Source of the DNA: Piromyces finnis finn
Taxonomy: Eukaryota; Fungi; Neocallimastigomycota
Direction: 5' to 3'
Assembly (NCBI GenBank): GCA_002104945.1
Contig: MCFH01000052.1
Span: 62,001 to 126,000, forward strand
Length of the DNA stretch: 64,000 nt
The position numbers and the translations under genes are program-made. This document shows positions 1-64,000 of the stretch, piece after piece. The notes under the pieces were generated by a model. That model did not search any database, was not told the DNA's origin, and saw nothing but the letters and a program-made list of their open reading frames with translations. How positions within the stretch are numbered: position 1 is the first letter of the stretch; each line of letters begins with the position of its first letter.

Positions 1-333
1 AACATTTATAAATTGGTGAATTTGTATTTTATTTATTTATTTATTTATTTATTTTTTTTTCTCTTTTGATTTTAGGCAGGTAAATTTAATAAATTTAAAA
101 GAAAATTCGATGAAAAAAAAAAAAAAAAAAAAAATATATTTTATTCATAAAATTAAAATTAAAATTAAAATACAAAAATTAAAAGTGTTGCTTAAAGTTG
201 GTTGAATACTTGTTATTAATTGTTAATATCTACTTATAATAATAAGTACAGTAATTTTCAAAGTTTATTTTTTTATTTCTTTTTTTTAAAAAAAAGAAAA
301 GACTAATAATTTTATTTTATATCGCGATAGCTT

Positions 334-449
334 TACATTTATTACTACTAATGGAGATTGGTATCATTGTCAATGAATTGTTTTCATACATTTATTACTA
401 CTATTGGAGATTGATATCATTGTCAATGAATTGTTTTCATACATTTATT
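334..449. repeat. 53-bp tandem repeat, about 2.2 copies
   Basis: TACATTTATTACTACTA(A/T)TGGAGATTG(G/A)TATCATTGTCAATGAATTGTTTTCA starts at 334 and 387, with a partial copy at 440. Confidence 0.85.
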
Positions 450-1565
450 TCACCACAAATTATTATTCATAAGAAAAGAATAGTCACAAGAAATTAAAGG
501 TTATGTTAATAGAAAAGTAGTGAGAAAAATGAAAACAAGCATATTTTATTTTATCTCTATGTATTTTAATTTTTTTTATTTATTAACACTGGCTAAAAAG
601 TTGTTCTAGAAGGTTTACTAAATTATCTAATTTCTATCAATGATCAATAGGTATTATTACTAAATATAATATAAAATTTGTAAATTGATTATGAGAAAAA
701 ATGTGCTTATTTCTACAGATTTGGTTAGACCATTAAACTTTTTTATGTAAAGAACACATCAGGTTACTATTTTTCTAAAGTATAATCATTGTATATCTAT
801 CTTTCCAATGAAATTCAGTATTAAGGATAAAATATTAATTATTATTTCCAGATTCTCTTTCAGGCACTTCAGGTGATATATACTCTAATCCTTCTTCAGG
901 TAATATTAGCTCAGATTCATTAGCATCTACTTATTAAATGTATAATGAATTTTTTATTTTTTTTTTATATATTTATTACTCTTTTAATCGGGAGATAAAT
1001 AAAAAAATGTGTAAAAATACATTCAAATATTTCAATTATTGCTTTTTTGATATTAAAAAACTATTTTAAATTATTAAAATACTGTTTTAATACGGGAAGC
1101 TACTTATAACCAGTAGTAAAATATTTCAGTAAATACTGAAAAAAAAAAGCTAATGCATTATATTATGTATTATCAAAAACAAATTTTATTTTGATTCTAT
1201 TTATTCTAATATAAAGTTATTATTTTTTTTTATTTTATGAAAATATTATAATTTATTAAAAATACCTAATAAAATCAATTATATTTTTTTTTGCTTTATT
1301 TTTTGAAAACAATTATAAAAAAAATATTATTTTAAAGATAATAAAAATAAAAAAAATATTGATTTTTTAATAAATCATATGATTGTTAAATAAAAAATAT
1401 TTATATAATGTCTTTATTTCAATTAAATTATAAATATAATAATAAAAATAAAAAATAGAAAGATAATATATATATATATAGTAAAATAAGAATAGTAAAA
1501 TAAAAATATATATTTATATTTTATATATTGATAATTATTCATATTTATATTTTTTTTTTTCATTT

Positions 1566-4500
1566 TTAGCTATCAGTATCTGGTGCAGAGTAGTAGTATT
1601 CACTATCATCAGATACAAAGTCGTCCGAATCATAAGTAAAGCTATTAATATTAATATTATTAAATTTTTCAAAATAGATATTACAGTACATTGATGCATA
1701 TTTAGAATCCGTATTTTTCTTAATATCTTCAATAGCCATATATTTCTCAATCATATTATTATTAAATTTATTCATTATTATGTTTGTAAATATTTGATTT
1801 ATAATATCCTCTATGTATGTATTGTTAATTCTGTCTAAAAATTTTAATACTTCATTCTGATCATAATTAAGGATATTAAAATGACTAAATATGGTTTCAA
1901 AACTGGTTATTAGTTTATTTTTCAATGAATTATCAGAATAAAATTCGTTAATTAATTCTTCTGTACAAAGGATACGTAATAACTCTATTCTATAGATTTC
2001 ATTTTCTATTTTTAATTTAATATTTATTAAATCAATAAGGAAATCCAGGTAATCTTCATTATTTTTGAATTTATAACTAAAGTAGTTAAATTCATTTTGG
2101 ATAATTTCATTTTTCACAAGTATATCATTTTGATTTCTACCCTTTAATATATTAAAGTATAACAATAGATTTTTATTCATGGGTACCGAACTATTCTTAC
2201 AAATATTTTCATGTTCTGGTATTAAAAAGTATTGATTTTCCTTTTTTAAATAAATTAAATATTTATTTATGTTGGTGACTAAAGGTATATTGTGCTTTAC
2301 AAAATAACGAAGAACATGAATTAAATCTTGGGAATTGTAAATGTATTGTTGTTGCTGATTTATCATACCCTCTAGTTTTTTCAGATCCATAGTAAACACC
2401 TCTAAATCGTTAATAAGCATTATCATATTTCTATTATCGGAATTCTTAATTCCTGGATTGGTGATAATACAATAAATAACTGTTTCGTATAAATTATTAA
2501 GAATATTTAAAGTTAAATTATGACCATCCTCATAGATAAACATATTTAAGGATAATTGTGAGATGTAGCTATTAATGTAATCTGTTAGAACCATATCAAA
2601 GGCCAGAATATATTTAATTATATTTTCAATATTTTCTCTATATAATTCAATGAAAATGGTAAAGTTTAATATTTTATCATAATCGAAGGAATCATCCTTT
2701 CCGGTTTCAACTTGTTCCTGAGCAAATAGTGAATAAAGAACTTTGAAAAATTTTAAAATACTTGAATTGAAGTATTTTTTATTCGTTTTTGATAAATAAT
2801 AATGTATAAAGTCGTTAAAGAATAAATCCAATAATTTATTCTTTTGATAATTATTAATTTCAGTTCCATTGTAAATACTATTTTCAAATATTTCATTAAA
2901 ATATTGATGTTTAAAGACTTTTTCTTTTAATGTATTTTCAATATTTCTTTTAGTGTGATGATATTCTCTGGATTTTATTCTTTTACTTATAAATTGATTT
3001 TCATTTTTTTTATAATCCTTTAATAAACTATTCGACTTCATAAACCTAAAACCTTCATCAAATATTGTAATGATACATGGGAAAGTGATGCCTAAGATTA
3101 AATCAATATCTTCTGAACCTGATTCTTTTATAAATTTAGAGATGCTCAAATCACTAGTGTTAATATAGGTTTCATAAATATTATCAAAACATAGATGTGC
3201 CAATTTTTCTTCTCCAAAGATTTTGGATGCGAAAATACTTTGCTTTTCTAAATGTATTATGATATATTTGATGACATTTTTATAAATAATATTCATATAC
3301 TTTATTATTACGGAAATGAAATCACTTTCATTATTTTCAAACTCATATTCTGTAAATACTCTAAGGATAAAATCACTATCAAATTGTTTTAGAATATTAA
3401 AGGCTAAATCTTTTATCATTGCTTTCATCTCTTCATTATCACGAATGTAATAATATACGATGGATTTATACTCTTCAACTGTTATTGTATTTAAATAGGT
3501 AAAAATTTTATTGGAGATTAAATTCATTTTAAAATTATAATTAATAGTGTTTAACGCAGCATTTAAATTACCATCAAAGTATTTATCCGGGTTAAATAGT
3601 GAGTCATTTCTAAATAATTTATTGTTATGATAAAGTATACTTACAAAATTAACTTCAGTTCTACTTAAATTATCAATGAAAAATTGATTCCATTCTGTTA
3701 AATATGAGATCAATTTATTATTAATAATATTATCATAGTTATATTCTTGTAAATCATCATTATCCTCTGGACTGATATTTTGAACCTTGTTACATGGGTG
3801 TTGGTCTTCAACAATTCTTCTTTTTAAATGAACAATAAAAAGAATAACTTTTGGTTTCAATTTTCCTGCGTGGTCAAGTTTCTTTTCATTATTAGCAATC
3901 AAATAGTTTAAATGGGTTAAATGAATGATATCATTTATACTAAAGTGGAATACACATAAATTTTCATCATCATTTATGAGGTAATTTTCAATAATTTTGT
4001 TAATAGTACGTTCAGATTTATATTGGTTAACATAAATAGTCTTTACTTTAGTAAATGGACCAAAAGTTTTATTTTCGATGGGCTTTATTTCATTTTTATT
4101 TTCATTATCGTATTCAAAGGCTTGATCAAAAATATTGGAATAGGTGTAAATAATATGTTTAGTTGTGTTAATTTTTTTAAGATAGTATTTGATATTTTGA
4201 TGTTCCTTTATATCTTTTATATAAAGATTTTCAATCATTTTATATTCATCTTGATACTTTTTGCTGAAACTTGAGTATTTCATATACAATAGTATGTCTT
4301 GTGAGAAAGTTGGTACAATGGTTTCTAAAATTTCGTCAATATACGATTTATCAACAGCAGATTCCAAAAACGTATCAATTGAATCATCGTTTTCTGCGGC
4401 ATGCGAGTTTCCCATATTTTTATATTTGGAAAGTATTTTTTCATTCATTTTAAATATAATTCCTTGAATTTCCTCTAAATTACAGTTAATTAGTTGATAT

Positions 4501-7500
4501 TTAAAATCAATTTTTATTCTGCTATTCTTGTAGCTGCTATCATATATACTGGTTAACATTGAAATCACTTGCTTTGAAATATTGATTTCATCATCACTCA
4601 GTAATCCATCAATCGATAATTTATACTTTTCAAATCTGTTAATAAATGGTGGATCTTGCTTCCTAATCTCATTTTCATCGACAATAACAATAATTCTGGA
4701 GTCATTATTAATAAAAGTATTTTGTGTATTAATATTTCCGAGTGCAATTCTGGCATATTTATTCTTACCAATTATTCTGAAATTTTGATTGAATAAGTCG
4801 TATAGAGAGGAGTATAAATTAGTCAAGTTAGATAAAACCATAATGTTATCATGAATCATTGTCGATTTAATCTTATTTAACATATTTATACGATAGTAAT
4901 TTTCACTTTCACTAATATCTTCCTTGAAAACACTTCCATAGTAGTATTCATACTTTTTTTCAAGTTCTTTTAAAATAGCTGAAATAAGAAATTGACCAAT
5001 TGAATTGTTTGTAATAACTAATGTGTATCTACTTTCCTTATCATTTATATTTTTAATAATATTTGCCATGGCATCATAAGCTTTCTTCATGTTTAACATT
5101 ATTGGTTTTTCGATAAATCTTATATTGTTATCTGAGTTATGATTATAAATCTTTTTGAATTCTATGATTGATTTATTCAGAGCACCGAAATTTCTTTCAA
5201 TACTTTCACTAATAATATCTTCAATTACTTGAGTGTCATCAGGAAACTCTTTATCGATAAGCTTTCTTGAAATTAATTTAATCAAATGGTAAAAATCTCT
5301 TGTTCCGTGAAATTCTTTTATACTATTTTCAAATTGATGATGCTCATCCTTAATTATAAACCCTTTATGGGAGGATGTGAAATAGAAGGGCTGATTTCTT
5401 AGTTTATTTTTATACTGATAGTAGGTTAAAGCTAATATTTCGTAGTATACTATATATTTATTGACTAAAGTTTCATTATAGGATTGAGCAATAGCAACTG
5501 CAACCTTTTTTAAATCATCATCATCAAGGTCAGGTATGGATAAGTGAATGCCTCGATTCATTTTTGAAGCATCCAATGCCCAATTGGAAATTCCAATAAA
5601 TGCAACTTCAGTCTTATTTCTTTCGTACTCTAACTCAGAATGAATAACTCTAAGCGAATTTTCGGCTAATCCCAGTTCATCAAAATATATGACAGATATT
5701 ACGTTTTTTGATATAGCTTCACTGGATATTGTTTTTCTTGCTCTGTCAAATAACTCTAAAACACTTTCAGAAGTGCTTGTTGTTGATCCCTGATAAGAAT
5801 TAGTATATACTTTTGGAAATAGCTTAAAGAAACCACTTAATGAATCCTCCCCATTCATAGATTTGAATATTAATTGAGCACTAAGTGATTTCGAACAACC
5901 AGGCTTACCTATTATAAAGAGTGGAATTTTTGTGTTGATACAAACGAAAATAGCAAATAAATTTTCTAGTAATGCTTTATTTCTTGCAATTCCATCGTAT
6001 AATTTAACTTCATTAGCTATTAAATTTTGAACTCTTCTTGGGAACTCCTCAAAGTCATAGTTTATACCAAAGGTTTCAACTTCTGCCATTAAAGACAAAA
6101 ATTCATTACGCTTTTGTTTATCATATATTCTGATGAAGTAACAAAGATAAATACTTAAATTTAATGAATAAAGATATACTAATTGACCATTATTGGGTTG
6201 ATGATCTAATCCTAATTTTTGAGATATATATGGTTTCTTTAAAAAATCGATAAACCATTGATATAAAACACTCCATCGGTTTAGTTCTCTTAAACTTACA
6301 GAGGAAATATCAAATTCTTTTTTAATGAAGAAATGGGCTTTAGCGATTGAGTTGGATGCAATTTTTTTAATTTCATTCAAAGGATCTTGTGTTGTATTTA
6401 ATTTTTTAATGGTTTCCGAAGTAATAGTGTTTATATATCGTATAATATCATCATTTTTTGGTGTGGCAAAATTGAAAATAAAGTTTAAAATTGGATGAGG
6501 AATAGGATAAACAATGTAAACCAAGTTATTATTATTATTACTGTTATAAATGTTATATAATCCAACTTCTTTACTCATTTTCTTTTCCTTTTTTCTGTAT
6601 GGATTACACGCAGCAATAATTTTAATATTTTCTTTTAGTTTTCTACCCTTACAAGAATGTTTTAAAATAATTTCTGCAATTAATTCTACAGAGCTACATG
6701 CATTAAATTCATCAATGAAAAGCCATGTATTTGAAGATTTTGTTTTTTCATCATTTGAAGTGTTTTCTTTTTCATTATCGGAAAATAACTTTTCTGATTC
6801 TAAATATTTTATAATTTTATCATCATCTATTCCTGCATGTATGTTAAAAATGTGTAATTGAACCCCTTTTAATTCTGCTATTATTTTAATTAAACTTGTT
6901 TTCCCACATCCAGTTTCCCCCAATAAAATAACAGGAATTTCAGTACGAAGTCTTAGGTTAATTAAAACTAATTTAAAAAAGTTATCTTTTGTAAAGACAT
7001 AGGACTTAACAATGTTTAATAATTCTTCCATTGGTTTATTTATATTTAAAACGCGTTCAATTTTTTTTAAGTAATCTTCTGTTGTTAAATTCTCGAAATT
7101 TACAAAGTCTAATTCATTCTTTTTGATTGAGTTGGAATTATATAAAGTTTTCAATAAATTAAATTCTTTATATCTTGGATCGTTAGATGAATCGATGTTA
7201 AGTTGTTGAGGTACTTCACCCGTTAGAATAATGGTTACCGACATGCCATCTTCATTAAATAAAACCATACTAGGTCTAATATTATCTATTGATATAATAT
7301 TTGGATTACTTAATATTTTCCTTACCTCTTCAATTACAAAATCATAATCCACTGTTCCCATGGAATGGTTAATGGCCAAGTCTTGATTTTTCAAGATATC
7401 ATCGTACGATGAAGTAATGAAATATTTAGTAATTGTAAATATTGATGAAACAATATACCCTCTTACTTCATCAATATATTTCATATTTTTTGATATGTCA

Positions 7501-10500
7501 CTATTTAATTGCTCTACTTTAAAATACTCAGAATTAGATAAAAGTTCAAGTTGACTAGAAACAATTTGAATGTATGAATAGATTTGATAATAATTAAGAT
7601 TTTCAACTTTCATAATATTATCTTCTTTTTTTCTAATAGTATCTATTATAATTTTGAAGCATTCATCAACGTTGTTTATAAGGTTATTTGTATTAGGAGG
7701 ATTAGATTGATAATAAGGGATGTCTATCTTATTAACTTTATCAATATTAAGTATATAGTTTGCTATATTTTTAAGGCGTAATATTTCTTTTTCCTTTTCT
7801 TCTTCTTTTTCTTTAGTCACTATAAATGGTTGTAATTGGTTCTTTTTTATGTTCAGATTTTCAAAGAAATCAAGGATAGGAAATAAGTTCATATAATTAA
7901 TATAACCATTCGGAAGCTCTACTTTAATTCTTATTTCATTTCCATAATAAAATATATTTTCGTTTTGAGAATAATACTTTAATATTAAAAAAGAAAATAA
8001 AAACTCTTTAATGAGGTCAATTTGCTTGGAATAATGTAAATCAAGGTGTAGACCTATAACCCTATCCTTTTTAGTTAATTTTAATAATCTTTTAATAATT
8101 TCACTTTTTTTAATATCCCCACCTATTGGAAAATAGACATACTTATATTTTTCCTTTCCTAGTTCATAATCAAAATCTCTTTTTATTTTAGTAGATTTTC
8201 CTAAACCGGAGAGATCACTTGAATATATTTCAACTTTTGGGAATTTTTTAAATAAAATTTCATTCTTTTTTAAATTATAAATTTTGTTATTTGATAATTT
8301 TCTAATTTCAACGATGACTTCTTCAGCGATATTATTTTTATTATATATAAAAAGGAGACAGGAATTTAATTTTTTTTGATGTTTTATACCTAAAAACCCT
8401 CTTATTAATTCAATCAATAAATTTTTATTTTTTAATTTTAATTTATCGGGTTTCATAATGATAAACAAAGTGTTGGTTTCACACTTTATGCTCCTATACA
8501 CAAAAGATATAATTTCGTTTTCGGAAGTTTCTTCATTACAATTTAAAATTGTTTGTGCTATGGGAAAGTGTCCAGTCAAACATAGGCAACAGTATATAGT
8601 ATCTATTTCTATATTTTCAACTGAACATTCGTGACTGTATATACCAGTATTATTCTCATTTAATAATTTTGCATCTTGATAAATAAATGATATATCTAAA
8701 TTATTTAGAGTTAATAACCCGTTTAAATAGAAAGTTACATCATCAAGCATTTGTTCCTGGGGGGAATTTTGGTTTGAATGTCTAAGGTAAACATTTTCAT
8801 TTTCATCCCTATTATTATTACATGTAACGTATTTTAAAATATTAATTAAAACATTTTTATCGACATTTTTATCCATTTCGTCGATATTGAAGTTATTTCT
8901 AATAAATTCATAAATGAAATAGAATTGTCTACCATGAATTAATCTTGTAACTGAATTTGTTAAATATGTTGATTTAATGAAACGACTGCAAGCTTCTTCG
9001 ATACCATTTAATTCATTAATAATCGCCTTTAGTTCCTTTTCTTTTCTTTTAGTAATACTATTTTGATTAAATTCGAAAGAACATCCATTTTCGATGATAA
9101 TCTTATAGTTTAAAACTTTATAATATCCTTTGGTTGATATTTTATTTAATATATTTACTATATCATGGATATCTGTTACAATTTCTATAAATCGTAATCT
9201 AATATCATCTTGCTCTCCTAACAATGCAATTTCTTGTAGATGTAATATTTCGGAGAATTCCATAGTACTATTGGTTTTATTTTCATTTTCTTTTGTTGAG
9301 GTTTTATTACTTTCTGAATTTTTTATAAAATTAAATGTGCATGTATAGAAAGTACCGTTATAATTTATTTCACATAAACTTAAATTAACTATTCTTTTAA
9401 TAAGATCTATCTTCAATTCATTTGTGTTTAAATGGTAAGTATTAAGGTCGTTAAAGCTATTGTATTTTTCGGATGATTTTTCAAATTTAATAGATAAATC
9501 TTTAAAAGTATTAACTGTATTTATAAATTTATCCAATACTAGTTTTTCGGAGAAATTGGTACATTCTTTTTGTAATTCTTCTTGTAATTTATAAATAAAG
9601 GCGGCACAACCTTCTAAAAAGTAAATATCTTGACTATTTATATTTAAATTATTAATATCATCATTAATAAATTCTCTCATTTGTTTGAAATCGTCGTATT
9701 GTCTATCCAAAATAAAGGATACTAATTCTGGAACATTATACATTTTAATGAGAACATCTTGAATAGTAGAATATTTATTATAATTTAAAATATCTAAATT
9801 TAATTGAAGTAATGAATCATCTATTTCTACTAATTTTTCTAATAATTTTTCTTCAGACGAACATTTACTTAATAATACAATATTTTTACCTAACTCAGTC
9901 CTAATATATTTTTTATCATCATTATCCATACCATTCCTATCATGGCTATTATCATTTTCCACAATAAAATCATTTAATAATAAAATAATTTTATTTAACA
10001 AATCTATATTATATTCTCTATTTTTAAATAATTTTAATTTTCTTGTAATCGTTTCTAGAGCATTAGTATTTACATTCAAAATTCTATTTAAAGTAACTAT
10101 TTCATCTTTTAATTTTGAAGCATCAATATTTATTAATATTTCTTTTAAAAATTCATAATCAATATCTTTCTCATTATTCACAAAAAATATATTTCGTAAA
10201 TTATTAAATTTATCCATTGCATTTTCAATTATTGTACTCTCATTATGCTTGTTCATAACCCTATCCCTTTTAATTTTTTGATAGATTTCAATAAAAAATT
10301 TCGAAGCTTCTAATTTATTTATATTTTGAGCTATATTATAATTCTGATCAAAATCAATGATTTTATCCTTTTGTGGAAATTGATTTATTTGATTTTTTTT
10401 AATATTTTGCAATAATGTGGTATATGTTTTAATGATATTGACTTTATCTTTTGAATAATATTTTTTAAAAATATCAATAATTTTCTTTAATTTTAATATT

Positions 10501-11885
10501 ATATCCATACAGTATTCTATTGTAGTAACCAACATATTATATATGCTATTTGAAAATTCAGAATTTAAAGAAAGAATTGTACATAATAACTTTAAATCGT
10601 TTTCCGAGATATCGATAATAGAATTTGGAATTCCATCATTAATATTAATATTATTTTTATTTTTCTGTGAAGAGTATAAGAAATAAAAAATTTGCAAATG
10701 ATTATAAGAAAAGTCTTCATTTATTATTTTCTTCTTTATTTTTTCGATATTTTTTATTGATCCCTCGATGTATTCGTTGTTATTTCTAGATCTAAAAAAG
10801 TTCATCATTATCAAATAATAAAGTAATTTCAAGTTATTTGAGAATTCAATGTTATAAAAATCATCCTCATTTACTATTCTATTACTTAATTGTTGTAACA
10901 AATAATATTGAGAGTCAACCTTATTGGATAAATTTTTTAAAATACTTATTATATCCTTATTCTCTAATTGTTTTATATTTAAATTACTAATTAATAATTT
11001 AATATTATTTTCATTAAGTCTATTTCCATTATTTGTTAAAATTATTAATGAAACGTAATGCGTATTATTTGAGAAATATTCTTTCATAAAGTCATTAAAT
11101 CTTTCAATTATATTATAATTTTCTTTCTTTAAAGTAAATACATATAATGGACTAATAACTTGAATTATTTCATTATCATGTATATAATTATTTTTTTTGA
11201 TAAAATTTTCTAATTTACTAACAAGTTTTTTAATAATTGTATTATCAATATTGTTACTATTATACATATCAAATAATTTATAGAGTACTTGGAAATGCTC
11301 GTAGGAATATACTCTACTTATAATAATATCTATAGTATTCTCATATATTTTTCTATTTTTGAATAATATTTTAAATATTTCAATCAATATGTTTAATTTA
11401 TCCTTGTAATTTTCTATTTTTTCATTTATATCAATATATTTAATTAATTGATAATTGTTATATTCCTTATTTGATTCATATACTGTATGACTATTACAAT
11501 CTTCCATAATGAATTTTAAAATCTCATTATTTCCTTTTATTTTTTTTGATTTAATCATGCTTCTTCCTGTTTTTTGAAAAGCTTTATAAACTTTGGATGC
11601 TAATTCATTAATTTTTTCATATTTATCTAAATGCTTTTCAAATTGTCTTTTTATTAATCTTAAATTGTAATAGTCATTATTTTTTTGGAATTTTTTAATT
11701 ATTTTCTTGAATGTTTTATACATACACTCTATTTCCTCATCCGATAATCTATCATTTTCCAAGATATTTATACAATCAAATATAAGATTAATATTGTCAT
11801 TTGAGGTATTACAATTTTGCAATACTTTTTCACAAATATTATTAACATCATTTGAAGATGAACGATTATTTTGATTATAATCCAT
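1566..11885 (-). CDS. RNF213-like: RNF213/mysterin-like giant multi-AAA+ ATPase, 3439 aa, intronless; no RING or RZ-finger E3 motif visible
   Basis: Ordered RNF213-family core motifs: SDLSGLGKST (about nt 8190-8220), IPVILLGETGCGKT (Walker A, about 6900-6940), LFIDEFN (Walker B), IIAACNPYR, VSLRELNR, IPLFIIGKPGCSKS (Walker A, about 5885-5930), SYQGS, VIYFDELGLAE (Walker B), FIGISNWALDASKMNRG, GTRDFYHLIK, RNFG. The match to RNF213 is from recalled family motifs. Confidence 0.88.
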   Translation of the reverse strand: MDYNQNNRSSSNDVNNICEKVLQNCNTSNDNINLIFDCINILENDRLSDEEIECMYKTFKKIIKKFQKNNDYYNLRLIKRQFEKHLDKYEKINELASKVYKAFQKTGRSMIKSKKIKGNNEILKFIMEDCNSHTVYESNKEYNNYQLIKYIDINEKIENYKDKLNILIEIFKILFKNRKIYENTIDIIISRVYSYEHFQVLYKLFDMYNSNNIDNTIIKKLVSKLENFIKKNNYIHDNEIIQVISPLYVFTLKKENYNIIERFNDFMKEYFSNNTHYVSLIILTNNGNRLNENNIKLLISNLNIKQLENKDIISILKNLSNKVDSQYYLLQQLSNRIVNEDDFYNIEFSNNLKLLYYLIMMNFFRSRNNNEYIEGSIKNIEKIKKKIINEDFSYNHLQIFYFLYSSQKNKNNININDGIPNSIIDISENDLKLLCTILSLNSEFSNSIYNMLVTTIEYCMDIILKLKKIIDIFKKYYSKDKVNIIKTYTTLLQNIKKNQINQFPQKDKIIDFDQNYNIAQNINKLEASKFFIEIYQKIKRDRVMNKHNESTIIENAMDKFNNLRNIFFVNNEKDIDYEFLKEILINIDASKLKDEIVTLNRILNVNTNALETITRKLKLFKNREYNIDLLNKIILLLNDFIVENDNSHDRNGMDNDDKKYIRTELGKNIVLLSKCSSEEKLLEKLVEIDDSLLQLNLDILNYNKYSTIQDVLIKMYNVPELVSFILDRQYDDFKQMREFINDDINNLNINSQDIYFLEGCAAFIYKLQEELQKECTNFSEKLVLDKFINTVNTFKDLSIKFEKSSEKYNSFNDLNTYHLNTNELKIDLIKRIVNLSLCEINYNGTFYTCTFNFIKNSESNKTSTKENENKTNSTMEFSEILHLQEIALLGEQDDIRLRFIEIVTDIHDIVNILNKISTKGYYKVLNYKIIIENGCSFEFNQNSITKRKEKELKAIINELNGIEEACSRFIKSTYLTNSVTRLIHGRQFYFIYEFIRNNFNIDEMDKNVDKNVLINILKYVTCNNNRDENENVYLRHSNQNSPQEQMLDDVTFYLNGLLTLNNLDISFIYQDAKLLNENNTGIYSHECSVENIEIDTIYCCLCLTGHFPIAQTILNCNEETSENEIISFVYRSIKCETNTLFIIMKPDKLKLKNKNLLIELIRGFLGIKHQKKLNSCLLFIYNKNNIAEEVIVEIRKLSNNKIYNLKKNEILFKKFPKVEIYSSDLSGLGKSTKIKRDFDYELGKEKYKYVYFPIGGDIKKSEIIKRLLKLTKKDRVIGLHLDLHYSKQIDLIKEFLFSFLILKYYSQNENIFYYGNEIRIKVELPNGYINYMNLFPILDFFENLNIKKNQLQPFIVTKEKEEEKEKEILRLKNIANYILNIDKVNKIDIPYYQSNPPNTNNLINNVDECFKIIIDTIRKKEDNIMKVENLNYYQIYSYIQIVSSQLELLSNSEYFKVEQLNSDISKNMKYIDEVRGYIVSSIFTITKYFITSSYDDILKNQDLAINHSMGTVDYDFVIEEVRKILSNPNIISIDNIRPSMVLFNEDGMSVTIILTGEVPQQLNIDSSNDPRYKEFNLLKTLYNSNSIKKNELDFVNFENLTTEDYLKKIERVLNINKPMEELLNIVKSYVFTKDNFFKLVLINLRLRTEIPVILLGETGCGKTSLIKIIAELKGVQLHIFNIHAGIDDDKIIKYLESEKLFSDNEKENTSNDEKTKSSNTWLFIDEFNACSSVELIAEIILKHSCKGRKLKENIKIIAACNPYRKKEKKMSKEVGLYNIYNSNNNNNLVYIVYPIPHPILNFIFNFATPKNDDIIRYINTITSETIKKLNTTQDPLNEIKKIASNSIAKAHFFIKKEFDISSVSLRELNRWSVLYQWFIDFLKKPYISQKLGLDHQPNNGQLVYLYSLNLSIYLCYFIRIYDKQKRNEFLSLMAEVETFGINYDFEEFPRRVQNLIANEVKLYDGIARNKALLENLFAIFVCINTKIPLFIIGKPGCSKSLSAQLIFKSMNGEDSLSGFFKLFPKVYTNSYQGSTTSTSESVLELFDRARKTISSEAISKNVISVIYFDELGLAENSLRVIHSELEYERNKTEVAFIGISNWALDASKMNRGIHLSIPDLDDDDLKKVAVAIAQSYNETLVNKYIVYYEILALTYYQYKNKLRNQPFYFTSSHKGFIIKDEHHQFENSIKEFHGTRDFYHLIKLISRKLIDKEFPDDTQVIEDIISESIERNFGALNKSIIEFKKIYNHNSDNNIRFIEKPIMLNMKKAYDAMANIIKNINDKESRYTLVITNNSIGQFLISAILKELEKKYEYYYGSVFKEDISESENYYRINMLNKIKSTMIHDNIMVLSNLTNLYSSLYDLFNQNFRIIGKNKYARIALGNINTQNTFINNDSRIIVIVDENEIRKQDPPFINRFEKYKLSIDGLLSDDEINISKQVISMLTSIYDSSYKNSRIKIDFKYQLINCNLEEIQGIIFKMNEKILSKYKNMGNSHAAENDDSIDTFLESAVDKSYIDEILETIVPTFSQDILLYMKYSSFSKKYQDEYKMIENLYIKDIKEHQNIKYYLKKINTTKHIIYTYSNIFDQAFEYDNENKNEIKPIENKTFGPFTKVKTIYVNQYKSERTINKIIENYLINDDENLCVFHFSINDIIHLTHLNYLIANNEKKLDHAGKLKPKVILFIVHLKRRIVEDQHPCNKVQNISPEDNDDLQEYNYDNIINNKLISYLTEWNQFFIDNLSRTEVNFVSILYHNNKLFRNDSLFNPDKYFDGNLNAALNTINYNFKMNLISNKIFTYLNTITVEEYKSIVYYYIRDNEEMKAMIKDLAFNILKQFDSDFILRVFTEYEFENNESDFISVIIKYMNIIYKNVIKYIIIHLEKQSIFASKIFGEEKLAHLCFDNIYETYINTSDLSISKFIKESGSEDIDLILGITFPCIITIFDEGFRFMKSNSLLKDYKKNENQFISKRIKSREYHHTKRNIENTLKEKVFKHQYFNEIFENSIYNGTEINNYQKNKLLDLFFNDFIHYYLSKTNKKYFNSSILKFFKVLYSLFAQEQVETGKDDSFDYDKILNFTIFIELYRENIENIIKYILAFDMVLTDYINSYISQLSLNMFIYEDGHNLTLNILNNLYETVIYCIITNPGIKNSDNRNMIMLINDLEVFTMDLKKLEGMINQQQQYIYNSQDLIHVLRYFVKHNIPLVTNINKYLIYLKKENQYFLIPEHENICKNSSVPMNKNLLLYFNILKGRNQNDILVKNEIIQNEFNYFSYKFKNNEDYLDFLIDLINIKLKIENEIYRIELLRILCTEELINEFYSDNSLKNKLITSFETIFSHFNILNYDQNEVLKFLDRINNTYIEDIINQIFTNIIMNKFNNNMIEKYMAIEDIKKNTDSKYASMYCNIYFEKFNNININSFTYDSDDFVSDDSEYYYSAPDTDS

Positions 11886-11996
11886 AGTAAAATAAAAAAA
11901 TAAAATAAAATAATTATTTTAACTTTTTTATATTTTTATAAAATTTCATGAGTAATCTACCTTTATTTATATTTTTTTTTAAAAAAAAAGTATGTG

Positions 11997-12114
<118 letters not shown>

Positions 12115-12660
12115 AAATATTTTTTAATAAAATGGACTTTTTTTTATAATTGGCTATAGATTATTAAAAATTAATTTATTAAATTAAAAATTTAAAATGG
12201 ACAATTTTTTTTTAAAAAAAAAAGTTAGTGGGATTAGTGGGAATTGAATCCACAGGAATTATATATTTTAATTTATCTTTTTTTTTTTTTTTTTTTTTAC
12301 TCTATATGAATTATTTAAAACAATTTAAAAAATATATATTATATATATTTATATTTTCGTATATAGAAAAATATTATATAATTAGACTTTTTTTTTTATT
12401 TTTGAACTTTTTTTTATATTTTATTTTTTAAAATGTATGTCCAGCTAATTAAATATTTAAAGTCATTTATATATTTATACATATGATTTTTTTTTTTTTT
12501 TATTTTTTTTTTTTTTTGATTCGTTAATTCAAAAATGTCTATTATTATAATTAACTTTTTTCATGATTTTTTCTATAAAAAAATAGTTTTAAAAAACTAA
12601 ATTTTATAGTATAAAAAGGAAATAAAAAGTTTTTTTATGTTTTAATTATATTAAAATAAA

Positions 12661-15600
12661 ATGCATAAAAATCTAGATATTACAAAAAGGATTTTAAAAG
12701 AAAAAATTAAAATAATAGAAAAGAGAGAACTACAAAATAAAAAGAAAAATAGGGCTTTTGGCAATTATGAATTTAATAATTCATATTTATCAAGTAATGC
12801 AGATGATTCCTCCATGTCATTGAAATCATTATATTCTACTAATTCTAATGATACTTTAATAAACGATAATAATGATAATGATATAAATTTAAAAGATGAA
12901 ATAAATAATACAATACTTGAAGATATATCAGAAACATCTGATTCTGATATTTTTTCAGATTCAAATGAATCAAATGTATCTTTTGTTTCAAATAAATCTA
13001 ATATTACCAATAATAAAAATATGGAAAGTAATAGTAATATTAATGTTAACGAATATAATGAATTTAATAGTTATTTAAACAAATCTAATGATGTATTAGA
13101 TGAAGAATCTTTTAAAGTTTTGGATGACTCTGAATCCATTGATACCTCAGATACCTATATTAATGAGGATTATGATAAATTAATTTTATTTAGCGATATA
13201 TTCAATTTCATGGTTTTACAACCAGAATATATAATAAAAATTGAAAAAAATGCCATATTTAATGAAGAAACAAATGAAAAATTGGATAGATTTTCGGTAA
13301 GAGTTCAAAAATTAATTGATAGAGATTATACAGAAATAGAAAATCAATTTATATCACCATTTATGGATGATACAGAATTATCTTGCTTAAGTAATTTAAG
13401 AGAAATAATGGAGGATATAACAGCTGAAATTACAATCCCAAATGATCAAAAGAAATCAACTTTAAATACTAATGAAATTACTTCTTCAAACATTTCTTCT
13501 GAAACAGAAAATGAAGAACATATTAAAAAAATTAAAACTAAAATCTCAAGAGGATTTTGTCTTACAATACCTGGATTTGGATATCTTATTATATCCCATA
13601 ACGGGGATGTGGTGGTAAATAATGAAATAATAATTAATTCTATGAGAATTATATCTCCTTCTCATGTAATAATAAAAAATATTAAATCAGAAATCATTGA
13701 AATTGAAGCTTCATCATTAAGTTTCTTGGATAATCACTCATTTGAAATTAACACTTTGGAATTTAAAGGAAATCAAAATGATCCACTTCTATCTCATATT
13801 CTATGCGGTTTATTTATAAAAGAAAAAACAAATATAGTCATAAATAACCTATTTATTAAGAAGGGACTACTTTTGAATTATGGACACCTTACTATAAAAG
13901 AAAATAATAACTTGGATGAAGGTTATATCTTTAATATTGGAACAATTAATTTTAAAGAAAATACTCATATAATAAAAGATATACATTATATGTACAATGG
14001 AGTCAATGGAAAAATTATTTCTGATAATAATGTTATATTCGGAATTCATAAATTTATTAATTATGGTAATATCAAAATTAAAGAAATAGGTTTTTCATCT
14101 ACAGGTTCATTCTTAAATAAAGGAACTATTGAAACTACAAAATGTTTTGAACTTCGTCTTTTAGGAAAAGGTATTAATAGTGGACTTTTAAATGGATCAT
14201 CTGGTAAAATAATAATTAAAGGAGAAGATTTTAATCATCTTGAAGGAAAAATAATTGTATCAAAAATCCATTTCCAAACTCTGAGAACTCAATTAAATTC
14301 CACAGTTCGTGGACAAGAGATTCATTTACAAGGAGAAGTTATTACTTCAGGAGAAATCCATTTTCAATATGGTATTATAGAAGGCTATTTTGTAAATACA
14401 TCAGAAAAGATAAAGTTTGAAAAAAAATTAGAATTAAGGGGAAAACATTCCGAAATTCATAACCATAATAAAATATTTGCTGATTTAATAGTTAGTACAG
14501 CAGAAACTGGTATAATTAATAGAGGCTTATTAACGGCAAAAAATCTTATTGTAGAACCTAAAAAACATATTCAACTTCAATGTTTAATGCCTCTTTTAAA
14601 AAAAATAAATGTAAATGCATCCTCAAAATTACTTATTGCTTTTGGTTCTTACACCCCAAAATTAAAATCTATTATAAATTTTGGAGATATTACAATTTAT
14701 TCCAACTTATCTAAGCTTTCTCATATAGAAAACAGTGACACTGGAAATATATATTTGGAAAATGAAAAGGCATTTAATAGCATATATCAATTAAGTGATA
14801 TTCATGGACATATAGCAATAAAAGGTTCCTTACCAAAATTAAAATATCTCTATCTAAATAATGGGGCCCTTTTAACTCTATTGGAAAACAGTAATCTACC
14901 TTTGGTAAAAAAAGTTAATTTAGAGGGAAAATCTTGTTTATTAATAAAATCTAATGTAAATTTACCATGTTTGAATTATTTAAAAGTTAATGAAGGATCT
15001 GAATGTGTTTTAGAAAAAGATGTAATAGCAGAAAAAATAAAAAATATATATAACAATGGATATATTAGTTGTTCTATCCCATTACTAAATTTGAGGGCCC
15101 TTATCAATAGAAAAGATAGTAATTTCTTTTTTTTAAATAAAGCTTTCATAAAAGGAAGAATATTCAATAATGATGATTTAGAAAGTATTACAATAAATCC
15201 AAATTTAAAAAATTATCTTAATCATGAAATTGCTATTTTTAATGAAGGAAATATTTATGTTGATATTACATCAAGTCATATTAATATCTCTGGTGATTAT
15301 ATTGGAGCTGAAAACTCTGTTTTCCGATTAGAAAACGGGTTTATTTCTTTTATGAACAAGTTTATTAATAAAGGAATTGTATATTCTCCCGAACTTTTAC
15401 ATTATAATATTGGCTTGACTACAACGATACGAAAGGAAAATGGACAAAGCATCTCAGAATTCTTCAATAAACAAAAGAGTATTCATTATTCTTCATTTAA
15501 TTCAAGTCCAGAATTTAAGGATAACACAATAAATCTAGGTCAGAATGTTGCAGAAAATGGAATTATATTTACTCTAGAATGTAAAAATTCAAAAATTGAT

Positions 15601-18600
15601 AAATCATTTGAACCAATTATTAATGGAAAAAACAAAGAGTTAATTATTATTTCAAAGTATGACTTAAATTTTAATTCAAATATTGAATGGAATACTGATC
15701 TATATATGAAAATACCAGATTATGAGAGTAAATATGAATTAAAATTGAGAAGTCTATTTCTTGATACGGGATCTTTTTCAAATAGTAATAATATTTCAAC
15801 TCAAAATGGTACTTCAATTATTTCCGAGTCTTTTAAAAATGAGCATGGAAGAATTGAATCTTTTGGTGATGTTTCAATTTGTGCTAATAGAAAATTTCAA
15901 AACACTGGAGGTGGTTCTATTCAAAAAAATATACCAGAACATATTCATTATTATACATGCACTACCGAGAAAAAAAAGCTATGCTATGGAAATGGAGGAA
16001 GAGGATTTTTTAAAAGATTATTCCATAGTACTTCGTCTGAAAAATATTATTATAAAGTTAGCACTAAAATTGAAAGTCATAATAAAGTAATATACAGAGA
16101 TATTTATGACATACAATTAGAAAAAGCAGGCGTTATCACTAGTGGAAAAAATTTAACTATCAACTGTAATAATTTTGATAATAGTTTTGGTATTTTAAAT
16201 GCATCAAAAAAATTGAATATACATTCTTTTAATGAATTAAAAAATGAATGTGGTCTTATGTACAGCGGGAATGAAGCATATTTACAAGGAAAATCATTAA
16301 ACAATGGATATAAAAAATATTCAGAAAAATTTGAAGGTATTGATATTAATGAACCTATAAGGGAAAGTCTTCCAGTTCTTTATCAACAATGGGTTCAAAG
16401 TGGACACTGGAAAGGTACAGGTGGATTTTTTGGAAAAGTTTTTGGAGGTAAAAAATGGGTTGATACTTCACATTATGAAAATCGTACGAGAAATGAAAAT
16501 TTAGTTGTAGGTTATAAGCCTTTAGACACTTATTCAACGTCTTCTGAATATCCTGGCTATATATTTTCAAAAGGAGATATAAACATTAATGTTGATAGTG
16601 ATCCTTCATACATAGGAACTATTGTGTCCGGAGAGAATATAAATTTTAAAGGTAATTTACAAAAAATTGCAAATTATAAGGATAGAGGATTAATGATTGC
16701 TAAGGGTGATGTTAATATGGAAATGAACAATGCTCTTCATCAACAGTTTGCTATACAGGCTAATAATATTTTTATTAATTTAACAGAAGATTTGGTTATT
16801 CAAGGAATTGTCAAACCAATGGTAATACAAAATGAAAAAGGTGAAAGTGAAGCCGTTCAAATGGTTAACTTAAAAAAGTTTGCAAATTGGATGGGTTTTC
16901 TTTCTGATAAACATAACTTTTTGAAATACGATCAGGAAATAAATACTTTAACAAATTATGTGTCAATATCAAGAGAAGATTGGGAAGAAGAATATTTAAC
17001 CTATAAAACATCAGATGCGGGATTTATTGGAGGGGCACCTAATATTAAATATTTTATGCCTACTATTCAAGAAAAAATGCTTACTCAATTATTACAGTTT
17101 ATATTGACTCCTATTTATGGTAGAGAAATATTATTAAATGAAAATTTAAAAGATGAATTAACACAAAGAGGAGCAATGATTGTTGATGCTCTTCTCTCCA
17201 ATAAATTATTACCACATTCAAATAAAAAGATAACTAAACATTTAAAAAATAAGCAAGTATTAGAAAATAAACCAGTATTATTATATGGTAAAAGTCATCA
17301 ATCAAGTACTAATATTGAAAAAAATAATATGAAGAAAAATATTCCATTATATGATCCATACCTTATCACTAATACCATCTCCCAAATTGTTAATAAAATT
17401 ATTGCTCAAAAGAAAATGAAAATTAAAACAAAAGGTAATCTCGATTTTAGACCATGTAATTTAAATTTTGAGGCTAAAGAATTGTCAGTTGAATCAGAGA
17501 AAAAAATTAGATTTTTAGGAGAATATAAATACGGTCATAATAATTACACAAGAACTGGAGTTGAAAAAGTCTCTTTAAATTTCAATGGTGATTTTGAAGT
17601 TTCTGGAAAAGAAGGAATTTTATTCAAAGGTACTGAAATTTCCGCAAACAATTTTATAAGAAAAAGTAAAGAAGGCAATATTCAAGAAAAAGCTATGCCA
17701 TTGGATCAAAATGTAAAGTATATTAATTCAAACACTGTATCAGTAACTCAAGATTCGGTAACATCATCATTTACAGCTAAAAATTCTATAAAAACTACTG
17801 CTTTAAAAGGAAATATTATTCAGGAAGGAACTGATATGGAAGCAAATAATATAATATTTGAAGCAAAGAACCATATTTGGTCACCTGTTTATCAAGATCA
17901 ATTACATTATGCATATGAAAAGAAAGGATATGCTAAAACAGAAATTAAGGTTCCTAAAGATGGTGGTATCTATTCAAAAGGAACAATTACATTCAAATCA
18001 AAGGATACATCTTTAAGTGGAATACAAATATTTTCTAAAAAGGTTTCGAATCCAGCAGATGGAAAGTTTTCAATCCATCCATCTTATATTTATCAAAATA
18101 GTGAAAGTCATTATAAAACTAATTCTTTATTTGGCAGTTCTTCAAGAGATGTAATAGAAAAAAAAGAATTAGTAAAACCCTCTGTTGTTATGGTTGATTA
18201 TTTTGAAAGTAAGGGGCAAGGACTTTGTGAATTTGAAAGTGTCGTATTAAAAGCATTAGATGCTTTAATTGAAAAGGATTTCGTTGAAAAAACAGCTTAT
18301 GATAAAATTGATACTTATATTCACGAAAGTTCATCTGGTTTTTTTGCACCAAAAATTAAACATGATCCTATTTTTGATACTTTACAAAATATAAAGAGTG
18401 TGGTAAATTTAGGGAGCTCTGCGACTTTGGGAGATATTGTACCTTCAACATTCACTACTGTGGGTTCAATAGCTAAAGCTATTAATGATATTAAAGTTAT
18501 GTCAAATTTAGATATGTTTAAAGATCCATTTACCCAAATGGCAAAAGTTATTATGAGTAGATATGTATCAAATATAGGATTTGGAAGTCATGAAATGACA

Positions 18601-21183
18601 ATGAAAAGAAGTGAGAAAAAACCTCATCAATCAAAAATTGAAGTTGAAGTTTTAAAAATAAACAATAAAAAAACACAAATGGAAGGAAATTATAACATTA
18701 AAAGAAAAGGTGTCATTGAAACAGAAGATTTTAAAGTAAATTCGCCTCGTCATGTTATAAAACAACAGTTTGAATCTAATGGTTGGTCTATATCATTATC
18801 TACAGTAGCTATAGCTTTAGCAAGTTGTGGTATAGGATCAGCAGTAGCAGCATGTCTTCCATCAATAAATACATATGAATCAAGTGGAAACTATTATTCA
18901 TCAAAACCAATACCAATGACAATGAAGGCCGATGAATTATATATTCGATGTAATAATGCTGTTTTTAAAGGTTCAAAAATTCGTTCTCGTTTATTAGATA
19001 TGATTGTTACAGAAAACCTAACTATTGAATCACTACTCCATGAAATTAAATCGGAATCACATTCATCATCTTTTGGAATTGATATAGGGGCAATCTATAG
19101 TGTATTGAACCCTCCTAAACCATCAAATGGTATTCAATCTCAAGGTGCACCTAATGATAATATTTTCCAAAAGCTTAATGTTATACCATCTTTCCGCTCT
19201 GTTGACGAAAAAGCAATATCAAAAAAGCTTGATGATCTAGCAGAATTAATTGGTGAAGAAAAGTTTTATTTAACTGTAGGTAAAGTATTAAAAAATAAAG
19301 GATCTTTAGTAGGATTACTACCCGATGGATTGGCTGTAAAAAAAACAAATGATCATAATGAAAATGAACATATTGAAGCAGGGGAAATTATAAATGAAAG
19401 TGTAAATGAATATGAAGATCATGAAAGACATGTAGTAAACCCATCCCTTAGTGAATTTTTTTCCATGATGAGTCAAATAGATGAATATAAAAAACTCCAG
19501 AGAGATATAGATATTCATAATATGATTAAAGATATCAATAAAGGATCAAAAGAGGAATTTTTTAAAAGAAAGGATATAAAAAAATTAATTAATGAAAGGA
19601 ATAAATATATCACTATTATGAAGACTCTTAGGGAAAAAGATAAACAAATAAGGGATGAATTTAAAAAAGATGGTAAAAATGAAAAATCATTATATAAAAA
19701 TTTCGAACAAGAAAAACGAATTATTAGAAAGAATGCAATAGATGTTAGAGATCAATTAGAAAAGGAAATTAATAAACTTTTATCAGAAAATGATTTTAAT
19801 GATGAAACAAAGCAATTTTTAATGAGCATATTAATACCATTAAATTCTGAAATTATGTACTCGTCTTTGGATAGTATAGTTAAAAATATATCAATATATG
19901 ATAATAAGAATAAAAAAGAAAATCAAAAATCGACTATCAATGAAAATAATGAAAAAAAATTAAATAATGGAAAATCTGGTGTAAAGGGAAAAAAGCCTAT
20001 GGTAAATGATGATAATAATAATAATGACTTTAACAAAAATAAGAATTTAACAAATTACGCCGAAATAAATAATATAAATATTACTAATGATTACAATGAT
20101 AAATCTAAATTAAATACTGAAAATAATATTAATACAAATTCAGATAATTCAAAAAATGAAACATCTTCAACCTCATTAAACAACACAGACACAAATAGAA
20201 TTCCCACATTTTCTGAAAATTACGAAAATATCAAAAAAAATTTCGATATAATAATCGATAATCCAAAATTAGCAGCTTCAATTGCATACAATGAATTAAA
20301 AGAACTTATTATTGAAACAGTAAATAATGAAAATATCCATGCTTTCTTTAAACATATTGATATGGTACCGGGAGCAGTAAAAGAAATAATTAAAGATGAA
20401 ATAATCTCTACTTGTAAATGTATTAAAATATGTATTACTAATTATGATAAAATTCCAAATGCTATTAAGGATATATATTATGATTATATGAAAGATGGCC
20501 CAATAGAAGGTTCTCTTTGTATATTTATTGATTTAGTATCTTATGGTAAAGAAAGAGGAATAATCTCTAAAAATAGCATATCAAATGTTATTAAATCTAA
20601 ACCAAAAAAAGTCATAAAATCTCAAAATAATATGTCCTTAAAATCTGTAAATGATAACAACTTACTAAATAAAGAGTTCAATATGGCAACAAATGACAAC
20701 AATTCATCTAAATATTACAAAGCATTCAATGATAATGGAAGTAAAGGAAACCTGATATTTTTAGATAATTCAATAAAAAATTCATCTATAAAATCTCAAA
20801 ATAATATGTCCTTAAAATCTGTAAATGATAACAACTTACTAAATAAAGAGTTCAATATGGCAACAAATGACAACAATTCATCTAAATATTACAAAGCATT
20901 CAATGATAATGGAAGTAAAGGAAACCTGATATTTTTAGATAATTCAATAAAAAATTCATCTATAAAATCTCAAAATAATATATCCTTAAATGAGTATCTA
21001 CCATCAGAACCAAGTAGTTTAAGTGATTTAGTATTCCATCCGAAATACTTAAAAGACATTATTAATAAGCCAGAAACATTTTTTAAAATAAAAAGTAAAG
21101 CAGAATGTACAACTTATATCCTCCATGCAATATATAGTAGTGATGAAAATAAAAAGAACAATAAAAATGACAAATACGAATAA
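12661..21183 (+). CDS. Filamentous-haemagglutinin/CdiA(TpsA)-like beta-helical repeat protein, 2840 aa, intronless, no signal peptide
   Basis: Many xxNxGxI/L repeats (LLNYGHL, IFNIGTI, FINYGNI, FLNKGTI, GINSGLL, IINRGLL, FINKGIV, FKNEHGRI, FDNSFGIL, LKNECGLM) resemble FHA-1. A downstream region resembles FHA-2/haemagglutinin repeats (GILFKGTEISAN, GNIIQEGTDMEAN, FKGSKIRS...ENLTIESL...SHSSSFGIDIG, LTVGKVLKNKGSLVG). Low-complexity acidic N-terminus and helical C-terminus. Confidence 0.7.
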   Translation: MHKNLDITKRILKEKIKIIEKRELQNKKKNRAFGNYEFNNSYLSSNADDSSMSLKSLYSTNSNDTLINDNNDNDINLKDEINNTILEDISETSDSDIFSDSNESNVSFVSNKSNITNNKNMESNSNINVNEYNEFNSYLNKSNDVLDEESFKVLDDSESIDTSDTYINEDYDKLILFSDIFNFMVLQPEYIIKIEKNAIFNEETNEKLDRFSVRVQKLIDRDYTEIENQFISPFMDDTELSCLSNLREIMEDITAEITIPNDQKKSTLNTNEITSSNISSETENEEHIKKIKTKISRGFCLTIPGFGYLIISHNGDVVVNNEIIINSMRIISPSHVIIKNIKSEIIEIEASSLSFLDNHSFEINTLEFKGNQNDPLLSHILCGLFIKEKTNIVINNLFIKKGLLLNYGHLTIKENNNLDEGYIFNIGTINFKENTHIIKDIHYMYNGVNGKIISDNNVIFGIHKFINYGNIKIKEIGFSSTGSFLNKGTIETTKCFELRLLGKGINSGLLNGSSGKIIIKGEDFNHLEGKIIVSKIHFQTLRTQLNSTVRGQEIHLQGEVITSGEIHFQYGIIEGYFVNTSEKIKFEKKLELRGKHSEIHNHNKIFADLIVSTAETGIINRGLLTAKNLIVEPKKHIQLQCLMPLLKKINVNASSKLLIAFGSYTPKLKSIINFGDITIYSNLSKLSHIENSDTGNIYLENEKAFNSIYQLSDIHGHIAIKGSLPKLKYLYLNNGALLTLLENSNLPLVKKVNLEGKSCLLIKSNVNLPCLNYLKVNEGSECVLEKDVIAEKIKNIYNNGYISCSIPLLNLRALINRKDSNFFFLNKAFIKGRIFNNDDLESITINPNLKNYLNHEIAIFNEGNIYVDITSSHINISGDYIGAENSVFRLENGFISFMNKFINKGIVYSPELLHYNIGLTTTIRKENGQSISEFFNKQKSIHYSSFNSSPEFKDNTINLGQNVAENGIIFTLECKNSKIDKSFEPIINGKNKELIIISKYDLNFNSNIEWNTDLYMKIPDYESKYELKLRSLFLDTGSFSNSNNISTQNGTSIISESFKNEHGRIESFGDVSICANRKFQNTGGGSIQKNIPEHIHYYTCTTEKKKLCYGNGGRGFFKRLFHSTSSEKYYYKVSTKIESHNKVIYRDIYDIQLEKAGVITSGKNLTINCNNFDNSFGILNASKKLNIHSFNELKNECGLMYSGNEAYLQGKSLNNGYKKYSEKFEGIDINEPIRESLPVLYQQWVQSGHWKGTGGFFGKVFGGKKWVDTSHYENRTRNENLVVGYKPLDTYSTSSEYPGYIFSKGDININVDSDPSYIGTIVSGENINFKGNLQKIANYKDRGLMIAKGDVNMEMNNALHQQFAIQANNIFINLTEDLVIQGIVKPMVIQNEKGESEAVQMVNLKKFANWMGFLSDKHNFLKYDQEINTLTNYVSISREDWEEEYLTYKTSDAGFIGGAPNIKYFMPTIQEKMLTQLLQFILTPIYGREILLNENLKDELTQRGAMIVDALLSNKLLPHSNKKITKHLKNKQVLENKPVLLYGKSHQSSTNIEKNNMKKNIPLYDPYLITNTISQIVNKIIAQKKMKIKTKGNLDFRPCNLNFEAKELSVESEKKIRFLGEYKYGHNNYTRTGVEKVSLNFNGDFEVSGKEGILFKGTEISANNFIRKSKEGNIQEKAMPLDQNVKYINSNTVSVTQDSVTSSFTAKNSIKTTALKGNIIQEGTDMEANNIIFEAKNHIWSPVYQDQLHYAYEKKGYAKTEIKVPKDGGIYSKGTITFKSKDTSLSGIQIFSKKVSNPADGKFSIHPSYIYQNSESHYKTNSLFGSSSRDVIEKKELVKPSVVMVDYFESKGQGLCEFESVVLKALDALIEKDFVEKTAYDKIDTYIHESSSGFFAPKIKHDPIFDTLQNIKSVVNLGSSATLGDIVPSTFTTVGSIAKAINDIKVMSNLDMFKDPFTQMAKVIMSRYVSNIGFGSHEMTMKRSEKKPHQSKIEVEVLKINNKKTQMEGNYNIKRKGVIETEDFKVNSPRHVIKQQFESNGWSISLSTVAIALASCGIGSAVAACLPSINTYESSGNYYSSKPIPMTMKADELYIRCNNAVFKGSKIRSRLLDMIVTENLTIESLLHEIKSESHSSSFGIDIGAIYSVLNPPKPSNGIQSQGAPNDNIFQKLNVIPSFRSVDEKAISKKLDDLAELIGEEKFYLTVGKVLKNKGSLVGLLPDGLAVKKTNDHNENEHIEAGEIINESVNEYEDHERHVVNPSLSEFFSMMSQIDEYKKLQRDIDIHNMIKDINKGSKEEFFKRKDIKKLINERNKYITIMKTLREKDKQIRDEFKKDGKNEKSLYKNFEQEKRIIRKNAIDVRDQLEKEINKLLSENDFNDETKQFLMSILIPLNSEIMYSSLDSIVKNISIYDNKNKKENQKSTINENNEKKLNNGKSGVKGKKPMVNDDNNNNDFNKNKNLTNYAEINNINITNDYNDKSKLNTENNINTNSDNSKNETSSTSLNNTDTNRIPTFSENYENIKKNFDIIIDNPKLAASIAYNELKELIIETVNNENIHAFFKHIDMVPGAVKEIIKDEIISTCKCIKICITNYDKIPNAIKDIYYDYMKDGPIEGSLCIFIDLVSYGKERGIISKNSISNVIKSKPKKVIKSQNNMSLKSVNDNNLLNKEFNMATNDNNSSKYYKAFNDNGSKGNLIFLDNSIKNSSIKSQNNMSLKSVNDNNLLNKEFNMATNDNNSSKYYKAFNDNGSKGNLIFLDNSIKNSSIKSQNNISLNEYLPSEPSSLSDLVFHPKYLKDIINKPETFFKIKSKAECTTYILHAIYSSDENKKNNKNDKYE
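20614..20990 (+). repeat. In-frame 174-bp (58-aa) tandem duplication, about 2.2 copies, near the C-terminus of the FHA-like gene
   Basis: ATAAAATCTCAAAATAATAT... starts at 20614, 20788 and 20962; the two full copies read as identical. Confidence 0.95.
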
Positions 21184-21468
21184 ATATTCAAAAGTTTTTA
21201 CAGTTTTGAATATTATTTATTAAAAATATTTACATAAAAACATTGTAGTTTATATATATTATTTTGTTAAATGTTTAATATTTAAATTTTATGTTTTTTT
21301 TTTGTTTTTCATTCATAAAATATTATTAATTAACATTTAATCAGTAATTTCTTACAATAATCAAACATTTTATTTTTTAATATTTTATTCTTTTAATATA
21401 AAATCATTATAATAAAAAGAAATAAATAAATTAATAAATAATTCCATTTTGAGTTTAATATTAAACAA

Positions 21469-21776
21469 CCACTAAAATCGATGATGTAACCAAAATATTC
21501 TATTATTATTTTATTATTCATATACTTAAAAGAAAATTCATTTAATATTTATTAAACCATGTCAATTACTTCTCCAAAATACAAAAATTAAGCTATTTTT
21601 AAACTTTATTTAATTTTAATAAATATTATTTAATAATTTATTTATTCATAATTATTCATAATTAATTCATCAAAAAATTAAATAACTTTATAATTGAGAT
21701 AATTAGGTAGAATTTAAATAAATATTAAAATAGTTAAAAATAGCATTTAAAAATATTTTTCTTTTTAGTATAAAAG
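21469..21776 (+). promoter_or_regulatory. Conserved upstream module of the secreted-peptide family, copy 1
   Basis: CCACTAAAATC(GA)TGATGTAACCAAAA ... CCATGTCAATTACTTCTCCAAAATACAAAA ... TATAAAAG (21769). It begins 484 bp before the ATG at 21953. A regulatory role is inferred from position and conservation. Confidence 0.6.
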
Positions 21777-21952
21777 AAGAAAGAATTTTCCTGAAATTGA
21801 TTATATCATTGAATATTATTTATTCATCAATTCATCAATTATTGAAATATCTATCCCACTGCTTATTTAGTAAAAAAAAAAGAAAGTTTTAAACTTTTTT
21901 TTCTTTTATATAATAGTATTAATTTTTTTTTTAAAAAAAAAAATAAAACAAA

Positions 21953-22132
21953 ATGAAACTTAACTTTGCATTTATCGGAATCTTCTTAGTTTCTGCATTA
22001 GCCTTCACGAATGCAATGGAAATTCCAAACAACGCTAATCAAAAGCGTGATTGGGGTCTTTTTGAAACTAAAACAAGAGTTTCAACAACATCAACAACAG
22101 TAGCTACTACTACACATCCAAGAGGAAGATAA
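21953..22132 (+). CDS. Small secreted peptide precursor, 59 aa (signal peptide, pro-region, KR, DWGLFET, Thr-rich tail)
   Basis: Hand translation: MKLNFAFIGIFLVSALAFTNAMEIPNNANQKRDWGLFETKTRVSTTSTTVATTTHPRGR*. It falls below the 60-aa ORF-track cutoff. Identical copy at 47865 and paralog at 49231-49491. Confidence 0.82.
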   Translation: MKLNFAFIGIFLVSALAFTNAMEIPNNANQKRDWGLFETKTRVSTTSTTVATTTHPRGR

Positions 22133-22894
22133 GGTATAAGAATTTCTTGCTACCAGCCTAAATATCTAAATACCTTAATGAGTAGATTGATTAATATTCA
22201 ACTATTTAAAATATTTAAAATAGTAATCAATCTTTTGTATTCTCATTTTTAATTAATACTTTATACCCAAATTATATTATTAAAAAATTGATAATTACAT
22301 TTGATTTGCTCAATGTATTAATTATAATTCTAATTGTAATTTATTATTAAAATAAATAAAAAAAAATAAATATTAAAATATTAAAATAAATATAAATTAT
22401 TTAATTGTGTATGTGTGAATTGCATTTATTATTTTTATATCAATTGAATTAAATCACAAAGTATTGTTACTTTTACTTTTACTATTTAAAAGTAATTTAA
22501 AAATAAAAATTAAAAGTTTTATAATACAAAAGGGTAGTTTTATATTTTTTTTTATATAACATTATCTATCTTTTATATCAATTAATTTTATATTTTATAA
22601 AAAATTAATTATATTATATTATTATATTATATTATATTATATTATATTATATTATATTATAGTATATTGTCATTGTCAACCTTTTTATTATTCTTCATTA
22701 AAGAATGTTCAATTGAAATATTATATCTAATTGAAATATTCGATATAATATTTAATTATAATTGGCAGTCTTTTTTTTTCCCTGTTGCTAAAAATACGTT
22801 TATTAATTTAATATTGGAATTTAAATGTAATAGTAAATGTAATAGTAATAGTAATATTTATAACTTAATTTGAATGTGTTAATTTTGTAAATAA

Positions 22895-23160
22895 CCACTA
22901 AAATCAGTGAGTAACCAAAACATCAATTATTATTTTATTATCCTATACTTAAAAAAGAAATTCATTTAATATTTATTATACCATGTCCATTACTTCTCCA
23001 AAATACAAAAATTAGGCTATTTTTAAACTTTTTTAATTTTATTAATTAATTAACCAAAAAAAAAAAAAATTAAATTATTTTATAAATAGGTAAAATTTAA
23101 ATAAATATTAAAATAGTTAAAAATAGCTCAACTATTTTACTTCTTCTTTTAATATAAAAG
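22895..23160 (+). promoter_or_regulatory. Conserved upstream module, copy 2
   Basis: CCACTAAAATCAGTGAGTAACCAAAA at 22895, the TTACTTCTCCAAAATA box, and TATAAAAG at 23153. It begins 431 bp before the ATG at 23326. Confidence 0.6.
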
Positions 23161-23325
23161 AAACGAAATTTTTCAATAAATTTATATAACATTGAATTTT
23201 ATTTATTCAATAATTTTAAAATATCTAATATTTTAAAAAAAACAATTATTTAGAAACCAGAAAGTTTATAAAACTACTTTATTTTATTTTATTAATTTTC
23301 TTTTTAAAGAAAAATTAAAAATAAA

Positions 23326-23940
23326 ATGAAATTTAATTCTGCTTTAATTAGTATTCTCTTTGCATTAGCTTGTAATGCAAATGAAATCCAAAATGAAATT
23401 CAAAATGATGAACAACAAAATCCTGGATTGGAACCTATCGATTATTTAAATCCAATTTTAACACCACCAGTAACTACTGAAATTTTCGAAAATCCAAAGC
23501 TAAGACCAAAACCAAAGGGTGTTTTTGGATCTATTGAAGATCCAGAAAACGAACAACCAGGCTCAAGATTAAGACCAAAACCAAAGGGTGTTTTTGGATC
23601 TATTGAAGATCCAGAAAACGAACAACCAAGCTCAAGATTAAGACCAAAACCAAAAGGTATTTTTGGATCTATTGAAGATCCAGAAAACGAACAACCAGGC
23701 TCAAGATTAAGACCAAAACCAAAAGGTATTTTTGGATCTATTGAAGATCCAGAAAACGAACAACCAGGCTCAAGATTAAGACCAAAACCAAAAGGTATTT
23801 TTGGATCTACTGAAGATCCAGAAAACGAACAACAACAAGAATCAAGACTTAAACCAAAACCAAAAAGAAGTTATAGAGGTGGAAAACCAAAACCAAAAAG
23901 AGGTTACGGAGCTGGAAAACCAAAACCAAAACCAAAATAA
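23326..23940 (+). CDS. Secreted repeat protein or peptide precursor, 204 aa, with five 23-aa RLRPKPKG(V/I)FGSIEDPENEQPGS repeats and a KPKPKR-containing tail
   Basis: Hydrophobic leader MKFNSALISILFALACNA, 69-bp coding repeats, and tail KPKPKR-SYRGG-KPKPKR-GYGAG-KPKPKPK. Confidence 0.85.
   Translation: MKFNSALISILFALACNANEIQNEIQNDEQQNPGLEPIDYLNPILTPPVTTEIFENPKLRPKPKGVFGSIEDPENEQPGSRLRPKPKGVFGSIEDPENEQPSSRLRPKPKGIFGSIEDPENEQPGSRLRPKPKGIFGSIEDPENEQPGSRLRPKPKGIFGSTEDPENEQQQESRLKPKPKRSYRGGKPKPKRGYGAGKPKPKPK
23497..23865 (+). repeat. Coding tandem repeat, 69-bp unit, five copies plus a partial
   Basis: GTTTTTGGATC recurs at 23521 and 23590, giving a 69-bp period. Confidence 0.95.
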
Positions 23941-24553
23941 AAATATATAATTATTACCGAAACAAAATTCCTTTCCTAAAATAAATGAATTGGCTTTTGT
24001 TTTTGTCTTTAACTAATATATTATCTAATAACCCTCTCTATTATTTTTTTTATATATACTTATTTTTAATTATTTATTTATACCAAAATTGTGTTATAAT
24101 AATACAATGATTTACTCAATGTATTATAATAATGTAATTTATTATTAAAATAAATAAAATAAAAATTAATATTTTACAAAATTGCGTTATGGAGTGTATT
24201 TTACTTATTAAATTTTTTTTTTAAAAAAAAAAACTTAAAATTGAGTATTTAATATATTCTCATTAGATTTAAATTTAAAATTATGATTAATTATTGTAGG
24301 TAGTAGTAGTAGTAATGTTAAATTTTATAGCAATAAAATTTAACATTAATGTTAGATAGATAGTTTATATAGGTTTATCATATTATTATAAATAATTTAA
24401 TATTTATTTTGTAAAATGTTGATGAAATCATACACAATAAATATTAAAGGATATTAAAAAATAATTTTTTTCTAATTATATAACAATTTTTTTTTTAAAA
24501 AAAAGTCTTACATTATTTTTTTATTATTATCTATCTCTATCGGCGGTAGTATG

Positions 24554-24813
24554 ACTAGAATAGTTTCAATGTTGTTTATTTTTGTTTGTTTGTTTGTTTG
24601 TTTTGTTAATTTGTCTATAATTACTTTGAAGATTTAATAAAATTACTAGAATAGTTTCAATGTTGTTCATTTTTGTTTGTTTGTTTTGTTAATTTGTCTA
24701 TATTACTTTGAAGATTTAATAAAATTACTAGAATAGTTTCAATGTTGTTTATTTTTGTTTGTTTGTTTGTTTTGTTAATTTGTCTATATTACTTTGAAGG
24801 TTTAATAAAATTA
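24554..24813. repeat. About 82-91-bp tandem repeat, three copies, overlapping the stop codon of the ankyrin gene
   Basis: ACTAGAATAGTTTCAATGTTG starts at 24554, 24645 and 24727. Unit length varies through (TTTG)n. Confidence 0.9.
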
Positions 24814-27800
24814 CTTATTCCAATTTTATCGTTTAAATCTGAAATATTATCTGTTGCTTCGGACACATTATTCATAATATTGCATAGGGTTAATTCACTA
24901 ATTTTAGATTTGATAATAGCTTCAACATCATGATGTTCAAATTTGTTCGCTAAATCCTTTGCAGTTTTCCCTTTCAAATTTTCATCTTCATTAATAGAAT
25001 TCTTTGTAGTACTTTCTAAATCAGCTCCACCATTCACTAAATCTTTAACAACATCCGTGTATCCTTTATAACTAGCCCAATGAAGTGCTGTCCATCCATA
25101 TTCATCAACGTAGTCCAAGGAAATATCATTTGAACGAATCATATTTGAAGCAACATATAAATTTTCCTTCTTTATTTCATCCAAAATGGCATTAGAGTCT
25201 GAGATAAGTTCATGGGTTTGACTATGGTGCCTTTCTAGCAAAGATAAAATAAAGGTATCCTTAGTTTTTTTAGCAAGATCAAATGGGGTATGACGATAAT
25301 TTGTTTTAATCTCCAAGTCAGGTTGATATTCTAAAAGAAGTTTAACAAAGGATGGAGAGCGAAAATTGACAGCCATATGAATGGGAGTCCAACCTAAACT
25401 ATTGGTTGCATTAATATTGGCTTTATTATCTAATAAAATTTGAGCAATTTTCCTATTATTATTACTACAGGCTAGGTGTAAGGCATTTTGATGCTTATTA
25501 TTCGTACTTTCTAGCTTGGCTTGATGCTCTACTAAAATACGAACAATATCATCTTGTCCATTTTCACTAGCTATTAAAAGTGGAGTATTTCCACAATGAT
25601 TTTTAAACTCAATATTAGCACCATAATGAATCAAGAGTTGTACAAAATGAATATGACCGTATTCACAAGCTATATGGAGTGGGGTATTACCATCAGCATC
25701 CTCAGTGTCAATATCAATGGTATTTAGTTTAAGAAGAGCATTTGCCAAAGAATATAAATTGTTACGAGCAATGTAGTGTAATAGGGTGGAATCTTGAGCA
25801 CTACGTGCATTAATATCAATTTTCCCAATATTTAATAATAATTTTATTAAACGTAAATCATTATTTTTCACAGCAATTCGTAATAGCCCGTATTCCAAAT
25901 ACGGATTACTATCCTTATCAATCTCCTGTTTAAATAAAAGATTTACAATATGATAGGCATTTGAATAGCATGCTATTTCCAAAGCTGTTAAACCATTTTG
26001 ATTGATTGTATTGACCTTTGCACCTTCCTTTAAAAGAAATTGAACAATTTCTGTATTACAATTACGACAAGCAAAATATAATGGGGTGAAACCATTACTC
26101 TTAATATTTACATCAAAACCTTGTTCTATCAAAAACATCAATACCTCTAATTGATTGTAGTAGGCAGCAATATGAAGAAGTGACCAATGATCCTCTGTGC
26201 TTTTAAAAATATCTTCATCCCCACTATGAACGAATTGTTCTACCATTGCCATATCACCATATTTAACAGCCGTTTGAAAATCAGTCCAATGATCCTGTTG
26301 ACCTCGATCAAAATCATAATTAAAGTTGCGGCTATCGGACATGGCCTTTTTAGTTAACTTTTTGATTTCACGAAATTCTTTTCTTTTAGCAAGGCTATAG
26401 GCAGTGTCACCATTTTCATCTATTGCATGGACATTAACACCTTCTTTTATTAAAAGTTCAACAACCGGTAAGTAACCATATTCACTTGCATACATAAGTG
26501 CCGTTTTACCAGTTTTGTCACTTGCTTCTATATCAGCACCATGCTTTATTAAATAATTTACAATGTTAGTGTAGCCATTTTGGCAAGCAATGATTAAAGC
26601 TGTCATATCTTTTTCACTTTTAAAATGAAGATTGGCACCCTCTTGAATCAAATATTTAATAATCATTTCATTACCCGTCACACAAGAGAGCATTAAAGCA
26701 GACCATCCTTTTTTATTGAGGATATCTATGTCAGCATCATGCTCTACTAAATATTCAATAACTAAATTAATATTTTTACTACAAGCATACATTAATGCCG
26801 TCCAACCATTACTATCCTTTAGATTTGGATTAGCCTTATGTTGAATTAAATATCGTATGATATCAAATTGATTGTGTTCTGTGGCATACATTAAAGCCGT
26901 ACGACCTAAATTATCTTGTACATCTACATTCATATCATGATAGATTAAAAGTTCAATGATAGGCATATACCCGTTCACACAAGAATCCATAAAAATATTA
27001 TAATTGTTGGTTGGACCGTTTTTAATTCCTTCCTTAATTAAATAGTCGAAAAATGAAATACGATCATTTTTAATAATGGTATTAAAATTAGACCAATCGT
27101 TATTCTCCTTATTACTGGAGGCTAGATGGTTAATAATTAAATTTGTAATTTCCTGACTTGTTTCTAAAAAAACATTTTGATGTTTGGTATTAATTAAATT
27201 AAATTCGGCCTTTTGATTGATTAAATATTCTACCACACCATAGTGTTGATATTTTATAGCAAACATTAATGGAGTATAGCCACTCACGGTAGTAACATTA
27301 ATATCTGCCTGGTGTTCCACTAAATATTGAACCATGTCAAGATTTCCATTTTGGCTTGCAAGAACTAACGGGGTGATACCATTTTTATCTTTTACATTGA
27401 TATCAGCACCACATTCAATGAATAATTTAACAATATTAAGATGATTGGATGTTGTGGCAATATGCAATGCCGTACTACCTTCACAATTCTTAATATTAAT
27501 ATTTGCTTTCTTTGCAATAATTAAATTAGCAATGACTTCATTATCCGTTTCGGAAGCGTACATTAAAGCACTACATAAATTATTGTCAAGACTATTAACA
27601 TCTGCCCCTTTAGAAATGAGATATCTTACTATAGTTTCATGGCCTTCATGGGAAGCACACATTAAAGGGGTACGTTTTTCTAAATCTCTGTAATTCACGT
27701 CCATTTGGCATTGACCAACTAAATATTTTACGATATCAACACGGCCAGAATATGCCGCCAACATCACTGCATTTTGACCTTCACTATTGGTATCAAAAAT

Positions 27801-28241
27801 ATTTACTGAATGAGACAACAGAAAAGAAACGATATCAGATGTATGATTACATTTACAAGCGTATAAATATGCGGTATAACCCTTTTTATCACGAATTTTG
27901 ATATCGGCACCTTGATGAAATAAATACTTTACAATATCCAAATGACAATACTCACATGCAAACATAAATGCTGTTTTATTATATTCGTTTTTATAATTAA
28001 TATTTGCCTTTTTCGAAACTAAATATTCCACAATATGAAGATGACCATGTTGACATGCCAACATTAAAACGGTATTCCCCTCGTCATCCATAACATCAAC
28101 ATCAATTCCTCTTTCTATTAAAAATTTAATAATTTTTATTCGACCAACTTTACAAGCATTAAATATATTTTCATTGAAGTTTACAGAGTTTAAACTACTT
28201 ATACTACTTTTTGAAGAATTTCTCTTTTTATAGGCAATCAT
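24789..28241 (-). CDS. Ankyrin-repeat protein, 1150 aa, roughly 25-30 ANK repeats, intronless
   Basis: Repeated G.TAL..A...G...IV..L...GAD motifs, e.g. GNTVLMLACQHGHLHIVEYL, GSTALHIATTSNHLNIVKLF, GNTPLHIACEYGHIHFVQLL, GWTALHWASYKGYTDVVKDL. Confidence 0.95.
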   Translation of the reverse strand: MIAYKKRNSSKSSISSLNSVNFNENIFNACKVGRIKIIKFLIERGIDVDVMDDEGNTVLMLACQHGHLHIVEYLVSKKANINYKNEYNKTAFMFACEYCHLDIVKYLFHQGADIKIRDKKGYTAYLYACKCNHTSDIVSFLLSHSVNIFDTNSEGQNAVMLAAYSGRVDIVKYLVGQCQMDVNYRDLEKRTPLMCASHEGHETIVRYLISKGADVNSLDNNLCSALMYASETDNEVIANLIIAKKANINIKNCEGSTALHIATTSNHLNIVKLFIECGADINVKDKNGITPLVLASQNGNLDMVQYLVEHQADINVTTVSGYTPLMFAIKYQHYGVVEYLINQKAEFNLINTKHQNVFLETSQEITNLIINHLASSNKENNDWSNFNTIIKNDRISFFDYLIKEGIKNGPTNNYNIFMDSCVNGYMPIIELLIYHDMNVDVQDNLGRTALMYATEHNQFDIIRYLIQHKANPNLKDSNGWTALMYACSKNINLVIEYLVEHDADIDILNKKGWSALMLSCVTGNEMIIKYLIQEGANLHFKSEKDMTALIIACQNGYTNIVNYLIKHGADIEASDKTGKTALMYASEYGYLPVVELLIKEGVNVHAIDENGDTAYSLAKRKEFREIKKLTKKAMSDSRNFNYDFDRGQQDHWTDFQTAVKYGDMAMVEQFVHSGDEDIFKSTEDHWSLLHIAAYYNQLEVLMFLIEQGFDVNIKSNGFTPLYFACRNCNTEIVQFLLKEGAKVNTINQNGLTALEIACYSNAYHIVNLLFKQEIDKDSNPYLEYGLLRIAVKNNDLRLIKLLLNIGKIDINARSAQDSTLLHYIARNNLYSLANALLKLNTIDIDTEDADGNTPLHIACEYGHIHFVQLLIHYGANIEFKNHCGNTPLLIASENGQDDIVRILVEHQAKLESTNNKHQNALHLACSNNNRKIAQILLDNKANINATNSLGWTPIHMAVNFRSPSFVKLLLEYQPDLEIKTNYRHTPFDLAKKTKDTFILSLLERHHSQTHELISDSNAILDEIKKENLYVASNMIRSNDISLDYVDEYGWTALHWASYKGYTDVVKDLVNGGADLESTTKNSINEDENLKGKTAKDLANKFEHHDVEAIIKSKISELTLCNIMNNVSEATDNISDLNDKIGISNFIKPSK

Positions 28242-31200
28242 GGTGAATAACTCTAAAATGTAAATGATTGAAATTACAATTTATTAAAAAAAAAAAAATA
28301 TTAAATTGGATAGGATAATATAAATGGTTTATTTACAAAATTGAAAAAGATTGTATAAAATAAGGTTCTGTTCCTTTTTTTCAATAATCTTTTATTAAGG
28401 ATTTATCGTTATTTTTGAAAATGGATGTATGAATAATTATGAAATCTAATATTGTTTTTTGAAATATTTAATGGTTGTTGTTGTTTTCTTTTTGTCTTTC
28501 TTTCGTTTACCAAGAAATTAAGTGTTAATTTGAAATAATGAATTTGAAAAAATTAAAAGTATATATATAATAGTTTTTTTTTTTCTTCTTTCTATGAATT
28601 TACATATAGATACATGCATACAGGAATAGACAGGAATAGTTGTTGTTGTTACAATTTATATAAAAATATTTTCTTTTTTTTTTTTAGATTTCAAAATACC
28701 TATTAATTCTCTATATTTTTAATTTAATCTTTTTTTTTTCATTTGAATATGGAATAAAAAAAGGTAAGCTTTTCAATACACCACTTTATCAGTAATATAT
28801 TTTAATATTTGTTAATACAAAATTAACACTTTTTATATAGAAAACAACTTGATAATGAACTTTTTTTTTTTTTTAAAGAGTTTTTTTTAGTAGATTCAAT
28901 TGAATTGAATTATTTTATATAATATCAATATATTAATATAAAAAGATCATATATATTATTAATTGACTGTTTATATATTATCAATGGTTAAAAAATGACT
29001 TTTCATATTTCATGGGCAGTAGCTATGAAAAGTCACTTTATAAAAAAAAAGGTATAATTATTATTTTTAAAGAGGTTTATTTCTTTATAAAAAATAAAAA
29101 AAAAAAGGTATATTACTATGAAATAAAAAGATAAACTAGATAATAATAAAATTGTTGTTATTATCCAGGGAGGAAACACTTTGTTATTATTACACTATGG
29201 ATTACAAAAACAATCAATAACAAATAATAAATAATTTTTATTAAAAAGTTCCTTTAATTATTTATATATACATTAACATTATGACTGCACTATTCTCTTT
29301 AAAAAGGAAACTTGGAATACACTTTGGAATTTCTATCTACCTTTATTTTACAAAATTTAAAAGATTAAACCGAATCATTTCAGTTATAAACTTTTCTATT
29401 GTTAAAAATATTTTCAGTCACTATTTTTTTTCTGAGGTATCTAAACCTTACAAAATGTATAGATCTCTTTAAAGTACTTTCATTCCAGACAGCAAGTGTT
29501 TTTAAAGTTAAAAAGTTTTTAAAAAGTTTTCATTGTAAAAAAAATTGTTTTATATATAGTTTTGTGTAACATTAAACTTTATTATTTATATATTTAAAAG
29601 AAAATCCTAATCCTTTAAATTTCCAATAAACTATTTCTTTTTTACTTTTTTATGAAGTAAACTTTAGGTGTATAGTATAGGTAGCCACTAATTATGAAAC
29701 TAATTGTTAATAACTTTATAATTAGTGATCTATATACATAAAAGAATAATTCAAGTATATAATAATGTACTTTATTTAAATAGTAGTATCTATTGTATCT
29801 CTCTATATCATTCTCTCTATATCATAATATTCAACATTATAGCTAACAACAATATTTGATGAGTCGAATGGCTGATTAAATATTGAATAATAGTAAAAGA
29901 ATAAAACTCTCATATGATATAGCAATATAACTTGTCAATTTTTCTTGCTTATTTATTATAAAAAATTTATATTTTCTTACTTGTGTAATAACAACTGTTA
30001 TATTTAATTGTTATTCATTTTATGAATATTAATGTGTAGTTTTTTATTTTTTCCAGAAAATATGAAATGAATTTATCTATTGCATTATCTATTGTTCCAT
30101 CACTATTTCATTTTATATTCAAAAAAAAAAAAAAAAATATGAAAAAAGTCAAATATATTGTATTATCAATTTCTTTATTTTATATTTAACAGGATAGGTT
30201 TCAATTACAAAGTACATAAATTTAATTTTATGATTTATTCAACATTTAATGTATACAAATGTATACAAATGTATACAAATGTAATGGATAATTATACATT
30301 TAAAATTTTCAATTATCAACAGATAAAAGAATGTTATTAAATATTGTATATAAAATGCAAAGCAATAGAATAAATTGTAGAAGTAAAAGTTATTTATTAC
30401 TATTGAAATAGAAAAAGATCCATTTCATATTTTTATTAGAAATAGTCATAATAAAATTATATAGTAAATAGTAAATATTATTACTATAAAATAATTTGGT
30501 TTATAACCCAAATTATTATTCATTAATACACTATCAATTATGAATAAAATTTTTATATTCTATAAATAAAAGACATATATATAAAAAAAAAGAATTCCAA
30601 AAATCGGTAATATATTTAAAAAAAAGTTTAACTATTTCAATAATGTTCGTAATAATTTTTTTTATAAAACTATTATAACTTTATTAATATTCAAATGTCA
30701 TAATACAACTTATCAACTGTCTATTTCATTATTTTTTAAATAGAAATGCAATTAAAAATAGATTTAATATTGTTAAGAAGAACACGAAGAAAAATAATAA
30801 TTATTTAATTAAATTTTTTTATTATATTGAAAAATGGTTAATGTTAATCTTAATAAATATTTAAATATATTATATTAGCTAATATTAATTCTTAATAATA
30901 TACACCTTTTTTTTTTAATTAGTTTTTTTTTTATTAAAGATCATTAGAGTATAATTAATTTTTATATTTATCTTCATTTTTCTGTATTATATAAAAGTAC
31001 GCTTTTTTTTTTTTTTTTATATAGTTTTTATTATCTGATTTGGTATAACAAGTTATAAATGTTTTTTTTTTTTTAGATAAAAAAAATTGTTCGCATTATC
31101 ATCAAATTCATTTGAAAAAATAAATACAATATTCTTCACCTGTCAAAATAATATTACTCTACCACTCTAAGGAATTCTTGGTTATTTTATTAATATTTTT

Positions 31201-34200
31201 ACCTAATGACATCATATTCTAAAAATACAATCTTTTTACCTCTTTCTTTCACCTCTTTTCCACTTTTTATTAAAAAAAATATTCATTTAATTAATCTTTC
31301 CTTTTATAGTTAAATTAATATAACTATTTTTAATTTATCCTTTTATAGAATTAATTATTATTATTGTGAAATTTTTTTATTTAAATTATTAGAATTAAAC
31401 TTTTCTCAGTTTAATTAAAATGACACTTGATCATTGCTTAATTTGTATATATTGTGGCTTGCGACTCATTGAATTAATTTATGAATTGTAAAAAAAAAAA
31501 AAAAAAAAACAAATTTTTATCTCTATTAATTTAATTAATAAAAAAATTGTTTTTTTTTTTTTTTGTTCATTATTTGTTTGTTTGTTTTTTTTCAAGTGTA
31601 GTATTGTAAATGGTGAAGGATTACTCATTTAAACTTTTTTTTTATTTCAATTTCAATTTATCATAATAAGATTGGTGATGTAATTGATGATGATGATGCA
31701 ATTGATGAACAAAACTATTCATGATTAATAGAATTCGGTAATAATGAATACCAAAGTAGGAATGAATAGATCAAATTTAAAGAAAAAAGTGTGGATTTTA
31801 AAAATATAATTTTCATCGCATTTCTTATACAAATGAATTGTAAAGGTGACTTACTTCTAATAAAAAACTGCTCTTTTTTTAAAGTGATCATGTGATAAAT
31901 TGTTGTCATTTTAATTCTTTTGCATTTCAAGCCATAATAATGAAAAAGGAGAATTTATAATACATTATATTGTAATGTATATAATAATATAAATAAACTT
32001 TTATGTATCATTTAAATAAACAAAATTTTAAATGTAATTAACATCTAGTATGGTAAAAGAGAGTAATTAACATCTCGTATAAAAGTCATGGAGGTATGAT
32101 GGTAAAAGAGAAAATGATATAACAAAATGAAGAAAACTAGAGTGTTTTGTTACTTTATGGCATGGATGTTCTATTAATCTTTTTTTTTTTTTAATTATTT
32201 TTATTTTACTATTAAATATTAAATTCTTTTAATTAATAAGTGTTAAAAAATAAACTATATATTATCAAGTTTTTTTTTTTTTTTTTTTTTTTTTTTTGAA
32301 TAATATGACTTTAACAATAGTTTATATCACGAACAACCATTTTAAATACAAAATTAATTTTTAACTTTAATTTTTGTAAAAAAAAAAAAAAAAAAAAAAG
32401 AATAAATGGTGCTAAAAATCATTTGTGGGGTGTGTGGTACTATTATAATGAGTAGTGTTAAGTACTTTTAATAATATTTTTTTTTTATTCAATAGTAAAA
32501 AAAAAAAACATTTAAAGTTTTGATATTCTATTAACTTCTTTAATTAAAGTTTAGATTTTTTTTAAAAAAAAAAAGATACAACTTAACTCTAAAAATATTT
32601 ATATATTATATAAATATAAAATAAACTTTAGTGTAATATCCTTTTATCGCATTGAATTATGCATTAACACTTCATAAATTCCAAGTCATCCTCCAATAAT
32701 AATAACTATATTTTTCAATGACAATAATAAAATCTTAAAATTATGATAATTCTTCATATTTTAATAATTTAAAAATTTACCCTCTTAATTCGAATGAACA
32801 TCACCAAATTTTATATGTCAATTATAATAAATTTATAATAAATTCTAGCTATTTAAATGTATAATTTTACAAATTAAGTGAAATTATTATCATAATTTAT
32901 AAGTCACTCTATTATAACTATTTTTTTTTTTTTTTTTACCTTTTCTATTTTACAATTTTATTTTTATTTTATATCTTTTTAAAAAATATATAGAAAGTAG
33001 TATTAAAAGTTTTTATTATTTTTACTTTTATTATTATTAGTTATTTTTATTTTTTTTATCTTTTTTTTTTTTCTTATATTTTATAATTTAAATTTATTAG
33101 TATTTTATTTTATTACCATTTAATATTATTATACCTTTTAAAAAAAAAAAGAAAACAGGGAAAGATCTCTATCAAATCCATAAATAAAGTAATGATAAAA
33201 AAGAAACAACTTTAAATTTTTTTTTTTAAAATAATAATGAAATAATGAAATTTAAATGTAGAATATCATCACTATCATAACTATATAGTAAAAGTTGATC
33301 TATTATAAAGGATAGGGATTTAACACTATTAGGATATAGCACAATCAAAATAATAGAATAGAAATAAATCAACAACAACAACAACAACAACTACTACTAC
33401 TACTACTATTAATAATACTATTAATTTTAATAATTAATACATTTATTTTTTCATTTATTCATTCATACACTGAAAATTAATTTTTTTTGTTTATTTAAAA
33501 AAAAAAAAGATAGTATTCTCGACCCATGTCATATATAATTAATTAAAAATTAAATTACACCAATGAATATATATATATATATATATTTATTTTTTTTGAC
33601 AATAAATCAAAACAATAATTAATAAATTTTAATAAACACATTAATACTATTATTCTTTATTAATTAAATATACAATATACAATTAGAATAGTAAAGATGA
33701 TACGTTTATTACATAAATAAAAATAGAAAATAATAATAATAATAATAATACATAATAGTAAAAGAATAATTATACCATTTAAAGAAATATTTAAAAAAGA
33801 AAACCATCATATTCTATTAAATTAATAGTTAAGACAATAATGGACAACCGTTCTATTATCCTTATTTAAAATAAAATAAAATAAAAAAATTAATGTATAA
33901 TTTTAATACAAAGTTAATATCGAAAGGATAAAAAAAAAAAAAAAAACTAATAATTAAACTTGAAAAGTTTAAAAAATATTCTTCTTCTTTACTCTCTTCC
34001 AGTATTAATAATAATTATCAAAAAAAAGTAGAATTCTACTTTTTTTTTTTTCATCATCATCATCATCATCATTCTAATCCTACATTTTTAATAATACCAT
34101 TCAATAATTAATAATTAACTAAAAAAGCTTAATTTAACTGATCCATTTTACAATGAAATTTAATGAAATTAGTTTAAAACTTTATTTACTCGATATTTAA

Positions 34201-35955
34201 AAAATAGAATTAATATTATTATTGTTACATTTAATGTTAATTATATTATAAAAAAAATAGATTAAGAAATAGATGAATAATAGTGATATAATAACTTTTA
34301 TTTTTTTTATATTTATAGTATTAAATGAATAATCGAAAATTTTAATTAACTTTTTTTATATTTCTTTTCAAAAACCCATAAATCTATCAGTTATTAAGTA
34401 GGTGTTAAGGGTTTAACGTTAAATAAAAGCATTCACTTCTAACTACAAAAAGGTAATAATTCATAATTTATTATACATCCGATAAATCATCCTAAATAAG
34501 TAGTGAATAGAATAGTAATAATTAAGCTCTTTTACTCATTCCATACCAACATCAATACCAGTTAAGACAATACACACCACCACTTACAACATGCCTATAT
34601 CATCACTACATTATAAAAGTGAACTTTTCAAAAAAAAATCTTACAAGTGAAAATTTTTAATTAATTAAAATGAATGAATTAAAAATAATACATTTAATAT
34701 ATTAATGCAATATATTAGAATATATTACAATAATAATTTTAATTCATATTTTTTAATTTATTTATTTTTAATATGATTTAAATTGAAATTGAAAAATCAT
34801 TTCATTTAATTAATATATATTACAGTCTATTATTAATATATGTAATAATTCAATTGAATTAAACAAATTAATATAAATTTAGCTTAATTAATTTATTAAT
34901 TTTAGTATTATGAAGAATTTTGAAATGACATCCATAAAATAGAGTATATTACAATATATGTGTGATAATACATTTTAATATATTATATTTAATATATTAT
35001 TTAATTTTTAATTTCATAAAAAAAAGAAAAGAGAAAAAAAAATTTTTTTATTTTTATTTTATCCTTTACAAATATTTCTTTTTTTTCCAACGATAACAAC
35101 AACCACCGCAATTGCAACTGCAACCACAACCCAACCAATAAAACAGTAAAAAAAAAAAAAAAAGCAGCAACCACAAAAAAAGCATTGTTATAACAACGCA
35201 AATCATTAAATAATAAAAAAAAAGACATTGTTATGTTTTTTTATTGAATATAAAATAAATTTAAAATATTTATTTGTATATCAAAAAAGAAATAGAAAAT
35301 TTCAAAGTTAAAAACGTATCATATTTTTATTATCTATTTATTATATAGAACTAAAGTAATTTAAAGTAAAGCTTCCCCCCAAAAAAAAAGAGAGAAAAAA
35401 AAGAAGATTTATCATAAAAATAAAAAAAAAGTAAGGTTCAAAAATACAACTTTTTTTTTTTTTGTTCTTATCTCTATTACAAAAAAACAAAACAAAACAA
35501 ACCTATTCTTGTTGATGATGAAAATGTCTTTGCAATGATGATAGAGATGTAAAAAGAAAAAAAAAAAAGACACTTTAATAAACAATAGAATCAATATAAT
35601 AAAATGGAAAAAGAAAAAAATTAAAAAAAAAATAGAATATAAAATATAAAATGGAAATGAAAAAAGTTTAAATTTTAAATATCAAAAGTTATAGTAAAAA
35701 AAAAACAAACACCTAGGAAAACATGGGTTATTTTAATAAAAATGAAGATTTTATAAATATTAAAGTAGTTGGAATTTTTATGGGAAGAAAAAAGTTTTTA
35801 ATGATAGTTTTATATTTTGTCATGACTGGTTTTTATTTTATAGATAAATTTATATATAAAATATTAACTCTTTTTTTTTTTTAATATTATTAATATAAAT
35901 TGGAAAAACAGAATTCTTACAAGTTTGGAGCAATCCAATAGAATAAAAGCTCTCA

Positions 35956-38008
35956 ATGGCGGATATTAATGATTTTAATAAATACCGAAGAATGTCAGTT
36001 GAGTATTCTTCATCTAGTAAAGCGATGGATATGCTCAATGTTGGAGAAACCCCTCAACAACAATTAAGAAGAGGTTCAATGCCTCATATTCTTTATGGTG
36101 GAAATAAAAGTATTTGGAATAGTGATGGTAAGTTTTTTTTTTTAATAAACATATATCTATGGATAAAAAACTTGTATATTAAAGAAGTAAAGTGAAAAAA
36201 AAGATAGTGAGGTGAAAGAGAGTAGTAAAAAAAGAGAATAGCAATTCGATATTATCTTTATCCAACAACTACATGATGGAGTGGTAAAAAAAAACAAAAT
36301 TTAGTACGATAACACCAAAATGAAATCAAAAAAAAAGAGAAATGACCACTAACCCATTTTTTAAAAAAATAGAGTTTATTAAATAAATCAAAGATGTCTC
36401 ATTCCACCACTCCATAATCCTTTATTCACTAAACTATGGAAGCAAAAGTCATGGATGATGATGGAATTAAAAATTTTAAACTCTTAAAAATTAATGATTT
36501 AAAATGGTTAATTTAATAAATTTAATTTAATGAATAGTTAAATTAGCCAATCATCTTTTAGAAAATTTAATTAAATTACAAATTTGGAAATATAATTAAT
36601 TTTAAAAAATTGGAAAAAAAAAAAGTCAAAAATTTATAATTAGTCATCATTGACCAACATCAATATTTCATATGTAGGTTGGGTTAATAACTTATTATTC
36701 CATATAATATAATATAATATAATATTTTTATGATATAGATGACCAATGGAAAGCTGTTGGAAGTCCACCAAGAAGACCTTCTTTATCTGGAACTCTTGGT
36801 TACACCGTCACTAATAATAATACTATTCTTTCCCAAAATCTTAGAAACAATAATGGAGTACCATCAATTATCAAGGAAGATACCTCTGGTAGGAAAATTA
36901 AAAAAATAAATCATGTTTACAAAATATTTTTGATAATTTATATATATACTAATTAAAATTTTTTTTAAATTAAAAAAAAAAAAATGCTATTACACATTCT
37001 ACACCTATATAGAAAATGGTATGTCTTCCTTATTAACTCAAAATAATTCAAATAATGGAGTAAATATTCCACAAGGTTTATCTGGTCAATGGGATTCTTT
37101 GGCTAGTTCTTGGTCTGGTGGTTCTTCTATTTGGAAGAGTAGTTATCCAAATTCTGCTGGTTTAAATCAAACATCTTCCTTATTAAATAGTTCTTCATCT
37201 GGTAGAAATGACCCATTTCCATCTTTTTCTAATTCTTCTGGAATTCAACCACCAGCTCCACGTCAATATAGAAGTTTTTCAGTTTCTGTTGGTGCTTTAG
37301 GACCCGTGAGTGATAATTTTGGAAATTATTCATCTTCTAATGCAGCTGCAGCTGCAGCCGCTTTAACCTCTCAATTCCCATTATCTGAAAAGGATGAAAT
37401 TGAAAATGAAAGATTAAGTCACTTAAAATTAAATGACAGTAGAATTGATGAAACAGACGAAGTTAATGGCGATTTGGATATTTTAAGTGAATTAATGAAT
37501 AAATCTTCTGGATTAGGCGGATTAGATAGTCTTGGAAATACAAAAATTAGATCTCGTTCAAAATCTTCATCAGACACCTTTGGTATCATGAGTAATTATA
37601 ATATGAATAATACAGTACAAAATCATCAGAGATTCCATTCCCAAAAGAATTTCAATAACTATGTTATGGGTGGTGGTAGTAAGAATAATTTATCTTCAGC
37701 ATTCCTCAATAACAGTAGTATGGATATATTCTCTAGTGTTTTAAATAATAATAATAATAACAATAATACTTCAAATACAACAACAAGTACTGATTTACAA
37801 TCCAAGAGTTCCCTTTTATCCCCATTAATCACTAATAATAATAATAATGATAGTGCCTCCATTATCACCACATCTTCTATGACTCCTACTTCTCAATTAA
37901 ATAGTAACTTTTTACTTTCCGCAAATGATACAACTGCAATGAATACTGCATCATTATTAACAACTCCAACCACATCCTCTACAATTTCATCTACTAACCT
38001 TATTGCCC

Positions 38009-38043
<35 letters not shown>

Positions 38044-40128
38044 AATATGAAAAAATTGATGTTTTCAAATGTGAATATACCATCCACATTAGCTGATTCC
38101 AGTATGATGAATATGACTATGAATGACATGGCTCAAGCTAATGTAAACAATACAAATGGTGGCATGAATAATGTAAATATGCTTTCTAACCAATGGACTA
38201 ATAATACCGGTATTACTAGTACCACTTCATCGCCATTCCGCAATACCACTGAAAACCAATCTCTTGCTCATAAACGTTCCAACACTCAACCAGCCTATCC
38301 TATGTGGAATAGTAATAATAATAGTAGTAATAGTGCAACGGCGTCTAACGGCCAATTAAATAGCACCGAATCATCCTTTAATTCCCAAAATAATTTCATG
38401 CCAGGTATGAACTTGCCAAACCAACAATCAAGTCAACAAACTATGGGACAAATGAATGGTAATGTTATGCAAGGAAATGATTTCATGAACTCTAACAACA
38501 ACCCTAGCAATAACAGCGGTAACAACAATAATGGTAGCAACAACAACAACAACGGCAACAACAGCAATAATAACAATATTAATAGAATGCCTCAAGTTCA
38601 AAATTTTTCACAACAAAGAAACAACCGTTTCTATAACACCATGTTTAATGGAAACCAAAATGGTATGAATCAACCAATGTATCAACCCACCTTTGACCAA
38701 AACTTTACTGGCCATAATGACATGGACTTTATGATGCAACAACAATTTAGCATGAGAAGAAATAGTGATATGAGTATGAATACTATGATGCCTGGTATGT
38801 ATCAAAATATGCCAATGGGCATGAACATGGGTATGAACATGGGCATGAATAATAATGGTATGAATAATATGATGATGCAACATTATAACCGTGGCCATAA
38901 CATGATGATGATGAATGGTGACAACATGTATATAAATGATATTAATGACTACTTTGAAAACACAGAATATAGAACTCGCGCTTGGGTTGAAGCAGGTAAA
39001 AATTTACATCAAATGCAACAACAAAATGTCTACCATTGGCCATTATATGTTATTGAATTTAAGGCAGGTCGTACCGATTATTTCTATGTTCCAGAAAATA
39101 GTGGACTCACCATTAAGATTGGTGATTTAGTTATTGTTGAAGCTGATCGTGGTAAAGATCTTGGTAAAGTTATTGTTAATAATATTAAGAATTTGGCACA
39201 ACTTGTAGCTTATCATGCTGAACGTGGTAACCCACGTCATTTAATTATTGATGATGACATGAATAATAACAATGTTCCAAACATTCCAATTACATGGCCA
39301 AAGGGTCAAAATGGTGAAGGCGGCAGCGATAGTGACACTGGAAAATCTGAAACCAAAAAATCAGATGATACCACAGCAGATGCTGAAAAAGAAGAAACCG
39401 AAAAGAAGGAAGAAGGTGCTACAGGTGCCACAGACGGCAAGGATACCGCAAAGGAAGGTAATACCGAAGAGGAAAAGAAAGAAAAGAGTGGAGAAGAAGC
39501 CTTACAATTTCCAAAGGATATTCATCCAAAACGTATTTATCGTATGGCTCAACCAGCCGAAGTTAATATGTTGGTTCAAAAGAATACAGATGAAAACAGT
39601 TCTATGCTTCTTTGTCAGCAAAAGGTTAGACAAAGAAATATGCCAATGGAAGTTGTTGATGCTGAATATCAATGGGATAGAAGAAAGTTAACCTTTTATT
39701 TCGTTTCCGAAAGACGTATTGATTTCCGTGAATTAGTACGTGATCTTTTTAAGGTTTACAAAACTCGTATTTGGATGTGTGCTGTTTCCTCCTTGACCAC
39801 AATGAAGGCCTATCAAGCCTTTAACATTAATATTGTTAGTCCAAGTAATATGAATGAACAAACCATTGCACAACTTCAAAATATGACCATTGAAGATAAG
39901 AAGGAAGAAGAAAGCGATGCCTTTGGCGAATCTTTTATGGAAAAGAAATCACAAGGTGAAAGCGGTGATGCATTAAAGAAGAGTAGTGATGAAATCAAGG
40001 AAGAAATATCAAACCAAGTTGTAGCAGATATTCCATCAGAAATTAAGGATGTTACTACAAAGGTTCCAGTTCAAACACCAACTCCACCTCCATCTCTTCC
40101 ACCATCACAAGTTCAAACTCCAAAATAA
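35956..40128 (+). CDS. PSP1: PSP1 C-terminal-domain protein, 3 exons (35956-36127, 36739-36888, 37013-40128), 1145 aa, with an N/Q/M-rich low-complexity region
   Basis: Domain motifs YVIEFKAGRTDYFY, GDLVIVEADRGKDLGKV and MEVVDAEYQWDRRKLTFYF...IDFRELVRDLFKVYKTRIWM. GT-AG introns (gtaagt...atag, gtagga...atag), both phase 1, join into one open frame. Confidence 0.85.
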
Positions 40129-40409
40129 ATTTATGTAAAATGAGAGGGGAGAAAGAAAAAAGAAAAAACAAACACAACAAACATATCCACACGCCTACCA
40201 TTTATATATATACATTTTTTTAAAAAAAAAAAGGAGATATATACCTATATATATAGAATTCATGATGATATAATAATATAAATATATAAAAGAGATTTTA
40301 TTTTATTATAATTTTTTTTATACATCCTTTTTTTTAAAAAGAAATCCAATTTTTTTTTTTTTTTGAATAAATTTATAATTTTTTTTTTAGATACTATTTT
40401 TTTTTAATT

Positions 40410-40444
<35 letters not shown>

Positions 40445-41052
40445 ATATAAAAAAATTAACTTTTTCATTCATTTTTTTTTTTTAAATGCTTTTTACTTCT
40501 TTTTAATTATGGTAAACTTTTTTTTTTAATAATAGTACTCTATATGTAATATTATATTTTTATTATTTAGAAGTATTAGAAGAAATAACTATATTATAAA
40601 GTTTTATATAAACTAAAAAAAAAAAAAAACATGTTTAATTCCAAGCCATTCTTTTCTATTATTATTTTATTATCAATTATTGTATTTAGGAAGATGAATT
40701 ATTATTTTAAAATTTTAATTTTTTTTTCCCCATATTCTCTTTTCCAATTAATGGAAAGGAAAGTCAAAAGGGTTCAAAAAAAAAAAAAAAAAAAAGGTTT
40801 TAAAAAATGATAATGAATCTATTATGAACTAATTATTATTATAATTAATAATTTCAAAATAAATAATAAATAAAAATAAATATAAAATATAAAATAGTAA
40901 ATCTTTGAAAGAAATATTAATAATATAATTTTTATATAATTTTTATATAATTTGTTTTTTTATCTCTTACAACGTTTATATAATTAAATAAGACAAAGGA
41001 TTTATTGTAGTAAAAGAAATGAATATATAAATATATACTAAGAATGCTGTTT

Positions 41053-41299
41053 CCCTCTTGGGAACGTGCCTTCATTTATTTAATAAATGTAGTTTCTCAA
41101 GGGGGTCTACTCATGCTCATGGTACTGAGAGAGTAGAAAGAATTAAATCCAAGTATTGCGCAATGGATGCTTGGTGCCCTCTTGGAAACGTGCCTTCATT
41201 TATTTAATAAATGTAGTTTCTCAAGGGGGTCTACTCATGCTCATGGTACTGAGAGAGTAGGAAGAATTAAATCCAAGTATTGCGCAATGGATGCTTGGT
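41053..41299 (+). repeat. Two tandem 124-bp monomers at the 5' end of the LINE
   Basis: CCCTCTTGG(G/A)AACGTGCC...GGATGCTTGGT starts at 41053 and 41177. A fragment GCTCATGGTACTGAG recurs at 41330. Confidence 0.92.
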
Positions 41300-41952
41300 T
41301 AGTCTTTAAGGGAAAATTATTAGGACTAAGCTCATGGTACTGAGCGATTAAAAAACATTTATCCATCGAATTTAAGTATTTGATGAATAAGTTGAATGTT
41401 TGATATTCAGGTAAGTTTGTATAGTATTTAATTAGAAGAGTAATACATTTTGTTGCTGTATTTTTTCTTTTATTCATGTATTCTTGTAGTACTACTCTTC
41501 TCTTGTAAGAATCCAATGTAGTCAACTTTAGCATTTGCATTGTATTTTTATATTCATGTAGCTATTGTTGTATTGTTTCTTGTAAGAGACTGATTCACTC
41601 TACATCATGTAAAAATACTATTCACAAGCTTTCTGGTGTCGACATTCTTGATTCAAATTTTTTACCAATTTAAATATTTAATGAAAAGTAAAGTCAAACA
41701 AGTTTAGTGTCAAAAAGCGAATCGAATTTACTAACAACAAACCAAAACTAGAATTTTTAAAAAAAGTTAACAACTAGAATTCAAAAAAAAAAAAAAAAAA
41801 GAAACTTTAAACAAAGCATCGTAACAATTTTTGTACTATCCAGTACTTTTAAGAAGAGAGAGAGAGACAGATTTTTTTCCATATACGTTATATTTATAAT
41901 TTTTATTAGTATTTATTTTATATTCAAAATTTATTAATTAGAATTAATTATC

Positions 41953-44900
41953 ATGTCAGTCCTTTATATTAAAGATAAGAATTATATCAGACGTGGTACC
42001 CGGTCTTATGGTATCCCCTTAGATGATATTCGCTCCTTCTTTATCCGTGGTATTCGATCATGGTCAGTAAATATGCTATGGGAAAAACTCGAGGTTATTC
42101 TAGAAGATAAATTTAATTCAGTTATTAGTGTTAAATATTTTCAGACTTTCAATGATCACTTTTTCTTAGTCAAGGTTCATGGTTCATCGAAAGATTGTAT
42201 TAAAATCTTACACATGTTAAAGAAGAAACTTTCAGTTACCTCAATTTCCTTTTCAGCTCGTAGTAGAAGGAACCACAAATACACTTTTTTCACACTCAAA
42301 CGTAAAATTTTAGTTTCTAATAAACATCAACTTTCAATTCAACAATCACTTCAACAATCAGTTCAACAATCAGTTCAACAATCTCATCAACAATCAGTTC
42401 AACAATCTCATCAACAATCCGATCTTCAACAAGATCTTCAACAGGATCTTCAACAAGTTTCCCATCATGAAAATATTCCAGATCTACAGCAAACACAATT
42501 TCAATCTCAACATTCAACAATTAATTCTAATAGCTCTATCAACTCTGCTAACAGTTCAATAGTTGATAGTTCTTCAGTATCACAGCCATCTAGTAATAGT
42601 TCTACTTATTCCTCTGATGCATCATCCATTAATAATGATGACCTTGATAATAATAATAATAGCAACGATTCTTCCTCATCCAACAAGCCTGATAACTTTT
42701 CTTTTTGTCTTAGTTGGAACACCAATGGGTGGAATCATGAAAAGAGAGATAGTATTAGCTATTTCACAGCTATTTTCAAACCATTATTCTTATGTTTCCA
42801 AGAAACTGGTAATGGTTCTGGTTCGAATACAGATTATCCTTGTCGTGTTACTTTGCGAAACTATAGACACTTTTTCAAGAAAGCTGACGAATCAGTTCCT
42901 GGAATGAGAGGTTTATATTTAGGTTTTCACAATTCGTGTCAAGCCTCACTTGAAAACTTCTCTGGAAAGTATATTATTTCTATTTATACTTTTAGTCTTT
43001 GGAATAGATTCAAATGCTCGATTGGAAATGTTTATATGCCTCATAGTCATCACAACATCTATGTTGATCATGCAAAGTTAGAAGTTCGCTTGTGGTTACA
43101 AACTCATTCATCCCATCCATCGATTCTTGTTGGTGATTTTAATATGTCTAAAGTAAAATTATCCAACTGGTTATCAACTAATAGATTAGGAGATTGGGAG
43201 ATTCTTCTGCTTAGAGGGTCTACTATCTCTTGGACTCGAGGTGAACAATCTTCCGACATTGACCATGCTCTTATCAATTTGAAGATGAAAGATCTTATTC
43301 ACTCAGGATCATTTATAAATAATTTTTATCCTGTATCAGACCATAAGCCACTTTTTATTAATGGTAAAATTATTCCTATGGAAGATTTTTCTAATGACTT
43401 TAATGTTCCTAAGAAAATTATGAAATGGAATAGATTAAAATGTATTGAGGAAAAGGAATCTATTCTCAGTCATAATAAATTCCAAATTCTTTCAGCAAAA
43501 TTCAACGATCCTAATGTTTCTACAGATGAACTTTCCAAAGAGTTTACTTCAACTGCTTTTTCAATTGCAGACGAGCTCAGTATTACCTCAGCAAATAATG
43601 TTATAAAGTCTTCATTTCATATTTCACAACAAATTTTTAATCTCCAAAAAATCAAAATGAAGTTGTATAAGAGATTTAAAAAAGAAAGAATTTATGATAT
43701 AGATGAATTTATTAAAAGAATTAAAATCTACCGTAAGCTCATTGATTACATCCACAAAAGATGTAATGAATTTAGGAAACAAGAATATCTTCATTGGATT
43801 AAAACAGGATGTGAGTATATGAAGAGTCATAATCCTAAGAAGGCCTGGAAATGGATCAAGAAAACTGCAAAAATTGGAAAAGATTCTTTCTTTATTGCTC
43901 AACCAATTAAAAACAAAAATGGAGAATTAGTTGTTGCTACGGAAGAACAACTAGATGTGTGGCATGATCATTTCGAAAATCTTGCATCAGATCCAAGTGG
44001 TGTAAGTCTTGATTTAGAGCATTGGTATGAAGAACCAATGAATAAACGTTTTTCACTTCCTATGCTTGATGAATGGGATATCAACCAAGATATTAGTATT
44101 GATGAAGTCAAGTCAGCTATCCTCTCTACTCCAAATTATAAAGCATCAGGTCCGGATGGTATTCCAATTGAATTTTACAAAGCATTAATTCCATCAAGTA
44201 ATGATTCTAATAATGCTACAGATAATAATTCTTCCGGTAATACTACTTCAGATAATGATGCTCATGGTTTAAATTTTATTCTTAAATTATTCAACCGTAT
44301 TTGGGATGGAGACTTTCCCAACTCATGGAATGAATCCAGTATTGTTTCTATTCCTAAGAAGGGAGATTTGACAGATTGTGATAACTATCGAGGTATATCA
44401 CTTATCAATAATGGTATTAAGTTGATTTCCAAAATTGTCACCACTAGAATTTCAGAATATGGTTTAAAGAATAATTTCATTAGACCTGAACAATTTGGTT
44501 TTCGAAAAAAGGAAGAAAGTATCAGTCTTTTCATTTCAATCCAAGAAATATGCCGTAGACGTCAATTAGATAATAAAGAGACATATTTGGCCTTTTTAGA
44601 TCTCAGGAAAGCATACGATTCAGTCCCAATCGGTAATATTCTCCATAAATTAGATTGTTTAGGAATCCGAGGTAAGAGTTTACAATTCATCAAAAATTTA
44701 TATTTAACATCTAAGGCTAATGTCAAATTAGATGGACAATTCTCGAAATCTTTTGATGTGAAGAAAGGAGTCCGTCAAGGATGCCCTCTTTCTCCTATTC
44801 TCTTTAATCTCTTTATTAATGATATATTTAAAGAGTGTGAAGATCTCGGAGTCAGTTTAGGTGACACTCGATGCTGTGGTGGACTTTTTGCAGATGATAT

Positions 44901-46512
44901 AGTTATTTGTGCTCCAACAAGAGGATGCTTAAAAAAGATGCTTAGAAGAGTTAATGAATGGGCCTTGTATAATGAAATGGAATTTGGTATCCAGAAATGT
45001 TCAACGATGGTGATTCGTCCTGAATCAATAGAAAATCAGAACAAGAGAGATCCAACATTTTACTTAGCAGGACAACCCATTCCAACTACTGATTGCTATA
45101 CTTATCTTGGTGTTCCATTTGATAAGAATTTGTCCCTTAAACCAGTAATTAAAGCTCTTAATAACAAGGTTTTGAAAGGGCTTTTCTCAGTCAGTAAATT
45201 CTTAAGAAATCCTAATATTCCTATTCCTTTCAAAAAGCTAGTACTTAACTCACAAGTGATTAGCAGAGTTTCATACTTTGCACCATTACTTGGATCCAAC
45301 AAAGCTAGGTCTAGGATTGCTCAGAAGCATGTTAACAAAGGAATACGATGGATTGCTGGAGTTCATAAAGCTGTATCGTTTATATCTCTATACTCTATTT
45401 CAAAAGATTTGAATATTCCTCCATTGTCAGCAAAATGTGCGTTAGCTCAGGTTAGATGTTTTAACAAATGGAAAAACTCAAATTGTATTATCTCACACCT
45501 TGTCAATTACATTCCTAAATTTAGAAAATACACGTGGTGCAAATCAAGTAGGACACTTGATAAAAAACTAAAGAAGCATGGAGATGTTAAAGCAGTTAAA
45601 AACTTTTATTGGAAAGATCTCAAAGGGAATTCAATCAAAGCGCAATATTATGATGATAATAAATTTAGTGAAACTAAAGATTTTATTAAATTATGTTATG
45701 AGTACCCAGAGTTTGCCTATGGCTTCTACTGGCTATTGAAAGCAAGAAGCGGATACAAGTTGGATGCTAGAGTTGCCAAAGCTGCTAAATTTGTTGATCC
45801 AGTTTGTCCTAACTACTGTCCATGTTGCAAGTGTGGAGATCAAAGTATTAAACATTGGTTATTAGATTGTCCAACATTTAGAGATATCCGTATTAAACAT
45901 TATGATTCTATAATCCAGCTATTAAATTTTTTCAGTCAACGTAATTCCAATAGTCCTATCAATAATAATGAAAATGTTAATATCAGCAGAGATAGCAATA
46001 ACAGTAATAGTAATAGTAATAATATTAATAATAACAATAGTAATAATAACAATAGTAATAATAACAATAGTAATAATAACAATAGTAATAATAACAATAG
46101 TAATAATAACAATATTAGTAATAGAAATAATAATATTAGTAATGATAATTTAGTTAATGAAAGTAATAGTTCTAATAATCCGGTGAATATTAATGTGTAT
46201 GATTATTCTAGTGTGTGCAGTAAAATATTTAAATTCCTTCTTGGGGGAAGAAGTTTTAACAATATTAATTACAATTCAAGGGAATGGAAAGAACTTTGTA
46301 AGCGTCAGATTCATTCTGGTACTAACGAAGGAACACCATTCTTGACGGTAACCGCGGAACTTCTAACCAAAATCATGCCTTTTGCTATTGGCCAGCAATG
46401 GTCAATGTTCCAAAGGTTTGAAGCAACATCCAAGAGCGTCAATGCTGAAGAAACAGTAAGACAGGCCAGGAGGGCCAGCGCAACCAATGGAGATCATAAT
46501 TTTGTTCCATGA
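41953..46512 (+). CDS. LINE polyprotein, 1519 aa: N-terminal extension, apurinic-type endonuclease, reverse transcriptase, CCHC zinc knuckle
   Basis: APE motifs WNTNG, FQET, GDFN, IDH, SDH. RT motifs GPDGIP, NYRGISL, QFGFR, FLDLRKAYDSV, GVRQGCPLSPILFN, LFADD, YTYLG. C-terminal CPCCKCGDQSIKHWLLDC. Confidence 0.95.
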   Translation: MSVLYIKDKNYIRRGTRSYGIPLDDIRSFFIRGIRSWSVNMLWEKLEVILEDKFNSVISVKYFQTFNDHFFLVKVHGSSKDCIKILHMLKKKLSVTSISFSARSRRNHKYTFFTLKRKILVSNKHQLSIQQSLQQSVQQSVQQSHQQSVQQSHQQSDLQQDLQQDLQQVSHHENIPDLQQTQFQSQHSTINSNSSINSANSSIVDSSSVSQPSSNSSTYSSDASSINNDDLDNNNNSNDSSSSNKPDNFSFCLSWNTNGWNHEKRDSISYFTAIFKPLFLCFQETGNGSGSNTDYPCRVTLRNYRHFFKKADESVPGMRGLYLGFHNSCQASLENFSGKYIISIYTFSLWNRFKCSIGNVYMPHSHHNIYVDHAKLEVRLWLQTHSSHPSILVGDFNMSKVKLSNWLSTNRLGDWEILLLRGSTISWTRGEQSSDIDHALINLKMKDLIHSGSFINNFYPVSDHKPLFINGKIIPMEDFSNDFNVPKKIMKWNRLKCIEEKESILSHNKFQILSAKFNDPNVSTDELSKEFTSTAFSIADELSITSANNVIKSSFHISQQIFNLQKIKMKLYKRFKKERIYDIDEFIKRIKIYRKLIDYIHKRCNEFRKQEYLHWIKTGCEYMKSHNPKKAWKWIKKTAKIGKDSFFIAQPIKNKNGELVVATEEQLDVWHDHFENLASDPSGVSLDLEHWYEEPMNKRFSLPMLDEWDINQDISIDEVKSAILSTPNYKASGPDGIPIEFYKALIPSSNDSNNATDNNSSGNTTSDNDAHGLNFILKLFNRIWDGDFPNSWNESSIVSIPKKGDLTDCDNYRGISLINNGIKLISKIVTTRISEYGLKNNFIRPEQFGFRKKEESISLFISIQEICRRRQLDNKETYLAFLDLRKAYDSVPIGNILHKLDCLGIRGKSLQFIKNLYLTSKANVKLDGQFSKSFDVKKGVRQGCPLSPILFNLFINDIFKECEDLGVSLGDTRCCGGLFADDIVICAPTRGCLKKMLRRVNEWALYNEMEFGIQKCSTMVIRPESIENQNKRDPTFYLAGQPIPTTDCYTYLGVPFDKNLSLKPVIKALNNKVLKGLFSVSKFLRNPNIPIPFKKLVLNSQVISRVSYFAPLLGSNKARSRIAQKHVNKGIRWIAGVHKAVSFISLYSISKDLNIPPLSAKCALAQVRCFNKWKNSNCIISHLVNYIPKFRKYTWCKSSRTLDKKLKKHGDVKAVKNFYWKDLKGNSIKAQYYDDNKFSETKDFIKLCYEYPEFAYGFYWLLKARSGYKLDARVAKAAKFVDPVCPNYCPCCKCGDQSIKHWLLDCPTFRDIRIKHYDSIIQLLNFFSQRNSNSPINNNENVNISRDSNNSNSNSNNINNNNSNNNNSNNNNSNNNNSNNNNSNNNNISNRNNNISNDNLVNESNSSNNPVNINVYDYSSVCSKIFKFLLGGRSFNNINYNSREWKELCKRQIHSGTNEGTPFLTVTAELLTKIMPFAIGQQWSMFQRFEATSKSVNAEETVRQARRASATNGDHNFVP

Positions 46513-46754
46513 CAAAATTTTGATCTTTGGCTCGGTGTCCCATTTGAAGTCAAATACAATTATTATACTTTAGTATGATAGTGGCTTTCTTACTTTAATT
46601 AAAATTACTAGAATACATTATACCCAATTTTTATTCATTTGTGTTTATTTAAACCTATTTTTTTTTATATTTTTTATTTTTATTTTTAATTTTTTATATT
46701 ACATGTATTATAATTTTAATTAAATTAATAATAAAGTTTAAAATATTTGATGCC

Positions 46755-46788
<34 letters not shown>

Positions 46789-47379
46789 ATGCTGTTTATA
46801 AATTAATAGAAACTAGGTATATAACAGTTTTAAACAATAAATGAAATATTAAAACATTTTTTTAAAAAAAAAAAATAGTTATAAATTCTGATTGTTAAAG
46901 TAGGTTATTACGATTTTAATTTATTTTATTTTTTTTTTTTTTGTAATTTTTATTTTATTTTTAATATTGTATTTTTTTTTATTTTTATTAAAAACTAGTA
47001 TTTACTATTAAAAAAATGATATTGCTTTAGTGGTAAAAAATTTTAAGTAATATAACATCAATGTAATATAACATCATTTTTCGTTCTACCCATTGCTTGG
47101 TTTGAGATTTATACATAATGGTTGAATTGTATTTGTATAAAGGATACCTACCCAGAAAGATACAACATTAGACTAATTGTTTGATGAGAGTGTCCAAGTT
47201 GAAAGGTTAATTCAAAAAAAAAAAAAAAAAAAAAAATGTCAATGCACAATCAAATGAAAATAATAATCTACAACGAATTATCACTTAGAAATCTAGGAAT
47301 GGAATGGAATGTAATATCGGAAGAGTTCAAAGTTCTTTCATCCACTTTACTCATTATGTAGCTTTTTCTTATTAAATAG

Positions 47380-48945
47380 CCACTAAAATCAGTGATGTAA
47401 CCAAAATATTCTATTCTTATTTTATTATCCTATACTTAAAAAAGAAAATTCATTTAATATTTATTAAACCATGTCAATTACTTCTCCAAAATACAAAAAT
47501 TAAGCTATTTTTAAACTTTATTTAATTTTAATAAATATTATTTAATAATTTATTTATTCATAATTATTCATAATTAATTCATCAAAAAATTAAATAACTT
47601 TATAATTGAGATAATTAGGTAGAATTTAAATAAATATAAAAATAGTTAAAAATAGCATTTAAAAATATTTTTCTTTTTAGTATAAAAGAAGAAAGAATTT
47701 TCCTGAAATTGATTATATCATTGAATATTATTTATTCATCAATTCATCAATTATTGAAATATCTATCCCACTGCTTATTTAGTAAAAAAAAAAGAAAGTT
47801 TTAAACTTTTTTTTCTTTTATATAATAGTATTAATTTTTTTTTTAAAAAAAAAAATAAAACAAAATGAAACTTAACTTTGCATTTATCGGAATCTTCTTA
47901 GTTTCTGCATTAGCCTTCACGAATGCAATGGAAATTCCAAACAACGCTAATCAAAAGCGTGATTGGGGTCTTTTTGAAACTAAAACAAGAGTTTCAACAA
48001 CATCAACAACAGTAGCTACTACTACACATCCAAGAGGAAGATAAGGTATAAGAATTTCTTGCTACCAGCCTAAATATCTAAATACCTTAATGAGTAGATT
48101 GATTAATATTCAACTATTTAAAATATTTAAAATAGTAATCAATCTTTTGTATTCTCATTTTTAATTAATACTTTATACCCAAATTATATTATTAAAAAAT
48201 TGATAATTACATTTGATTTGCTCAATGTATTAATTATAATTCTAATTGTAATTTATTATTAAAATAAATAAAAAAAAATAAATATTAAAATATTAAAATA
48301 AATATAAATTATTTAATTGTGTATGTGTGAATTGCATTTATTATTTTTATATCAATTGAATTAAATCACAAAGTATTGTTACTTTTACTTTTACTATTTA
48401 AAAGTAATTTAAAAATAAAAATTAAAAGTTTTATAATACAAAAGGGTAGTTTTATATTTTTTTTTATATAACATTATCTATCTTTTATATCAATTAATTT
48501 TATATTTTATAAAAAATTAATTATATTATTATATTATATTATATTATATTATATTATATTATATTATATTATATTATATTATATTATAGTATATTGTCAT
48601 TGTCAACCTTTTTATTATTCTTCATTAAAGAATGTTCAATTGAAATATTATATCTAATTGAAATATTCGATATAATATTTAATTATAATTGGCAGTCTTT
48701 TTTTTTTCCCTGTTGCTAAAAATACGTTTATTAATTTAATATTGGAATTTAAATGTAATAGTAAATGTAATAGTAATAGTAATATTTATAACTTAATTTG
48801 AATGTGTTAATTTTGTAAATAACCACTAAAATCAGTGAGTAACCAAAACATCTATTATTATTTTATTATCCTATGTCCATTACTTCTCCAAAATACAAAA
48901 ATTAAGCTATTTTTAAACTTTTTTTAATTTTATTAAATAATAAGT
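47380..48945 (+). repeat. Segmental duplication, copy B (module, peptide gene, 3' flank, second module)
   Basis: Matches 21469-23045. The second module copy at 48823 has no peptide gene downstream on the + strand. Confidence 0.92.
47865..48044 (+). CDS. Small secreted peptide precursor, 59 aa, identical to 21953-22132
   Basis: Same 180-nt sequence; ATG at 47865, TAA at 48042-48044. Confidence 0.82.
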   Translation: MKLNFAFIGIFLVSALAFTNAMEIPNNANQKRDWGLFETKTRVSTTSTTVATTTHPRGR

Positions 48946-49230
48946 TTTAATCTATTTATTATTCATAATTAACCAAAAAAGTAAATCATTTTATGATTAA
49001 AAGGAATTTAAATAAATATTACAATTAACAATAAACTTATTTTAGTTTTTTATTTTTATTTTTATTTTTTTTTTTACTTTTTTTTATTTTATTTTAATAA
49101 TAAATTACAATAAAAATTAATACATAGGATAAATTCAAATGTTTTATCATCAATTCTTTAATAATATAATAGTTGGTTGGATAGTTTGGTATAAAAAAAT
49201 TAAAAAAGTAAAATTAATATTATAGATAAG

Positions 49231-49491
49231 TTAATGTGGTTTTTTAACTTTAAATTCTGTTTTAGCTTTAGTTGTAGTTGTTTTAGCTGTAGTTGTTTTA
49301 GTTGTAGTTGTTTTAATTGTAGTTGTAGTTGTAGTTGTTTTAGTTGTAGTTGTAATTGTGGTTGTTGGAATTCCTGTTGTAGTTTCAAAAAGACCCCAAT
49401 CACGCTTTTGATTGTTTGGAATTTCCATTGCATTCGTTAAGGCTAATGTAGAAACTAATAAGATTCCGATAAAAGCAAAGTTAAGTTTCAT
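49231..49491 (-). CDS. Small secreted peptide precursor, 86 aa, paralog with KR-DWGLFET and an expanded Thr/Lys-rich tail
   Basis: MKLNFAFIGILLVSTLALTNAMEIPNNQKRDWGLFETTTGIP... shares leader, KR and DWGLFET with the 59-aa genes. Confidence 0.85.
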   Translation of the reverse strand: MKLNFAFIGILLVSTLALTNAMEIPNNQKRDWGLFETTTGIPTTTITTTTKTTTTTTTIKTTTTKTTTAKTTTTKAKTEFKVKKPH

Positions 49492-49659
49492 TTTGGTTTA
49501 TTTTTTTTTAAAAAATATTATAATATCAATTATTTAATAAAATAAAAAAAGTTTAAAACTTTCTTTTTTTTTTTTAGTAAATAAGCAGTAGATATTTTTA
49601 AAATTGATGAATAAATAAAATTCAATGATTTAATCAATTTCAAGAAAATTTTTTTTTTT

Positions 49660-49953
49660 CTTTTATACCAAAAGAAAGAGTAAAATAGTTTAAAATAGTT
49701 GAACTATTTTAGTATTCATTTAAATTCCTTCTAATTATAAAGTAATTTAATTTTTTGGTTAATTAATTTTGAATAATAAATAGATTAAAACTTATTATTT
49801 AATAAATTTAAAAAAAAAGTTTAAAAAAAGTTTAAAATTGTATTTTGGAGAAGTAATGGACATGGTTTAATAAATATTAAATGAATTTTCTTTTTTTTTA
49901 AGTATAGGATAATAAAATAATAGATGTTTTGGTTACATCACTGATTTTAGTGG
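49660..49953 (-). promoter_or_regulatory. Conserved upstream module, inverted copy serving the 86-aa gene
   Basis: TGGTTACATCACTGATTTTAGTGG at 49930-49953 and TATTTTGGAGAAGTAA at 49841-49856 are reverse complements of the module boxes. It begins 462 bp upstream of the ATG at 49491. Confidence 0.6.
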
Positions 49954-50153
49954 TTATATATAAAATTAAACTCTAAATAAAGCTATATTATCATATAATC
50001 TATTAGTTCATTTATTCCCATAAAAAGTATTTAATAAAATAAAAAATTAACCAAAATAGAATTAATCATTTAGGATAAATCTAAGAATATTAAAAAAGAA
50101 AAGTAAATGTGATATAATTTATTTATTTATTCCATATTAAATTGATATAAATA

Positions 50154-50255
50154 GTTCCTTTGAAGCCTTAGGATAAATCTAAGAATTATTAAAAAAAAAT
50201 CTTATAATTGTTCCTTTGAAGCCTTAGGATAAATCTAAGAATTATTAAAAAAAAT
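50154..50255. repeat. 56-bp tandem duplication
   Basis: GTTCCTTTGAAGCCTTAGGATAAATCTAAGAATTATT at 50154 and 50210, with a related partial near 50070. Confidence 0.85.
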
Positions 50256-51805
50256 TTAAAATATTAAATTTATTTTTTTTATAAAAAAAAAAAAAAAAAA
50301 AAACGGAAAAGAAACATTACAATATATAAAAAAAAAAGTTTATAATTTTTAGTGGTTATTTAAAATGAAACAGTAAAATTATGTAGTGATTTAATTTATT
50401 ATGAAATTGATAAAAAGTAATTGTTAATTAGGAATATATAAAAAAAAAGAAATACTATAATAAATATAAAAATATTACTAAAAATCATCAGAATTTATAA
50501 CTATTTTTAAATATATTAATAAATATCAAGAAAAAGATAGAACTTTTAAATAAAAACTTTTAATTATTATATAAAAGCTATTATATTTTTTGGAATGAAT
50601 GAAAAACAGATTATTGAACTTATTATTAATTATCAAATTAAAATAATTTCCAAGTATCTTTTTTTTTCTTAAAAAAAGTGAAAAAGGGTATATAATGATA
50701 TAGTTATTAAAAAGATTTATATACTTTTTTTTTTAATATATTCGAAATAAAATTATTTTTTATTTTAAAGTATTATCTCTTTTAAATATATATATAGAAT
50801 AATATAAATAAGCGTCGTTTTAAAATAGATCATTTGTTATTAAAATATAAAATACTTTAAGATATAATGTATAATACTTTAATTAAACTTGAAAAACAAT
50901 ATTATTCAATATTTCTTTTTTTTTTTTTTTTTTTTTTTTCAACAACTATATAAAAATATTTTTAAAATTTAATGAACTTTTATTTATTACATTTTATTTT
51001 TGTTTTATTATTAATTGTTATATATATATACATATAAAATGATAAAAAAAAATACTTAAAAATATATTAAATTTGAATGTGTACCTCTTTAAACTTTACT
51101 TTTTTATCACCATCAATATTCAATTTAAATTTTTTTTTTTTTTTTTTTTTAAATTGTAAAATATTTTATTTTATTTCAATTATATATTTATATTTCTTTT
51201 CTTTTTTCTATAATATTACTCACATTTACACTGTTTACTAATATTGCTATTTTTTTTATATGCTTTATACTTTTTTTAAACAATTCTTTAGATGATTTAT
51301 TACTTGTCCTAGATTTTGGAAGGGTTTAGCCAAAAATTCTGGCCAGGGAAAATTTGACCTCTGGTAAAATTTTAACCAGACAAAAACCAGAAATCTTTAA
51401 CTTGTATTTAAAATTTATGGATGATCCATTTTTATTTGATAAAATTTTTTAAATGAATTTTAATAAGAAAGACCAAATTAAGGAAGAAGAACAAACGGAA
51501 ATTATTATTAAATTAAATGATACTTATGATAAATTAGATAAATCAATTCGTTATAAAAGGTGTCATGACAATAATATTAATATAAAACATTTATAAATTC
51601 ATCGTAATGACGAAAAGAAAAAACTATATTCGTTTAATATTATTTAAATTTTAAAAGAATTATTTATTAATCACGATTTTATAAACATTTAATCCATTTA
51701 CATGTATGCATAACACATATATAAATTAATAGGTATTGCATCTTTATCAACATATGATTTATATAAATGTTACGAACTTTTATATATATTTATTAAATAT
51801 ATAAA

Positions 51806-52117
51806 AAGCATAATTTATTAATTATTATATAATTATCATATAATTATTATTTTAAAAGATAAAAATTAAGCATAATTTATTAATTATTATATAATTATCA
51901 TATAATTATTATTTTAAAAGATAAAAATTAAGCATAATTTATTAATTATTATATAATTATCATATAATTATTATTTTAAAAGATAAAAATTAAGCATAAT
52001 TTATTAATTATTATATAATTATCATATAATTATTATTTTAAAAGATAAAAATTAAGCATAATTTATTAATTATTATATAATTATCATATAATTATTATTT
52101 TAAAAGATAAAAATTAA
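51806..52117. repeat. 62-bp minisatellite, five apparently perfect copies
   Basis: GCATAATTTATT starts at 51808, 51870, 51932, 51994 and 52056. Confidence 0.95.
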
Positions 52118-52149
52118 AGTGATGAATTTGAATATAATTTGATATTGGA

Positions 52150-52400
52150 TACTTTCAAGAAAGTTTTTCCTTTTTTTTTATACCAAAAGAAAAAGTAAAA
52201 TAGTTTAACAATTTTATTTAAATTTATAAAGCAAGTTAGTTTTTTTTTTGATAAATTAATCATTAGTTAATTATAAATATATAATATATAATTTTTTTTA
52301 AAAAAAAAAAAAAAGTTTAAAAATAGTTTTATTTTCTATTTTGGAGAAGTAATAGACCATCCTAGTTTATTTAATGTTAAATGAATTTTATTTATTTAAA
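52150..52400 (-). other. Degenerate orphan copy of the peptide-family upstream module
   Basis: TATTTTGGAGAAGTAA at 52337-52352 and TTTTATACCAAAAGAAAAAGTAAAATAGTTT near 52170 match the inverted module at 49660-49860. I found no peptide ORF downstream. Confidence 0.55.
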
Positions 52401-53016
52401 CTTGTCTTGTAATATTAAATATTATGGTAAAGGAACAATGTTTATTAATAATATAATAATTATTTATTAATAACTATAATAATAGGAATGTTCATGTTAT
52501 TAAGTTCAAGGTAACAATCAAAAGAGCATCACTATTGAAGGAAAAAAAAAAAAAAAAATAAACTAACAATCGACTAGTGATAATAAATTTTAATTTTGAC
52601 TATACACTTTTAAATATATTTAGTATTAATAACAACTTTTTAACTAAATCTATATTACAATACCTACTTTTATTAATTATTTTATTTTTTAATATATTTT
52701 ATATTTTGATTACCATTATAAAAACAGTTAAATATATATAGTATATAAATGATATGACAATAAAAGTATTGTATTGGGGTAAAGGAAATTCCTTTTTTCC
52801 AAATTATTTTCAAGAGAATATATTTTTATTAGAATGAATGAACAACTTCTTTTATTGATGGAAAGAGAAGGAGTTACCTTTAAAAATAAATGAATAAAAT
52901 AATTTATTTATTCATTCACTTATTTATTTATTTATTCACTTATTTATTTATTTAATTTTATTGTATTTAATTTTATTTTGTATTTTTTGTCTTTATATCT
53001 TTATAAAAAAAAAAAA

Positions 53017-53025
53017 ATGTCTAGA

Positions 53026-53056
<31 letters not shown>

Positions 53057-56000
53057 TAATAGAGTCTTTATCCATATTTAATCCAAAATTTAATTTCAAA
53101 AATAGTGAAAATATTGATGAAGTAAAAAAAGAAATAATTTATTACTATCCTCAAAATGTTCCTATTGTTGACCAAATAAAACATATTGGTTTAGCCAAGG
53201 CCATTATAAAATTTACAAAGTAAAAAAAAAAAGTTATATATATATTTATTAAAATATAATAATTTTAAAGATGAAAAAAAAAAAAAAAAAAGTATCGATA
53301 ATTTTTGGTGTTATTCATATTATAAATGGAAAAAAAAAAAAAAAAAACATTTAGCTAGAATAATTGTTTATTTTATTTTTGCAATTAAAATGAAATTTCT
53401 AATTTTTTTAAAAAAAAAAAATATTATAAATACTAATGTATTAATGGATGATACAATATATATAATAATATTAATAATAAACAAGTACATTTCAATTAAA
53501 GGATACAAATAATACTGTTCATTCACAAAAGTTTCGACAAATTATAATTCAACCCGAAAAAGATTTCTGGATTTCAATGGTAAATTTATAATTTTTAAAA
53601 ATTTATATATATATTAAGATGATATTAATATAGTTATTCATGAAACTTTTATCAAAATACAATTAATATTGTTAAAATGTTAACATTTTATCATAAAACT
53701 TTCACATGTTTTATTTATAATATATATATATTATTTAATTTATAATCCATTTTATTATTATTAATTTTTAAAAAAAATAAAATAAAATTAAAACGTAAAT
53801 GTATCTGTATTAAAATAGAAAATAAACATGGAAAATTTTCAACGGTTAAAAATAAATCAATATGGTCAGGATAATGTTGAATATATTAATAAACAACTTA
53901 ATGATACCTATTTAGAAGCAAAATTAAACATGTTATACTCAAAATTTAGAGTATGGTTATTTTTCCTTTTTTTTTTTTTTTTTTTCTTTATCTATTAATA
54001 TTATAAATATAAAATTTTATTTAAATGGAATTGTTTTTATTTAAACATGAGAATGATATATATATATATATTTAATTACCATGACTAATTAATAATTTGA
54101 CTTTTTATTTTATTTTTTTTTTTTTAAAAAAAAAAAAGTTATTCAATGACTCGTTTAGTAATATTCTTAATGATGACTCGGTAGACAGTTTAAAACTTAA
54201 AACTAGACTTTATTTTGATGTTTGTATTCCATATTTCAACTTTGATAACATTGATTTATTTTCTACTATAACGGGTACTTTTTATTTATTTATTATTCTA
54301 TATTCTATAGATAATTGAAGTTATTACCATTTAATACTTATTAATAATACTAATAATAATATTCTATATTTATCTTTTTCTTTTTTTTTTTAAAAAAAAT
54401 TATTATATATTTCAAAATTTTCGTGCTAACGGTTACTACTATTATTATTCTTTTTTTTTTTTTTTTTTTTATTAGGTCTTAATATGATATCTTTAAATAG
54501 AACAATAGAAAGTGAAATTGAAAACTTTATTGATAAAGTACATAAGAATTTTCAATTCACTTCTGGTTCAATGATTTTTTGGAAAAATAATGTTATCTAT
54601 AATGATATGGATTTTAGTTATTTAAAAGATATGACTGTTTTATACGATTACTTAATTGATCCTAATATTTCATCTATGCCTTTCCTTAAAATAAATACAC
54701 TTCAAAGAAATGTAAATAAATAAAATATATATTTTAACTATATTTATAAATTTTAATATTTATCTATATATAAATACAAATCCAATATAAAATAATCCTC
54801 TATATTTCAAAATTAAATAATAACATCTTCATTATAACTATTCAATTATATATAATAAAAATATAATAATAACTTTTTTTTTTTTTTTATCTTAATAATA
54901 CTCAATATATATACTATTTACTATTTATTTATTTGTATATATATATTTTTTTAATTAAATATAAAAGAAACCAATTATAAAATCTACACATTTTTCTGTT
55001 AGTTCAAATACCGCACAACCCTCACCTTCTCAAAATAAAACAACACTATTACAATCTATAAAAAGTTTAAATCTTTTCACTAGTAAAGATACCCATCAAA
55101 ATACAGGATTTTTAACCGGTCCTTTAAGTTTAAATAATCATCAAATTATTGGTGAATCTGTTTCTTCTAAAGCAAGTAGTAAAGATACTTCTTCACGATC
55201 ACTTTTTTCTATAAGTAGTTCTTTCTACGGAAGTAAAGATGATGTAAGTAAACAAGAAGTTAACCAAGAAAGGGAAATCGAAGAAGAATCAAGTCAAAAT
55301 GAAAAAAAAATACTTGTTGGACATGAATTAACAAATGAACCTGTTATGGAAGATGAAAATAATATTTCTTTACCTCAAATTATTTATCTTGGTGATTACG
55401 GTGAACCCTACTATTTAATTATTTATAAAGTAATTTTTTTTTTTTTATTATTATTTTTTATTCTTTTATATCATTCTATACCATTCTATACTATTTTATT
55501 CTATAACTATAAGACATCCACTACAATGATAATAATAGTATTAATAGATAATATTTTTTATTATTATTATTTATTTATTATTATTATATTATGTTTGTTT
55601 GGTTATATATTTCATTATCCATTAATATGCTATTGCGCCTATTAGTATTTAGAAGAAATAACTGCACTTTTCTTTATCAAAGTTAATAATAATATCCAAG
55701 ACTTTGAAGATACCTATGTTTCCCTATCTAAACTTAGAAAAGAAAGTATTACTAGTTTTGATGCTATTAATATTAAAGAGGAGGGTGACAGTGTAATTGA
55801 TACAAAATCAAAATTAGGTTCAGAAGAATTTTATTATTCTTTAGAAGCAACTATCCGCTCTGACCTAGATACTATCTTGGCGAATATAGAATCCCTAAAA
55901 GAAAGTCAAATGTAAATTTTTATATATATGAAAATATAAAATATATAAATTCAATGCATTCTATCATCTTATATACCATTTTTAATAAATAATTAAATTG

Positions 56001-56744
56001 TTCCATTACTTTAAATATATTTTTATAAAAAAAAAAAAAAGCAATTCTATCGATGATCAATATAAGTATATAATATTTAAACATTCCAAAATGTTGGTAA
56101 AAACATCAAAAGGTTATTTGAAACAACCTGGATTAAATAAATTAATATCTCAATATATATTAGATCTTTATAGTGATATGGAAAAGTAAGTTTTTTTTTG
56201 TTTTTTTTTCTAAAAAAGTCAAAAAAAAATTTTTTTTTATTTTGGTAAAAAATATATACCTATATACCTATATAAATTAATGAAACGTGTTTAATATTTA
56301 ATCATTTTTTTTTTTTTTAAAAAAAAATATATATATATGCTAAATGAAATGAAATTTTTTTTTTAGAAAACAAAATTGTTCAGAAATTTGTGTAAGATCA
56401 TATAATTCTATTTGGATTGCTATAAAACGTCAGGAACAATGTGATTATATTCTTATTCTTCCTCGTAATAGTTTTAAAGTATTATCTGAAATTGATGGTA
56501 AAAAATATAAACGAATATACAAATATATATAATTTATATAATTTAAAAAAGAATATGAAAAGAAAAATTATTATCATTATTATTTGTTTGCTTATTCATT
56601 TATTATTTGATTTTCATCTTTTTTTTTTTTCAACTTTTATTTCATATCTAATTCCTTTTTTTATTATATTTATTTCCTATGTTAGATGAATTTAAAAAAG
56701 TAATGGTGTTCTTTCAACAACAACATAGTTCCAATATGAATTAA
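53017..56744 (+). CDS. CCZ1: Vacuolar fusion protein CCZ1 (Mon1-Ccz1 Rab7/Ypt7 GEF subunit), 10 exons, 620 aa: 53017-53219, 53486-53579, 53819-53950, 54139-54274, 54476-54711, 54968-55429, 55646-55911, 56042-56185, 56367-56497, 56686-56744
   Basis: All GT-AG junctions are phase-compatible (1863 nt). The product has CCZ1-like motifs in order: IFNP...IIYYYP...IGLAKAIIKFT, VHSQK...PEKDFWISM, LYSKFRLFN, VLYDYL, GFLTGP, YLIIYK, YKYIIF, EICVRSYNSIWI. The match to the metazoan/fungal CCZ1 sequence is from recall. Confidence 0.85.
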
Positions 56745-57090
56745 AAAATAAAATTAAAATTAAAAAATAAAAATATAAATAAAACAAAAAAAAAAAAAAA
56801 GGAATGAAATATATATATATATTATTAATAATAAATATTATTAAAAATATTGTTATTGTAAATATATACTGTAATTTTTAACACCTCTTGATTCATTTCA
56901 TTACAATAATAGTAAAGGATATTAAAAAATAAAAAAAAAAAAAGTTTTATTATACTAATAACAATTAATTATAAAAAAATAAAAAATAAAAACAAAAATG
57001 TGAAAATAGAAGAATAATAAATATTGTTATTTCTATGAAATTGTTTGTGTATGTTTTTTTTTTTTTATAAAAATAAAAAGTCCTTTATAC

Positions 57091-57169
57091 TATTTATTTA
57101 TTTAGTTATTTATTTATTTATTTATTTATTTAGTTAGTTAGTTAGTTAGTTAGTTATTTATTTATTTAT

Positions 57170-57224
<55 letters not shown>

Positions 57225-57269
57225 TTTAGTTATTTAGTTATTTAGTTATTTATTTATTTATTTATTTAG

Positions 57270-57336
<67 letters not shown>

Positions 57337-57378
57337 TTTAGTTATTTAGTTATTTATTTAGTTAGTTATTTAGTTAGT
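57091..57378. repeat. Compound (TTAT)n/(TTAG)n tetranucleotide microsatellite
   Basis: Alternating TATT and TAGT runs over about 290 bp. Confidence 0.92.
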
Positions 57379-58296
57379 TTATAGTTGGTTTTTGTGATAG
57401 TTTGCTTATATGTTTAACTTTTAGTTAAAAAAAAAAAAAAAAGAGAAAGAATTACTAACAAAAAATAAAATAAAATTATATTTTAAATTTTAAAGCATCA
57501 TGACAAGCTTTTATTAATACTATTAGAAAGTTTTTTTATATAAAATCTTAATACGCTCATGTGTTTAAATAGTAACTTTTAAAAATAAAAAAACAATTCC
57601 TTTATATAATATTAACTTTTTTAAAAGGATAAAATCATTTAATATAAAAAAAAAAAAAAAAAAAAAAAAGTATTTTTATATATATTATTTTATTCTATTG
57701 TTCTAAATGGAATATCAAACTCTATGTTTTCAATTTTAATTATTCTTTTTTTTTTTTTATTTGTTTTTTTGGTATATAAATTCAACAACTTTTTCCATTA
57801 TCAATTAATAAAAATATTAAAATGGTCTATGGGTTCATACCTCGATTAAAATTAATTTATACTGGGAGTTTTTTTTTTTTCTATTATTATTATCTTTATT
57901 TAAATGTTTATTTAATAAGATATATTTGCTATTTATTTATCTATTTATTATTAAATATTCCTTCTTTTTTTTTTTTTTTTATCTAATGGGTTCATATATA
58001 AACATGTATACATATATAAAATAAAAATAAAAATAAAACAAAATAATTTCCACTTTTTCATCTTTTTTTTTTCTTTTTCCTTTTATCCATTTCTTATTTT
58101 TATATCTATTCATTTTTTTTTTTTATTGATTAATTGATTTTTATATTTTTCTATTCCTTTTTTTTTTTTTATTCTTATTATTATTATTGATATTATTATA
58201 ATTACTACATTGTTTTTTTTTTCATTTATTTATTTTCTTTGTCTATTTGAACTTTTTTTCTTCTTCTCTATCTCTATTTCCTTTCCTTTTTCTCCT

Positions 58297-59769
58297 TTAT
58301 TCAAAATTTGCATCAAAAAAATCTTCTTGAGCAGAATAAAATCCTGAAGTACTACTACAGGTACTATTAACTTCCCATTTATCATCATTGGCAAGAGCTG
58401 TTTGATCCTCTGGAACAGATTGACTTTCACTATTCCAACTAGAAATAGCTGATTGGTATGTACTAGTGGATGAAATTGAGGAAGCACGATGAAGGGATTT
58501 TTCATTCTTTCTTGTATCCATAAAATGATTAATAGTATCTGAGGTGGTGGTATTGTCATTGTCTTCTTCATCACTAAATTCAAAATTTTGTGACATTAAG
58601 ATTTTATTGATATCAATACTTAAAGGATTAATAGAGTCATTGTCAATAGTATTCTTTGAATTGGAAGTAAATTGTGGTGTACGGTGAACGGGAAGCATTT
58701 GGGAGGAATAAGTTCTATCGGCAAAATTCATTTTTGGTGTAGAAGGTGCTACTAATTCATTTTCACTATCAAATAATTCTTCATTTCTTTTATAATTGAA
58801 ATTGGTGATCGTTTCCTTTCTATTACGTTTAATAGGGGTATTAGGAGAATGACTTTCAATATCACTAATATTATCTTCTATTTCACCTTCACTTCCAGAT
58901 TCTGCATCAATAATTTCAGAATTTGGCATTTTCATTGTGAAAGAATTGTCATAGTAAGAGTTTGTCTGAAGATCATCAGAAAATTCATGTCTTCCCACAA
59001 GAGTAGAAGAAGACGACTGAACTGATAAAGGTTCATTTGTAGTAATGGTATTGACAATAGTATTTATATTATTGTTAGAATGTTGTATGAAAGATGAAGA
59101 TGTTGATGGATAATTAAAGGGATGAGATGGGGTGGATGGAGAAGAAGAAATAACGGCTTTTTTATTAAAATTATTTTTAATACTTTCAATACTATCATCA
59201 CTTTCGTTACCACTATGATTTACACTATGAATAGTTTTTTCTATAACTTCATTTAATATTTTAATATTTTCTTTACGACCTTCAATGGGTGATAACAAAG
59301 GAGCTTCATTTGGTTTTGTTATTATTATGGTATCATTATTTTCGTCAATTTCTACGTTGTCATCAAGGGTAGAAAGAATAGCTTCATTAGGTTTAGTAAT
59401 AATAACCGTATCATTACCTACTGATAAATCTTCTTTTGAAGAGAATATATTTATGAATTTATCAAACAAGTTTACAAAGAAATTTTTTTCTTCAGAATAT
59501 TGAAATTCTTTAAAATAATTTTTAATATCTTCTTCTTCTTCTTCCTCTCCCTCTATAATATCAAATTCTTTTTGGTCTTCATCTTTTATATTATCTTTGT
59601 TAATAAGGTCTTTGGATAAATGAATGGTTATGGAGAAATTAGAATTTGAATTTCTTTTATACTGTTTATTATCTTTATTATGTTTATAAATTAAAAAGGC
59701 ACCACTCAACGAAATTCCGGTTGCTATAGAAGTAATAATCAAAATTTTTGATATTTTCTGTTTATCCAT
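58297..59769 (-). CDS. Uncharacterised 490-aa protein: N-terminal membrane anchor, disordered Ser/acidic body, C-terminal FFAT-like motifs
   Basis: First ATG at 59769 (the ORF-track start at 59796 is TTG). Hydrophobic ILIITSIATGISLSGAFLIY is followed by basic residues. The protein ends SGFYSAQEDFFDANFE*. Confidence 0.75.
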   Translation of the reverse strand: MDKQKISKILIITSIATGISLSGAFLIYKHNKDNKQYKRNSNSNFSITIHLSKDLINKDNIKDEDQKEFDIIEGEEEEEEDIKNYFKEFQYSEEKNFFVNLFDKFINIFSSKEDLSVGNDTVIITKPNEAILSTLDDNVEIDENNDTIIITKPNEAPLLSPIEGRKENIKILNEVIEKTIHSVNHSGNESDDSIESIKNNFNKKAVISSSPSTPSHPFNYPSTSSSFIQHSNNNINTIVNTITTNEPLSVQSSSSTLVGRHEFSDDLQTNSYYDNSFTMKMPNSEIIDAESGSEGEIEDNISDIESHSPNTPIKRNRKETITNFNYKRNEELFDSENELVAPSTPKMNFADRTYSSQMLPVHRTPQFTSNSKNTIDNDSINPLSIDINKILMSQNFEFSDEEDNDNTTTSDTINHFMDTRKNEKSLHRASSISSTSTYQSAISSWNSESQSVPEDQTALANDDKWEVNSTCSSTSGFYSAQEDFFDANFE

Positions 59770-60697
59770 TCTATTTAATCTCTTTTTTTGCTTCAAGTAT
59801 CTATTTGTTACTTTTTATATATTTTTTTTTTACAATTGATAGATTTTTTTTTTTAAAAAAAAAAAATGGTTGATTTGAAAAGTTTGATGTTATAAAAAAT
59901 GGAAATGTATATTGTATATGTATATATTAAATTAAATTAAAAAAAAAAAAAAAAAAGTATATAAAATGGTTGATATTCTTGTATAAAATAGGGTTGTTAT
60001 TTTTTTTTTAGTTGGTTGGTTGGTTGGTTGGTTGGTATATAAAAATGAAAGAAATTTAATAATATCAATTAATTAAAATGTTGAAATTAATAACTCTATA
60101 CTATTCCCAAATTAATGATTAAAAAAAAGTTTGGTTTTTTTTTTTCCTCTAAAAGAAAAAGAAATAGTCTATTAATAGATAGATAATTTGTTCCTTGATA
60201 TCTTTTTCTTTTTAAATTCAAACTTTTATTTTTTTTTTTTTTTTTTTCCCAATTAAAAGTTATTGTAATTTCACTTAATAATAAAAAAAAAAAACTTTTT
60301 TTTTTTTGAATACTAAAATAGTGTATAAAAAAAATAAATTTTTGTACTGATTTTATAATTGAATTTGAAAAAAAAGGAAAGTTGATTATTATTATTATTA
60401 TTATTTTTTTTTTTCCTTTCCTTTTATTTGTCTTTATCGTTGATTTCTTTAATAAAATCGGATTCCGATACTTTAAAAAAAAATTGGTATATTATTTGAA
60501 AAGAAAAGAAATTATAAAAGCAATTTTTATCATTTTTTTTTGGTTTTTTTTTTACTTTCTTTATGGTAAATTGGCACTTTTTACCTTTTTTTTTTCTATT
60601 CAAATTCCTATGAAATTATAACAAAAAAAAAAACATTTCTTTCCCTTTTTCTTTCAACACTTTTCCTTTTTTTTTTTTCATACAAAAAAAAAAGGTT

Positions 60698-60735
<38 letters not shown>

Positions 60736-63510
60736 TTTTTCTTCGATCCTATCGGTTTGATTTTAAAATTGAATGGATATATGAATAATAAATTAAATAA
60801 ATTAATATCAATAATGGATGAATAGATTCTATAGAAAGTAAATAAATTCAATAAATAGGTGAATGCATCAATAATATTATAAATAAATTATTATTAATAA
60901 ATCATATAAATAAATAGATATATTAAATAATGATTAAATAAATAATTAAGGATTCGATTTTATATATTTATATATATATTGTAATATATTTTAATATATA
61001 ATAAATATTAAAAATTTAAAAGATCTAATGAAATAAATCAAAATATATTACAATTTAAATATAATATATTATAATTATATTGAATACATATATTAATAGT
61101 TATTTTCAATTTAAAAAAAGTTCATTTTTTTTATTTTTGGAAAATAGAGCAAATGGTGCCTTTTCTTTCGTTACAATATCAGATACTTTATATCAAAAGA
61201 AGAAGTTTTACAAATATGAATAAGCTCTTGTATTGTCAAAATAAGCATTTAATATTTATAGTCGGTTTCTCTAACAACGATTCATTCTTGTTATGTTGTT
61301 ATACAATATAATGTAGTTACATTAATGTACATAAAGTGTCATATTATAACGAACGCTTAATGATGACTCTTTTTTCTTAATAATAAAAAAAAATTAAACA
61401 AGTATGAAGGAAAAGAGAGAATAATCCTTTTTCTGGTTCTATTCTACAAGATTGAAATATATTTTCTTGTTATAAAATTATAAAGAAATGATTGTATTTG
61501 ATATCAGAATAGTAATGGTAGTAGTTCCTTTTATTCCTTCTATTAGAATTCATTCTTTTCTTTCTCTATAAAAATACTTTTATAAAAAAGAAAAATTATG
61601 AATAGAAAAAAAAAGGATAATTTTATAATAATAAAATTAGTTTTTTAAAATGATATTTTATTAACCAAAATAACAAAAGATAAAAATATTCAAATATATC
61701 TTGTCAATGATACTATTGTCAATGATATTAGAAGAAGAAGAAAAAAAGGAATTTAATTACATTTCTTGATGATGATATTTTAAAAAAGAAATTTGTTGAT
61801 AAAATTATTGTATATAGATTCATTTTCATCAAACATACTTTTTTTTTTTTTCTTTCCATCTCAATATATGAGAAAAAAAAGCATCGTAGACATATACCCA
61901 TTTCAATTCAACAATAAACCTTCTTTAATATTTTATTGTCATTCAAAGTATTTAATAAATATAAAAAAATAATTAAAATAAAAAGTTTACACATACTCAC
62001 ACATACTCATACATACTCACACATACTTTTATAACCTCACCATGTTATGTTCACTTTTCTCTTTGACATATTTTAATAATTATATTGTTAATATATTACA
62101 ATATATTCTTATATTATTTTATTATATTTCATTTGTACCAATAATTTTATTTAATAATAAATTAATTATTGAAACTTTAATTAATATTTAAATTGAATTA
62201 TTAAAAAAAAAGTGCATGTGTTAAGAAAAGAAAAAAAAAAGCATCAACAATCTTTACTTGTAAATATGGATACGAGGATACTTGTAAATACTTTTATTTA
62301 CAAGTATTCTATCATTAATTATTAGATTCATACTCCTATACCTGAAATCATATTTGTAAAGTATCTATAAATCTACTTTTCATCATACTTTTTTTTATAT
62401 TGTTTTATGTAGGTAAAAAAAAAAAGTCTTGTACATTAAACTTTTCATTCATTACAATTTATTTATCTTTTTTGTTCAGATATTCGCCTTTATCCTTAAT
62501 AATCAATACTAAGTAATATGTCTAAAGTATTAATTCCTATTATACTTCTAGGTATAGGAATTAATATAAAGTATATATTATAACTTTATAACTACACATC
62601 ATTTTTTTATCTGTAGTATATCGCCATAACTAGTCAGTGTTTGGTAAAACACTTTATAATAAAATGTTTATTTAAAGTATAGGCTTTTCATTTTTTGATT
62701 TGAATTTATTTATTATATTATGCATTCATTCATTTACTTTTTATAGTTATTTATTTACATATTCACTTAATTTTATAAAAATGTAAAATACCAAAAAAGC
62801 AAAATTTTAAAATTAATGTTACACAAGTATTTCATCTTCTATGACACAAAATAGTTAATGTATGTTTAAATATAAAATAAATAAATTTTTATAATATTAA
62901 TCAATGGATATTTTCTATAACAAATAAATATTTATATATAGTTAATTGGGATTAATATATTATTTAATATATTATTAATTAAAAGTTAAATTTTAATTTA
63001 TATTAAATTTTGAATTTTTTTTTTTTTTTTTTTTTCCTTTTATAAACTAAACAAAAAAAGAAAGAAAGAAAAAAAAGGAATGTTGTCAATGGAACATTTC
63101 TTTTTATAATTAAATAATAATAGTAATAAAAAAAAAAAAGAAAGAAAGAAAGAATAATATTAATAATACTAATAACAATATTATTATCATATTTTTATTA
63201 AAAATACCTGATAATTAAGAATAAATAAATTTATTTTTTCTTTCCTATTAAATAGTTGATAACAATTTAAAAAGAAAAAAAGTTTCATTTCCTTTTTTTT
63301 TATATATATATTTTAACCTAATTCTGATTAAAATATACGTTTATCTATATAAAAAAAGAACATTTATGAAATAAAACTTTTGTTATCAATGAAATATAAA
63401 AATATTAACAATTGAATAAAATTAAAAATTAAAAATATCAAAAATAATAATACTTGTAATTAATTAAACCATTTAAAAAAAAAAAAGTATAATTAACAAA
63501 TATCAAAGAA

Positions 63511-63541
<31 letters not shown>

Positions 63542-64000
63542 GCAAAGAAAATAAAAACAAAATTTAAAATAAAAACGAGTAATTAAAAAAAAAAATACTC
63601 AAAAAAAGCTTTTTTTAAAAAAAAAATAATAATACATAACTTAGCGTAACACGCATATATTTAATATATTAAAGTTTTAGTTTCTGCAGCTGCAGTTTTT
63701 TTTAAAGTTAACAATAAAAAAATTACTATTGTTATTATTATCTGCATAGATAATATACATAAAAAGTAAATACATATTTTGTAGAATATATTATTACCAA
63801 TTCTTTTTATTTTATTATATCCATTTAAAAAGAAAAAGAAAATATAAATCAACTCATTTTATATATCAACAATTTAAAAAAAAAAAAAACTTTTTATTTA
63901 TATAAATTTCTTATTTTTTTAAACCATTGAAAAAAAAAAAAAGTATTTTTCTTTTTTTCATTTTATATATTATAGTTTAATTTAAAATAATATAAAGTTA

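Follow-up and report, generated by a model that had tools for sequence, protein, structure and literature searches.

The gene at 12661..21183 on the forward strand of the window, the 64,000-nucleotide stretch of a Piromyces finnis contig analysed here, is probably a bacterial polymorphic toxin with filamentous-haemagglutinin-type repeats that the gut fungus has domesticated, and which would serve it as a fibre among other gut microbes. It consists of a single intact intronless reading frame of 2,840 aa with an ATG start and no internal stops, and stop codons lie just 5' of the ATG. A preliminary description from the sequence alone had proposed a CdiA/FHA-like domain order, which AlphaFold models, alignments and HMM scores bear out part by part. 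The parts are as follows.

12661..21183, forward strand: whole gene, intact intronless reading frame of 2,840 aa (ORF list, translation, full-length homologues at E=0).
12661..13215, forward strand: fungus-specific N-terminal extension, aa 1-185 (alignment A1, hydropathy, dN/dS).
13216..15240, forward strand: family-specific N-terminal domain and first predicted right-handed beta-helix block, aa 186-860 (AlphaFold, structural matches).
15340..16695, forward strand: second predicted beta-helix block, aa 894-1345, with long hairpins and candidate FHA-1-type repeats (AlphaFold, FhaB match).
17071..17199, forward strand: predicted helical insert between both repeat regions, aa 1471-1513 (model m79749237aa17 residues 86-128, pLDDT 80-90).
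17275..19440, forward strand: predicted FHA-2-type beta-helix, aa 1539-2260, broken by a helical hairpin at aa 1903-1968 (model, PF13332).
18802..18858, forward strand: aa 2048-2066, the one strongly hydrophobic segment in the whole protein (Kyte-Doolittle 19-residue mean 1.98).
19420..19497, forward strand: conserved junction motif, aa 2254-2279 (invariant columns in alignment).
19447..19947, forward strand: predicted helical coiled-coil stalk, aa 2263-2429 (long helices in the second model, pLDDT 60-85).
19948..21180, forward strand: lineage-specific tail, aa 2430-2840 (alignment, blank domain searches).
20614..20990, forward strand: 2.2 tandem copies of a 174-nt (58-aa) unit within the tail, in frame and 99% identical (Tandem Repeats Finder, visible in the translation).

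The window protein is predicted to form a right-handed parallel beta-helix fibre over most of its length. AlphaFold models of aa 186-1385 (md06a71eb8b87, mean pLDDT 82.9) and aa 1386-2500 (m79749237aa17, mean pLDDT 78.2) are almost all beta, and both contain the long beta-helix that the preliminary description had put forward as a check. In the first model the beta-helix occupies aa ~298-860 and ~960-1345, with pLDDT mostly 85-97 in aa 186-860; in the second it runs through aa ~1539-2260 and reaches pLDDT 95-98 across aa ~1586-1895. The helical segments proposed between the repeat regions and after the second of them both appear in the second model, as the insert at aa 1471-1513, which carries a T-P-I-Y-G-R-E-I-L motif conserved in the family alignments, and as the coiled coil at aa 2263-2429. 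The N-terminal domain within aa 186-860 begins P-E-Y..I..E, continues with an S-R-G-F-C-L motif and leads into N-x-G rungs. Those at aa 406/425/467/486/506 are spaced by ~20 residues and are invariant in a five-sequence alignment, and N-x-G occurs 17 times in aa 381-1220 against ~7.5 expected. The hydrophobic stretch at aa 2048-2066 follows a consensus, G-W-S-I-S-L-S...A-C-L-P-S-I, kept across the family (alignment A2).

Comparison of the models with solved beta-helices by VIA-align gave many matches at Z 14-25. Residues 397-652 align with the secretion domain of HMW1 (2odl; Z 19.8, rmsd 2.7 A, 236 residues), EtpA (8cpk, Z 18.8) and HxuA (4rt6, Z 18.4), the FhaB secretion-domain helix (1rwr) aligns with aa ~1011-1331 (Z 14.8), and the FHA-2-type helix region aligns with Vag8 (7akv, Z 25.0), EtpA (8cpk, Z 21.1) and pertactin (2iou, Z 20.4). 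As tailspikes score nearly as high as TpsA proteins, the structural match denotes a fold rather than a family. Foldseek with the whole first model (aa 186-1385) returned nothing at E<=0.001, and a PDB sequence search with the family profile returned chance coiled-coil rows only.

In sequence, the repeats are most visible in the relatives. Pfam and NCBIfam scans of the whole window protein gave no match, and HMM scans of its 500-aa pieces gave weak repeat matches only. Fil_haemagg_2 (PF13332) matches a piece in the FHA-2 region at E=5.7e-4 and 20.5 bits, just below the cut-off of 22, and exceeds the cut-off at the aligned region of P0005 (27.2 bits), P0024 (24.4 bits) and P0008 (42 bits, E=1.4e-10). 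The FHA-1 repeat model PF05594 matches at E=0.074, with 14.2 bits against a cut-off of 21.5. Seven classical TpsA proteins match the family profile in 8-19 repeated stretches (E 1e-15 to 1e-9), confined to profile positions 4-86, which correspond to aa ~1153-1235 of the window protein. The haemagglutinin-repeat HMM matches suggested at the outset therefore exist, with both of those in the window protein lying below the Pfam cut-offs and PF13332 lying above them in relatives. The assignment of FHA-2-like repeats to the second region stands; the N-x-G repeats of the first hold as rungs of a predicted beta-helix, and the name FHA-1 is backed only for aa ~1153-1235.

The source of the gene is a small bacterial family without a name, set apart by a leader, an N-terminal domain and a junction motif peculiar to it and by the lack of a TPS domain. 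A protein search with the window protein returned five full-length homologues at E=0. The nearest non-fungal relatives are bacterial proteins with 30-40% identity over their full length, such as P0004 (36% identical over 99% of the query, with the EC869-like toxin PF21111) and P0005 (30% identical, with PF13332). An exhaustive search with the family profile yielded no more than 210 representative proteins out of 1.84 billion, and neither Pfam nor NCBIfam holds a model for the N-terminal domain or the junction. Bacterial relatives have a signal-peptide-like leader of ~28 aa and Fil_haemagg_2 repeats. In 64 family hits the conserved part ends at the junction consensus H-x-R-x-V-[IF]-N-P-[SAC]..E-[FL]; V2258, N2260, P2261, E2265 and M2270 are invariant, and members diverge beyond this point. 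Toxin domains of seven Pfam families occur in 17 of the 46 tails scanned, all past the same junction (EC869-like in four, colicin DNase, WHH and LHH in three each, Ntox8 in two, URI2 and DUF4258 in one each), and many short profile matches that start just ahead of the junction resemble orphan cassettes. Directly downstream in bacterial relatives lie immunity genes, namely CdiI (E=4e-33), SMI1_KNR4 and two Imm39. The bacterial family fits the definition of polymorphic toxins (Zhang et al. 2012, PMC3482391), with a constant scaffold and C-terminal toxins that appear to be swapped after a fixed junction. Its members would be proteins of ~2,000-2,500 residues comprising leader, N-terminal domain, two beta-helix blocks, junction, coiled coil and a swappable nuclease, the last neutralised by the downstream immunity protein. 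The family occurs in 15 of 58 genomes of the order of the 'uncultured Alphaproteobacteria' metagenome-assembled genome, and this order is a likely reservoir; the taxon names are depositors' labels and conflict, Alphaproteobacteria against Bacteroidaceae. The family amounts to an unnamed toxin group, apparently common within a single order of gut bacteria with small genomes.

In place of the bacterial leader, the window protein carries at aa 1-185 a charged start followed by an acidic Ser/Asn-rich low-complexity stretch. No hydrophobic leader is present within it, the highest Kyte-Doolittle 19-residue mean over the first 40 windows being -0.34, in agreement with the preliminary description of an acidic N-terminus without signal peptide. 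All three fungal proteins share the start methionine and an S-D-I-F..D-S motif, which the bacterial proteins lack (alignment A1), and a search of the fungus's own genome found the extension nowhere else. Because this acidic extension stands where the bacterial leader has its hydrophobic core, classical entry into the ER is not predicted, and an extracellular role would need a putative other export route. At the opposite end, the tail (aa 2430-2840) comprises an Asn-rich linker, a Cys-containing block of ~135 aa (aa 2524-2660), the tandem repeat and a conserved C-terminal end, and is shared in alignment with one homologue only, the fungal protein P0002. No Pfam family matches aa 2286-2840 at E<=0.001, the ESM Atlas was blank for aa 2480-2840 and 2524-2660, and protein and own-genome searches found neither a stand-alone homologue of the tail nor a copy elsewhere in the genome. 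No candidate immunity gene was identified for the window gene in the neighbouring sequence analysed, that outside 21.5-23.9 kb. P0003, from a sister fungal lineage, is 44% identical to the window protein and has the fungal type of N-terminal extension with Ntox8 at its tail (E=4e-18). The C-terminal cassette of the fungal proteins thus differs by lineage, Ntox8 in P0003 and an orphan tail in the window protein and P0002. With its leader destroyed and its tail devoid of a known toxin, the window protein may be regarded as repurposed.

The fungal copies, including a paralogue on contig C183, form one clade with 100/100 support nested among bacterial sequences; its sister is P0004/P0007/P0009 (92/90) or P0004/P0070 (97/96), in trees that were midpoint-rooted and flagged for composition bias in the fungal rows. 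According to the trees, the gene entered the anaerobic gut fungus lineage once. Among the sequences searched, the family occurs in three fungal-type lineages only, and as far as the searches reached it is absent from most published gut-fungus gene sets. Trichomonas vaginalis encodes a leaderless homologue, which it acquired independently of the fungi. P0002 is 69% identical to the window protein, and dN/dS between the two is 0.28 overall, 0.20-0.26 in the core (>2,000 codons, dS ~0.85), 0.47 in the N-terminal extension and 0.22-0.60 in the tail. Judged from these ratios, the predicted beta-helical core of ~2,100 residues has been kept under purifying selection. The contig is very AT-rich, and the base composition of the gene matches its flanks as previously noted: GC ranges from 18-27% along the gene and from 15-35% in the sequence on either side. 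GC3 is 0.143 in the gene, 0.20-0.26 in four neighbouring host genes and 0.23-0.35 in its bacterial relatives. Some 75 kb inside a contig of 400,663 bp, the gene sits between genes of eukaryotic kind (ankyrin, PSP1, reverse transcriptase (RVT) and a giant AAA ATPase), the last of which is RNF213-like and stands head-to-head with it, 775 bp upstream. The C183 paralogue is diverged, truncated and partly duplicated and adjoins a proline-rich eukaryotic gene. P0002 has a kinesin gene next to it in at least 12 contigs from metagenomes. There is no synteny between the window locus and the P0002 loci. As no AAA neighbour was found within 3 kb upstream of P0002, the head-to-head pair is not treated as a module. 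The proposed horizontal acquisition of a polymorphic-toxin scaffold is supported by the toxin- and immunity-bearing bacterial kin and the nested fungal clade; an origin from CdiA or TpsA proper is not.

Strictly speaking, the window protein does not belong to the two-partner-secretion proteins. That it might be a true CdiA/TpsA exoprotein whose TPS domain has diverged beyond detection is suggested by its FHA-1 and FHA-2 repeat signals, by relatives with CdiI and CDI-type toxins, and by the TPS secretion domains of HMW1, EtpA and HxuA, which are the best structural matches of aa 397-652 (Z 17-20). These likenesses (Z up to 19.8) are not clearly above those to generic beta-helices, tailspikes being nearly equal in the structure search. 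PF05860 (TPS) is absent from the window protein at E<=1, from its pieces at E<=10 and from P0003-P0005, full-length bacterial relatives among them, at E<=0.1, whereas the classical TpsA matches of the profile search show the canonical TPS motif; the relatives have instead their own conserved leader and P-E-Y N-terminal domain. No TpsB-type transporter (ShlB/POTRA) occurs among the window ORFs, as the preliminary description had stated for TPS domain and transporter alike, or among the called and scanned genes of four bacterial loci (L003, L005, L020 and L021) in up to 10 kb of upstream flank. Genome-wide searches of five bacterial genomes for PF03865/ShlB and TPS were also blank and carry no weight, since the controls were silent too. 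No VENN or pretoxin Pfam family was found in the window protein, where the family junction stands in that place. Alignment of the family with five classical TpsA proteins by hhalign reached a probability of 56% over 29 columns, too weak for homology beyond the repeats. Taken with the missing partner and motif, this makes a strict TpsA identity very unlikely.

Three further readings concern the standing of the gene in the fungus. The first, contamination with bacterial DNA or a chimeric join in the assembly, could be read from the gene's lack of introns, its bacterial ancestry and its absence from most of the published gut-fungus gene sets searched, and is extremely improbable given a host-like GC3 far below that of every bacterial relative, low-complexity regions at the N-terminus and tail that are typical of the host, eukaryotic genes on either side, a paralogue on a second contig and a homologue beside a kinesin gene in independent metagenomes. 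A neutral relic of transfer, an untranslated or functionless frame heading for decay, would agree with the missing toxin domain and the truncated, partly duplicated paralogue. We regard this as very improbable indeed: a frame of 8.5 kb in DNA of ~25% GC cannot stay open by chance, the low dN/dS extends over the whole core, and the start codon and extension motifs are conserved in three lineages. A purely intracellular role is more serious, if still unlikely. On this account the protein is never exported, and its beta-helix would be the scaffold and its tail the effector in defence against endosymbionts or viruses, allorecognition or programmed cell death. In its favour, none of the three fungal proteins begins with a signal peptide or transmembrane anchor, a leader is likewise missing from the homologue that Trichomonas acquired independently, the giant AAA ATPase lies head-to-head in the window, and fungi are known to have recruited bacterial toxin domains for incompatibility and defence (PMC3482391). 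Against it, the delivery fibre of 2,100 residues is conserved throughout (dN/dS ~0.2), a pattern not readily expected were the tail the only part to act in the cell, no AAA neighbour was found within 3 kb upstream of P0002, and a Pfam scan found no fused intracellular signalling domain.

We therefore favour domestication as an outward-acting fibre. One bacterial gene would have entered the gut fungus lineage, duplicated and taken on the extreme AT codon usage of the host; selection would have retained the beta-helical core while the leader core was exchanged for the acidic extension of ~185 aa. The fungus may use the product in dealings with other gut microbes as a surface or released adhesive or delivery fibre, which would pass outward by a non-classical route or after sporangial lysis, and the payload in the window lineage would be either new or lost. 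More speculatively, gut fungi and Trichomonas may independently run a eukaryotic polymorphic toxin system, with non-classical export and, in the fungi, exchanged cassettes, which kills or holds bacteria or rival fungi; this extension of the model is possible, and we advance it with little confidence. That eukaryotes have received individual toxin domains from bacterial polymorphic toxins is well established. To our knowledge, the transfer of a complete scaffold is represented essentially by the teneurins alone, which are of the RHS type. Term and full-text searches of the gut-fungus HGT and polymorphic-toxin literature returned no report of such a scaffold gene. A complete filamentous-haemagglutinin-type scaffold of ~2,100 conserved residues is here kept under selection in a gut fungus, and a second anaerobic mucosal eukaryote has taken up the same rare family on its own. 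A possible eukaryotic deployment of a bacterial contact-dependent delivery machine thereby becomes directly testable, and the known gains of gut fungi from rumen bacteria are extended by a conflict-related class of genes outside the CAZymes.

The closest known systems are CdiA (E. coli EC93/EC869, Burkholderia BcpA) and Bordetella FhaB, which share with the family a very long beta-helical fibre, in which a helical region separates candidate FHA-1-type from FHA-2-type (PF13332) repeats, and a C-terminal toxin that varies beyond a conserved junction; as in CDI, relatives within the family carry EC869-like toxins and CdiI immunity. Unlike CdiA and FhaB, the family shows no TPS domain, TpsB/CdiB partner or VENN motif and has a leader, N-terminal domain and junction of its own, and its sequence similarity to classical TpsA proteins is restricted to the repeat units. 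The window copy departs further in residing in a eukaryote, without leader and without known toxin. The first block finds its best structural counterparts in the TpsA adhesins HMW1 (2odl), EtpA (8cpk, 8vba) and HxuA (4rt6, 4i84), with Z 16-20 and an rmsd of 2.3-3.6 A over 195-288 residues; their identity to the window protein is just 13-17%, and phage tailspikes reach Z 16-18. Among eukaryotic proteins, the teneurins (Odd Oz) are built on an RHS/YD shell with a GHH nuclease and are membrane-anchored, whereas the window gene is of the filamentous haemagglutinin type and encodes no anchor, and its sister lineage keeps an apparently intact Ntox8 cassette. T. vaginalis is reported to have laterally acquired NlpC/P60 peptidoglycan hydrolases that act on neighbouring bacteria (PMC6299479), a case that resembles the window gene in that a bacterial gene has been kept by a mucosal anaerobic eukaryote. 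Those hydrolases are small enzymes with demonstrated activity, whereas the window gene encodes a putative delivery scaffold of 2,000 residues.

The window protein belongs to a haemagglutinin-repeat family of polymorphic toxins, and its gene is of bacterial ancestry. Scanned whole, the protein has no Pfam or NCBIfam match, and scanning in 500-aa pieces yields two weak repeat matches. Protein search recovered four full-length relatives, and all five sequences can be aligned colinearly between aa 185 and about 2285 of the window protein.

Full-length relatives, with identity to the window protein
P0002, 69%, on at least 12 metagenome contigs, where a KIF1-type kinesin gene (in pieces) always adjoins it
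P0003, 44%, on a 10.3-kb contig of 24% GC, with an N-terminal extension of the window-protein kind and a C-terminal Ntox8 domain (PF15545, E=4e-18)
P0004, 36%, with a C-terminal CDI EC869-like toxin (PF21111) and adjoining heptose-pathway genes
P0005, 30%, exceeding the Fil_haemagg_2 cut-off

The haemagglutinin repeats expected in the preliminary description reach the Pfam threshold in P0005, but the window protein's own matches stay weak. About twelve small same-strand ORFs of 47-173 aa lie 3′ of P0005 (L004:7040-11819), two of which (173 and 114 aa) matched no Pfam family when scanned; the row may represent an array of immunity genes or of orphan cassettes.

A profile of window-protein aa 1150-2285, scored against 1.84 billion representative proteins at E<=0.001, matches only 210 of them, many being fragments. 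Its end is reached by 64 matches, which share a junction, H-x-R-x-V-[IF]-N-P-[SAC]-x-x-E-[FL] ... Q-[IV]-D-E-[FL], and diverge beyond it. Toxin Pfam families occur in 17 of the 46 tails scanned (EC869-like in four; colicin DNase, WHH and LHH in three each; Ntox8 in two; Tox-URI2 and DUF4258 in one each), and this tail scan found none in the window protein. Immunity genes stand directly 3′ of bacterial family genes, including CdiI (E=4e-33) beside the homologue in a MAG titled 'uncultured Alphaproteobacteria' (L005), SMI1_KNR4 beside an LHH-tailed member and two Imm39 beside another. Varied toxin tails after a common junction, together with adjacent immunity genes, show that the family is a true polymorphic toxin-immunity system.

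Of the 58 species genomes in the GTDB order to which the 'uncultured Alphaproteobacteria' MAG belongs, 15 contain a family match, and all 58 are small (0.5-2.2 Mb). A second carrier, with the family gene after parA/parB, is labelled Bacteroidaceae, so the donor phylum is not settled. A further carrier (L021) has a gene for an ankyrin-repeat protein, and this, together with the small genomes of that order, hints at a reservoir of host-associated, reduced-genome gut bacteria. The 2,365-codon frame of the L005 homologue is open except for one in-frame TAA (L005:7218-7220), rendered as X in the sequence used; a sequencing error, a pseudogene or read-through may account for it.

The predicted fold of the window protein is beta-helical. 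The protein was modelled with AlphaFold2 in two parts from family alignments, aa 186-1385 (model 1; 28 sequences, mean pLDDT 82.9) and aa 1386-2500 (model 2; 71 sequences, pLDDT 78.2). Model 1 is almost entirely beta; it comprises a small sheet at the N-terminus, a loop that is disordered (aa ~236-296), a long regular helix of strands, and several long hairpins.

Features of the window protein
near aa 1155-1190, Fil_haemagg match (E=0.074, weak)
aa 1471-1513, helices (model 2)
from aa ~1539, very confident beta-helix (model 2)
near aa 1690-1740, Fil_haemagg_2 match (weak; E=5.7e-4; 20.5 bits, cut-off 22)
aa 1903-1968, helical hairpin breaking into the beta-helix (model 2)
aa 2263-2429, coiled coil (model 2)
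aa 2524-2660, ~135-aa block containing several Cys
window 20614-20990, tandem repeat, in frame (unit 174 nt, 2.2 copies, 99% identity)

Compared with 48,161 chains by VIA-align, model 1 ranks three TpsA proteins first, namely the HMW1 secretion domain 2odl (Z 19.8, rmsd 2.7 A over 236 residues), EtpA 8cpk (Z 18.8) and HxuA 4rt6 (Z 18.4), with phage tailspikes close behind (Z 16-18); FhaB 1rwr matches its second block (Z 14.8). The best matches of model 2 are Vag8 7akv (Z 25.0), EtpA (Z 21.1) and pertactin (Z 20.4). Foldseek with the whole of model 1 returned nothing significant, a blank result that is usual for long solenoids. The earlier reading of the domain order as repeats, helical segment, repeats and helical C-terminus is borne out by the two models, and the long beta-helix it anticipated is predicted in both.

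A tree of aa 1150-2285 (23 rows, LG+C20) places the three fungal proteins in one clade (100/100), several nodes inside bacterial sequences and sister to P0004/P0007/P0009 (92/90). The same fungal genome has a second locus on contig C183.

38086-43289 of C183 (L018:1586-6790), minus strand, truncated paralogue locus with a 1,134-aa ORF (N-terminal half only)

This ORF is 32-36% identical to the window protein, and the locus adjoins a proline-rich WH2-like gene. About 0.7 kb upstream of the ORF, a 362-aa ORF repeats its last 362 codons at 99% identity, a recent segmental duplication. A second tree, built on the N-terminal half (17 rows), puts the C183 paralogue on a long branch within the fungal clade (100/100), with P0004/P0070 as the sister group of that clade (97/96). 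Both trees, midpoint-rooted and with fungal rows flagged by treekit for deviant composition, fit one bacterium-to-fungus transfer that would have been followed by duplication.

Two further eukaryotic members are separate from these.

L031:10001-16411, P0012, 2,136 aa, on the 34.7-Mb chromosome CM044621.1 of GCA_026262505.1
L033:8001-10478, P0024, 825 aa, a shorter paralogue of P0012, on DS113512.1 of GCA_000002825.3

The former assembly is Trichomonas vaginalis G3 NYU_TvagG3_2 according to PMC12589397 (its reference 20). P0012 is flanked by eIF2-alpha, subtilase, eIF4E and small GTPase genes. In the first tree it groups with P0024 (100/100), apart from the fungal clade, which fits GCA_000002825.3 being the original T. 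vaginalis G3 assembly. A single eukaryotic clade, a group named after the tree was seen, is rejected by the AU test (p=4e-5), and the Trichomonas vaginalis members point to a transfer independent of the fungal one. A full-text literature search found no link of the family to gut fungi or Trichomonas, and two gut-fungus HGT papers do not mention it.

The genomic setting bears on contamination and decay as alternatives to a resident gene. The window gene is one uninterrupted ORF of 2,840 codons (12661-21183, plus strand) with an ATG start and stops immediately 5′, lying ~75 kb into a 400,663-bp contig of a 56.46-Mb, 232-contig assembly. The window is very AT-rich (GC 15-35% in 2-kb steps), and its other large ORFs are eukaryotic in kind.

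1566-11885, minus strand, giant AAA/dynein-type ATPase protein, 3,439 aa (PF00004, PF12775, PF07728), with two Walker-A sites
41953-46512, plus strand, reverse-transcriptase ORF of a retroelement, 1,519 aa (PF00078, E=1e-35)
elsewhere in the window, an ankyrin-repeat protein of 1,150 aa and a PSP1-domain protein

GC3 is 0.143 in the window gene, 0.20-0.26 in four neighbouring host genes and 0.23-0.35 in bacterial relatives. Contamination, which would place the gene outside the fungus, is unlikely. By Nei-Gojobori comparison with P0002 (dS about 0.85), dN/dS is 0.26 for aa 186-1150, 0.20 for aa 1151-2285, 0.47 for the N-terminal extension and 0.22-0.60 for the tail; constraint is clear, although the absolute values are rough given the composition bias. 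Decay of the gene is likewise unlikely; it has resided long in the fungus under purifying selection. The AAA/dynein-type gene lies head-to-head with the window gene, divergent and 775 bp upstream. It was not found within 3 kb upstream of P0002, so the pairing looks incidental and we reject it as part of the window gene's system. Between the two giant genes, window 11998-12113 holds a repeat of at least 100 nt composed of highly frequent short words.

In bacterial members the N-terminus is a conserved signal-peptide-like leader, M-F-S/T-x-S-L/F-K/R-K ... T-N-I-S-P-A/V-F, after which comes a family-specific domain starting P-E-Y-x-I/V-x-V. The three fungal-type proteins (window protein, P0002, P0003) start at an aligned Met with an extension of 185-250 residues, charged then acidic and Ser/Asn-rich, which shares an S-D-I-F..D-S motif and takes the leader's place; of the leader itself, just its final few positions still align. 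The leader has been lost in the fungus. P0012 lacks the leader too: its start falls precisely on the P-[DE]-[FY] position, and stops precede it. As described earlier, an acidic N-terminus stands where a signal peptide might be expected: the window protein's extension has no hydrophobic segment, and its sole strongly hydrophobic stretch (aa 2048-2066) is within the conserved core. Beyond the coiled coil follow an Asn-rich linker, the Cys block, the tandem repeat and a short C-terminal end. P0002 keeps this end, and has a different, shorter-period Asn-rich repeat in place of the tandem repeat. Different fungal lineages carry different tails, P0003 ending in Ntox8. The window tail has no known match in Pfam, the ESM Atlas or protein search, and a genome search found no other copy of extension or tail.

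As the whole delivery fibre is conserved and not the end domain alone, our preferred reading is that the protein works in contact with other microbes of the gut, a role it would reach via a putative non-classical route. The main rival is an intracellular role in conflict or defence.

The likeness to CdiA/FHA-type proteins proposed in the preliminary description holds for repeat type and architecture but stops short of orthology. No family member scanned matches the TPS domain, the bacterial flanks of the loci examined hold no ShlB/POTRA gene, the family has no VENN motif and NCBIfam no model for it; with its own leader besides, we reject it as strict TpsA. Classical TpsA proteins, known by their TPS motif, match the family profile at positions 4-86 only (aa ~1153-1235), in 8-19 repeated stretches (E 1e-15 to 1e-9), and when the family is compared by hhalign with five of them the probability is a weak 56%, for 29 columns of the FHA-2 region. 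Since the matches are confined to this repeat stretch and the hhalign probability is low, kinship with CdiA/FhaB is one of repeat type and architecture. Bacterial family members have their own leader and P-E-Y domain. The many short profile matches, which start shortly before the junction and continue into their own tail, resemble orphan toxin cassettes.

Follow-up and report, generated by a model that had tools for sequence, protein, structure and literature searches.

Organization of the locus and its repeated unit

The window, the whole 64-kb stretch of DNA analysed here, holds a cluster of small genes that extends over ~31 kb of a single contig and is built from copies of one unit. The units are recognized by the AT-rich module CCACTAAAATCAGTGA, which occurs five times in the window at no more than two mismatches (21469+, 22895+, 47380+, 48823+ and 49953-), against 0.06 copies expected from shuffles. 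A sixth module copy near 52388 (-) is decayed and is followed by a 62-nt minisatellite, with the gene absent. The gene is likewise absent from unit 4, whose module copy at 48823 breaks off after ~200 bp, and two of the six units are thus dead. The features of the cluster are as follows:

21469..21952 (+): upstream region of unit 1, with the module, the invariant 17-mer, TATAAAAG near 21769 and an A-rich run preceding the ATG
21953..22132 (+): gene A1, 59 aa, with a predicted signal peptide (cleavage after TNA), a short pro-piece ending in KR, the DWGLFET core and a Thr-rich tail
22260..22356 (+): conserved distal 3' block of unit 1, with AATAAA-type signals
22357..22894 (+): spacer containing a (TATTA)n microsatellite, duplicated along with unit 1
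22895..23325 (+): upstream region of unit 2, with the module, the 17-mer and TATAAAAG
23326..23940 (+): gene B, 204 aa, with a predicted signal peptide (cleavage after CNA), an acidic N-terminal part, repeats and a basic tail
24077..24158 (+): conserved distal 3' block of unit 2
47380..47864 (+): upstream region of unit 3, almost identical to that of unit 1
47865..48044 (+): gene A1', of the same sequence as A1
48045..48822 (+): 3' flank and spacer of unit 3, duplicated together with the gene
48823..49040 (+): unit 4, a truncated module copy without a gene, adjoining unit 5, which is inverted, at the latter's 3' end
49080..49197 (-): conserved distal 3' block of unit 5
49231..49491 (-): gene A2, 86 aa, with an A1-like leader and KR-DWGLFET core and an expanded Thr/Lys-rich tail
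49492..49953 (-): upstream region of unit 5, with the module, the 17-mer and TATAAAAG
52160..52420 (-): unit 6, a decayed relic of the upstream region with an intact 17-mer and without a gene
51727-52179: 62-nt minisatellite after unit 6

A preliminary description of this DNA had reported four ORFs lying 431-485 bp 3' of a common module, headed by a common leader and followed by related 3' flanks, and all three observations are borne out. The distance from module to ATG is 484, 431, 485 and 462 bp in the four ORF-bearing units, and all four ORFs open with MK(L/F)N(F/S)A(F/L)I(G/S)I as their leader. A distal 3' block, TTTATACC...ATGTATTA...TGTAATTTATTATTAAAATAAA, can be aligned across all gene-bearing units (BLAST E 2e-12, 3e-14 and 1e-8). 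Overall, the portions alignable among units are the 5' ~480 nt, the first ~78 nt of the coding sequence and the last ~115 nt. The units also contain the 17-mer ATTACTTCTCCAAAATA together with the TATAAAAG box, a TATA box ~180 bp 5' of the ATG and an A-rich 3' end. All of them begin at the same sharp 5' edge, CCACTAAAATC, for which simple tandem duplication does not account.

Duplication history of the units

Units 1 and 3 (21469-22946 and 47380-48874) constitute a single 1.48-kb segmental duplicate with 99.3-99.4% identity. Since their ORFs are identical, the four ORFs that had been described as a four-gene family do exist but represent three distinct genes. The A and B units are far more diverged, at roughly 17-18% mismatches in ungapped columns, and this figure applies to flank and leader alike. 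The promoter, leader and 3' flank thus differ to a similar degree, which gives them the look of residual identity after a recent whole-unit duplication. On this reading, what is shared between the units would be mainly leftover identity of a copied unit.

Predicted products of the A and B genes

The preliminary description held that the mature regions differ completely. This is true of the A type against B, the bodies of which are unalignable, but not within the A type: A1 and A2 have in common a core in which KR directly precedes DWGLFET, and a Thr-rich tail. They are separated by one 6-nt in-frame indel and, over the first 38 codons, by one synonymous and four non-synonymous changes; with such counts purifying selection on the A protein is not demonstrated. 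Internal repeats are absent from the A type, which has one core.

The body of B, by comparison, is an in-frame minisatellite, consisting of a 69-nt repeat present 5.2 times and a 33-nt repeat present 2.5 times. The former specifies a 23-aa repeat (5.2 copies, 95% matches), each copy of which opens with an X-Pro dipeptide (RP or KP). The latter underlies a basic, PK-rich C-terminal tail in which KR occurs twice, at residues 180-181 and 191-192; the protein has no other dibasic sites. An AlphaFold2 model built from the single sequence is helical in the leader only, with the remainder as coil at pLDDT 50-60; this is weak evidence that B may be disordered beyond its leader.

Four lines of evidence make the case that these ORFs are coding: open frames, a GC contrast, in-frame indels and signal-peptide-like N-termini. 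The ORFs have a GC content of 30-36%, their flanks one of 14-18%. In shuffles of the same composition the frame stays open in 0 of 20000 trials for B, 33 of 20000 for A2 and 266 of 20000 for A1. The predicted products have an N-terminal hydrophobic core (11-aa Kyte-Doolittle maximum of 2.6-2.75) with small residues at -3/-1, no further hydrophobic segment, and no cysteine in the mature parts of A1, A2 or B. We conclude that these small genes probably encode secreted, repeat-rich proteins. Proprotein-convertase P domains and kexin-like genes are encoded in the genome, and we infer from the sequences that the products may be secreted, processed at KR and glycosylated. Transcription is possible: of the words of a 2.76-kb stretch, only 15-34% are present in four small runs from the same organism, which fits transcript contigs, the RNA nature of these runs being a guess and none of them being recorded as RNA.

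The same evidence bears on a more sceptical explanation, namely that the ORFs are proto-genes or decaying copies that are non-functional or barely functional, survive through the recency of the duplication and yield no stable secreted product. The two dead units, the lack of a synonymous excess between A1 and A2 and the failure to find relatives or exact-sequence records of A1, A2 and B (see below) are in keeping with it, as is the occurrence by chance of ATG-initiated ORFs of at least 59 aa in the AT-rich non-genic DNA of the window (8 in 20.4 kb). Against it stand the GC content of the ORFs, which is twice that of their flanks, and the 204-codon frame of B, open in none of the shuffles. The reading frame has moreover survived both the 6-nt indel and the 69- and 33-nt expansions, the two repeat periods being divisible by three, and the hydrophobic core and -3/-1 residues of the signal peptide are kept in A and B across ~18% nucleotide divergence and a 3-codon indel. 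We consider this explanation rather unlikely.

Search for relatives

Neither the module, the 17-mer, the leader pattern, the unit DNA nor either protein gave a real match beyond this window when the 56.46-Mb genome was searched. A weak match of B within the same genome, at C161 (E 0.012), is without a Pfam family and was dropped. Look-up by exact sequence, from which records of this same genome may have been withheld, returned no record for A1, A2 or B, and a word-based protein search with A2 and B found nothing. An exhaustive HMMER search with B produced 15 matches at E<=1e-3, which we reject as homologues: they are periodic or compositional in nature and comprise LRR proteins, an RPKP-containing acidic/basic repeat protein and a satellite-like 231-aa ORF. 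A scan of metagenomes with the invariant 17-mer, a pattern too short for a collection of that kind, gave 120 chance matches, and when the units were compared with these loci by BLAST, nothing beyond ~20-50 nt was recovered. For A2, a search of the ESM Atlas for look-alikes reached a best score of 0.75 and was uninformative. The predicted proteins are thus without known relatives, no convincing homologue having emerged from either the word-based or the exhaustive HMMER search.

Two superficial likenesses deserve comment. The best database matches of B are LRR proteins, down to E 3.9e-20, and the 24-residue repeat of LRR_8 (PF13855) has the periodic pattern RL..P.GIF in common with the 23-residue repeat of B. 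We do not regard B as an LRR protein: the identity is 27%, the score is summed over non-independent repeats and the LxxLxL core is absent. The Pfam LRR models do not match B at E<=1, and its single-sequence model is without a solenoid. A2, for its part, aligns end to end over residues 1-83 with the Drosophila 'new glue' family PF21827 (E 2.2e-5, 24.6 bits). Membership was rejected, as the score falls below the 31-bit gathering cut-off, A1 has no match, the likeness is compositional and the family is insect-specific. Like the 'new glue' proteins, A2 combines a predicted signal peptide with a short, Thr-rich secreted protein, and the parallel is a functional analogy to small mucin-like adhesives.

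Comparison with diversifying peptide families

The preliminary description saw in the locus the hallmark of conotoxin-like families, a conserved prepro region with a hypervariable mature peptide, and it likened the genes to Kex2-processed and RiPP precursors. Stated as a hypothesis, the products would be diversifying secreted bioactive peptides (effectors, pheromones or antimicrobials), with promoter and prepro region held by selection and a hypervariable mature region. The genes do have a common leader and upstream region before unalignable A and B bodies. Superfamilies of conotoxins and amphibian skin peptides, which resemble the present genes in joining a common signal region to dissimilar bodies, comprise many paralogues, are built on Cys frameworks or amphipathic cores, and undergo accelerated point substitution in their mature exons. 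The present locus, in contrast, has only three distinct genes with two body types, two of the ORFs being one recent duplicate. The A-B leader is conserved no better than the non-coding flank, the mature parts lack cysteine, and the A/B contrast reflects the replacement of a body by minisatellite repeats rather than many point substitutions. There are, moreover, no relatives in which diversifying selection could be measured.

A further comparison is with KEX2-processed repeat proteins (KEPs) and alpha-factor-type pheromone precursors. B has a predicted signal peptide followed by at least five near-identical repeats, and their RP/KP starts are X-Pro dipeptides of the sort removed by STE13-type peptidases (PMC6339444); the A type, in turn, has KR immediately before its core, in a genome with kexin-like genes. 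The definition of KEPs, however, requires KEX2 sites (KR, RR or KK) between the repeats (PMC6339444), and B falls outside it, since it has none of these there and bears KR only in its C-terminal tail. Of the two types, B has the at least three near-identical internal repeats expected of a KEP, whereas the A type, with its single core, has no repeats. As for RiPP precursors of the ustiloxin/dikaritin type, which have tailoring genes (UstYa/DUF3328, tyrosinase, methyltransferase) as neighbours, a search of the genome for UstYa gave no match, although the controls of that search were also silent. No tailoring genes were found among the window ORFs of at least 120 aa (giant ATPase-like, CdiA-like, ankyrin, PSP1, LINE reverse transcriptase and one unknown), a survey that could miss multi-exon genes. 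The likeness to conotoxin-type and to Kex2-processed or RiPP precursors is accordingly not upheld, and we deem the diversifying-peptide hypothesis distinctly improbable. What stands of the supposed undescribed peptide family is that the ORFs have the appearance of genuine genes, not described before, whose products are small and secreted; the conotoxin-like hypervariability finds no support.

A related proposal assigns to the upstream module the part of a dedicated cis-regulatory cassette that co-expresses fungus-specific secreted signals. These would be a kexin-released, O-glycosylated DWGLFET peptide in the case of A and RPKPKG-type peptides in the case of B, acting in zoospore or thallus signalling or against gut bacteria. 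Were this true, the locus would present a new peptide family without relatives, caught while diversifying. We give the proposal little credence, and the locus falls short of establishing a new class of peptide signal or toxin.

Confinement of the unit and the origin of its copies

Had the unit been a mobile or retroposed element, for instance a LINE-mobilized retrocopy running from the sharp 5' edge to the A-rich tail, that common edge and the A-rich 3' end would be explained, and an ORF for a LINE-type reverse transcriptase does lie at 41953-46512, ~870 bp upstream of unit 3. Every copy, however, is found within 31 kb and none elsewhere in 56 Mb; the TATA box is inside the unit, ~180 bp before the ATG, and an A-rich tail is uninformative in DNA of 14% GC. 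The possibility that the module recurs genome-wide beside unrelated sequence, raised as a challenge to the family by the preliminary description itself, did not materialize, and the mobile-element explanation is largely refuted and highly unlikely. Equally hard to credit is the suggestion that the upstream ~170 nt constitute a gene for a small non-coding RNA, or else a conserved upstream ORF (MSITSPKYKN), with the downstream ORFs incidental. In its favour, this is the best-kept part of the unit, persisting even in the relics, and in units 1-4 the invariant 17-mer is overlapped by an ATG-ORF of 10 codons. Against it, unit 2 has no match in Rfam, the consensus structure has 0 pairs, and folding of the single sequence shows no advantage over shuffles (z = +1.57). 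In units 5 and 6 the short ORF differs in frame or in length, though the DNA is conserved.

We read the locus as a case of ordinary local gene duplication and not as a toxin-like hypervariable peptide family. The probable account is a young cluster of whole-gene copies, lineage-specific and subject to birth and death, that encode Cys-free secreted proteins, mucin-like in A and a disordered polyampholyte in B. A unit of ~0.9-1.3 kb would have been copied locally several times, comprising an upstream region of ~430-485 bp with the TATA box, an ORF that opens with a signal peptide, and poly(A)-type signals in its 3' region. Unit 5 would then have been inverted, unit 4 truncated and unit 6 left to decay, and a very recent 1.48-kb duplication or gene conversion would relate units 1 and 3. 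At the protein level, the A type is predicted to enter the ER and to lose its signal peptide after TNA; cleavage after KR by a kexin-like protease would leave a Thr-rich chain with DWGLFET at its head, which probably carries O-linked glycans and resembles a mucin. For B we envisage secretion of an intrinsically disordered polyampholyte free of Cys, the body of which would have arisen by replacement of an A-like body and in-frame minisatellite expansion.

Biological implications

Clusters of lineage-specific genes for small secreted proteins (SSPs) are known from fungi such as Ustilago maydis, in which secreted effectors are encoded in tandemly duplicated clusters. The present genes resemble them as small ORFs with signal peptides, without recognizable domains or relatives, that form local duplicates under birth and death. 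They differ in that the host is a non-pathogenic gut fungus and the products are Cys-free and of low complexity (Thr-rich or polyampholyte); the cluster is also tiny, with three distinct predicted genes. Speculatively, extracellular coating, matrix or adhesion material would be a likelier role for such proteins than that of a discrete bioactive peptide. The extracellular biology of anaerobic gut fungi beyond their cellulosomes is little known, and these genes, if expressed, would supply orphan secreted proteins of such a fungus. The locus extends what is known of lineage-specific SSP clusters only modestly, and it illustrates how a secreted protein may originate, with a copied promoter-plus-signal-peptide cassette gaining a new body via minisatellite expansion.

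Units sharing an upstream module

In the window, which is eukaryotic DNA of ~15-35% GC, the 16-mer module occurs five times at up to 2 mismatches against 0.06 copies expected from shuffled sequences, and an ATG-initiated ORF bearing the leader, a start of the form MK(L/F)N(F/S)A(F/L)I(G/S)I, follows at 431-485 bp in four of the five cases. The placement of the module ahead of four such ORFs in the preliminary description is thus correct and far beyond chance. Multiple alignment of the units (a module copy with its upstream region) places a sharp 5' start of similarity at CCACTAAAATC in every one, followed within the aligned region by an invariant ATTACTTCTCCAAAATA, a TATAAAAG box ~170-185 bp 5' of the ATG and a closing A-rich run that leads into AAAATG. 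The related 3' flanks that had also been claimed are confirmed by a distal 3' block that can be aligned as well (BLAST E 2e-12 to 1e-8).

Units, genes and neighbouring features (window positions)
In the window: 3,439-aa ORF
In the window: CdiA-like ORF of 2,840 aa; a 174-nt perfect tandem duplication in its 3' part (20614-20961) doubles a 58-residue segment
21469, plus: unit 1, with gene A1 (21953)
22895, plus: unit 2, with gene B (23326)
24551-24814: 83-nt tandem repeat, ~3 copies, directly 3' of the 3' block of gene B and overlapping the 3' end of the ankyrin-repeat gene on the opposite strand
24789-28241, minus: ankyrin-repeat gene
37021-40128, plus: 1,035-aa ORF that separates the cluster's two halves and carries a PSP1 C-terminal domain (E 5e-32)
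41953-46512, plus: LINE-type retrotransposon with an intact 1,519-aa ORF (RVT_1 reverse-transcriptase domain and N-terminal endonuclease-like part), whose 3' end lies ~870 bp upstream of unit 3
47380, plus: unit 3, with the second copy of A1 (47865)
48823, plus: unit 4
49953, minus: unit 5, with gene A2 (49491)
51727-52179: 62-nt minisatellite, ~6 copies at 95% identity, in the place of the would-be gene of unit 6
~52160-52420, minus: unit 6, a decayed upstream region with the 17-mer (the invariant upstream motif) intact and no gene
57007-57420: long (ATTT/AGTT)n-type microsatellite array
58297-59796, minus: 499-aa ORF, listed with a TTG start and without a Pfam family at E<=1e-5

All four ORFs of the proposed four-gene family are present, but they represent three distinct genes, since those at 21953+ and 47865+ are identical in sequence: A1 (59 aa, two copies), A2 (86 aa) and B (204 aa). 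The segments 21469-22946 and 47380-48874 form a single segmental duplicate of 1.48 kb, with 99.3-99.4% identity, which takes in the unit, the spacer and ~50 nt at the start of the following unit. Across the unit part (21469-22355) the two copies show eight differences, six of them within the first 60 nt (21480-21527 versus 47391-47439), and this clustering at the start of the duplicate suggests the boundary of a gene-conversion tract rather than a simple recent duplication. The module of unit 4 breaks off after ~200 nt and runs into unit 5, which is inverted, at the latter's 3' end.

Occurrence of the module genome-wide had been named as the mark of a mobile element. Queries against the 56,455,805-base, 232-contig assembly, in which the window is C181:62001-126000, comprised a 521-nt stretch from unit 2, the module and the 17-mer, a DNA pattern for the leader, and the A- and B-type proteins. 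Barring low-complexity or chance matches at 1-3 mismatches, all matches were confined to the window; hence this check is negative, and the absence of copies elsewhere across the whole genome argues strongly against a mobile element. The copies arose via local duplication, inversion and deletion. The simplest reading of the module is a promoter region that was copied as part of the unit; the module shows no RNA structure and no Rfam match, and units 5 and 6 do not retain a short ORF that overlaps the 17-mer.

Coding evidence

The ORFs have a GC content of 30-36% against 14-18% in their flanks, and their indels and repeat periods are divisible by three. In 20,000 shuffles of the same composition the frame stayed open 0 times for B, 33 times for A2 and 266 times for A1. 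Chance ATG-ORFs of at least 59 aa also occur (eight in 20.4 kb of the window's AT-rich non-genic DNA), so A1 alone would be unconvincing as a gene. Each of the three products combines a basic N-terminus with a hydrophobic core (11-aa Kyte-Doolittle maximum 2.6-2.75) and has small residues at -3/-1 (TNA, CNA) but no later hydrophobic stretch; these signal-like N-termini are kept although A and B are ~18% diverged in nucleotide sequence and differ by a 3-codon indel. No exact-sequence record was found for A1, A2 or B in a look-up that may leave out records of the genome itself. Four small runs from the same organism (three studies), whose RNA status is a guess, contain 15-34% of the words of a 2.76-kb stretch; this is what transcript contigs would give, and constitutes the sole, indirect hint of transcription.

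Divergence of leader and mature region

Alignment between A and B units extends over the 5' ~480 nt, the ORF's first ~78 nt and the final ~115 nt; in the ORF body and the proximal 3' region it does not exceed that of shuffled sequence. A/B identity is ~83% over flank and leader (BLAST, ungapped columns) and 82% in the leader alone; for A1 versus A2 it is ~90% in the flank and 95% in the leader, the latter figure resting on four differences in 78 nt. On these comparisons the leader is conserved no more strongly than the non-coding flank. Over their first 38 codons, A1 and A2 are separated by one synonymous change, four non-synonymous ones and an in-frame indel of 6 nt. Given this divergence and these codon changes, neither the A/B nor the A1/A2 comparison provides evidence for selection that conserves the leader and diversifies the mature part. 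The body of B consists of two in-frame minisatellites (69 nt x5.2, 95% matches; 33 nt x2.5), and the longer tail of A2 is a repeat expansion of the Thr-rich tail of A1. The proposal of a conserved prepro region with a hypervariable mature peptide is therefore not supported, the leader being kept no better than the flank and the B body being minisatellite; the pattern is explained by even decay across a copied unit together with a single exchange of its body.

Relatives and predicted products

A1 has no Pfam match, A2 scores 24.6 bits against the Drosophila 'new glue' family, under the 31-bit cut-off and on composition, and B gives only weak low-complexity Pfam matches. A word-based protein search with A2 and B yielded no match. 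An exhaustive HMMER search with B recovered 15 matches, the best being LRR_8 proteins (E 3.9e-20, 27% identity), whose 24-residue repeat has a periodic RL..P.GIF pattern in common with the 23-residue repeat of B; others are an RPKP-containing acidic/basic repeat protein and a 231-aa ORF of satellite-like character from an ENA contig of 737 kb. Since B has no LxxLxL core and no Pfam LRR model match, and since AlphaFold2, run on the single sequence, models everything after the leader helix as coil, we reject LRR homology and read the HMMER matches as periodic or compositional. The family thus appears to be without demonstrable relatives in the collections searched.

The A-type products, which share the DWGLFET core, would enter the ER co-translationally, with signal cleavage predicted after TNA. 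A kexin-like convertase may then cut after the KR directly preceding DWGLFET; such convertases are encoded in the genome. This would release a short secreted peptide with a Thr-rich tail that is likely O-glycosylated (in A2, 29 of the 65 residues after the predicted signal peptide are Thr). B would be secreted as a 186-residue disordered polyampholyte rich in proline, glutamate and lysine; its tail is PK-rich and basic, with two KR sites. We speculate that proteins of such composition are better suited to a coat, matrix or adhesive role than to acting as a discrete folded toxin.

Comparison with known peptide families

Lineage-specific, tandemly duplicated clusters of small secreted proteins are common in fungi, and the A/B locus is closest in kind to these. 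The other families suggested as parallels fit less well. The definition of KEX2-processed repeat proteins (KEPs) asks for a signal peptide and for repeats with KEX2 sites between them (PMC6339444). B differs from them in having no KEX2 sites between its repeats and the A type in having no repeats. A conotoxin-like family would take many paralogues and a scaffold; the locus has neither. RiPP clusters need tailoring genes, and none was seen among window ORFs of at least 120 aa; a genome search for UstYa, in which the controls gave no signal either, likewise had no match. A natural-product survey of anaerobic fungi, which reported genes of the NRPS and PKS classes and a few bacteriocin-like ones from other species, describes nothing resembling the A/B family (PMC8106346).

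The observation is thus real and the locus, as had been proposed, undescribed, but the underlying process is ordinary. Its significance is modest, and would grow with the detection of transcripts and processed peptides, or of a larger, diversifying family in related fungi.
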